A stretch of DNA of 58,114 nucleotides from Gekko japonicus (lineage: Eukaryota), in NCBI RefSeq assembly GCF_001447785.1, contig NW_015169198.1:359130-417243 (forward strand), read 5' to 3'. Positions 1 through 58,114 of this stretch are shown here, piece by piece. The position numbers were made by a program, and so were the translations under genes. The notes below the pieces were generated by a model. That model was not told where the DNA came from, searched no databases, and saw nothing but the letters and a program-made list of their open reading frames with translations. Positions within the stretch are counted from its first letter, which is position 1. Every line of letters begins with the position of its first letter.

Positions 1-845
1 GGGAGAGATGCTGCTCTCTGCCTGACCTGGTATACCTGGCCCTCGGGCCAACCCCTGCCAAGAAGGAGGACAGCCTGTCACGCTTTCCCATGGGCCCTGC
101 CTCTGTGCCTTCTTTATCCTCTGGGGCTGAGGGAAGTTTGGGACTTCGCCTGCCTGCCTTCCACAAGGCCGGGAATGGGGGAGGAGGGTTGAGGACCTGC
201 CAACCTGGCCTGACAAACTCTTCAAGCCCCGGGGACAGGGAAGGCAGGGGCGTGTCACCAGGAGGAGGCCAGCCTCTAATGCTCTTCTGCCTCTTGGCCC
301 TCTTCATCCTCTGGGGCTAAGGGAAGTTTTCTACATAGGAAATGTGGTTTGTGTCCCACCCAGGAGGTCATGGGACGCGCAGACTGGGTGCTGGGGACCC
401 CGACAGACCCCGCAAGGCCCCCTAGGCATGACTCACCAGACGGGGTGAAGACCAACTGTCCGAGGAGGGAGTCGGGAGCGGGGGGCCCTCCCTCATCAGG
501 CTGCACTGGCTGGGCCCAGAGACAGGACCGGGGTCAACAGGGCAGCACCACGGAAGAGGAGAGGGGCGGTGGCAGCTTCTTCGACGAGCCAGGAGCGGAC
601 ACGAAGCAGCGAGTACAGTCACAGATTGGCGACAGCAGCGCAGCCCAGGGGCTGCCAGAGCTGCCGCCGGTGCATCAGCACTCGCCCCGGAGACATCCCG
701 CCGGCGTCCAGGCAGATAAAGGAGGGTGTGGCCCAAGTTGGAGGACAGATGGACAGTCCTGGAAGCGGGGCGGGGAGATAAAAGGCATGGTAGAGAAGGG
801 GCCGGGGAGGAGGAGTATGCTGTGGAACAGAGTGGGGCGCTGACA
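1..845. mobile_element. GC-rich unclassified repeat, possibly LTR-like, cut by the window edge
   Basis: GC/CpG-rich block ending ...GGCGCTGACA (845). Internal 29-bp direct repeat at 111-139 and 301-329. GC-box plus GATAAAAG motif near 765-785. Confidence 0.35.
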
Positions 846-869
846 AACAGAGAGATGAGAGACGGGAAA

Positions 870-1144
870 GAAGAAAAAGAAGAAGAGATTGGATTTATAC
901 CCCACCCTTCACTTGGAGTCTCAGAGCGGCTTACAAACTCCTTTCCCTTCCCCTCCCCACAACAGACACCCTGTGAGGTGGGTGGGGCTGAGAGAGCTCT
1001 GACACAAACTGCTCTTTTTCAAGGACAGCTGTGCCAGAGCTTGTGACTGACCCAAGGTCACATCAGCAGGTGCAAGTGGAAGAGTGGGGAATCAAACCGG
1101 GTTCTCCCAGATTAGAGTCCGCGCACTTAACCACTACACCAAAC
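870..1144 (-). mobile_element. Squam3-like tRNA-derived SINE
   Basis: Reverse complement reads TGGTGTAGTGGTTAAG (A box)...GGTTTGATTCCC (B box)...CTCTCAGCCCCACC...GGTATAAATCCAATC(TCT)n. Near-identical to copies at 23048 and 47406. Confidence 0.9.
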
Positions 1145-3485
1145 AAGTTAGGCGGACAGACTGTCACTGGCCTGAGATCACAATATCAGGAACCTCATTG
1201 CTAAATGTGGATTCGAACCCAGATCTCCCCCATATCAATCCTATACTTTATTCGCTGTCCATGAGTGCCTGGATGTAGAGCCATGTTTACCAGTATTCCC
1301 ATAGAAAATTGGAAGAGTTTGCCGTTTTACCCTGTTCTATAGACTTTTGACTATGCTGAATGTTCCCCAGGTTTATTTTCAGTTGCCCCCACCAAATCTT
1401 CTTAATATTCCTCTTTGTCTGGTTTTGTTCACTGCTTTGTTTCCCTTTTTTCATCTGCTTCAGTGCTGGAGGGTTTTGTTTTGTTCTGTTTGCACTGGAG
1501 ACAAGGGTTTCTTTCTCCTCCCTGGAGTCATCCCAGCTAATCAGGAATCACATAATAAATTTGATGGGGCTATTATGCCGTCTAGTCAGTTATATTGGGC
1601 CATGTGACAATGACGTTAAGGACAAATGAAGCCAACTGAGACCTCCTTAAATCCTGAAGTCATCCCCTCTTCCCAAGAAGGCAGCAAATAAATTTTATTA
1701 CGTGCACCTCGACTCGACCTAATAATAAAGCAATGAATGAAGAGCCCATTTCCTAACTGTTTCTGTCAACTCTTAACCTTTAGGTGAACATCTGTTATGA
1801 AACACATCTATCTTACCAGATAACCCACTGACTTGCCAGTCCTCTAATTGTCCTTTCTTTTCTTTTTTTTAGCACCCTGTGATGGTGCTTTAAAGTTTTA
1901 TTGGATTGGGGGCTGGGAATCCCCTTCCCTAACCAGGCAGAGATTCAATTACTGAATTTCTGAATGACTCAGGCGATGGGACCCGTGTAATTTCATTTGG
2001 CATATTTGTAGTCTGCATTTCTCAGAGAGACTTGAAGCAATTCATGGAGAGAGATAATCACACCTTGCAGGACATTTATCGAGTGCTGCAATAGGACTAG
2101 CCATACTAGACTGAGTAACACAAACAACAATGCGAATATACAGTATAACATATGCAACAATGCAAATGAGCAATGTGATAGGACTAGGAGTAAAAACATG
2201 CATGCCAATGTGAAAACAAACTTCTCTGGCTGTCAATAGTATAACCAATGCTGAATGTGAGATTAAAACAGTACAGACAATATTTTCCCACTGTCTCTGA
2301 TGGACCCCAACAGGGAAAACTCCTTCCAGACTCTGGCAGACTGTTCAGCAAAAATGTGGTCTACAAGGAGATCCTGCAGTCACCATAATCATTCTTCCAG
2401 GTACCTCTTAAAATACCTCTCAGGCTCTGTAACCTATATATGCTCACTGATTTCTCTCAGGGGAGACCACTATGTGGACTGCTGACCAATTTCTCCACAC
2501 ACTACAGCTACATCCACAGCCTCACTCTTACCCTGAAACCATCCATCCGTAACCAATGTTGCTGGCAAACGTACCTCAGCCACATTTTTCTACAAACGAA
2601 TAGAAACACCAGCCTCATTGCTGCTGTAAACTGACCTTCCTATGCTTACAGAAGACAGCATCAATGATTCCGCATCATGACAACCCACCATAACTGACAC
2701 CTCTTTTATACAATACAGCTTTATTCAAAACAGCACACCTCCTTTCAGTGGCTTTCACTGAACAGCAAACTACTCACAGTTCATGTGTCTACCCAAGCAT
2801 TTCGATACCCCACTACAATGCACTTCGTTGTTTACAGCATACCCACAAAACATATGCCTTTTCACAATGAAAAGTATAATGGTTTCACAACACTCATCAC
2901 CCCATACTCCTCTTCATCATCCCAACATAACCTTCTGAGACTTTCCTCACAACCCCTCTTTCCACCCAACTTTCTTTCAGACCTCTTTATAACAGGATCA
3001 ACACTGTGACCACAACCACATTGAAGAACAGGGACATCCAACATAAACTGACTTTGCATACTGCCCAATTGCAGAAATTACTCCACAGACCCCTCTGCTC
3101 AGCATTTTCTGCCCCACATTGTATGATCTTGGACACCACTTATTGTGTAGCATCAGGTATGTGAGACTTTACTACCACGTTTCTGCCTTTCTACTACATA
3201 CTGCTAATATGTACTTAACCAACTTCCAGCCACTGCATTCTTTACACATCACATCTTTCTAGAGCTCCTTGTATTACTTCTACAATGAGCTTTACCACTA
3301 GTATACCTATATTACAAACAAAAGAGAACTCCAGTCTCCAACGACATCCTATAGCTGAAAGTAAAAGCCTAAACTGTCATACATAAACAAGAACACATTG
3401 AAAGGGACACACCATTGTGTGAATTCCCTGATTCAGAATTCAATGACAAATTTGAGCTTGGATTTAAACAGGGTTCTCACCAAGG

Positions 3486-3489
<4 letters not shown>

Positions 3490-3537
<48 letters not shown>

Positions 3538-3745
3538 GTGCCATCAAGTCACAGCTGAATTATGGTGACCCCATAGGGTTCTCAAGGCAAGAGACATTCA
3601 GAGGTGGTTTGCCATTGCCTGCCCCTGCATAGTGACCCTCAACTTCCTTGGTGGTGTCCCATCTGAATACTAACCAGGGTTGATCCTGCTTAGCTTCCAA
3701 GGCCTGACAAGGTAAGGCTAGCCAGGGCCATCCAGGTAAGGGCAA
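3490..3745 (-). mobile_element. 5S rRNA-derived SINE with RTE-type tail and (CA)n
   Basis: Minus strand has GGAAGCTAAGCAGG...CCTGGTTAGTA.T..GATGGGA.ACC (5S internal promoter region) and ends GACTTGATGGCACTT(CA)n. Confidence 0.85.
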
Positions 3746-3829
3746 AGAATTTGAAATTGTAATGGGGGCTAGCTATATGTATTTTGTTTCCTCTGGTTGA
3801 GTGGGGGGTACAGTTTACTCTCCTTCGAA

Positions 3830-4096
3830 GATAAAATGATTAAAATGAAGCTGTCATACTTTGGTCACATTATGAGATGACAGGAGTCCTTGGAAAAGAC
3901 AATCATGCTGAAAAAAGTTGAAGGCAGCCAGAGAAAGACCCAACATGTGGATTGACTCAATAAAGGAAGCCAGGGCTTTCAGCTTGCAAGACCTGAGCAA
4001 GGCTGTTAATGATAGGACATTTTGAAGGTCATTAATTTATAACGTTGCCATAATTTGGAAGCGACTTGATGGCACTTAACACAAACACACACACAC
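3830..4096 (+). mobile_element. RTE-clade LINE 3' end
   Basis: Decayed frame KLSYFGHIMR*QESLEKTIMLKKVEG. Ends GACTTGATGGCACTTAAC(CA)n. Confidence 0.85.
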
Positions 4097-5559
4097 AATT
4101 TATGCTGATTCTTCTGCACTTTGAAAAGGACTGAGACACTGCTATCCTGGACTAAATGAGCTCCAACATTGAAATCTTACATTATAATAAAGGGGTCATG
4201 AGAAAATCTGCTGTTTTTAATAAAAATAAGCCAACACAGTTGGAGTTCTGTTATATACTTATGTTGTTGTGAGGCACTTTCCTGTGCAATTCCCTATGAA
4301 CAGATTTAAATTGCCTACTCATAAGCAGAGACATTTGAACACCCATCAGGTCAGCTTATGATGTGTTTGCCAAGCATGAATGGGGAGCTGATTTTTTTGA
4401 CAATGATTCAGTCATTCATCAGCAGTTCAAGTCTGTTCATCAGGTTTTCCGTTTTACATATTCATGTACATTTTCACATAGCTCAATGTGATTTCTAGTT
4501 TTCCCCCTTCCCACAGACCTGTTATCATTGCATAAAACTCGGCAATAAATCCTATAAGTGAGAAAATCAGTCAGTTGGCCAGTGATTACAGACACTATGT
4601 TTTTAAAAGTTTTAGTTTGCTGTTTATATATGAATGCATCTTTTCCCACAACCTTCTCAGAGGTGTCTTTCCCTTCCTATGTCATTTCATTAGCTGATTC
4701 AACAATTAATGACCCTAGGGGAGAATCAATTTTACTGACTGTGCAGATGCAAAAGGCAAGGACATAAAACACACAAGTGATCATGGCTTTCAAACATGGT
4801 AGGTTCACCAGCTGAACCTATTTGTGGTAAGGTTTGTGGCACCCCTATTGAAAAAGACTGTATCATGTCTTGTGGTTGTTGTGGGCAAAAGGATGCTGAC
4901 CTTTAAGACAGAAAGATGATTGGCCACAGTTTTTGTTACACAAAACAGTTGTACCTCATGAGAGCTGGGAGGGAGGAATGTTCAAACATCTGCTAGCATG
5001 ATTCATATCCTGTTTGCCGGTTGCAAATAGGGAGCTGATTTTTCTGACGTTTTAATAATTCTGCCAAATAAATTACAGCTTAAGTTCCATAGAAACAACA
5101 GGTATAACATTTATACTTTATTCCATTTATTTCTGTGACTTCGCATATCATATTTATTAACTGATATAAAATATTTCTTAACAAATATTGTAGGCTTCAT
5201 TTTCTTCATTGATTCAATGAGAGTCTCCAAGAGTAAGGGAGATTCTGAAGTACGTAGTGCTGCAAGGCCATATTTAGGTACCAACTAATGTTTCAGTTGT
5301 AAATATTGCCATTCAACAGAAGTTGACAACTCATTCATTTCTAGACCTCAGCTGAGAAAATGACAAAAACTCATCACCATAGCCTGTTAATTGGTCCAAA
5401 GTAAAAATCCTCCTGTCTGACCAAGCACTCCATAAAAGATTTCATCCCATTTTTAAAATCTGGATTGTCCCATGGTGTTTTTTTTTTTAAGTTTATTTAT
5501 AAGTTTTTCCACATTTACAGCCATGTGCATATGAACTGATTTTACATATCTGGAGTCAA

Positions 5560-8365
5560 TTATACCGATTTTTCTTCCAACCATTTGTAAACTCTTTACC
5601 ATCGTTTTTGGAACATCTTTTCATCTTTTCATTGAATCAACATATTTAATTTGTCCATCTCTGCAATATCTAATGGTTTCTGTGCAATTTCATCTCTTGA
5701 GGGTAATTTTTCAGATTTCCAATACTTAACTATTAATATTCTAGCCAAAGTTAGAATATATGTCAACAAATATACCACATTTTGCTCAAAACAGTCAGGG
5801 ATTATATTCAGTAAATAAAATTCAGGTAATAGTTTTAAGTTAACATTCAGTATTTCTAAAGTTATCCTGTTAATATTTAACCAGAACTTATGTATCATCC
5901 CACATCTCCACCACATGTGAATAAAAGTTCCTATATTAGCTTTACATTTCCAACAGTTTCTAGAGGCTGAAGCAGGACACTTAGCAATTCTATCTGGTGA
6001 CCAATACCATCTATGGAACATTTTATAGATGCTTTCTTTAAATGAGGTTGCTCTTAGAAATTTCATTATTTTTCATATTCTGGACCATTCATCTATATTT
6101 ATGTTGTGTCCAATATCTTGCATCCAAGCAATCATTGAGGGTTTGACTATTTTGTACTGAATAAAGTCTTCTAATTAAAAAATTATATAGTTTTTCTATC
6201 ATTTTATCACTGGTTGAGAGCCAAATTTTATCCAATTCATTTTTAGTCTCGTAGAAGCCGATTGTATTATCTTTACTAAATCTTGATTGCAATTGTATAT
6301 TTTCCCACTAAGTCAAGTTTATATTCTTCAATCGTAAGATCTCTGGGGTTTTTAGTCTATTGGTTTTGTCTAATAATATATCATAAGTTTCTCTCTTTTT
6401 CAGTCATAAGCGGTTTTATGAATGCTTCTAATGGAGAAACCCACTTTGGGATTTTTGTGTAATATTTTTTTTTAATTCTGCTTCAAATTTTTATCAAGAC
6501 TCCCCTTACAATATGTTGATGAAAATTTGAATGTATTTTATCTTTACCATACCAAACATAGGCATGCCAGCCCATGCTCACGTCATGACCTTCTAGTTTC
6601 AAGATTCTCAATTTTCCAGAGTTATCCAATCTAATCCATCCTAAAGATGCTGCTTGGTAATACAGTTTCCAATTAGGTAGCCCAAATCCACCTCTTTTGT
6701 TTTTATCTTGTAATACTTTCCATTTAATCCGTGCTTTTTTAGGGTACCAAATAAATTGTCGAATAATTCTATCCAGGTCAGGAAAATATTGAGTTCTCTT
6801 CAGGATTGGTATGTTTTGGGCAAAGAATAAAAAAGTGGAAGTATATTCATTTTGATAGTTGCTATTCTGCCCAATAGTGATAATTGTAAGTCTTTCCATT
6901 TAAGAAGGTCTTTTCTGATTTCATCTAATAGCTTTTGGTAATTATTTTCTGTTAATGCACTATTTCTATTTGTCATTACTATGCCCAAATATTTAATTTT
7001 GTTCATGATTTCTATTTTTGTTTTATCTTGGATCTCCCTTATTGTTTCTTGTGTACAATTTTTGTTAGTATTTTGGGTTTTTTAATGTTTATTTTGAGGC
7101 AAGCTACTGTTCCATAATTTATTTATTTATTTTATTTATTATTTCGACTTCTATACCGCTCAGACCTGAAGGTCTCAGAGCGGTTTACAATCGTGTTGCA
7201 AGTGCAAATGCTCCTAATTCTATGGCCACATTGTTTCAGGGGTGGGGGTTTCCTACCAGCACCCGGGTGGGTTCGCTGCTTGCTGCTCGCGGCTCTCCAG
7301 CAGTTCACTCGGCCAGTGTATATCTGCAGTTGGTTTCTTCCCCTGGCGTAGATCTTCCGGCGCACGGCCCACAGCAGTCCCGGCTCAGCTCTGCACATAT
7401 TTGGCTCCGCTGTGCCTGCGCCGCTTGTGCTGCCGTGCGCTTTGCCGACGCCGTCGCTCCACTTCTCCGTCATCGGACGCCGGGCACTGGGTGCTGTTAT
7501 ACTCATCAGCCACCAGGGATCACCGCATCGTGTTGTCGCGCTTGCTGTTCCGCCCTCGCCATCACTGCTGCCGCCGCCGCCATTGCTAGTATTCGTCTGC
7601 CGCTGGTATTCGTCTGCCACTGTCATCGCCGAACTCCACCACATCCCCACACGGAGGAGGGTGCCCCCTACCCTTCTAAGGGTAGGTACCCATTTATCTA
7701 CTTGTACTCTTACTTTCGAACCGCTGGGTGGGCGGGAGCTAGGACTGAGGGCCGGGAGCTCACCCCGGCCGCGGTGGGTCTCGAACAGCCACTAGGGTTG
7801 TTCTTGATGTTACATGCAAGCGTTGTTATTGCTTGCGCCACCACTCCCTTGTATTACATCCAAGAGATGGGTGATAGATGTTAACGGTTCTTCTATTATG
7901 AAGACTAGATCGTCTGCGAAAGCTTGTAATTTAAATTCTTCACCTCTTATTTTCAGACCTCTTATGTAATCGCTGTTTCTCACTAAATCATATAAGGATT
8001 CTAATGGAAAAATAAATAGTAACAGTGATAAAGGACATCCTTGCCTTGTTCCTTTCTGAATCTCAATGTTTTGTGTCATGTCACCGTTAACCATAATTTT
8101 AGCATATTGTTTTTTATATATCGCTGTAATCATTGACAAAAAATGGGCCCACAGTCCCATACATCAAGCTTTTGTCTCAGAAATTCCCATGTTACATTGT
8201 CAAATGCTTTTTCTGCATCTAAAAAAATTAAAGCCAATTGTTTCTCCGGGTGAGTGTCATAGTATTCTAGGACATTAATGATGGTTCTTATATTATTTTT
8301 CAATTGTGTTTTCGGGAGAAATCCAGCCTGGTCTTGATGAATAATTTGGGACAATACTTTTTTTT
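5560..8365 (-). pseudogene. L1 ORF2 remnant (RT and C-terminal Cys-rich region, endonuclease missing)
   Basis: IIHQDQAGFLP, LDAEKAFD, KGTRQGCPLS, QAFADDL, KYLGI, GGFGLPNW, CWKC...HMWWRC motifs spread over several frames. Confidence 0.9.
7118..7848 (-). mobile_element. Composite SINE copy 1 (Sauria-like tRNA head, CpG-rich body, L2-type tail), inserted in L1 ORF2
   Basis: Head GGGAGTGGTGGCGCA...GTTCGAGACCC...GGTGAGCTCCCG...GTTCGAAAG...AGTAGATAAATGGGTACC. Tail TGTAAACCGCTCTGAGACC...GAGCGGTATAG then (TAAA)-like repeats. Confidence 0.85.
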
Positions 8366-8379
8366 GCCCCCCCCAATGG

Positions 8380-8922
8380 CTTCTATTTCCGCTGAGATCT
8401 CTTCATTAGTTCCAATTTTAAGTTGTTCCACTAAATTCTGGGTTATTTCTTCTTTCAGGTTTTTATCTATATCTTCTGTTATATTTTGACATCTTAAAAT
8501 AAGCCCAGCTTTATCCATTTCCAGGTTAATCAGGGATTCTTCCATTTTATCACTTTTTCTTTTTAATTCTTGTATTTCCTGGTTTAAATCATGAACTTTT
8601 CCTTCTAGTTTGTTTGTGGTTTTTGTAATTTTTGATATTTCTGTTTTATTTTCAGTTATCTGCTTTTTGATTTCTTCCATCTCAGTCTTAATCAGATTTG
8701 ATATTTCTTCCATTTTTACCTGAATGGGTTCTATTTCTTTTTTAACGCTGGTAGAGTAGATTCTGTTGCAAGTTGAATTGCTTGGATTACACTCTCTTGA
8801 ATAAGAGTTTTCAACTCTTACATCGTCATCTGAGCAACACTCATTTTTAATTGAATTGGTACCCCTGTTTGCCCTGGCGATGGTATGGAACCTTTCCTGC
8901 TTCCACCACTCCCTGATGCCAT
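8380..8922 (-). pseudogene. L1 ORF1 N-terminal/coiled-coil remnant
   Basis: MASGSGGSRKGS... then coiled coil MEEISNLIKTEMEEIKKQ...LRCQNITED. One stop and one frameshift. Truncated at a G/A-run junction. Confidence 0.8.
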
Positions 8923-11559
8923 GTATTTTATTTTATTTTCTATAGTATAATCTCTTATTGTTGGAATATCCTTGTTTTTACTGGCTGTTTTCTCTAAGGC
9001 AGTTTATTTTCAAGTTGTATCACAACCTTTATAATTTTCCCTTCTTTTATATTATTCTATAAATATTTTTCTCTTAACACAATTACAAAAACTGTAAATG
9101 TATTTTTAATTCTATATACTTTCTTTACTTTCTTTATGGTGTCATTTCTACTAGTTCATTTCTCTTCCTTTCTCTTTCTTGTGTTTTGTAGTCTTCTGTA
9201 TTATTTCCGACTAGTCACTCTCAGTTCATGTCTCTTTAAGTGTCTCATCTTCTCCTTTTTCCCTGTCGCGCTGTGATGAGTCAGAGTTTGCTCTCTCTGT
9301 GCTGATCCACATCACCTCCAGCCCATTCCCTCCTCGTCACTGCATCTCCGCCTCGCTCCTTGCTCTAAAACCACTTTGTCACCACTGCAACACTGGGATC
9401 TCAGTTAAAGAGACAGAAGACAGGAAAGAACAAAAAGAAATTATGTAGTAACTATTATCTAAATCCAGTAAGCTTCTACACATCCTAACTTAATCTCCGA
9501 AATGGTAGGGTTTATCTGAGCTTTCTTTACTTAACTGCTCTCGCAAACTCGCCTGCTCTTGAAACTAACTGGGATGTTCCTTCCCCCCCCCTCTGAGCTC
9601 TCCGCTTTTTTCTAATGTTTTTTGCTTCCCATTTCTCCCCCCCCCCCCGGAGATGAAACTAAATAAAAATACTTAGCTTCATTTGTTGTGTCTTTGTTCT
9701 TTTGAGTTCTGGTGTTAGACTCCGTTGGTTCTGATGGATTCTTCTGACGCTCGGGTGGACGAAGTCTCATCTCGTCCAGTTCCTAGTAACTTCCCACTAT
9801 TGGAACAAACCTGGAAAGTTTGGGGGGACTGCCACCCTCCCCTACTTCTGTTAAAATTTCCTTGCAAAGTCTCTCTCTATGGGAGACTACGTTTGACTAG
9901 TGTATTGGTCAGAGAAAGTTGTAGGAAAAGCTAAGATGTGCAGAGAAACCTCCACTCGCGCCCGCTCTTTTTAAGCCCGGAACCTCCATTTATTGTCCCA
10001 TAGTTTTAATTTAACATGAAAATTGGTCAAATTGATATTGTTGTGACATTATATGCCATAAATCTCTAACTGGAGAAACTGCAGGAGGACAGGATCTATT
10101 TTAACATTAATAGACCCTAACACATTCCATTTAAAAAGTGTCACTAAATCGGTTGTCTCAGTAGTCTGTAGTGACACTAAAGGCTGTTGATTAGTTTGAA
10201 TTGGCAATGTCTTTGTGCATGCAGTTTTGCAAAACCTCAATGCCTGTTCAGCAGAACAGAGCAAGATAGGTGATTGGCTCATGTCTTATCAACATGTTCA
10301 AATGTGGCAAGTTCAATCGCCAAATGCATTTGTGACAAAATTTGCATCATCCCTGGAAGAAATGACAGAGAGGGACAAGTTGTCACCTTATACCACTCCT
10401 AGAAGAATCCTTGCAATAAATGTAGATCATGGGACTTGCCTGCAAACTATCTAACTTTAAGAAAAAATTAGTGGCTGCAGTTAGAAGTGCTAACCCTAAC
10501 CCTAACTGTATCTGATCCTGCAACATAGATGGCATAGTAAAAAAGAAGTCATGGATTGTTAACAAAACAACAGCAGATCCCCAATGACTGGAAGAAGCTA
10601 GCTCCTAGCAACACCAGCGGTAGAATGCCATGCATCACAATAACTAGGACAAATCTTCACAGCTCAGGTTCTCTGAATTGCAGTTTTTGCCACACCAACC
10701 AATGTAGTTGAATTAGTGCTCTCTTTCTGTTCAGTTAAAGAACTCCCTCTTAGTCTCATCCAACTGCCATGCTAAAGAGTAGATATATTTTTTCCTGCTA
10801 TAGTTCAAAGACAACTGCACATCCTTAATGGTGCATCATAATGCACACAGCAGTAGAAACATATCACTTTTGGTGCCTGCCAAGAGAGCAGCTGATGACA
10901 ACAGGAGGCCAGAACCTCACTAAGGCATGTGTGTGCTGCGGCATGCCCATTGTTGTTGGCCAGGGCCAATAGTTCAAGTACTACTCATAATGTATTGAGG
11001 CATAATGAGAGATGGCAGAGGGAAAAGCTGGGTCTTTGCAGTACCTTCATCTGTTGCTTCGGCTTCCAGATGCCTGCTGCTAGCACAACACACAGAGCTC
11101 AAGGAGCACAGAGTACAGTTCATATCTTGCTTCAAGCGAGTGTCCTGATCAACCCTCCTGTGATCTCTTTATTCCACTTTGCTTTTTTGTACACGGCATA
11201 CCACAGGGGCTATTCAGAAACCTTTTAAACCAGGACATTTTAATCTGTTCTCTTCATCCCCAAGAAGTCTTGAGCCTCAGGATCTGAAAACACAAGCTTA
11301 CACAGTGAGGGAAATGACACCGAGGAAGTAGAAAGAAGTTCATCTTTGGACACAGTGTGATGGAAATAATTAGTTGCTATGGAACAGGCTGTTTTGTTCC
11401 ATTGCCATCAATAAGATGAAGTGTTGGATTCTTTTTACAAGAGTTGATTTGGAGAATGTTATTAATTTTTAGTGCCTCTACATCTGTCCTAAGACAACGG
11501 GAGCCCTTGAAAGATATTTTGTTGGGGGGGGAACCATTGCTCAAAGTATGCCCTGTTCA

Positions 11560-11777
11560 TAAGGTTGCCAGGCTCCAGATGAGGCCTGGAGATCCCCCAG
11601 AATTACAAGTGATTTCCAGACAACAGATATCAGTTCCCCTGGATAAAATGACTGCTTTGGAGGGTGGAGTCTATGGTATCATATCCCTCTGAGGTCCCTC
11701 CCCTCCTCAAACCCCATCCTCCCCAGGTTCCACCGCCAAATCTCAAGGAATTTTCCAACCTGGAGTTGGCAATCCTG
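11560..11777. mobile_element. hAT-type MITE (TAGGGTTGCCA family)
   Basis: Degenerate TIRs TAAGGTTGCCA / TGGCAATCCTG. TSD CCTGTTCA/TCTGTTTA (6 of 8 match). Confidence 0.75.
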
Positions 11778-13190
11778 TCTGTTTATGAGCCAAGGAAAGT
11801 GGTAGCTCTTGGAGAAAACAAAAAGATAGTAGCTGTTTAGTGTGGAATGGTAGAAGGAGCAGAGGCATTGCCGGTCATTCTACATGGATTAACAACCGGA
11901 CTAACAGATATAGGTTTCGATCCATAGCAGCATTTCTCTTCAGGACAGGCAACATATGATTTTCTTTCTCCCTTTATTTTGCTCTTAAACTCCCTATCCG
12001 CACCTCAGTTAGGCATTAATGTTACAAGGACTCTGTTACAATACTGGTATGTTGTTTTATGCATTTTGCTTTCCTTTGCATCTTATTTTCTCTCTTTGTA
12101 TCTTGATAGGGTAATAAAGATTTTCTGATTTGAGATTATTTCTCTCTGCCTCATGTTTCTAAATATATTGTGCCAGAAAGGCATTGTGTATACAATAGAA
12201 TGGTACTGTCCCCAAATAATTACCCCTGAATACTGTAGGGTTTTACACATGCAGAGTATACTGTGCACGTGACAGGCCTGACATGGAGACCAATTTGGGT
12301 AAGAGCACATGCACACAAACAAATAAGAAATTATAGTATCAAATAAGAATGCTTGTGTATTGTAATACACTAGGAATTGTATGGTGATGGTGAAACCTCT
12401 GGTGGTGATTGTCTAAGCTGATCCACTATCATAGATACGTAGTGAAGACAGAACAGGCTTGGCTGCCATTAGCTGAGCTACTTACAACCTAACTAGCTAT
12501 GATATTGGGACATCCATGAGCATATTGTCCCAGCAATCTGCAAGGTGAACACCAATGGAATTCAGTTAAGATGAAAGCAGAGGATGTTTAGTCTTTCTCT
12601 ACTCACATGTTTTAACAAATAAAAAACCCTGTGCTTGTATTACCCCTGAGTGAGAAAAAAACGACAGGCAAAGACCGGAACAATATAGTCTTCCCTTGGG
12701 AATGAAGAACTGGAAGCCTTAGAAAGGAGTAGGATGGTATCTAGAATGGATCCAGATACTGCAGCTGCTTTCAAAGCATATGATGGTTAGAGTGGAGGTA
12801 TAGGGACATGGGTACAAATCCCTGCTTGCTAGTCATGAGCCAGTCATTTTCTTTTACTCTTACCTATCTCTCTTACCCTTACCTGTGACAGAAAATTGAA
12901 GAAATAAAATGGAGAAAGAATATTACCCTTTTTTTTTGGAGGGTGGGTGGGATAATAATACACTAAAAGCATATATAAACTGTGACCTCTTTTCTTGGAG
13001 GAACTTAGAGCACTACTTTTAAGTTATAAAAGCTCACTTAGCTTGAGATGGAATGAGGCTAAGAAACAGGACAATGATGAGCTTCATGACTGTACAGAGA
13101 TCTGAATCTGGCACCCGTACATATCCATATGCAATACATACCCAGACTGTTTTGCAGCACTAGCCATGGTAAACCAGCATTATTATATTA

Positions 13191-13560
13191 CTAGGAAGAA
13201 GGCCCGTTGTGGAAATGGAGACAAGGAGCTCTAGAAACAGGCTATGGGCAAGTGGCCCTGGCTTGAGGAGTCTTTTTAGCATCAGTTTGCCAGGCGTGCC
13301 CCGAGGCCGGCCTGGGAGGAGATTCATGTTGCCCGCAGAGGAGCTTTGGTGGCATCCTGCTCATGTTCCTCCCCCCTGGAAGCGGCGCTATGCAAAGCAG
13401 GAGTGTGGGTGGCCGAGGAAAGGGAAGCAGTAGCCGGGACGGGGACAAGAGCTCTGTGCGGGCGCTGCTCCGTGCAAGGTGTGTATGTGGCTGCGAGACT
13501 GTGCTCCAGCAGTGGGTGAGGGACAGGCAGGTCATCTGGGTGACAAAAGGGGCCTCCCGG
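13191..13560 (-). mobile_element. Non-autonomous Helitron-like fragment (3' terminus)
   Basis: On the minus strand, a subterminal imperfect hairpin (GCCCGTTGT...ACAAGGAGC on +) followed by CTAG|T. GC-rich body. Confidence 0.55.
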
Positions 13561-13727
13561 CTGTCCTTGAAAAAGAGCAGTTTTTGTCAAGAGCTCTCTC
13601 AGCCCCACCTACCTCACGAGGTGTTTGTTGTGGGGAGGGGAAGGGAAAGGAGTTTGTAAGCCACTCTGAGACACCTTTGGGTAGTGAAGGGCGGGGTATA
13701 AATCCAATCTCTTCTTCTTCTTCTTCA
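13560..13727 (+). mobile_element. Squam3-like SINE, 3' half
   Basis: CTGTCCTTGAAAAAGAGCAG...GGGCGGGGTATAAATCCAATC(TCT)n. Confidence 0.85.
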
Positions 13728-14486
13728 GTGCAAGAAAACTTGTCCTAGCATCCACTTAACTTGAAGAACAGGTGCACAAGGAAGAGGTGGACTGACAAGG
13801 CAAGGGCACTTGGTGGCACAAGGAGGATAAGGCATCTGGCCAGACATACAGCAGCAGCAGGAAGACCTTAAGGTAGATTTGTTTGGATGGGGAATAAGGT
13901 TTGGAGAGTGGCAGGAAAGCAGAGAGCAAAGACTGCAAGAGGAAATTTAGCACAGCAGGACATGCATTGGGAGTAAAGAAGAAGGCAAATTTCCCCACCA
14001 TATCATACTGGATTGGAACACAAATGCATATGATTGTAGAGGCTATAATTTGCAGCCACTCAAAGGAACCAGAGCCTCTCTCTTTCCCATCCCCCTAAGT
14101 AACACAGCTCTTTCTATGTCCTTAGTAGGGAAATGCTAGGTTCCTTATGAAAGTGAAAGCAGTAGACTCAGGCAGAAACAACACTGCAATAATAAAAGAA
14201 ACTAAAAGAAAGCTGAAAGAAAATCATTCTTTTTCATTATAGGCTGTTTAGAAGGGGTATTTGTTTTATTTTCATATTCATTGTAGTGTTTACAATACCT
14301 CCAATTTTCATAATTATTGTAATTAATAACAAAAGAAACATACAAGTCTATTCCATAATTAAATCAATGCCAAATATAAGGTCTCACAAGTAAGAAACAC
14401 ATTTTTGTGTGTGTTCGTGCATGACATACAAGATGATGGGTTGGATAATGCAATCCACTGGCATAAGGACTTCAGGATTTCCTCCG

Positions 14487-16490
14487 TTTACTTTATTTTT
14501 TTTGCAGAATTTATGTCCCACCTTCCTGCCCTCACAAGGGCCACCAAGGTAGTTAACAAATTAAAATATATACATAGTCAAACCACATTTTAAAAGTATT
14601 AAACCCAACCCTAAACAACAATACACCATTAAAACAATTGAAACCAGAGCAAAAATACATACAGAGAAATAAAAACAATTAAAACATTGGGCAGGAATGA
14701 TGGATCAATAAAAGAATGCCAAATGAAGCAAAAAAAAAAAAAGGCTTCATCCACTGGTGGAAGATTGCAACAGAAGGGGTCAGGCAAATCTCACTGGGAA
14801 GAGAGTTCTGGAATTTGGTACTCTGACTGAGAGGGCTCTCTTTCTGGTTGCTATCCACCTAATCTCAGAAGGCCAGGACACCCAAAGCAGGTCCTCCAAA
14901 GATTACCATAGTGGTTGGCTACATTCATAAGGGAGTAGGTGGTCTTTCAAGTACATGTAGAGCTTTAAAGGTTAGCACCAGCACCTTGAATTGTGCCTGG
15001 AAACAAACTGAGAGCCACTGTAGATGGCTTGAGTGATATTGTCCTGATAACCCACTTCAGTCTGTAAGAAATGAATTGAAAGTATTTTAAAATTGTATTG
15101 CTGGAAATCAATATTCAAGGCTTAATAAGAAGCTGAGCTAAGAGCAGTTAGAAATGGGGAAGTCAGACACATAGCAGCAGCCAGCTTGCACAAACATCTC
15201 CACTCAGTAGAAACAGAAGACCTTGCAAAACGCTACATCTAGCAGAAAGCAGAAGTGGCATGCGGCAGAAATATTTCACAAACATTAAGGATTTTTTACT
15301 TTAAAACTTATAATAAACTTGCCTTCAGTTAGAGGGACGTTTGCTGTGTATTGAAATTAAGAGTGTATGGCTTGAGAATAGATGCTGAAACTGGCTTAAT
15401 TAGAAAGCAGAAGTGTGGCCAAGACAACTGTCAACTGCCTTGAAGATCCTGCAATCTGAGTAGTGAGAAAAAGCTACCTAGCTATCCAAGGGAAGTGATT
15501 AACCATTGAATAGTCATAGATTAAAACCATGCAATGAAATTATTGTGCTAACTCTCTCTGTCTCTCTCTCTATATATATATATTTATCCTTAAATATATG
15601 AAGAAACTAAGCTGCCAACTGTTGAGCAGATCCAGTGGAATAAAAAACAGTTGAGTAGTTGAAACATAACATAGGCAGAAGCTTTGCAAAGGAATTATTA
15701 TGTTTAATCTTGCATATTTTTATATATTCTTAGTGTATATGCTGACCAGTCTAAAATGAAGAACTTGACATTTGACTCTGATAAACAAGATGATGGCCCA
15801 AGACAGGCCTGCTGAAATAGGACATCTGCAACATTCCCTGTTTTACGAGAAGACCTGTCTCAAGATACTTGTGGTGGGCTGTTGTGGGTTATGAAGAAAG
15901 GTTAGGAACGAGTAGAGAAAGTTAATACCATGTTTGGCATAAAGGAATTATGCCCTTTTTGGGGAAGTAGTGGGCTTGTCTAAATAAAAAGCAGAAGTGA
16001 TTAGGCGGTCGGTGATTGGAAGTTGTAACTCCTGACTCTCAGTTCTGGGAGGTGGAGAGGGCGTTTCTTATTTTCCATACCACTCCGGGACAGGATAAAT
16101 ATCTGCCACAGAACCCAATTCAGTGTGTGTTCTCAGGACTCTCTGGGTAGCACACCCGGCTTGCAAGCTGCATATATCAATAAAATCTGCTTCACTGAAG
16201 GAAAGTCTGTCTCCAGAAATTACTTATTGGTAAGAGAAAATTTCATTTACCACAAGTCAATGTCCTAGCAGCAGCATTCTGAACCAATTTGAAGTTTCTG
16301 AACACTTTTCAAGGGCACTGTCACACACAACACATGCAGTAATATACTTCATACAGCAACCAGGGTATGCACCACATTGGCCAATTCTTTTCTGCCCAAG
16401 AATGGACACAGCTGGCTAAACAGTAGAACCTGGTAAAAGGCACTCCTGGCCACAGTTGTCACCTGCTTATCCAGCAGTAGGCATGGGTCT
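14487..16490 (-). mobile_element. L2-clade LINE 3' portion, interrupted by a solo LTR
   Basis: L2-type 3' sequence (GCTTTAAAGGTTAGCACCAGCACCTTGAATTG; GCAGCATTCTGAACCAATTTGAAG) is continuous across the LTR. Confidence 0.75.
15063..16254 (+). mobile_element. Solo LTR (about 1.19 kb)
   Basis: TGTAAG...TTACCACA ends. 4-bp TSD AGTC at 15059-15062 and 16255-16258. AATAAA near 16179. Confidence 0.85.
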
Positions 16491-17381
16491 ATCCTCCCCT
16501 CCCCCTAGGTCAAGGGACTTGCATTTACTACTAGCAGCATCAGTTGCATGGCTGCATTGGGGACGGGAGTGAAGTCTCTCCTTTCTCTTCTGTAATTGCA
16601 CTGCCTAGGTTTTGGGCCTAGTTTTGGAAGTCTCTGTCATTTGATCTAAATCCAGGTGTTTGTGTAAGAAATATATGACTCTCTGGCTAGTGATCCAGCT
16701 TGCTATAAACAATTCTGTCCCTGGTCAGAAAATTTTCTACGGTTCCAAAATTACATTCTTGCTAACATTCTCAGTTCTGTGATGAAAGAATCTAATTCTT
16801 CTTCTCACTGGGGTGTTATAAATAAGTTATAAACAACCCATTGTCACTGTAATTTAGGTTTCAGTGATGCTGAAAAGTTGAACTAGTACTGCGTTTCAGC
16901 TTATTGCCTAGCACTCTCCACCAGGTAGATGACAAGCCGCTTGCCACTAGGGACCCCACAAGCCAGCCGCTTTCACCCTAATACCTCTCCCAAAGAGGTG
17001 AGAAAAGATGACACATGTACCTCAGATTCTCAGCAGGGAGGAAGAGCTGTACCTCTGAGCAGCTTCCTAGCTGTGGTAGCTGATGCAGGGCTGGGTGGCT
17101 AACAGACCAGCCAGGAGCAGTGAGTCACCTGGTGGTCGCCTGGACAATGACCACCCCTCAGTGCTGGCTGGAGCTCTTGCTGAACACGTTCTCCCTATTA
17201 CCCAAGCAACGGTGCTCTTGCAGGTCCTTAAGACTTTGTGAGACTGGTCAATAGGATGGGGGAGCAGTGCCTGAGAGGAGGTTGTAATGCATATTGATGA
17301 CATCCCCCCCCCATGTTCTTCCTGTCACTAATTCTAGCAGTGGCAGGGGGATGAGAGGGGGTGGTAGAGGAAAGTGTCCAC

Positions 17382-17587
17382 CAATGTTCCCTCTAAGCTG
17401 TGGAGTCTTGTGAGCAAAAATTTTACTTTGTGAGCGACTGGCATTAAAATTGTGAGCGAGCGATTCGGCTACTGCATAAATCAGTTGGTTCTGGAGCTAT
17501 CTTTCCTGAGCTAAGACAGAAATGTGTGAGCTGGAGGCTAAAAAATTGTGAGCTAGCTCACACTAACTCAGCTTAGAGGGAACACTG
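17382..17587. mobile_element. hAT MITE (TIR CA(A/G)TGTTCCCTCTAAGCTG), copy A
   Basis: 19-bp TIR. Perfect 8-bp TSD GTGTCCAC. Confidence 0.92.
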
Positions 17588-17628
17588 GTGTCCACCATAG
17601 AAAGCAAATTGGCAACCCTAGTTGTAGC

Positions 17629-17834
17629 CAATGTTCCCTCTAAGCTGTGGAGTCTTGTGAGCAAAAATTCTACTTTGTGAGCTGCTGGCATTAAAGTTGC
17701 AAGCAAGCGATTTGGCTACTACATAAATTAGTTTGTTCTGGAGCCCTCCTTCCTGAGCTAAGACCAAAATTTGTGAGCTGGAGGCTAAAAAACTGTGAGC
17801 TGGCTCACACTAACTCAGCTTAGAGGGACCACTG
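17629..17834. mobile_element. hAT MITE, same family, copy B
   Basis: Same TIR. Perfect 8-bp TSD GTTGTAGC. A further partial copy lies at 29259-29322. Confidence 0.92.
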
Positions 17835-18179
17835 GTTGTAGCCTAGCTTGAGTTTATGTTGAAAATACCCCAAGGTTAGGAATGTTGTGGCACTATCACT
17901 ACTTGGACCTAGGAGTGAGTTGGGAGTTCCATATGGTTTTATATTTTCTATACATTTATGACAGTAAAGGATAAATCTAACATCCTGACGATTGATTTCA
18001 AAGTTTTCCATGATAGGCTGCTTCTTGTGAAAACCTCTCCAGTGACTTTTAGAGAAGAACCATTGCTACCATGTTTCAATATGATAAAGTAGTTGCAGAC
18101 TTCAGATTAGTGGAAAGATCATTTATTATGTTCTACAGGTGTCCTTTTGCACTTCTGTCTGTGGCATACTGTAGGTAGG

Positions 18180-18423
18180 AAGTTGGTTAGAGTGGGGTGG
18201 TTAGAGTGGGGAAAATCTGGGAGACCCTGTTTTGAATCCCCACTCTGCCACGGAAGCTCGCTGGGTGACCTTGGGCCCGTCACACACTCTTAGCCTAACT
18301 TGTCCCTCAGGGTAGTTGTGAGGATAAAACAGAGGAGAAGAGAATGCTGTAAGTCATTTTGGGTCCCCACTGGGGAGAAAGTTAGGGTATAAATGAAGTA
18401 AATAAATAAATAAACAAATAAAT
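18180..18423 (+). mobile_element. Older Squam3-like SINE
   Basis: Decayed tRNA head, CTGGGTGACCTTGGGC core, (TAAA)n tail. Confidence 0.75.
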
Positions 18424-19004
18424 ATGTGGCTCCTCCCTGAGAGTTCCTGCCTGAGATGTTCTGGTCCTTCCCCTGAACTGCTTGCCCTTTTGGGACCTGA
18501 GTACTTATACCTACTTACTTTTCATATCACAAGAGGCTATTGACTTGGGCCTTGGCTTATTTTGACAGGAAGAAGTTAGAACACTTCCCAGAGAAAGGGG
18601 AATATTTATACAGTTTGCATTCCAGTTCCTTGTTGCTTGGCATTTTAATAAATGTGTGAATATTAAATGAATTAAAATATTTGTAAATTATTGTCTTTTT
18701 AATTTATTACAGAATACTCACTGCACTTATGAGATGGCTTCCTTGCTGAGCACATCATAATACTGCTACAGTGCCTATTAATTTTTACAGCTAAAATTTG
18801 GTTATCATCAAGAAAAGCAAAAGTTAAAAATAAAACACAAAAAGGCAGTTGTTATAATTAATGGGAGCAGTAGCAAAGCACATAGAATTAATGAGAAAGA
18901 TTACCTTTTTTAGTGCTCATATAAACTGCGAGATTGAAGGGATGTGCAAAATGAATAATGCATTTGCATAAATATCCACCAAATGATTATGCATTTGCTG
19001 ATTT

Positions 19005-19055
19005 ATGTAAGGCACTCAGATGCTATGGTGATGAGCAAAGTATAAATAAAATAGA
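19005..19055 (+). mobile_element. Ancient MIR/L2-type 3' tail fragment
   Basis: TGTAAGGCACTCAGATGCTATGGTGATGAG...TATAAATAAAATAG resembles amniote MIR-type tails. Confidence 0.5.
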
Positions 19056-20257
19056 AAGGTGATTGGTAGATAGTCAGCTCAATGAATATCAATTGAAAGT
19101 CAACACTAAATAGAATATCAATTGGAAAAGTGAATGCTGCTGGATACCTAGCTAGGTAAACACTAGAACCCCCCCCCCCCAGCTTCTCAGACTATGTCCC
19201 AGTCATGCCTCTTGACAATTTGTGGAATGGATTAGTAGCTTATAGCTTCCCATTTGTTCTGAAGATGCAAGGCAAAGAGTTCAGATTGCCCTGTGCCAAC
19301 AGGGTATGAAAGCAGACCTGGCAGATACTGCCCATCAGCTGGAGTTACTCACTAGCAGTAACAAATTTCAGAATTATGGTCGTGCTTGCAAGATATAGGA
19401 GAGCTCTCGGGGAAGGCAGGGGTCTGTGCAATAGAGTGCAAGATTAAACTGAAACCTTATATTTTAAATTTAGATCAGTTATACTATGCTATTCACAAAG
19501 GGCTGTTTGGCACATAGACACCCCCGAAATGAAGATGCCAGACACAGGATTTGGAACAAATGAGGACGTGTTAATTAACAGCTGAACTGCACAAGAATGT
19601 ACATTTTGCCTTTCCCTTAGTGCAGGGTTCCCAAAAGGCTTCACAATGGGTTCTTTGCCACTTGGGTAATCCAAGATCAGCCCAGCATACTGGCATGCTT
19701 CAGTGTCCATTGCATGCATGAAAAGATGCACAACAGGGTGCACCACCACCCGCTTATACCAGTCAGTATATGGGCTCAAATTCAATATTTCTTCAAAATG
19801 TCTTTAAAATAATCATTTCTTCAAATATATCAAGAGCAGGAGACAAGCTGGGGGTGGGGTGAGGGATGACAAAGGAGTGAAAACAGGAGATGGAGAGAGA
19901 GGAATGAATTCTTTCTGTTTCCACTGTGAAAAATGAGGAGCATGTAATCAAACCAGAACCATTATTTAGGGGGGAAGTGTCTGAAGAACTGAGTCAAAGC
20001 AAGGGGGGGTGAGCGATGAAATTCTAGGATTACTTAAAAAATAAAAAAGTAACCTAATAAATCTCCAGGTGCAGATGGCACACATCAAGGGTTCTTGACC
20101 AATTAAAATGTTAAACTGTTGCTCTTGTAACCAGTATATTTAGCATGTTGTTAAAATCAGCCTTCATACTGGAGAACTTGGAATTAGCAAATATTACACA
20201 AGTTTTAAAAAGGGGATCCAGAAAAGATTCAGAAAATTTCAAGCCAGCTGTCCTAAC

Positions 20258-20472
20258 TAGGGCTGCCAATTCCCCCCGGGGGGCGGATTTCCCCCCGCTT
20301 TGGAGGCCCGATTTCCGCCCCCGTGGAATCGGGCCCCGGGGGAAACCCCACCCCCGCGTGCACGTCACAGGCAAGTGACGTCATGATGCCGGGCATGCTG
20401 GGGGCGGGGCCACAGCCATTTGAGCCACCCCAGAGTCCCCCGCCGGTGAGGTAAGTCGATTTGGCAACCCTA
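20258..20472. mobile_element. CpG-rich hAT MITE (TAGGG(C/T)TGCCA family)
   Basis: TIR TAGGGCTGCCAA / TTGGCAACCCTA. Perfect TSD GTCCTAAC. Confidence 0.92.
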
Positions 20473-21130
20473 GTCCTAACATCTTTTTTTAAAAGATAGA
20501 ATTATTAAATGTGTAGAGGAACAAAGCTTGCTGTGTTGAGGAAAAATCAGCATGGTCTCTGAAAGAGCCAGTCCTGCCTCACCAACCTTTTGAAGTTCTA
20601 TGAGAGGGTTAACAAGCATCTAGATAAGAGTGATCTGTTAGATATTACACACTTGAACTACCAAAAAGCTTTGATAAGGTACTTGGCCAAAGACTCCTGT
20701 GTAAGCTTAGCAGTCATGGAATAAGAGGACCAGTCCTCTTGTGGAATAAAAATAGATTAAACAAAAGAAGGCAGAGAGAGGGAATAAGTGGACAGTTCTC
20801 ACAGTGGAAGAAAGTATGCAGTGGGGTCCCACAAGGCTCATTACTGGGGCCAGTGCTATTTAACCTATTCTGGAGCTGGGGTGAGCAGTGTAGTGGCCAA
20901 GTCTGCAGGTGACACAAAATTATTCAGGATGGTGAAAACCAAGGCAGAGTGTGGAGAATTAGTTAGTACATGGTGAAGATGTAGTGGATAGCTCAATGAA
21001 AGGGCAACAACATGGCAAATAAACATAAATGTATGTTAGTACAAGGTGAAGATGTAGTGGATAGCTCAATGAAAATATCATTTCAGGTAAATTCCATGCT
21101 GGGATTTATTAGGAAAGGGAATGAAAATAC

Positions 21131-21777
21131 ATTTATTTTTATTTTATTTATACCTTCGGCTTATATACCGCTCTGACCCCGAAGGGTCTCTGGGCAGTTT
21201 ACATAGTGGTTCTAAGTTAACCAACCAATTAACCTGACTAGGGCCACATTGTCTACAGGGTGGTGACTGCCTACCAGCACCCCGGGCTAGTTGTCATCCG
21301 GCTTCCTTCTGTGGCTTCAGATATTGGCATCCTGGTGCCTTTTCTGGAGTCGATCTTCCCCAAGCAGCTTCTTCCAGCAGGTCTTGTCTTGGTGCGTGGC
21401 TCTGTGTTGGCTGCAATTCCGGCTACTGTCCACAGGTGGCTCTGCTGCACTGCGCCGCACGTCATCACACTCTCCAAGGCTCCACTTTCTCCGGGCTCCG
21501 CCTCCGACATTGCTTTATTGGGTCGCCAGAAACTGCTCCGCCGCCATTGTTGCCGCCACCGAACCCTTTACCTCACAAGGAGGAGGGGTGCCCCCTGCCA
21601 CCTAGGGCAGGTACCCACTTTATCTACTTGCATTTATGATGCTTTCGAACCACTGGGTAGACGGGAGCTGGGACGTGGGCCAGGAGCTCACCCCAACCGG
21701 AGTGGGTTTCGAACAGCCATAATGGCTGTTCATTGATGTTACTTTGCAGGCGTTCTTACTGCCTGCCCCACCGCTCC
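21131..21777 (-). mobile_element. Composite SINE copy 2, inserted in CR1
   Basis: Same head and tail blocks as 7118-7848, with a divergent body. Confidence 0.85.
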
Positions 21778-22111
21778 GTATTGTAACAATTCTGTGTACG
21801 TCTATGGTTCAGCCTCCTTTGGAGTAGTTTGTAGAGTTCTATGAGGAAAGGCTAAGTATTCCATCTAGAATTTTTACAGTCTAGAAAAAAGATGGCTAAG
21901 TGAGAACATGACAGAGGTTTGTAAAATTAGACAAGGGGTGGAAAAAGTGGATAGAGACATCTTTTTGTCCCTCTCCCAGAGCACTGGAAACCAGGGGAAC
22001 CAAATGAAAATGGCATGCAATAGATTCAGGATGGAAAAATGAAGAATTTCTTTACTCAATGAGTAATTAAATTGTGGCATTCACTGTCAGTGGATTTAGC
22101 AATGACCATAA

Positions 22112-22730
22112 TGACGGGCTTCTTCTGTGGGCTTGGGGGAAACCCACCAGTGGCTGTGGCGCTTGGCTTCCCTGGGGGGTAGATGACGCTGGGAGTTGGA
22201 GGTGGATTGCAAAAGGGAGCTGCGGAAGGACCTCAGACTGGCAGGGGATGGAGCTAACAGCACCCCTCAAGTCTCTCTGCCTCGTGTGCTGGATACTGTT
22301 CCCTTTCTCTCTTTATCCTTCACCTTCGCAGTTTCGCTCCCTCGCACACTGGTCCTCCCTGGTCTCTCCGAAGAGCTCCTCTTTTATTTTCCCTTTCCAC
22401 TCCCAGCGCTGCCCCTCTTCCCCGCCTCCCTTCCTCCCAACCTGGCCCCGCCCCCTCTTATATACATGGACACTCTCCAGGCGTCCGGGGCATGGTTGCA
22501 AGTGAGACTGGGCATTGTGCCATGCTTGGCCTCAGCTCTCCCTCAGTGGGGCCGGAGCCCTGGCTCCTTGGGTTGGCATGATGCAGCGTTTGCTGTGAGG
22601 GTCTTGCCCTGCCAGCATTGTGACCTCTGTCCGAGCCGCTGGGCATCAGGTTGCTGTGCCATGTCTCTTTCGGGGGCTGCGGTGCATCTCCAGGGGGTGC
22701 GGGGTCCCATCCCAGGACTGGGGAATTGGG
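22112..22730. mobile_element. GC-rich unclassified insertion in the CR1 3' region
   Basis: Splits CR1 between ...GACCATAA and GACAGCTTTCAAAGGG. Minus strand carries TATATAAGAGGGGGCGGGG. No clear TSD. Confidence 0.5.
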
Positions 22731-23047
22731 ACAGCTTTCAAAGGGCATTAGAGAGATTTATGGATAATAACTGGCACTACTAGCCATGATAACCAAAGGG
22801 AACCTCCATATCCAAAGGCAATATTAGGAGAAGGCCTTGGCCTCTGTGCCCTGTTTATTGGCCCTAGGGTTGTCAGCCCAGTGCTGGCACCCAATGAAAG
22901 CTTTTTGGGTGCAGGAATATGTTCATTGGTGTTGCTCTGATGCCACAACATGACTTTCAGTGCAAAGTGGAAGTGATATAATCACACCAGGCAACATTCT
23001 AGGATTCCACCAAAACTCTCTGGTTTTACCATAGTATTTGGTATGTG

Positions 23048-23320
23048 GTTTGGTGTAGTGGTTAAGTGCACGGACTCTAATCTGGGAGAAACAGGTTTGA
23101 TCCCCCACTCCTCCATTTGCACCTGCTGGATGACCTTGGGCAAGCCATAGTTCTGGCACAGCTGTATTTGAAAAAGAGCAGTTTCTGTCAAGAGCTCTCT
23201 CAGCCCCACCTACCTCACAGGGTGTCTGTTGTGGGGAGGGGAAGGGAAAGGAGTTTATAAGCTGCTCTGAGACTCCTTTGGGTAGTGAAGGGTGGGTACA
23301 AATCCAATCTCTTCTTCTTT
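23048..23320 (+). mobile_element. Squam3-like SINE
   Basis: A and B boxes, core and (TCT)n tail. Confidence 0.9.
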
Positions 23321-23380
23321 GGATGGAATACTAAAGCATGGCCCCAATGTGATGGTGTCACTCCTGCGTTCCAGCAGGAC

Positions 23381-23911
23381 TGTCATTACTCAGGTGGGGT
23401 GTCACCTGACGCTGCCACCATTCTGGATTTAGAATCCCTTGAGAAGGCCCAGAGCACCCTCCCAAGACCTTCAGACCTCCCTTTTGGCCGAATAATGGGC
23501 ATGAGGACCAGGGAGAGTACAACAAGGAAAAGGTTTATTTTATAGGAGGTCAAACAACAAGGTGCAGAATAACAATAAGTGGGTGAAAAGAAAAGAAATC
23601 AAATGCCCTAATGCGTCTAAATATATACTGTCCCTAGCTCACTATTCCAAGTGGCACTAGACTACTCACCCTTCCCTCAGGATGAGGGTTTCTTCCTGCA
23701 GCAGCCTTCCTTCTGGCTCTGCCCTCTGGGAAGAAGAACAGCTTTCCTGCTGCTCCAGATCATTTATTCTAAGCCCTCCTCTTTTCCTATTGGTCAATTT
23801 TGGCTCCAAAACCTCTCAGGGGCTTCTGGGAGTTGTAGGCCCAGCTCACCTACTGATAGCCAGGCTCCCTAGGCCTAGTAGGCCTCTGGTGGCACAGCCC
23901 AGATCATGACA
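23381..23911 (-). mobile_element. Solo LTR (531 bp)
   Basis: TGTCAT...ATGACA ends. Perfect 5-bp TSD AGGAC. AATAAA on the minus strand near 23534. Confidence 0.88.
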
Positions 23912-23957
23912 AGGACTCTTCTCACATTCTTGTGACATGAGTGGGAAAGTGCACCAA

Positions 23958-24472
23958 GGCTGCGGTCACACGAGCGGTTTGCCACAATATAGTAGCATTA
24001 CTTTTGTGGATTTAAAGAGCAGAATCAGACAGCAACATCTGCCTTCTATGCCCCAATTGTCAGCACCCCGTATTGCCCTGCTTTGGAAGCAGAGTAATCG
24101 GGTACCGGGGAAAGTCTGGTGTTTATGGATGCCAGCACTTCCACTCCACTTTCTCAGACATCTGAACTTTCCTACCACAAAAGGAACCTGGGACGGAAGT
24201 CTGAAAATTCATTTCTACCACTGTTTTTTTGGGGCAGTTGCTACCTATATGCGCATATGTGCATGAGCAGATATATGCATGCACCCGCCTGCATTAAAAT
24301 AAAAACTGCAGTAATGTTAAAAAGCTGCAGTAATGTTAAAACCTGACCACCAGACAAGCATGCAGGGAAACTGCCTCAGGGTGCTGTCTGGCTGGTCTGC
24401 CCCACAACACTTTAAACCAGTACAATTAGAGGTGCGTCCAGATCATAGCAAGCCTCCAGTGTGACCGCAGCC
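23958..24472. mobile_element. PIF/Harbinger-type MITE
   Basis: Perfect 14-bp TIR GGCTGCGGTCACAC. 3-bp TSD CAA. Confidence 0.88.
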
Positions 24473-25473
24473 CAAATATAATCAATGTTAAGTTAGCCTT
24501 CCTGTTTGCCACCTGCTTCTGGCCAATTCAAAATGTTTTTAACTTTTAAGCCACCTGGGTCTCTCATATCTAATGGATTCCCTCATTCTGCATCACTGAT
24601 AGGAATATTGTTTCTAAAACTGGTGCTGGTTTTGTATCAGTTCCAAACAAAATGCTATAAAAAGAAACAAGCAAGAACACAAAAGGTGCCAAAGAAAATG
24701 GGTGGGATGAAAAGGATTGTTCAACCATTCATGGGGGGCATATTCCTATACCCCTGCTGTTTTGTCTTGCATCAGATCAGAATGGTGATGATGGACATAA
24801 GTAGTGGTAGCTCCAAGGGTTAGATTGCATTGCATTGCATTAGTTTTTGGCTGTTTTTCACAGGCACTGTAATACTTTGTTCAATTCACTTTTGAGCTGA
24901 TTGGGCGCCTTGTTCCATGGATTCTAGTACGCTTTAATAGTACTTAATTTCCTCTGTTTTGTTAACATTAAAGAAAAGTATTTTATTGCTTGATGAAAAC
25001 TGTCTTGAACACTGAAGAAAGTGGAATTACATGGTTTAAATAAGTTAATGGGATGATGCCATATTATTTGGATTTGGCATTGCTCAAGTTTTGTTTGGTT
25101 AGAGAAGACCCTTGGTCTCTAATCCAGTTCTCTCCATTGATAGGCTAGGTTTCTCATTCATAAGAGAGGAAACCACAGCTATTCAGTTGTCAAGGCTGGC
25201 AACAGCTGGTAAATCTATGCTTATGTTGGATTGGTACCTGAACCTTTCTCTTTTCTTCCTGACAGCAGAATCTCCACACTTAAGATAGCCAATTTAGCAG
25301 ATAATCTGCAGACGCTAACATGTTTATCTCTGTGCTATGAAAAGTCTCACCTACTTTTACACTCACATGAAAAGCTGTGTTAAAGGTATTTTTTCCCTGA
25401 TTGATAGGCAACTCCACCTGTACCGCATTCTAAGCCTCTTTTAAAATGTGGGTAAATTTAGAAAGAATCTGGC

Positions 25474-25534
25474 NNNNNNNNNNNNNNNNNNNNNNNNNNN
25501 NNNNNNNNNNNNNNNNNNNNNNNNNNNNNNNNNN
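25474..25534. other. Assembly gap
   Basis: N run. Other gaps at 33977-34118, 42829-43116 and 57778-57917. Confidence 1.
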
Positions 25535-28500
25535 CACCCACACACCCTTTACTACATATGATCTTTTCATGCACTTCTTGAATTAGGTCTGCTTACTGCT
25601 AGATAGCAATTAGGATGTTTGTCACAGCAGTCACAGGTAGGATGAAAGGGTTTAATAACAGAGTGCCTTACACAGCAGTCTTTTATTTCCCAGTTACATA
25701 TAATTGTAACAATAACAAAAGTGTTTTTTTTAACTCCACAAAGCTAGTAACAGACCAACAAGGAGCCTGGGACAAACTAGATGTGATGTGGGATAGCTAT
25801 GATTAAGGCCTTGGGCTTGTTTTTAAGTTCAAAACAGATTTGCTGGTGGGGTGTGTGTAAAGACAGGCACATCAGCTTAGAGGAGTGGTGTTGAGGAATG
25901 GGAGAGAAATTCCCTTGTGTTGTTTTGCTAGTTCCTCTCCTAAAGTTGCCATTTGCTCCACTGGGGAAGCCACAAGGGTTCCTGGATTCCTCCCATGGAT
26001 CAAGTGAAGGGAATTTAGATCTGGAAACTGGCACAGGTGAAGAATTTATTGCCCCCTTTATGCAACACTGCTTCTGTAGTCTCAGTTTGCCATCCACTAT
26101 TTTCCTGTGGCTGATCTGAACTTTATTTACAGGGAGTGGATAACAGATCACCCAACACATGTCACCTTAAGTCCAAAGGTGGCTCCATTATGTTACAGGT
26201 TTCATCATCATGTGCAGACGTTAATAAATAATGCTTATTCCCATGCTGTGAAAAACATCACCTACTGGTTCCTACAAATCAACATACTGCTGACGGCACC
26301 AGACACTGAAATCCAAACTATGGGAAACCCTAACTGAATCCATGTCCCTCTTTCCTTTCTTGTGAGACAAAATAGTATTTTGGTAAGCATGCTGAAACTC
26401 CTCACCTTCTCCAGATTTCCTTTATATACAGAAAAGTGGACGAGCAGCACTGCAGCACTTAGGTTAACGAACATGTAACCAGAGTCACAGGTCATTGCCC
26501 ATCTTATATACAGTTTGTCAGTGATGACAAATAAACTAATAGGTTTGAATCAGGAGTTAGTGAACCATATCTTCCAGACTCCTTGTCTAAGATCTGATGT
26601 GCTTTCATCTAGCACTAACTGTATTGCTATCAGGGCTGGACTTGAGGACAGACGTCCAAGGTCCCAGCTCACAGATTAAACAGGGTCCCTACAAAAGTGG
26701 GTTCTGTTCTGTGTGAGTATACATACAATCACATTATACCATGTGTGTTCATCTGTGGAGGTGATGTTATGAGGCTTGCTGAATACTCAATCTGTGCTTC
26801 ACATCTGAAGTACACATACCCATTTAAAAAGCAGCCCCAATGAGACACTGAAGTCTAGGATCTAAAAACTGAGGTGCAGAAGAAAAAAATGGCCTCAACA
26901 TAGTGATGCTCTAGGAATTTCCTGTATATAGACCGGGCAGCCTACAGCATCACCCAGAAGTGATATCACATCCTCCTCAGACTCTACCCTACTCTGGTAC
27001 TGCCCCCTCAAATCTCCGACTCCCAGCATCAGCCAAGGCAGTGTTAGGAACCCTTAGTGGCATGGGTTGCAAGTGTCGGGGCAAATGCTTCTTGGAACTC
27101 ATATCTCCTTTTGTTTTCTTTAACGAAAGTCACTATGGTGTCACTCATTCATGTAACTTTTTATGTTTTCCCACATGTAGGGCTTTAAAAGAAAAAGAAA
27201 ATAACCTTGCCATGTCTCTTAGTTTTAGAATTTTAATCTGGCAACCTCAGGTACAAACATATTTGCTGTAAATAGATCCACTGAATTCTATGTTTTACGA
27301 TGCATCACTGTTATGCTTTAGTTGTTCATAAAGAGAGCAATCTTAAGCAGGTCTGCTCATTAGCAAGTCCCATGTTAATCAATTTATTCTCAGGAAAGCG
27401 TCCTTAAGACTACAGCCAAAATCATTCATCTTAACAGAATGCGTTTTAAAGTTTTGCACTATAACATTTAAAGCAACTGTTGAATAAAACTGAATGCTAT
27501 CAGATTTGTATCACCATAACGTTAATTAGCATGTTTTGTCCCACTGGAATGCCACAATCTAAAACAAAAATGCTGGTGTCCTGAGATACATTCCTACAAA
27601 TCCACTTCCTAAATTTAAAGCAAGGTAACATATTTTTCCTAGAGTAATTAAAAAAGAAGAAGAAGAAGACAGTTTTCCATAGGACACTGCGCTGTTCACC
27701 ATCTGTTCATTCAGTAGATGCCAGCATTCTTAATTTATGAATGCTGATCTCTAGTAATTAAAGCAGAACTGCAAATCTAAAACTTCATCTTATGGTTATC
27801 AAATTCACAGCTATCAAATAACTATATATGGTACTCTTGCTTTAAAAGAAGTTCCAACTGAAGTCCAAAATAGAAAAAAAGACGTATATTTTCAAGAATT
27901 TAATCTTTTGATTTAAGATTGTCATGGCATTTGACATTTTCTCAGTGAGTTCAGACATGCATAATAACGAGGATGCAGGGCCTGAGGTAGTAAAATGGAC
28001 TGTACCACCTCTGAAGGCACTGCTAGTGAGGGATTCCAGATACATATCCAGTCCATGGTATACATCCAGTCCTTAGGGCTCTGCCTGCTTGTTGTTATCT
28101 CACTTTCCTGTATGTGATAACCAGTTTTATTAAACGGAATAATTCTCCACAACAAAGGCTTATGTTGGACTAGCTGGGATCTTTGAGGAATTCTTGGGAG
28201 GGGAACAGTTTGGAATTTATCGACAATCGCCCCCTCCCAAAGATCTGAATAGATCAGTTTCTTTTCCCTCTTCTTCCTGTTTTGCCTTAACTAACTCTGT
28301 AATCACACACACTAATCCACGTTCAGTGAACTTTCTAACTGAATTTTACTGTATGAACTGGTCTCAGTCTCAGCTGCTCTCAACATTGTCCAACATGCCA
28401 CACTGGCATGACTTCATGGATGATCCTTTACTCACAAACAGTTAGAAGCATTGCATGAAGAATAAAAGTGGCTGCAATGTAGGTATGTACATGCCCCATG

Positions 28501-29582
28501 ATTCTGGGATACAACGTGGTTTGTATTAGATTATAGAAATATTCATAACCTCTGCTCACATTTCAATCTCAGTCTCAAATAGTTTTTGTGTATGACTTTA
28601 TTTTTTCCATTATTGCAGAGAAGGGACTGTTAATATGTTAATGAAAGCATTGCTTGTAATTTTCAAATAGTATTGAAGGAGATGGCCAAGTGGCCATGAA
28701 AAATTAAATTTATGCAAGCAATGAAATTTCATCTATGTTGCTTTTAAAACATATGAGAATCTTTGCCTAGTGCATGGCTGCAAAGAATCCACCTGTATTT
28801 CAATTAGCCTCCTGCTAATTCATCTGTGATATACCTAATTTATTCATTTACAGTGATTAAACCTTCAGCAGGTACTTTCTCAAAGTCGACATTCACGCCC
28901 TCTGGTACAGCATCTGTAATACTCAGAGCGCTCTTATTTGCTTAGAGTACCACATTCATTGTGGAGTGGCAAGTGCTGAGGCTTTAATATGGATTCCAAG
29001 TATGCTCTCCATGTTCACACAGCAACTAAGAGCTCAATCAGACAGGTGGTGATAGGTGTTTAGCATGCATTCCTCAATCTAAATGTTAGAAAGCATGGAC
29101 AATAAAGTGTCTCTCCCTCCCAGTGTCAGATTTAAAATGGCTTAGCATATCCAAATGGCAGACTACTACTCAAAAATGAAGAAAGCTGACAAAACAAAGA
29201 GAACAAAGAAAAAGAATTAATAATTTCAGCCATGCCACATTTGCAAGGCAACTGCAAGCAGTGTTCCCTCTAAGCTGAGTTAGTGTGAGCTAGCTGACAG
29301 TTTTTTAGCTTCCAGCTCACATATATAAAAATTGCAGAAAAATAAGGAAAATACGGTTTAAAGGGGAGGAAAGTAGGCATTAGGAGACTGACTTAAATTA
29401 CTCTCCATGTGATCTCTCCATGTGATCCAGTCAATGCCCTGCATACACACTACCAGCATGCTGATGAGGGACAGAAATTAGTAGTAGAAGAATCCAATGC
29501 ATGAAACTCAGAGCATGGGAGGAAGAGAAAAGGATGAAGCAAGAGATGAATCACACCCCGAGACTGATCATACACCTACAAT

Positions 29583-29930
29583 TTGTTTTTGTTTTTTTTA
29601 AATTAGTTTTATTATTTTTAACAAACTTACAAACACAGAGACAAACAAACATACATGAGAGTATTAGTAGCTGTATCATATCTCTTAAATCACCTCGTGT
29701 ATATATGTCTATATGCCAGTTTCACCCAAATAGTCAACACTGTTTTTACAAATCTATGTCTAGCTTTTTAATAATCCTATTCTATGAGTCTATATCCTAT
29801 GAATATATCTTAAAGTTACATAATCAGATCATCTATTATTTGCATTTCTATTAACAATCAAAGACAATCTCTCTCCTGTTTAAGCATTCTACAATAATCT
29901 TCTATAAGCTAACTTTAACTATTACCCAGC
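29583..29930 (-). mobile_element. L1-like 3' UTR fragment
   Basis: T-rich (poly-A on minus strand) end followed by AT-rich L1-type 3' sequence. Confidence 0.5.
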
Positions 29931-30874
29931 TGAGCTCTGAAAAGGAGCAGGAGCAGGAGACAGAGCTGCTAGAAGGGTGAGTGTTTTTTACTTGCTTTCA
30001 GCTGAGGGGATTTAGCTGAGGGTATTGTGTGCATTACAATCATCTTAGCCCATGGCAGGTTCTACTATACATTACAGCTGTTATGATTATTGAAAATCTT
30101 CTTTGATAATTGTGAGACGTCACCAGAGGATATGAACTATTGAGAGACAGTTTTTGTCCCACATCTTTGTTCAGAAGAAGATCTTCCTTCGAAATGGCAA
30201 GACATTCCGGAGATCACCGTCAATATATTTTTCTATGATTATGTATATTATTTTTACTTTTCTATGATTCTTTAAAGACATATATTAAGCGTCACTTTGC
30301 ACAGTTTTTCTTGTTCTCCGTATTATCTCATTACTGTGCCAATCAATTGTTATTATACCTGGGTTATGAGCTAACCACACAAACAGCCCGTCCCCATTTC
30401 TTATTTATTTCCTGTCTAGCATCAGCAACAGTTGCAGAGAGGTACTCCCAGCAATGTAGTTTGCATATGGAACCCAAATATTTTGTCATTTGGGCCTTGA
30501 GAAACTACATCTCCCAAGATTCAAGAGAATGGTGTTATTTCTTCCTAATGTTGCTGACATTGCTACGCTAAATCTGATAGGGTGGAAACCAGATAAAGTG
30601 GCCATACAGGATATAGGATCTATTTGGGGAAATTGAGTTGCTTGTGGGGTATTGAGAGATGCATTTGAACCTCATTGCAGGAGCATGATGCAGGTCTGGA
30701 CTAGGTTCTGAATAAACCAAATTATTTTCTTCTTTTTAGCAAAATAACCAAACTTTCCTGGGACCAATTCCAAGGTTACCAGCCGTGAAAATTCCAGGAG
30801 ATTTCCCGCATATTTGGGGACAGTGCTTGAGGAGGGTGGACTTTGGGGAAGGGAGGGAGCTCAGTGGGGATGTG

Positions 30875-31745
30875 GACTGGCTAAAACAGAGCCGACTGAG
30901 ACTAAATCCTTCTAAGATGGAGGTTCTGTGGCTGTGGTGGGGAGATTCCAGTTTGGGGTGCAAACTCCCAGCTCTTGATGGTTTGCCCTTGAGACCGGCA
31001 CCCACTGTCAGGAGTCTGGGTGTGATCCTGCATACCTCCTTAACAATGGAGACCAAGGTCCCTAATGTTGCCAGACTGGCATTTTTTCAACTGCGCCAGA
31101 TCAGGCAATTGGACCCCATCTGTCTCGCCCTGATCTAGCCGCTGTAATCCATGCAACAGTCACCTCCAGATTGGATGACTGTAACTTGCTCCATCCAGTG
31201 CTGCATGAACTGCATTGGCTCCCAGTGGAGTACTGGATCAGATTCAAGGTCTTGGTATTGACCTTTAAGGCCCTTAATGGTCAGGGCCCTACATACTTTT
31301 GGGACTACTTCTCCTAGTATACCCCCTAGAAGAACATTACACATGACAGACCAGAACTTATTGGTGGTCCCTAGGCTGAGAGATGTCCAGCTGTCCTTGA
31401 CCAGAGCCAGGGCAGTCTCTGTCCTGGCTCCAACCTGGTGGAACTCTCTGCTGAACAACATCCATGCCCTGTGGGATGTGTTATGGTTCCACAGGGTGTG
31501 CAAGGCAGAGAAGATCAGTTGAGGACAGCAACGGTCCCATCTTGGCACTCCCACCTCACTTCCCTTTCCCCATGACATAGCGGCACTGCTGGGGTTTTAG
31601 TGCCATCTTTAGCTAGAGATCGCAGTGTTTTTATTGTTTTATTTGGTTTTAATCTGTTTTACTTGATATTTTATGTGATCATGTACACCATCCTGAGCCT
31701 GGTTTCACCGGGTAGGGTGGTTGATAGATTCAATAAATAAATATT
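30875..31745 (+). mobile_element. L2-clade LINE 3' portion (preceded by a MITE fragment at 30771-30870)
   Basis: WLKQSRLRLNPSKMEVL, VRSLGVIL, AFFQLRQIRQL, LHWLPV and APTWWNSL motifs. AATAAAT tail. Confidence 0.88.
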
Positions 31746-32699
31746 ATGCCCTGGGGTATTGCATTCTGTTATGTCATGTCCAGAACAAAGGCAAGGCCCT
31801 CCAAGTCCTCACCTTCCTATGAAATCACTTTCACCAAAATTCAAATTTTGAATTTAAATTTTCTGCTTTGCATCACTTCTATCTGCCTTTCCCCTCCCAC
31901 CTTACATAACTTGTTGGCTTCTTTATGTGCATGTGACCTGTATCTCATACTATAATATAAATTATTTGTGCTGCTATAACTTGCTGCTATATAGTTATGT
32001 TCCAATCAACTTTTTTAAATACAAAAAACCAAAAACCTTACCCTCTCAAAATCATCTTCAAGCTTTTCTCAGTGTTAAGGAGAAAAATCTTCTCTAAATG
32101 AGGAATAAGACAGAGGAGTAGTGCAATCTGTGGGGACAGAGGTGTTCAGTCTTCCAGATGTGAGGCCTAAATAGCAGGTAGGAGCGAAATGCCTTCTCTC
32201 TCTGTAGTACAGTGTGGGTTACAAAATAAAAGGAGATAGGTCAAGATGGGGAGTAAAAATATACCCCTCCTAGTCTGCCTAGACATTAGATTAGAAAAGG
32301 AGGGATCCAGAGTGCTGGGAGCATCTGTTGAAGTTCAGTTGGTAGCCAGGATCAAACTCCAATCACTGTCTCTAAAGCCAGGCTTCTTATACTGTGTTTG
32401 TCCCATAGGATTAAAACAAAATTATGAGAGTTGGACAATTTATTAGGAGAAAATTATACAGCTGATTCAGTGGCACCAGGGAAGGGCAACAGAGAGTAAA
32501 GTTTTTAATGGAATTATAATTCAGGATTACAAAATTAGAGACATGAAGCTGAGTCATATATTCAGCAGAAACTTTGGAGTCAATGGGAACATTTGAGTCA
32601 GAGATTCCAGGTTGTAACAGGGAACTTAATGTCTGAATTGTGTTAATGATCAGTGAAGGAGCACGGGAAGAGGTGTCTTTGTCTTCTAGCCTGGCATGG

Positions 32700-33410
32700 A
32701 TTAATTAATTAATTATATTAAATTTTTATCCTGCTCTCCTTCGCAAGCGGGCACAGGGCAGTTCACAACAAGAATCCAGCAAGATGAATTAAAAAAAACA
32801 AACAGTTAACAATAATCTAGTTTAAAACCCCAGTAATATAATCAAAAAATGGCAAACCAAATTTACAGGCTTCCAGGGGATCCTATATGTGTACCTAGAT
32901 AGATCCAGTGCGTGGGCAGATGGGAGCCCCATAGAAGATGGAATAAAGCAGATGAGATAGGACAGGGGAGGCCATCAGAGCTGGACACCCATTGCCTCAA
33001 CCCAAGGCCTGGTGGAATAACTCTGTTTTGCAGGCCCTGAAGAATTGTAATAAGTCCTGCGGAGCCCTGATTTCATTTGGTAGAGCGTTCCACCAGGCTG
33101 AGGCCAGAGCCGAAAAAGCCCTGGCCCTGGTTGAGGATAAACAGATGTCTTTGGGGCCAGGGACAGGGTTGCCAGCTCTGGGTTGAAAAATACCTGGAGA
33201 ACTTAGGGGTGGATCCAGGAGAGGGCAGGTTTTGGGAAGGGGAGGGACTGCAGTATGGTACATTGCCATAGAGTCCACCCTTCAAATCAGCCATTTTCTC
33301 CAGGGGACCTGGTCGCTGTCAGCTGGAGACAAGTTGTAAAAGCCGGAGATATCCAGGCCCCACCTGGAGGTGGGCAACCCTAGCCAGGGACCACCAGAAG
33401 ATGCTGTTTA
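32700..33410 (-). mobile_element. L2 3' end fragment
   Basis: RARAFSALASAWWNALPNEIRA...KTELF frame and an L2-type tail. Confidence 0.82.
33164..33382. mobile_element. hAT MITE (AGGGTTGCC family) inside L2
   Basis: TIRs and perfect 8-bp TSD GCCAGGGA. Confidence 0.9.
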
Positions 33411-36400
33411 GAAGAGTGCAAAGATTGCCAAGGGACAGAGTCAGTCCTGCAGATATGATGGTCCCTTTTACTTTTGTCCTTTTGGCACTCCCTGATTTCT
33501 CCCTAAAAAGCTTTCTTGGAAGCATTTGCTGTGGTCGTAGCTGCAAGACTGTCTGCTGTGTTCATGGCTGCAAAATCAGTTGTGAGACACAAAACATAAC
33601 AATGGTTCCCCATGTTCTGTGCATGTGGGACTTGGTCATGGTATTATATGTGCAGTATATACATTCAGACTGGAGGGAGCTGTCAACAAAGTCTCAAGAC
33701 TGGATAAAACTCACAAAATATTTCTTACTGTTATAAAAAAGAAAAATGCTATACTGCTTTATTCCTATAGCTCCAGAATAAATAAAGACACACTTTGTGA
33801 ATGATTATCTGCACAAGACCTCAGGTTTTCCTATCATAAACTCATAATCTTAAAGCCTATCCTTACAACCCATCCATTAAACTATGAACCGACCTATCAT
33901 CCCTGCTGTACAGTGGATGACAAAGGGATGTCTGAATCCTTAATGGATAACCTGACAATTCCATGTGTATAAAAAGNNNNNNNNNNNNNNNNNNNNNNNN
34001 NNNNNNNNNNNNNNNNNNNNNNNNNNNNNNNNNNNNNNNNNNNNNNNNNNNNNNNNNNNNNNNNNNNNNNNNNNNNNNNNNNNNNNNNNNNNNNNNNNNN
34101 NNNNNNNNNNNNNNNNNNTGTGCTTGCAGCTTGTACATGAAGTTCCAGGCTAATGCAATTTGAATGTGTTAGAATTATTATAATGTCCCAGCAAAGGAGG
34201 TTACTACAATGCAAAAAATGAGTACATCTAACTATAGATGTGTCTGGGCCATGCCATAATAACAGTGGCAGTGATGAAAGAAAGTTCCATGGAACAGCTG
34301 AGTGGTTACACTGCATTTGGATGTAATTACAAAACAGCTGTGAAGGGAAAAAAATCAATTGTTCCTGGTAGTCAATGGCTAATTTGCTACAGTCAGAATA
34401 AAGAATGCGATATGAGATGTTTTAAATGAGGAAGTAATTGTTGCTCTTCTGTTTATTGTTTTAATACCACTTCATCTATTTGCATGAGCTGCTACTTTTT
34501 ACTGTTTCTCAGTCTCTTTCAGTGTAAATACACAGGCAGCTCGATTCTATGGTCATGTTGTGCTGGCAGCTGCTATATCAGCATTACATAGGTGAAACAT
34601 AGTTGTGATCTTGTACACTAAGAATAAGTTCAGATCATAATTTGATTGCAAATTTGAGCAGAACTCTCAAACACTCAAAAAGCTTTTCACAGCAAGTGCC
34701 TGAAATTGTTTATTTGTATTGCAAATATTTTGTACATTCTCATCCTGTTTTCCCTGTTGTGGTCCCTGTCCATCTTTGACCAAAAACATTCTGATATTAA
34801 TGATTCCTGCTTGAGTTGTTTCCCTGTTCTACTCTTACCCATTCTGCCTGGCCGACTCAATGTTTGTTAGGTTCACATTGCAAATACTTGGTGGATATGA
34901 ATTCTTGCACTGCTTTGCCCTGGCTATTCTCTTCCTTCTGCCTCCATTTGCCCAGTTCTCTGAACAGGAAAAAAGGTATGTTCAAAAGACATCTTTCTTT
35001 GGTTATCTGGATCCAGTTAAGGTTGAGGAAGCTGATGAGTGGCTTGTTTTTCTAGTATTCCAGTCTTGTTGATTTTGCATGATTGATTACCAGTGTCGAT
35101 ATTAACTGAATGTTCTAAATTGTATTGCAAATGTTTCCTACCCTCATGCACTGCCAACTGGGAACTGTCATTCATTCCAGTCAGTTCTGAGCACTCACTA
35201 ACATGATAAATATCACTGCCTGATGAATTCTGCCAAAGGTGTTGGCAGAAAGGGAGTCCATATACTGACAATATAGTTGTTTTTAAATGGTGCCTATGAT
35301 GACCCTGGGGCATACATAATCCAAACAAGGCAGCAATTTGTGACTGTGTGTCAATACCAGACTCTGGCCATCCACAATGCCGAATGCTGCCAACTGGGCA
35401 GATGCAAAAGTACTCAAAATGATGTTCGCTTTGAATTGGAAAAAAAATATCAGTGGGATCATATAGAGCCAAATTTGACAGAGAAGGGCACTGAGAACAT
35501 GTCTGGTCCAACTTTTGTATGCCTCATTCACAAAACCCTCGGCAGCAAGCAGTGAAGCAAAATTATACAAGCAGAGAAGTAATGGAGCAGTACTGACAGC
35601 CATGTCCATAGCACCCACATCTCTGCCAAGCTCCCCCCATGTTGTATGCTAATAATACTCACATATCACTAGTACAGGGAATATGCCACTCAACAGATGG
35701 CAATGGTGGAAGACCTCAGTGACATCCTGAAGCCCAGAACACCCAGCCATACAACACACATCCAGACAGTGAGGGAGAGACCACAGCACTATGGACATTG
35801 AGAAGGCTGAAAGCTATAGGTTGCCCCAAGGAATAATACAACCCAGCAAACACAGAACAGCCCATGCAGCATACGAGGGGGTTGCTCCCAGAAAATTTCA
35901 GTACAGTTTCAGATCAGGGCTTCATGGAAGGGAATTTTATGGTAATTGCTTCATTTAAAATAAGCTGTTGCCAATTTGTGTTAGAAATCAGTGTAGTTAT
36001 TTCACATTCTGGTTTTTTGGGACCATTTTCTGAAGATGCACATTGCAGACATCATTGTTTTTGATGCACAGAGAATTGGAGGGTTTGGCAGGCAGCGGTC
36101 ATTAAACATAATTATATCAAATTCACATAGATCACACCTCATTGTCCTCTCAAGACACCCCCCCCCCAATTTCAAGAACATGTCAAAATGGGGCTCCATT
36201 TTTCTGTACCCCTCAAATGTAGCTCATTTCTGAGCACACACACAGCAGACATTGTTCTTTTCAATGCACAGACAATTTGAGGGTCTCTGGGGCAGAAGTC
36301 ATTGGAAATAAGGCCTTATTGGCAAAGGTGGTTGGTTGGAAAAGCTCTGTGATTCTCCCTTGCCGGGATCAGATTGGAAGGAAGGATGCCATTGCTTGGG

Positions 36401-36759
36401 AAATGGGCAAAATCATTCTGCAGCTTGTTTGCAAAGGTGATTGCCTGGGAGTTCTGGACCCTTCCCAGGATCTGACTTATTTATTTATTTATTTATTTCC
36501 ATTTCTATCCCGCCCTCCCTGCATGCAGGCTCCCTGCACTTGAAGGAAGGATGCCATTGCCCAGGAAAACAAACTGAATCAAAGAAAAATATGGCAAGTG
36601 CATGCACATTCTCTTGCTGGCTTGGTAAGCACCTGAACTCAAAACAGGACAGAGTTTCAGGAAGGGTAGTTTTGTTTCACTGAGAAGCCCAGATTCCTAA
36701 TACCATTCTGGGAAACCAAAGTACTGACCCTAAGCAGCAATTTGCATGTGTATTTTGAT

Positions 36760-37191
36760 CAGGGCTATTTTTGGGCAGGAACGCACAGGAACGGAGTTCC
36801 GGATGGCTCCCAATTTGGCCACGCCCAGCAAGAACTCATTAGCATAATAGGCCACACCCAACAACAGAAATTCATTAGGATTGTCTACATTAGGGATGTG
36901 TGGCCTAACATGCAAAGGAGTTCCTGCTACAAAAAAAGGCCCTGGGTTTTGACAACAAACAAGGTAAACAGAATAACAAGCAAAAGGTGGGTGTGGCTGG
37001 ATAACCACACTTCTGGTAACATGGGAGTGCGGCCTAATGTGCTAATGAGCTGTGTTGGCAGGGTGTGGACTAATATGCTAATGAGTTTCTGGTGTTGGGT
37101 GTGGCCTATTATGCTAATGAGTTTCTGGCATTGGGTGTGGCCTATTATGCTAATGAGTTCCTGCTGGGCTTTTTCTACAAAAAGAGCCCTG
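36760..37191. mobile_element. hAT-like non-autonomous element with internal minisatellite
   Basis: Ends CAGGGCTATTTTTG / CAAAAGAGCCCTG, with an extra internal end near 36944. About 33-bp units GGGTGTGGCCTATTATGCTAATGAGTT in both orientations. Confidence 0.7.
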
Positions 37192-38136
37192 ATTTGAGCC
37201 AGAATTTCCATTATGCACACTCCTGTGGCATATACATCTTGGTGTCTACATGAGGGGAAAAGAGAGTAAACATTTGCAGGGGAGAGGGCCATATAGACAG
37301 AGAATATGATATACAACAGCAGTAAGTTCAGAGCCTGTGTGCCAGGATATGCATCTGCCCAGTAAAAATAACTTTTGACTGAACAAGGGGCACTGGAACC
37401 CTCATGTCTCAAACCCACAATCTGACATCCACAAAAGAAAGCAGCCACCCAGGAGTCTAGTATACTGTGTGCTTCTTCAAACTTATGTGTACCCAGCTAC
37501 ATAAACCAGACTGAGGTGGTTTCATGTGGAGTTGTGGCTCTGTGGGACACTAGAGACTTAGTACTATGATGTCTCACTTGTAATTCCTGGATGCAGCCTT
37601 CTAGCAGAAAAAGTGGGAAGATAAACATACCTAAAACAGTGCAGCACCATAGCTAACAGGAGTGAGTAGAACAATCCCATTAAGGTAACGGTCTGTAATT
37701 TTATCAGCCATCCCCCAAACTAGCCACAGCTTCCCAATGTGCCTAGAAAAGATGCACAACAGACAGAGCAAGAACAGGTATAGCTTTTCCCATCAATTCA
37801 ACTCCATGCATGATACATCATAGTCATACACTCTTGAAAGACACTGAAACTCTGAAAGGACAAAGGTAGCAATCCGACCTAGTAATACCTGACTTCCCAT
37901 AGTTCACAGCTACTTCCAGTATTTCTGTTGGTCTTGCTTATGGTTTGCAATTTACAGTGGGACTGGAAAGGAAAGGTGAAACCTCTTCTGAACTTCAGAG
38001 GCAGCAGCCTTGGGAGAGAAAAGAGAAATGTTTGGAATGTTGTCAGCAGTTGATACTTCCTGTGACAGGGTGCTTAGTGAAGGCTGGAATGTGACAGTGC
38101 CATGCCTTCCAAAACAAAGGTACTGGAGCTCCCGGT

Positions 38137-38246
38137 CTCCCAGCAACGCTGCTGGATGCCGGGGGGCTGTTTTGCTGCCCTGGAGGAGACCCCTCCCAGC
38201 AATGCTGCTGGATGCCAGGGGCTGTTTTGCTGCCCTGGAGGAGACC
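38137..38246. repeat. Two tandem copies of a ~55-bp GC-rich unit
   Basis: CTCCCAGCAA(C/T)GCTGCTGGATGCC...CCCTGGAGGAGACC repeated twice. Confidence 0.9.
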
Positions 38247-39244
38247 GGGGAAGCAACAGTAACCATGATGCAACGCGTCATAATTTGGGCAGGGGGCAGA
38301 GCCGGCCCTGTTAGACAGCTGGGCTCCGCTTCCGCCCAAACAGTTGGAATTCATGCTCGGACTGAGTAGCAGCTCTGAGCATGACACAGGAAGAAACAGC
38401 AGGCTGGGGCCTTTGTTGCAGGCTTTGGGCCCGGCGGGAGGTTGGAGGCAGCAACAGAGGTCCGGGAGAGGCGGTAGCTAGTGCCTGGCATGTGGTGGCG
38501 GCAGCGCTCTTTGTCCTCTGCAGGGCCTCTGCAAAATTCCTATATTGTACAATCAGAAGACGAGGCTTAAATAGCCAAGTGTAAGTGACTGATGCATCTT
38601 AGTATTTTGCTGTATTTCCATAATGTTTTGTGCTTTCAGTGTCAATAAAGGTTTTTTTGTGTGTGGGAGGCTTGCAGCTGCAGGGTGGCTTGCCGCGGTG
38701 CCTCACCATCTTGTTTTAAAACAACAACAACACACACACAAACACGTGCCCCCCCTTTAGGCTAAAAAGGAACATTAGAGGGCGTGGGGTGTGGGTGGCT
38801 GCAGTTGGTGAGGCTGCTTAGTGCCACCCCCCTCATACGTTTTCCCCATAGTATGGCGGCCTGCTCGTCAGGGCCTTTCTCTTAGCCCCCTCTCCTTCCT
38901 TCTATATTTGCATTTTGGCACCGGGGGCTGGGTGACTGATAACTATCCCCCCTCCTGTTCAATTGGGGGGGGGGTTCCCGTTATTGGGCCAGGGCTCATA
39001 GGCCTTCCTTGCAACCTGCCTCTCCAGTGGTGGCCATTTTGTGGTGGTGCCCAGTGGTGAGTGGCAGCAGCCATTTTGTTGTGCGGAGCCAATTTTTGTG
39101 AATGGTGGCCATTTTATATTGGAAATAAAAAATAAATACGGGGGGAGGAACATGGGAAAACACTTTACCTCTTGCTTTTGGTATAGAAGTGATGCTGGTT
39201 CCAGCAAAGTGTTCTTGGTCGGGGGACTGGCAACAGGGTAGGGC

Positions 39245-39520
39245 CTCTGCAGTGTAGCTGTTGAGTGTGTAGTCTCTAATTTGGGAGAACAGGGATTGAT
39301 TCCCTGCTCCTCCACGTGCAGCTGCTGGATGACCTTGGGCAAGCCATGGTTCTGACAGAGCTGTTCTTTAAAGAGCAGTTCGCAAAAGAGCTCTCTCAGC
39401 CCCACCTACTTTGCAGGGTGCCTGTTGTGGGGAGGGGGAGGGAAAGGAGTTTGTGGGACACTTTAAGGCTCTGAGGGAGGGGCAGGGTATACATCCTATC
39501 TCCTCCTTCCTTTCTCCGTC
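39245..39520 (+). mobile_element. Squam3-like SINE (decayed)
   Basis: Core GCTGCTGGATGACCTTGGGCAAGCCA...CTCTCTCAGCCCCACCTAC. Confidence 0.8.
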
Positions 39521-39598
39521 TGCTGTTGCTGGCATGGTTTTTAAGGTAGGATTTATAAGGGAACTAATCTATGCAATAACTACCTTGAGGGCATTTTG

Positions 39599-39780
39599 GG
39601 AAGAGATGTGTCTCAGTGAGAAACCATCTGCTTGGCCTGCAGATGGTCCCAGGTTCAATCCTCAGCCTCGTTAGTTAAAGGATTTGGCAGTAGGTGATAT
39701 GAAAGACCTCTGCCTAAGACCTGGAGAGCCTTTGCCAGTTTGAGTAGACAATACTCAATTTATCAAGCTTTAACGTGTAC
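39599..39780 (+). mobile_element. Squam2-like tRNA-derived SINE
   Basis: CTCAGTG...GGTCCCAGGTTCAATCC (B box)...CTGGAGAGCC..TGCCAGT...GTAGACAATACT. Confidence 0.65.
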
Positions 39781-39892
39781 AGCGCTATCGAGGGGGGCTA
39801 TTCCTTATGAAGAATAACAACGGTTTACCTACTTATTGCAGCAGGGCTTATTTATATATGAGACTGTAGACAGGAATTTCTATTCTGCAAGT

Positions 39893-40168
39893 TGTAAGGC
39901 TTCAGGGGTACGAGCTCCTAGGTGGCAACCAGTTTGCTCGGCTGCTGGTTGCGAGCCAGACCGCTGGCTCAAGACTGGAACTGGGTGACCCACCCATGAA
40001 AAAGGCAAGGAGGTTGGTCAGGGAGTGACGACTGCCTTGCCTGTTCTGTGTTCTCTTAGATGGTCCCTTGCCGCAATGTTATGTTAAATAGTTAATAAAG
40101 TGGTCCTTGTTTACTTCCAAACTGTTGTCTGTCTAGTTATTCCAACTGGGGGGGGGGGCAAATCCTTC
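39893..40168 (+). mobile_element. LTR-like or DIRS/Ngaro-like terminal repeat fragment
   Basis: Starts TGTAAG. AATAAAGTGGTCC followed by a GT-rich tract and a G-run. CpGs retained. Confidence 0.4.
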
Positions 40169-41049
40169 AAAGACTGCACTGTTAGAGATTGAAAATGAGT
40201 GACATTGTCTGGGTGTTCTTCAAGTCCCCATGATGGCCCCTCTCCTATCCCTGTTTGATGGTTTGCCTGTTGGTGGCATGGTGAAATATATCACCCCACA
40301 ACATTTACAACTTCAGAGAGCAATGTTTCATAAGTATTCTGCTATTGCTCAGGGGTTAACCTGAAACAGCTTTTACAGGTACACCTGAACAGAAGGAAGT
40401 CAATTCATATATCAGTATGGAATAGCCAACAGTAGGGGTCTCCTAGAATAGGTCACCATCAGAAATCAGACTAGTAATTTTCCATAAATCAAAAGGGTTT
40501 GATAGTGATTAAGGAGAAACCATGTCCTTTCCGGAGAAGGAGGAAGGAATGTGGGAGAGGAGAGCCCTGACTGGAAAATATCATGAATGACAGAGGCATA
40601 TTTGGACTAAAGACTGCTCCTCTTCTACTATGCTTATACTCCACCATTTCCACATGTTGTACTGTCAATGCTATGCTAATATCACTGTACAGCTAGGAGA
40701 AGCTTTCATATGGGTTTGTACTCACTTTCCTTGAGAAGTGCATGCAAGCCATGCCACTCTGCTGCAACATTCATTAAGGTAGAGAGTTGTGATTCATGAG
40801 GGAAGTATCAAAAATGATTTCATACCTTTACTGAAGTTGCAATCCTGGGCTGAATGTGTGTGCTGAATTCTATCAGTACAGCTGCAAATTCTATTATTGA
40901 TAAGAGTATGGGCAGCAGAGCACTTTAGTCCCCAAATTCATACCCAAATAGTCCCCTAATAAATATTCATTTCCCATTTGTTGATATTTCCTTTGACAAG
41001 ATGACTGGATGGCGATAGCAGTAGTGCTATCAAAATGTAAGTAATGGAT

Positions 41050-41605
41050 TAGAACATAAGAACATAAGAGTATCGATTAGGCTTGCCAGGTCCCAACGAT
41101 GCTCTGGCAGGGTGTGGGAGGGAACTTTCCGGATGTGGGGAGGAGTGCCACAATGTGCCCATGTCACCAGGAAGTGAAATAGGCATGTCAGGGACATCAC
41201 GCAGTGACACTCTTGTTGTGGGGCAAAACTCTATGGTAGAGTTAGCTACAAATTATAAAGTTTTGCCCCAAAACCAGAGCATTACCACCCGACGTCCCTG
41301 ATGTGCTTACATAACTTCCAGGATATGTAAGCATGTCACAGTTATTTCCAGCTTCTCAGAGGTAAGAGGGGGTAATTTGGGGGAAGAGAAGAGTGCCTGA
41401 AAGTGGGAGATCCCCACCTGGACCAGGGGTCTGGCAACCCTAGAAGCCATGTTGGATCAGGCCAATAGCCCATCCAGTCCAACACTCCATGTCACACAGT
41501 GGCCAAAACCCAGGTGCCATCAGAAGGTCCACCAGTGAGACCAGAACTCCAGAAGCCCTCCCACTGTTGCCCCCCAGCACCAAGGATACAGAGCATCACT
41601 GCAGC
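41050..41605 (-). mobile_element. CR1 3' end, interrupted by a hAT MITE (41078-41442)
   Basis: (AGAACATA)n tail, then GAAGCCATGTTGGATCAGGCCA...CCATCCAGTCCA. MITE ends TAGGCTTGCCAG / CTGGCAACCCTA. Confidence 0.8.
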
Positions 41606-41913
41606 TGAAAACTCTACATTCCCTATCTGAAACCCAAAGGTGGCCTAATAAGTTAGTATTCTGAACTTGTGTTGCTACTGTGGAGTACACTGAGTTCTGT
41701 TATTCTTGGGAACGAGTCAGGTACAACAAAAACAACAAAAACAACCCTTTCATGAATTTTAGTAAAGCTGACAGAATTTTGAGAACAACCTTCTGGGTTG
41801 TCAAGATGTCTTATATTCAGCACAAATGTTACTTCTTCAGATCAGCTAGGGTCCCTGCAGATTTTCACTTTCTAAAATGCTGAGTGGGATATAATATAGT
41901 TTAACTAATATAT

Positions 41914-43570
41914 TTCTTTTTTTTATGCCCCCCGTAGGGGATTATTTTAATCACATTTTCTATAAACTACAACGAAATTAGGGAGGGGATCTACAAACTA
42001 TTGGAGAAAGTAAAGAAAACCTAGTAAAAACCCAAGAGATGGTGGTCATACATACCACATAACAAATTAGCTTTTAACTCCATATTCGATCCATGTCCAT
42101 TGAATGTGGTCATCTAGTAAACAATTTAAACTAAGATAAAAATTTAAACACCACTGTTTCTGACTTCTCGAAAAGCAAAATAAGAAATAATTATACATTG
42201 TAAGATATTTCAGAGTGCAAAACATCTCATTTTTTATATTTTTTTCTTTCTCAAGTGACAGCTTGTCTTCAGGGCTGCTGCCCCCAATTTAGAGTCCTCA
42301 TCTGAAGATGCCACTTGCTCCTTCTTCTTCACTTTCTTTGGTGTTGTCCTCTTCCTCCACTTCTACTTCTCCTGCTGGATGACTACGTTGGGGCAAAAAT
42401 TCATGTGTCTTTTCAACAGAGTCATTTTTTTCTTTCTTGTCCATAAATTTAAAGATTGCACATTCGGGTACAATCCATCTGTAGGGGATGTTGTTCTTCC
42501 GTAAAAATAATACCAAGTCTCTATATTTTCTTCTTTTCCTTCTTATTTTAAATGGAATGTCCTTCAACACTTTTATTTCTTTGTCTTTGATTTTCAAGGG
42601 AGATCCATTTGTCTCTTTGAGAATTTGATCTCTCACTTGTCTTCTGGAGAATCTTATTATAACTTCCCCTGGCAGATTATTCTTTCTTGTAAATTCTAGA
42701 TACGACCTATACATCGTATCAATTTCGCTTTGTAGTATATCCGTTTTTATATCTGCCATAGGGCCTAATACATCACACGTAGTCTGTTTCAGATTCTCTC
42801 CCTTCTCTTCCGGAACACCTTGAAATCTNNNNNNNNNNNNNNNNNNNNNNNNNNNNNNNNNNNNNNNNNNNNNNNNNNNNNNNNNNNNNNNNNNNNNNNN
42901 NNNNNNNNNNNNNNNNNNNNNNNNNNNNNNNNNNNNNNNNNNNNNNNNNNNNNNNNNNNNNNNNNNNNNNNNNNNNNNNNNNNNNNNNNNNNNNNNNNNN
43001 NNNNNNNNNNNNNNNNNNNNNNNNNNNNNNNNNNNNNNNNNNNNNNNNNNNNNNNNNNNNNNNNNNNNNNNNNNNNNNNNNNNNNNNNNNNNNNNNNNNN
43101 NNNNNNNNNNNNNNNNGTTGTTTTTTAAATATTCTTAGTATTGGCATCCACCTCTTTCACTTCTTTTTCAGTTTTTTCCTGTTTTTTTGGCTATCTCAGT
43201 TAATTGGGTTTGCTGTGCATCGAACTTGTGATGCAATGCCATGACTTGTTCCAGCAGAGGGTGCAGTGCTTCCGTCAGCATCTTTTGCAGCTCTATAGTT
43301 GTGTCCTGTCTAGGCACAGAACTCGCTGGGCTGGCAGTTCCAGCAAGAAGCTTAGGTTTCACTTGCTTGACTTTCTCATCCTTCCTCGTGGGTGCCATGT
43401 TTGGGAAATTGTTTACTTGTTGTAAAAAGTTATCACAGTCTCTGGTACTCTTAAATCAGCCTGGTAAGTTCTTAAATGCTTTTTATTTCAGTCCATCTTA
43501 CTTCATTAGCCCGCCCCCCTTTTGTAATAGCTCAAAGTTCACTTAGTTTTTCTTAGCGGGGGAGAGTTCA
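41914..43570 (-). mobile_element. ORF1-only L1 derivative (HAL1-like)
   Basis: ORF1 from 43398 (MAPTRKDEK...) to 42298 (PGEVIIRF...DIPFKIRRKRRKY...YRWIVPE), then about 380 bp and poly(A). No ORF2. Confidence 0.75.
42298..43398 (-). pseudogene. L1 ORF1 protein remnant (spans an N gap)
   Basis: Coiled coil plus RRM/CTD motifs typical of vertebrate L1 ORF1p. Frameshifted. Confidence 0.82.
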
Positions 43571-43571
43571 C

Positions 43572-43780
43572 AAATTTTGTTAGTCTTTAAGGTGCTACTG
43601 GACTCTTGCTCTTCCCTTGCTAGAAATCCAGTCGAATCCGACTCTAGGGTTGCAGTGCTCATCTCTATTTCAAAGCCGAAGAGCCAGCGCTGTCCAAAGA
43701 CATTTCCGTAGTCTTGTGGCTGGCATGACTAAATACCTAGGCGCACGGCTACAGGTGGACTAACACAGCTACCCATCTTT
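43572..43780 (+). mobile_element. Penelope-like terminal fragment split by a Sauria SINE 3' fragment (43615-43748, minus)
   Basis: TTTTGTTAGTCTTTAAGGTGCTACTGGACTC...GACTAACACAGCTACCCATC flanks the reverse complement of AGTCATGCCAGCCAC...GCTCTTCGGC...GAGATGAGCAC...CCCTAGAGTCGG. Confidence 0.7.
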
Positions 43781-43990
43781 ATTTATTTAGGTATTTATGC
43801 TTTTCTCCCCAATGGGAACCCCAAAAAGGTTACAGCATGATTCTCCATTCTGTCCTTACACCAACAACCCTGTGAGATAGGTTAGGCCAAGAGTGTGTGA
43901 CTGGCCCAAGATCACTCAGCAAGATTCCAAGGCAGACTAGGGATTCAAAATTTTGTCCCTCAGATCCTCATCTAGCACACTAACCATTAC
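43780..43990 (-). mobile_element. Older Squam3-like SINE
   Basis: CAACAACCCTGTGAG.TAGGTTAGGC...TGACTGGCCCAAG.TCAC.CAGC core. Confidence 0.7.
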
Positions 43991-45845
43991 CCCGTTTTCC
44001 CCCCACACTGGTGTCTCTGAGTGTCTTACAGAATGAAATACATATAATAATAAAAAGAGTGATTAAATAAAAATAAATAATATATTTTAAAAATTCAACC
44101 TTGCTTCTTTTTTGAGAGTTTAATTAGATAATTCCTATGTCACCTCTCCAATGAACCTGCTTGTGCTAAAGGCCCACACCTTTGGAGGGGCTCTGATTTA
44201 GTGATAGGTAGTTTTATTATTGCTATTGGGTTACGGCTTTTTATTCTGATTTTAATGTAAAAGGTGCAGGGCTGGTTTTGGAAACTGACCAGTCAGCCAC
44301 AGTAAATTCTGGTAAATTATGTAAAATAATAGTGAAATGTGCTCATTTAATGAAGATACTTGATTGGGCTTTAGTTTTATGGCCTCTAAAAATCCTAAGA
44401 ACTGCCAGTAAATATCAACAATCACTAGGCTGCTTACCTTGATGACTGTAAGTGGTATGTACACTCCCAAACATTGTAAACTACTGGTAACGAGGACCTG
44501 TCTTGGTGGTGCTTATGTTACTCTGAGAAGTTCTATGTGTGCAACTGGGATAAGCAACTATAGATAACAAACAAAAAAAAGCAAAATAATGAAAACAGTG
44601 TGGATTGTAAAACAAGCAACTTGCTATTTGTGCAAGCAAGGGTATGCAGCAACAGCTCATATTTATATAAGTTTATTGAATTAAGTTTTAACCTCAGTTT
44701 GTTTGTGACCTCTGTGTTTCTTTGCAGGTGAAGGCATTAAGATTCCTAAGTATACCAAACAGCATTGTGATTCTCTGCAGGTACTGGATGGCAGCCCATT
44801 GATTTGGGTGTTATTTTGCAGTGCAGTCATGCAAAACAATTGTTACACACTAGTGACAGATCATGGAAACCAGAAAACAGTCTCATGTGATTAGGAAAAT
44901 ATGTAAATGTCATAGACCCGTTTATTATGGTCAGAGAGTCTTGGTAACCTAGCATTGTGCTGTTTGTGGTTCAAAAAGTAGGATAAAAACCCTAGGCTTA
45001 GTCTGTCAGACTCTAAGCTGATTCATCTACAGAATTTAAAGTGAGGGAGATGCAACATCTGCCTATAAACCCTGAAAAATGATGTAGACAGAAGAAGAAG
45101 AAGGCAGAAAAGCAGACACTTGAGAAATTTTTCAAGCATGATTCTTTGTCTTCTTGAACTCTGATTTCAAGGTTGCCTAGCAACCAAAGCAGTAACAGCT
45201 GGGACACCCTTGATCTTGTTGTATAAACTATTAAAAATAGGTGATGGAGACTGGCACCATGGAAACAATGACAATTCCAGTGCAGGTGTCTGCAATCCTT
45301 CTTTGCAGGTTAATGTCAGAGGTGAAAATTACAAAACACCTTTCACACTCTAATCTGAAGCTTCAGGGAGGAGGGATTATTAGCTCCAATTTTATTTAAT
45401 CCGAGTGCAATAGTATTACATCATTTTCTAGCTATGACTTCTCATTTCAGTGTTTTAGATAGGTATGGCAGGAGCTGAGAGGCACCCATTGAAATATCAG
45501 CTCATTTTGCTATGGTGAGTTTTTCTCATGAATCTGTTTAATATTTTCACCCTTAATCTCTACTGGATTTTTAAAAGACAACATAGATTTTAAAAGGACA
45601 ACATAATTTAACCCTTACCTCCAGATTATTGCCAATATGATGGTGATTTGTGACTGCCTTCATTTTATGGAGTAATAACTATATCCTTGGCTGAATGAGC
45701 AGCAAAAATAAGGAATGGATTACTTATTGATGATAATTGCAGGCTTTTAAACCAAGTAGTAGGAAGTGGAAATTGTTTTCAGGGCTCTAGACATTTTGTC
45801 CTGTTCCCCAAGTAAAACAGTCTGCTAAAATATTCTGGGCCCTTT

Positions 45846-46262
45846 GAGCCAGTGTAGTGTAGTGGTGTATTATGGTGCTGGAGAAGACTCTTGAGAGTCC
45901 CTTGGACTGCAAGGAGATCAAATCAGTCAATCCTAAAATTAAGCAAGCTCCAGAGCATGATGGAAGACAGGAGGACCTGGCGTGATGTGGCCCATGGGGT
46001 CGCGAAGAGTCAGACTCGATTGTGCAACTGAACAACAACAACAAGCATAGTGGTCAAGAGTGGCAGACTCTAATCTGGAGAATTGGGTTTGATTCCCCAC
46101 TCCTCCTCCACATGAAGCCTGCTAGATGACCTTGGGCCAGTCACAGTTCTCTCAGAATATCAACTCCACCTACCTCACAAGGTGCCTGTTGTGGGGAGAG
46201 GAAGGGAAGAAGATTGTAAGACACTTTGAGACTCCTTAAGGTAGAGAAAAACAGGGTGTGTT
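45846..46262 (+). mobile_element. Squam3-like SINE interrupted by a short BovB
   Basis: GAGCCAGTGTAGTGTAGTGGT|insert|GCATAGTGGTCAAGAGTGGCAGACTCTAATCTGG... Confidence 0.85.
45867..46044 (+). mobile_element. BovB (RTE) short internally deleted copy
   Basis: TGGTGCTGGAGAAGACTCTTGAGAGTCCCTTGGACTGCAAGGAGATC...GGGGTCGCGAAGAGTC...CTGAA(CAA)n. 10-bp TSD GTGTAGTGGT/GCATAGTGGT. Confidence 0.9.
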
Positions 46263-47405
46263 TAAAAAGAAAATCAATCAGTGAAAACAATGCAGTCCTC
46301 TGGTGTGCTCTCAGAAGGTTAGCAAAATGGTCTTGTCTAAGTTTTCAGCAAGCTGTTCAGTTACTGTTATAATTGGCTGATGAGTAGGTTTGGACCTAAC
46401 TAGAATGCCAGGGTTCGATTTCATGGTGTCCTCTGTGAAGATGTGTCACCATTTGTTCTAACTCTTTTTATTCTTCAAGGGTCAAGTGATAACCTAGAGA
46501 AGAAGACCCTTATTGAGAACAATCATATTTGATGCCAAAAGAAAATAGCAATCCCATTTCCTCTCACCACTGTAATTCACAGCTTTGTAATCTATTTTGT
46601 GATATTTCATGGTTTTCCAGAAATTACTGAAAATTTCTAAAATAAGTGATGCCACCTCAGTTGGCCTCTCTGCTTTAGTTCCCAACCTGCTGAAGGGCCT
46701 ATCTGATTCCACCTTGTGGCCCCAACAGATTTGTTGTAACAAGTCTTTGACTCAATTTGTTGTGATCCACCCTGAGCCCATTTGGGAAGGGTGGAATAAA
46801 AATCCCCCCCCAAAAAATAGTGACTGAATGCTTCTTTCCTATATTATGAAGCTGTTTCTTCTAAAATTACATTTTAGTTTGCCTTGTTTAGGTTTATGTC
46901 CTACAAGTGAAGAACACAGTATTCTTCTCAAGGTCATGCTTCTGTAAATGCTGTTTGGAAAATTATTTGTAAATTTGAAAATTATTTGAAAATTCCGTCA
47001 AACACCAGTCAAATACTGTCACACAATTAAGGTGAGGTGTAATAAATTGGATATCCATATAAAATGCCCCTAATTCTGGAGTGATGGATGTTGTTGTAGA
47101 AGCATTGTCGACAGAAAGAACATTTTTATGGGTGACTGGATTTGGAAAACTGGTCTAAGGAGAATTGTTAAATTATCTTTTGATTTCACAGCTAGAAGAG
47201 TATCAGCTATCTGAGGAAGCAGGAAGCGAATGCAGCACTGAAGCCGCCCATGTATAGCTGCTACTCCCTTAACGTGGAATTTTTGTTTTCCTGTGGGACT
47301 ATCACTTTTTTGAAGCGTCTGCTTGCCTGAAGCATCTTATACAAAAGATTGTACTTTATTTGGAATTTGTCTTTTGTTGGATCCTAACCCTTTAAGAAAT
47401 TATAA

Positions 47406-47690
47406 GGAGGAGAGGAGGAGGAGATTGGATTTATACCCCACCCTTCACTACCCAAAGGTGTCTCAGAGCAGCTTACAAACTCCTTTCCCTGCCCCTCCTC
47501 ACAACAGACACCCTGTGAGGTAGGTGGGGCTGAGAGAACTCTTGACAGAAACTGCTCTTTTTCAAGGACAGCTGTGCCAGAGTTATGGCTTGCCCAAGGT
47601 CATCCAGCCACGTGCAAGTGGAGGAGTGGGGAATCAAACCCGGTTCTCCCAGATTAGAGTCAGCACACTTAACCACTACACCAAACTGGC
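47406..47690 (-). mobile_element. Squam3-like SINE
   Basis: Near-identical to 870-1144. Confidence 0.9.
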
Positions 47691-47889
47691 ATTGGAGAAA
47701 TAGTTGAACTGTTAAGAATGGTTAAAATTGTCTTGGATAATACAGTCTTTCTACTTCTGTTCGTAAGTTATTCACGGAGTGTTTGTGTTTTGATAAAACC
47801 ACCTGGAGGCTGGCAACCATATTGTAGATTGTTCAATTACGGTATATCTGATTGGAATTTCTCTCTCTTCTAGAGCAGGAATAGTAACT

Positions 47890-49490
47890 GGAAGGCCTTA
47901 GGCCTTATTTTGTCCCTGGTGCAAATCTATATAGTCTGGATGTAGACAAAGGCCACAGGTCTTTGTTGCTCCTACTGGATCTATCTGCAGCCTTTGATTC
48001 AGTAGATTATATGTTATCCTGATGAGGCATTTGAAACAGAAGTAGGTATCAGGGGATGTCCCATGAACTTGCTTAAATTGTTCTTCATGAATCAAACTCT
48101 GTTGGAGGCTACCTACCTTCAGTGTGGGAGCTGTCGTTATTCAACCTCTATGTAGAGCTTTTAGGAGAAATCATTTGTAGGTTTGGAATTGAATGCCATC
48201 AATATGCTGATGACACCCAACTCTATCTCTTTCTATCCAAATGCCTTCGTAATACTGTAAAGGTCTTGAGCCACTGCCTGAATGCTGCGGGTGAAGGGCT
48301 GAAAGTGACCAAACTGAAACTGAACTCAGACAAATTCAGGTAGGTAGCCCTGCTGGTCTGAAGCAGCAGAACAAAGTTAGAGTCCAGTGGCACCTTTAAG
48401 TAAACCAACATTTTATTAAATGCTTGCACATGAAAGCTTATATCTTGAATAAAATTTTGTTGGTCTTAAGGGTGCCACTAGACTCAAATTTTGTTCTGAA
48501 CTCAGACAAGATAGAAATAGTTCTGGATGGAAGGATGGAGATCTTCAAGGACATTTTGCTCCCCGCTTTTGATGCATTGCAGCTGACTCTTGCTGACTCT
48601 GTCAAGAGTCCCTGGATCCAGCATATCTTTTGTAGAAAGAAGTCAATACAGCTGCAAGAAAGTGCTTTCTACCAACTCAGTCTAGCCTGGACAACGACCA
48701 TCTACCTTCACATGGGTGATCTAGTGACTTGGATCCATGCCATAGTAACGTCATGACTAGACTGCTCTAATTCTCTCTCCATCTACGTTGTTCACCCCCT
48801 CAAAGTCATCTCGGAAACTTCCAGTTGGTACAGAACACTGCAGCTCAGTTACTATCAGAAGCTAGCTGGAACAAGGATATTACTCCCATCCTGCAGTCAC
48901 TCCATTGGCTGTCCGTCAATTACTAGGCTCAAGGTATTGACCACAATGTACAAAGCTCTTCAAGGCCTTCACCCCTCACATCTGCTCTACCTCAGCAGCT
49001 TTGTTTATCAGAATAGGGCTTCCTGTAGGTGCCACTCTGCAAATGGGTAAAATCCCCAACAGCCCATACATGTGTTTCTATGTTGTGGCCCCCACCTTAT
49101 GGAATGGCCTGTCTGATGAGGTCAGAAAGGATCCCACCCACCTGGCTTTCTGTAGATTATGCAAAATTGACTTATTCAAGAGGGCTTTTTTTACACAGGC
49201 AATTAGGTCTGTTACTATAACAAACTGTTTCTGAAAGATGCTTTGGTTAAGGTGTGGGGACAGGCTATACTACTGCAGTCTCTTGCTGTAAGTACGATCC
49301 TCCTATGTTGTGCTAATATGTAAGTATTGTCTCAGCTCTGTTTTCAAATTTCTGCTTGTTTTCAGATTGCTAAAAGGCAAACCTTATTGCTTTGTCTATT
49401 GGATTGTTGGTTGTATTTGGCTTACACTGTGTCATCTGCCTTGAGTGTCAATGAGAGAGGTGGATTATAAATAACATAAATAAAATAATG
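47890..49490 (+). mobile_element. L2 LINE RT to 3' end (decayed)
   Basis: LLDLSAAFD, LFNLYV, CHQYADDTQLYL, KLKLNSDK, LHWLSV and APTLWNGL motifs. (TAAA)n tail. Confidence 0.88.
48334..48495. mobile_element. Palindromic Penelope-like non-autonomous insertion in L2
   Basis: Arms CAGAACAAAGTTAGAGTCCAGTGGCACC / GGTGCCACTAGACTCAAATTTTGTTCTG. 14-bp duplication CTGAACTCAGACAA at 48320-48333 and 48496-48509. Confidence 0.78.
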
Positions 49491-51290
49491 TATGTATCAC
49501 ATTTCAATCCTGGTATTAAAGTCTTTGCCTGTGACTTTATGGATAAAAATGTTTTCAAATTCTAAGAAATTTAGCATTATTACAATGGCGAGAGAAATTC
49601 AACTTCCTTGCAGAAGCAGATTGCTCTTACCTGGGGCATGTAATGTGTTGCCCACCTCTTTCTGCTTTGCTTTCTCAGGTAGAAAAGAAATCAAGAATAA
49701 GCGCAAGAAAACATAAAGTTCTTTTAACAAATGAATGAGGAGATGCCTGCAAGTTTGATCTAAAAATAAGAAATAAACACTTCATGGTTTGTGTTTAACA
49801 ACCCATCTGAAAACAAGATCGCTCTGGAATCAAGATCAGGATGGGCAAGATGGTTTGTCAGTGTTTCATAATAAATTATTCACTGTCTGCCTAGCAACAA
49901 AGTTGTTATTAATGAACAAAGGAAATCTTTAAAATAGAAATTTCATCAGGTAATGGTGTTCTTTTAAAGAAGATACAGATCTAAAGCAGTGGCGAGACTG
50001 GCAGATGTCTACCAGGCCTAGCCTTTTGGGAACAAGAAGACTCTAAGAGATAAAAACCTTGACACAAAACTGAATAAATTAAGTCTACAAATACTTCTAT
50101 TTAGTTTGATGAGGTTGTTTGAGGGCAAAATACTGTTACAGACAAATAATATCTTTGTCATTTGCTCTTCAAAGAGAAAGGGTTTGTTGGACTATAAGTA
50201 CTACCTCATCACTATTTCTGTTTCAAATCCATGAGACCAATATTCTTCAGTATATATCATTTTATATACACATTGGGACTTATCAATTAACATCTAACAC
50301 AGTGCTGAAATGAGGGGTGAATTTTGCACACAAAATTTTGCCCCCCAGCAGGTTAAAAATACTTCTTTGGGTTGGGGAGAAGGAACATATCTCTGTTGTC
50401 AAGGCAACAAGACCAATACTTCCTGACTTACCATGAAGCCAATTGAGCCATTCCAAGGGAATGTCTTTAGTTTTTCCTTAAAGTCCAGCGTGCCTGTCTA
50501 GTTATTCTCCTTAATCCTTCCCCTTCCATATCTTCTACACCTCCATATCAGACTTAAGCTATCCTGCTCAGTCCTGTTTATCTTCTTCTCCTTCCTCTTC
50601 TGGGGTAAAAAATAACATGATAGAAGACTGATGAGCAAAACCCCAGAATTAGTGTGCTCCTTTGTGGTGATTTCTTTGTTTCTTCATCTCACCTTCTATC
50701 TTTGTCTTACAGCTTGCCTTCCATTATACCCGACTATAAAACTCTTTCTCATGAGACAGTAGGCTTATGCATCCGACCATATATTGAAATACCATTACAC
50801 TTCTCATGTTCAAAGTCTGTCGTAAGATGGCAAGAGTTTATCACTGGAGCCTTGACAAAAATGCCCACACTGCATCTTGGGTTTTCTCCCCATAATACCT
50901 GAGTCATCATGAATCAGCACAGTTGTAAACAGGTATTTCAAATATTTTCAGGGATATTTATGTTTGAATTATAGTTTTAACTGTCCATCATTAAACTAGG
51001 ATTTATCAGCTCTAGAGGCTTCTGCAATTTACAAGCAGAGACTTAACTATTTCTACTTTGCAGGGTGGTATCATGGCACAATGTCAGCACAGTAAGTTGC
51101 AGCACTGAAGAAACCCTGAGGATTGTGACAAATGTTGATATATTTCACTAACAACTTCATTCTGTCAGCTAATATTTCAGAATCCTAATTTTATAACTCC
51201 ATACATTTGGAATAATTCTGTACATTCAAAATCCCACTGGTTTCTATAGAAAGGAAATGAAATGAAAATGAAATGAAAATTAACCATATT

Positions 51291-51702
51291 TAGGGCTGCC
51301 AACTCTGGGTTATGAAATTCCTGGATATTTTGGGAGTAGAGCCTAGGAAGGACAAGATGTGGGGAGAGGAAGGATGGGTATAATGCCATAGAAGCCACCC
51401 TTGGAAACGGTAATTTTATCCAGGGGAACTATGGTTGCCAACCTCCTGGTGGTGACTGGAGATCTCCCACTATTACAACTGATCTCCAGGTGACAGAGAT
51501 CAGTTCACCAGGAGAAAATGGCCATTTTGGAAATTGGACTCTGTGGCATTATGCCCCAAACTGTGCCCTCCACAGGCTCCAGACTCTCCAGGTATTTCCC
51601 AACCCAGACCTGGCAACCCTAAGGAGAACTGATCTGTGTCATCTGAAGATCATTTGTAATTCTGAAAGATCACCAGGCCCTATGTGGAGGATGGCAACCC
51701 TA
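51291..51702. mobile_element. hAT MITE with a same-family MITE nested inside (51430-51621)
   Basis: Outer TSD ACCATATT/GCCATATC. Inner TSD AGGGGAAC/AGGAGAAC. The inner copy is inverted. Confidence 0.82.
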
Positions 51703-52630
51703 GCCATATCCCCTAGACAGTCGGCCACCAGAAGTGATAGGAGAAGGAAGCTGAGTGTTCCCTGACGGGTTTTGACCTAAATTTGCCAAGGAAAGGGTGA
51801 GTGAGGTGAGAGCAGAGCCTGTGATGATGTGTGTTTGCACTTATGGAATCCCAGACATGGACAACAGAGACCTCTTTCCCATTGGTCCTTTCCCATTGGA
51901 AGGTGGGCTTAGCTGTTTTATCATCTCGCTGCTATCACCTGTCCATCTGCTCTTAATTAATGCTATGCATGCTGAAACAGTCCCTTTCCATGTCCTTCAT
52001 CCTACATGTGATCCCCACTCTACCCCTCAGCTTCAAATCCAGATTTTGCATTTAGTACACAATGCTGTGCTGCAATATCCTGCTTCAGATAGTTGGAGCA
52101 GGGGAGGTCTTAACCAATGAACAACAGGAACAGCTGCCCTGGGCCCTGTGCTGGGCCCTTCTACTGGTCGCATCTGCCCTATCTGGGGCTGGAGAAGCTG
52201 GCTTCTGGCAGCAGAGGTAGCTCCCACACACTTCAAATGGGCCATTCTTTGTTCAGTCATTGGGGGGAGGTGATTTTGGGGCCCCATTCTGGACTTTTGC
52301 CCTGGGGTTCAGAATCACCAAAACCTCTCCTGAGTTGGAGAGGCTCATTTTGACATTTTTTTTACATTAAATCCTGACATTTCTTCTGCATGAACTTGTA
52401 CATTTCAGAAGTGCACACTGTGCCTTTAAGAAAAGTCTGCTGTAGCTGATCAAAGGTCTATCTTCTCCAGCATCCTGCTCCACAGATGCTCTTGGACAGC
52501 CTGCAAGCAGGGTATGGTGGACAAACCAGCACAAGTATGCATACTCTTCAGAGGTACGTTGTCTCTGAACATTTTGCCTTCTTGTCTAATTGATTGCCTT
52601 TATTTAATGTCGTTTTAGTTCTATCAAATG

Positions 52631-53696
52631 CCATCACTCCTTGGCAAATAGAAGGGGAAGTCATGGAAGCAGTGACAGAATTCACATTCTTGGGATCCAA
52701 GATCACTGCAGACAGTGACTGCAGCCATGAAATTAAAAGACGCCTGCTCCTCAGGAGGAAACCTAGACAGCATAATAAAAAGTAGAGATCACCCTGCCAA
52801 CAAAAATCCGTATGTTCAAAGCAATGGTATTCCCAGCAGTAATATATGGCTGTGAGAGTTAGACCATAAGGAAGGCCGAGTGCCGAAGAATATATGCTTT
52901 TGAATTATGGTGCTGGAGAAGACTCTTGAGAGTCCCTTGCAAGGAGATCAGATCAGTCAATCCTAAAAGAAATCAACTCTGACTGTTTCCTGGAAGGCCA
53001 GATACTGAAGCTGAAGCTCAAATACTTTGGCCACCAAATGAGAAGGGAGCACTCACTGGAGAAGACCTTGATGCTGGGAAAGATTGAAGGTAAAATAAGA
53101 AGGGGACAGCAAAGGATGAGATGGCTAGACAGTGTTATTGATGCAATGAACATGAAGGTCCCGGTCACATGGGAGGATTTGATCTGCAAGAGGGACGGAT
53201 TGGGGGTGCATCAAGCGGGTGCGATCACACTGCAACATCTGGAAAGCGGCGCACACCCATCCCCAATCCGTCCCTTAGGCCCACAAACATGCATCAAAAA
53301 GGTAGTAGCAAAACAGCAGTACCTACTGGATGATGCGGGCCAACGGAGGGTGTCTGGTCAGGGAAGTGCCAATAGGCCGTTGCAGCCAACGCCATTCCCC
53401 ATCCCACACATGCGCACAACCGCGCTACTGCCAGTTTGCTGCACACCGTGTGATCGGCTGCCAAGACACGGAGCACGGAGCCGCGCGGGCACGTCGGATT
53501 GTGCTCCCATGGTTCTTTTTGCTCCGGCTCTGATTTGCATCCCTTCAGCGGCGAATCATCTGGCTCGTGTGACCGGGACCAAAATTAAGCAAACTCCAGA
53601 GCATGACAGAAGACAGGAGGGCCTGGTGTGATGTGGTCCACGGGGTCGTGAAGGGTCGGACTCGACTGTGCAACTGAACAACAACAACAACAACAA
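52631..53696 (+). mobile_element. BovB (RTE) LINE 3' portion
   Basis: WQIEGEVMEAVTEFTFLGSKITADSDCSHEIKRRLLL and SLEKTLMLGKIEGK..RGQQRMRWLD motifs. CTGAA(CAA)n tail. Confidence 0.93.
53157..53580. mobile_element. CpG-rich Harbinger-type MITE inside BovB
   Basis: Perfect 13-bp TIR GGTCCCGGTCACA. Flanks GAA/AAA. Confidence 0.82.
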
Positions 53697-54072
53697 AAAT
53701 TCTACAAACCATTAGCACATAAAGCTACCATATTAATTATTTGTAGGAAGAACTTAATCATTTGGTTAACTTGTCTCTCAGAACATTAATTTTCCATATG
53801 ATAGCCATCTCTGATATCTAAATGTGCTCAGATCTATGAGTCCTCAGTTATTCCTGCCAAAACAATCCCACATGATGAACCAAAGGTCTCTCACCATGAC
53901 TGCATCCACACATCACTGTATACTGACTCTAGCAACCATTTGCAACTGGATTTTCTGGTGTGGACAAGACAATCCATTTATTAATAATGAGTACAATGAA
54001 GCAATAGTGCAATATCCAACACTGTATGGCTGCATCCAGTGTTTCATTTTATTCTTTAGGGAGCAGTCAATG

Positions 54073-54272
54073 TAGGGTTGCCAACTCTGGGCTGGGAAAT
54101 GCCTGGAGATTTTGGGGATGGTGCCTGGGGAGGGCAGAGTTTGGGGAGGGGAGGGACCTCAGCAGGGCATAATGCCATAGAGTCCAGCCTCCAAAGCAGC
54201 TATTTTCTCCCGGGGAACTGATCTTCATCATCTGGAGATCATTTGTAATAGCAAGAGACCTCCAGGTGCCTT
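54073..54272. mobile_element. hAT MITE (TAGGGTTGCCA family), one end lost
   Basis: Matches 33164-33382 along its length. Confidence 0.8.
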
Positions 54273-55529
54273 AATCAGTGTCTTCCACATTTAATGTCTC
54301 CTTCATTCCTCAATGTCTCCTCCCATTTAAAGATTGAAGAAATCACGTATTGGGTCCATTTACATGATCCCCCCTCCTTGTTTTTCAGACCAGGGATTGA
54401 GGGTATGTCACTGATTTGTTTTGAGTCTTCTTCATTTGTTAACTTGTTCCACTGCTCAAGAAAGAGAGCCCATTCTTTCCCCTGCTGAGTTCTGCAGTCC
54501 CCATCCCCCACTGCCTCTCTTTCACATTTGCTGCATTCAGCATTTTCAGGAGCAGTATGTGTTGCTGTTTTCTGTGCATGCTGGCAAATAAACATATGGA
54601 GCGACCCAACAAGCCCATGCTCTTGCTGATTTCTCTGCCTGCTGGGCAACATAATGAATCACAGGATAAACTGCTTGCTTGTGATATTTGAGCTTATATT
54701 TTTATTTTTAAGACGGCAAAATAAAGCAGTAAAAGCCTTGCCAAGAGAGGACTGAAACCCGTCCTAGCCTTATAGTCTGTTCTTTTAGGGAAAGGTGCTT
54801 TAAAAATATTCAGTATTATTGAAAACAGCCATCACTTCCTCCTTGCTGTTTCTCGACAGCTGTCTCCCCACCAGGACTGGGAATTGCACTCCAGAAATTA
54901 ATCAAATGTGCCGGATAAATTTAGAAAAATGTTCCTTTTCAAGTGTTTGTGTGACTCTTGCTTGGATTTTTTCAGTGTTTGGGGAAATAGTCTTTCCTTT
55001 TACCAAACACAGGAAAGCCTATGCTATCTTAATATTTATTTTGAAAGAAACAAATGTAGATCTCCAGTTCCGGGTCAGTTATTATACTGACACTTTGTCT
55101 AAAATGTTGTTTAATCCTTCTCTCCTTTCGATGCTTTGTAAAGATATAAATAGATTAAAAGGGAAGAGAGAGGAAAAGCTGAGGTGAAGAATCTGAGGTG
55201 AGATTGACTTCAACTGATGGAGCAGTTCTTGGAGGGCAGTACCCTACTTTACTGTAAACTGGAGTAATCCAAAGGAAACAGCTTGTGATATAGCAAATAT
55301 AAACCTAGTTGTCTCTATCCCAGAGGGCAATAAAAGAATTACCACTCATTTCATTATGATAGGGTGAAGGTACAAAGCAGACTTTTACCATAAGACCCAT
55401 TAGACAACCCACTTAAGACCATGTACTGTGACAGCATTTTCAGGTAGTCTGGAACTAGGGGTACCACTTATTTCACCTCACACATGTACAGTGGTCAAGT
55501 CTATCATGTCCACATGCAACAATCAGATA

Positions 55530-56221
55530 TTTAATATTTAATTTTAATTTAATATTCAATTTATATACCGCTCTGACCCTGAAGGGTCTCTGAGCAGTTT
55601 ACACACAATTTGATTCCTAACTAGGGCCACAATTATAGAGGGGAGTGATTGCCTACCAGGACCCGGCAGCAGGGCTTGTTGCTATCTGGCTCCCTCCGGT
55701 GGTCTCAGAAGTCAGCGTTCCACCTCCAATGTCCTGGAGCAGATCTCTTTCCAGTCCAGCGGCTTCCTCTGGTGGGTCCATGTCAGCCCGTGTCAGCTGC
55801 AGCTCCGAACAACGTCCTTCCGGCTCTGCCGCACCGTGCCGACACGCCACTGTACTTCAGTGGCTCCACCTTCACCTCCGCCGGATTCCTCCGCTCATGT
55901 TGCGCTCACAGGCCATTCTCCACTCTCACAGGCCACTCTCCACCACTCCATCGCTCTACTGCCGCTCCGCTGCCGCCACTCCATCGCCGTCATTGCCGGT
56001 GCCTCCGCTGCACACCCCACAAGGAGGAGGGTGCCCCCTGCCACCTAGGGGCAGGTACCCATTTATCTACTTGCTGAATATTAATGCTTTTGAACCGCTG
56101 GGTGGGCAGAAGCTGGGACTAGGGCCAGGAGCTCACCTCGGCCGCGGTGGATCTCGAACAGCCGTAGTGGCTGTTAATTGATGTTACGGCAGGCGTTCTT
56201 ACTGCCTGCGCCACCGCTCCC
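55530..56221 (-). mobile_element. Composite SINE copy 3
   Basis: Same head and tail blocks as copies 1 and 2. Confidence 0.85.
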
Positions 56222-56951
56222 TGAGCCAATCACCTGGTCTATTCAGCTAGTGTCAAACAACGGTAGTAGCTACCCAACAAGGTTTGAATCAGGTCCCCCC
56301 CCCAAAAAAAAATCTGTGCACGTGCAAAATGCTGCTAATCCAAGTAGACAGGCAGCCATTAACATCTCTGAGGACTACTTAGGAAACCATCAAAGGATAG
56401 GTTTATGTTTTAAACACAGCATACATTAACGGGTATATGCCTGTAACTGATACAACTATCTATGGCTGCATCTACACAGTTAGCTAGCATTTCCTCTGTG
56501 TTTCCTCCCTGCCATACCATTGGAGGGATTTTTGAATTTTTTAATTTTAAATCAGTAATCGCTATAGCACAATTGTGCACTGACATTTTAAAGATCTATT
56601 GTTATGAAGTCCCTGTTTTTATTATTTATTTATCTATTTTAAAGTATTTAGTTCTTTTTTGTTGCTGAGTTCTAAGGGAAAGGTGCAGGATGCACCTTTC
56701 CCACTATAACTTTTTAAGGAACAGGACTAGAGACTTTATTTAAAAAATGAAAGCTGGGACTTCAGAGATGTCAATGGCCTTGGAAGGGTGTAATTATGCT
56801 TCAGATGGCACCATACATCTCCTTTCAATTGCACAAGTAACACTTGTGCCCATCTAAAACTGATGCCAATTCCCCTATTCTGCTGCAGAATCCCTGCAGA
56901 AACCTAAGGTTTCAGTGATCCTTCCACAGAAAATGCATTTTGCAGAGCATA

Positions 56952-57317
56952 GAAAGCTGCACCTGAAAGGGGAGGGAAATTTCCCTTCAGTGAGTGCTAC
57001 TTGTGGGGCTCAGGATCTAATCTGAGAAAATGCATGACATAGAAAAAGGTAGAGTGTACCTTAGTTTCAAAATAAGCAGTACTGAACTCAATGGAATAGA
57101 GGTATAGAACTCATTTGTTATGATTGCCGGATCTGAAAGCTGCACCTGAAAGGGGAGGGAAATTTCCCTTCAGTGAGTGCTACTTGTGGGGCTCAGGATC
57201 TAATCTGAGAAAATGCATGACATAGAAAAAGGTAGAGTGTACCTTAGTTTCAAAATAAGCAGTACTGAACTCAATGGAATAGAGGTATAGAACTCATTTG
57301 TTATGATTGCCGGATCT
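56952..57317. repeat. Apparently perfect 183-bp tandem duplication
   Basis: 56952-57134 matches 57135-57317. Confidence 0.92.
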
Positions 57318-57371
57318 GACATAAATATTACTTTGTCGGGCCGGGCCATGTGTGCCATAAAATGTAACACA

Positions 57372-58114
57372 AGGGATGAAGACAAAGTGGAATTACTCAA
57401 CTCTCACTTTGCGTCCGTTTTTAACCATAAGGTGAGCTGTATGCAAACTGAGGAATGCAGGGCATATGAAGGAAGGAGGAACTGCCGGTACTTGTAGATG
57501 TCCTGGAGTACTGGTGTTGTGCCGGAAGACTGGAGAAGAGCGAATGTTGTCCCGATCTTCAAGAAGGGAAAAAAGACGGACCCAGGAAATTACAGGCATG
57601 TCAGTTTGACATCAATACCTGGAAAAATTCTAGAGCAGATTATTAAATGCTCTGTCTGTGAGTACCTTGAACAGAATGAGTTAATTGGTAGTAGCCAGCA
57701 TGAGTTTATCAAGAATAAGTCATGCCAAACCAACCTTATCTCCTTTTTTGACAAAGTTACTAAAATGGTTGACTCTGNNNNNNNNNNNNNNNNNNNNNNN
57801 NNNNNNNNNNNNNNNNNNNNNNNNNNNNNNNNNNNNNNNNNNNNNNNNNNNNNNNNNNNNNNNNNNNNNNNNNNNNNNNNNNNNNNNNNNNNNNNNNNNN
57901 NNNNNNNNNNNNNNNNNCTTGAGGATAAGCTGGTTACGTGTGGGCTGGATGGTGAAACTGTTCGATAGATTCATGGTTGGTTGAACAATCGTACCCAATG
58001 AGTGCTCGTAAATGGCTCTGTGTCTACCTGGAGCGAAGTCTTGAGTGGAGTGCCACAAGGCTTGGTCCTAGGCCCAGTGTTGTTCAATGTTTTTATAAAT
58101 GACCTGGAGGAAGA
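57372..58114 (+). mobile_element. CR1 LINE ORF2 (RT) fragment
   Basis: VPEDWRRANVVPIFKKGKKTDPGNYR.VSLTSIPGKILEQII, KSCQTNLISFFD and [19 protein letters not shown]. Preceded by a hAT end fragment at about 57285-57368. Confidence 0.95.

Follow-up and report, generated by a model that had tools for sequence, protein, structure and literature searches.

A candidate long composite SINE family in Gekko japonicus that combines a Sauria-type core with an L2-type tail around variable CpG-rich bodies

The window, i.e. the whole 58,114-nt stretch of Gekko japonicus DNA that was analysed (contig NW_015169198.1, positions 359,130 to 417,243), contains three elements on the minus strand, one of which interrupts a decayed L1 ORF2. 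An earlier reading of the letters had proposed that the three share one architecture of head, conserved block and tail, and pairwise alignments confirmed this (Table 1). The heads (~205 nt) are 83-88% identical (164/198, 172/198 and 176/201 aligned columns), the blocks 72-77% (56/75, 46/64 and 48/62) and the tails 85-95% (34/40, 36/40 and 40/42), and in all nine comparisons of head, block and tail the score was reached by 0/300 dinucleotide shuffles. The coordinates given in the sequence-only reading hold for copies 1 and 3; for copy 2 the start moves by one base, to 21778. Without the A-rich end the elements measure 615-697 nt. HMMs built from the three copies detected no fourth copy, solo head or truncated member in the window, and locally this amounts to 52 copies per Mb (95% range 11-153), a value from one window that was itself singled out. 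No ORF is common to the three copies, and the seven element frames among the 44 scanned (14 long frames external or internal to the elements set aside) gave no match in Pfam or in the protein set. At the block end (region of 7230-7219 and 21248-21237) copies 1 and 2 have an ATG-started mini-frame of three codons, which is probably incidental because copy 3 lacks the ATG. With three copies in the window and a high head depth in sequencing data (see below), the family is interspersed, multi-copy, shorter than 1 kb and non-coding. An exact pattern search for further copies gave none in metagenome contigs and none in viral contigs; a degenerate pattern led to 13 loci, of which six matched little beyond the pattern, six had no BLAST hit and a single one (L004) aligned further.

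Table 1. Positions of the three copies, their parts and two related features in the window
Feature	Position	Strand	Remarks
Copy 1	7118..7848	-	731 nt, full length; sits within L1 ORF2 reverse-transcriptase region
Copy 1, head	7647..7848	-	A box from 7840, B box from 7786
Copy 1, head parts		-	Sauria core 7764-7685, hairpin 7686-7667, family-specific segment 7668-7647
Copy 1, body	7268..7646	-	379 nt, GC 0.62, CpG o/e 1.01
Copy 1, 17-nt tandem duplication in body	7585-7622	-	
Copy 1, conserved block and spacer	7190..7267	-	
Copy 1, L2-type stem-loop and A-rich end	7118..7189	-	stem-loop 7189-7152
Copy 2	21131..21778	-	648 nt, full length
Copy 2, parts		-	head 21778-21573, body 21572-21286, block and spacer 21285-21204, tail from 21203
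Copy 3	55530..56221	-	692 nt, full length; exact span absent at empty orthologous site, run X5
Copy 3, head	56017..56221	-	A box from 56213, B box from 56159
Copy 3, head parts		-	Sauria core 56137-56054, hairpin 56055-56037, family-specific segment 56038-56017
Copy 3, body	55668..56016	-	349 nt, GC 0.62, low-copy at 80% likeness
Copy 3, 20-nt tandem duplication in body	55905-55943	-	
Copy 3, conserved block and spacer	55604..55667	-	
Copy 3, L2-type stem-loop and AT-rich end	55530..55603	-	stem-loop 55603-55564
Ordinary Sauria/Squam1-type 3' half	43615..43748	-	comparison; the part that the three copies lack
Decayed L1 ORF2 interrupted by copy 1	5563..8363	-	context

In each of the three copies an A-like box begins at element position 9, followed 54-56 nt on by a B-like box; against the tRNA consensus, the A box is about two positions off. 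ARAGORN predicted no tRNA and Rfam gave no match at gathering scores in the window, and Rfam E-value scans of the three copies led to sub-threshold matches only. The core downstream of the B box aligned with a Sauria-like SINE in L004 (45/54, 66/79 and 55/63) and, counted by hand, with the Podarcis Sauria head as printed in the supplement of PMC13295347 (~62/78), and in copies 2 and 3 the likeness to the L004 SINE takes in the following hairpin as well and reaches about position 184 of the element. The A and B boxes and a Sauria/Squam1 core, as expected for the proposed Sauria-type head, were therefore found, but the stretch between the two boxes differs from that of the Sauria head. The SINE used for comparison (L004:219-553) lies in a metagenome contig and has a tRNA-type head and the Sauria core, followed by a 3' half that resembles Sauria and by a tandem tail with a 6-nt unit; its head is unlike squamate heads, and the Sauria module may occur outside squamates. 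The fragment at 43615-43748, which had been taken for an ordinary Sauria-type piece, matches the 3' half of the L004 SINE (58/77, z=11) and, by eye, the Podarcis Sauria 3' end printed in the same supplement, and can be regarded as such. When the three copies themselves were compared with the Sauria 3' half, five of six comparisons were not significant and the sixth (copy 1 against L004) reached 7/300 with a gappy alignment; judged from these alignments, the Sauria 3' half is absent from all three.

The head folds into conserved hairpins, and copy 1 shows changes on both sides of a pair once in the first hairpin and once, by eye, in the hairpin after the core. Covariation over the head was not significant among these three sequences (1/27 pairs, 177/500 shuffles). 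None of the three cores contains a run of four T residues (T4), compared to its absence from 58/2188 windows of 660 nt and from 13/232 GC-rich windows; among random sequences, 32-41% lack T4 at equal GC and 59-73% at the copies' own composition. Taken alone, the missing T4 is weak evidence for transcription by Pol III. RNA reads fall on both strands about equally, with no start pile-up listed, and raw RNA reads number ~320 at the head end, ~200 at the tail, 0-3 in the body and 0 in the flanks. An HDV-like ribozyme was considered and rejected, as a loose descriptor gave no sense-strand match in any of the three copies; its four antisense matches in copy 2 stand beside matches in 3-12 of 30 shuffles.

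The last ~40 nt ahead of the A-rich end fold into a stem-loop. This tail matched the Squam3-like tails of the window in 9/9 comparisons and five L2-like tails in 10/15 (≤2/300 shuffles in both sets), in agreement with the Squam3/L2 type that had been suggested for it. Three of the five L2-like tails lie downstream of same-strand reverse-transcriptase (RT) fragments, which are presumably L2, judged by their motifs. Within the window the best L2-like tail match is 37/52, no L2 with an identical tail is present, and the best matches of the tail are the Squam3B-like copies. The ends are A/T-rich and have no (ACCTTT)n. Likely L2-type RT fragments were seen at 30794-31745 (+), 48137-49490 (+), 15050-14495 (-) and 16492-16286 (-), the first three of which end in a T-rich 3' region with a stem-loop tail. 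Further RT fragments are, by their motifs, presumably CR1-like at 20652-20870 (+) and 57501-58112 (+) and BovB-like at 52615-52901 (+), the last of which is followed by a CpG-rich stretch at ~53160-53700.

To the region 55200-56549 around copy 3, four public sequencing runs were compared at 80% likeness. In run X5 (organism C, a related species) a 785-nt contig of single-copy depth joins 55529 to 56222: it aligns from 55289-55529 and continues ungapped at 56222, with 692 nt skipped and one ambiguous letter. As the skipped stretch is the whole of copy 3, this copy arrived in one piece and without a target duplication, which could amount to ≤1 nt at the empty site. Run X1 (organism A), with 16/740 differences from the window, has the insertion: at the 3' junction one record reaches across by 54 letters, a second extends 28 letters into the head (under the 31-letter bar of the tool), and the record that covers the body shows 5 differences in 191. 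In run X13 (organism I) the locus is uncovered, and this run, with short matches to tail and flank only and none to the head, is uninformative on the insertion. Copy 1 splits the reading frame of the L1 ORF2, which resumes in register: exactly one residue lies between the insert-flanking positions in 92/105 L1 homologues, and three bases are left at the junctions of copy 1, indicating that here, too, no target was duplicated. No target site duplication (TSD) was found at copy 2, and near any end of the three copies there is no direct repeat longer than 6 nt and no repeat positioned like a TSD. From the empty site in X5 and the L1 register at copy 1, the composite element can be accepted as one insertion unit. 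The target duplication pattern is that of Squam3, in which TSDs are rare, and unlike that of the BovB-mobilised Sauria SINEs. A reading as LTR element or DNA transposon was dropped, given the A-rich 3' end and the lack of TSDs and terminal repeats. The reverse-transcriptase piece of the interrupted L1 has its best matches in snakes and monitor lizards, and a coiled-coil-like frame was noticed beside this ORF2 at 8300-8932.

The same empty site allows dating, for copy 3 only and via one contig of one relative. The flanks of copy 3 differ from organism C in 45/551 letters (8.2%), and copy 3 is younger than the species split that corresponds to this ~8% divergence; if rates are equal, it has changed by only about 4% at most since insertion. 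Its head is 12-13% different from those of the other copies and its body more than 30%, and the body is still CpG-rich. The best reading of these data is a real, recently mobile and lineage-restricted composite SINE family.

A single novel body, as the sequence-only reading had assumed, was not recovered. The bodies of copies 1, 2 and 3 comprise 379, 287 and 349 nt with GC 0.57-0.62, T 12-14% and CpG o/e 0.65-1.01, compared to 0.24 for the window. Bodies 2 and 3 are collinear over ~220 nt (z=10.7; 0/300) and thus distant relatives, body 1 is weakly similar to body 3 (z=4.2; 1/300), and bodies 1 and 2 are not significantly alike (z=1.3; 33/300 shuffles), so that the body of copy 1 barely aligns. 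All three contain short common motifs in the same order and resemble each other in length, strand bias and composition. They are purine-skewed, and an A/T skew as large as that of the least skewed body occurs in 28/87 GC-rich control windows. A derivation of the block from reshuffled Squam3 sequence was not significant. In the sequencing data, heads of other copies run on into many different G-rich bodies (loose ends), and the loose ends at 55615 in X1 and 55660 in X5 are, by eye, variants of the block. As copy 3 postdates the ~8% split and yet differs by more than 30% in a body that is still rich in CpG, the differences between bodies were likely inherited from many source elements and are not due to decay. 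For the specialist, such a hypervariable young body is more surprising than the switch of the tail.

Summed contig depths in X1, relative to the flank, were ~10,850x for the family-specific head segment, 11,760x for the core, 560-660x for the 5' head, 196-327x for the block, 4,990x for the tail and 8-63x for the body, a profile that the raw RNA reads repeat. These depths are not copy numbers, as overlapping contigs inflate and the 80% cut deflates them, and those of core and tail include cross-matches from other families (Squam3 and L2 for the tail). In organism C the same head segment reached ~210x and a block signal was present, with no depth over the body. Head, body and tail had been expected to be consistently linked: within the window 3/3 heads are linked to block and tail, but the block depth is 33- to 55-fold lower than that of the family-specific head segment, and many heads may lack a block. 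This is the main result against consistent linkage; it is not decisive, because the blocks are 72-77% alike and fall under the 80% cut.

We consider it probable that the three copies represent one non-coding family which inserts as a unit without target duplication, likely as a Pol III SINE that is likely copied by L2. Starting from the internal A and B boxes, Pol III would transcribe the complete element and read through 615-697 nt, which the absence of T4 from the three cores would facilitate, and the protein of an L2-clade LINE as putative partner would bind the 3' stem-loop and insert the copy without a duplication. The family may have originated by a recombination in which a Sauria-type head was retained together with its core, while the BovB-dependent 3' half was exchanged. 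Many source lineages, each with its own body, would then be active in parallel, with sequence constraint presumably acting on promoter, core, block and tail only. More tentatively, and as a possibility to which we give somewhat less than even weight, this would be a new SINE family of geckos that ranks with the longest known and numbers thousands to tens of thousands of copies. It would stem from parallel sources and have no single consensus, with promoter, Sauria core, block and L2 stem-loop under selection while a CpG-island-like middle of 300-400 nt evolves freely.

LINE 5' UTR promoters are often GC- and CpG-rich and purine-skewed, and the same applies to the bodies described here. The three copies might be internally deleted L2 LINEs: an L2 lineage of geckos would have captured a Sauria head, and its 5' UTR, made up of head, body and block, would be joined to its own 3' stem-loop. 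The bodies would then vary as LINE 5' UTRs turn over fast, and transcription could be by Pol II. Within the window, HMMs detected nothing like an autonomous L2 with a matching 5' part. Bipartite non-autonomous LINEs are indeed a known source of SINE middles, but in the accessible text of the same work ORF-less bipartite LINEs are made only by RTE, Ingi, Vingi and R2, and donors of SINE middles are only RTE and Vingi (PMC5786205). Moreover, 3/3 copies begin 8 nt ahead of the A box and lack T4, no ORF is common to them and their frames match nothing in Pfam or the protein set. We regard a deleted L2 as unlikely, and a Pack-like SINE as slightly less likely still. The latter would be a short vehicle of head, block and tail that captured GC-rich sequence of the host independently on several occasions. 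In its favour are bodies 1 and 2, which align no better than shuffles (33/300), the many different sequences behind the head in other copies and the very low body depth. Unrelated cargo is at odds with the collinearity of bodies 2 and 3 over ~220 nt (z=10.7) and the weaker relation of 1 and 3 (z=4.2), and with motifs in common order and a similar length, strand bias and composition in all three.

Simple decay of an old, ordinary SINE with one consensus, in which the CpG-rich body has changed fastest after insertion, is very improbable. Head differences of 12-17% are typical of older SINE copies, and there are more transitions than transversions, but copy 3 postdates the split with ~8% flank divergence, the bodies keep a CpG o/e of 0.65-1.01 against 0.24 in the window, and neutral decay cannot produce tails that are 85-95% identical together with nearly unalignable bodies in the same copies.

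The preferred reading, a unit-inserting SINE family, can be compared to the known squamate SINEs. With Sauria/Squam1, as described in the available parts of PMC13295347 and PMC10702118, the element shares a tRNA-type head, A and B boxes and a core of ~100 nt with the following hairpin. Sauria SINEs are 256-359 nt long in the query table of PMC13295347 and have a BovB-related 3' part, (ACCTTT)n and TSDs, whereas the element is 648-731 nt long, has a different A-to-B spacer and an L2-type stem-loop, and shows neither the Sauria 3' half nor a TSD. Table S3 of the same source lists Sauria BLAST matches for geckos that range from 26,375 in Gekko gecko and 4,735 in Mediodactylus to 0 in Paroedura and Heteronotia. 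Sauria matches in geckos are thus patchy, and some could be the core of the long SINE family and not true Sauria copies. Squam3, according to the available text of PMC7983390, has an L2-like 3' end and a very low TSD rate, is abundant in geckos and consists of 217-271 nt with a Ther1-type head and a CORE fragment. The L2-type 3' stem-loop, the absence or rarity of TSDs and the abundance are therefore common to both; unlike Squam3, the element is 648-731 nt long, and upstream of the tail it did not align with the Squam3-like copies of the window (18 comparisons, best 12/200). These copies comprise six Squam3B-like SINEs with CTT-type tails (868-1144, 13560-13726, 23048-23320, 39252-39513, 46048-46248 and 47404-47686) and two older Squam3A-like ones (18214-18410 and 43778-43950). 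The six, up to ~285 nt in length, fit by eye the subfamily Squam3B3, which is given as dominant in two Gekkonidae species (PMC7983390, available text).

Anolis SINE 2, listed in a table row of PMC3747384 as paired with Anolis LINE 2, is likewise a squamate SINE with A and B boxes and an L2 partner. From the descriptions available, the three Squam families, Squam2 among them, are ~190-350 nt long, half the length of the element. The SINEs with exchanged tails of Kojima 2018, including 5S-Sauria and SINE2-1_ACar, likewise exchange head, middle and LINE-derived tail as modules, but in the accessible part of that paper none with a Sauria core has an L2 tail or a body that is long and variable (PMC5786205). 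Among 175 catalogued families SINE lengths range over 75-662 nt (PMC3531059, as far as available), and with 615-697 nt without the A-rich end the element is at the top of this range, around its maximum of 662 nt. In its presumed mechanism it resembles Squam3, an L2-dependent tRNA SINE, and it shares a module with Sauria/Squam1, being a member of neither. A RepeatMasker/Dfam class label may exist for the combination of tRNA, Sauria core and L2 end; if so, the combination of head and tail already has a name. Within the literature searched, no paper used that term or described the element, which, as judged from these papers, is a candidate for an undescribed family.

Most SINE families have few master copies, one consensus and short middles, some of which are ultraconserved. 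The long gecko SINE has young copies with conserved ends and middles that are more than 30% different; if this is true genome-wide, the family would directly reveal the parts of a SINE RNA on which selection acts, and would turn the origin of SINE bodies into a testable question. In addition, it would clearly exemplify a Sauria core that passed between the machineries of BovB and L2 type, and would be a source of species-specific presence/absence markers. With each jump a CpG-rich patch, young and nearly unique, would enter a genome poor in CpG, and as consensus-based repeat masking would largely miss such bodies, gecko genomes could contain unmasked CpG-rich sequence of this origin.

Further repeats were seen in the window. 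A MITE-looking family of ~220 nt occurs in both orientations (11560-11779, 33162-33383, 51288-51703 and 54070-54266), a tandem pair of 247 nt that is 90% identical lies at 17381-17836, and at 56952-57319 a 183-nt sequence is exactly duplicated in tandem (100% identical), which may be an artefact of the assembly.
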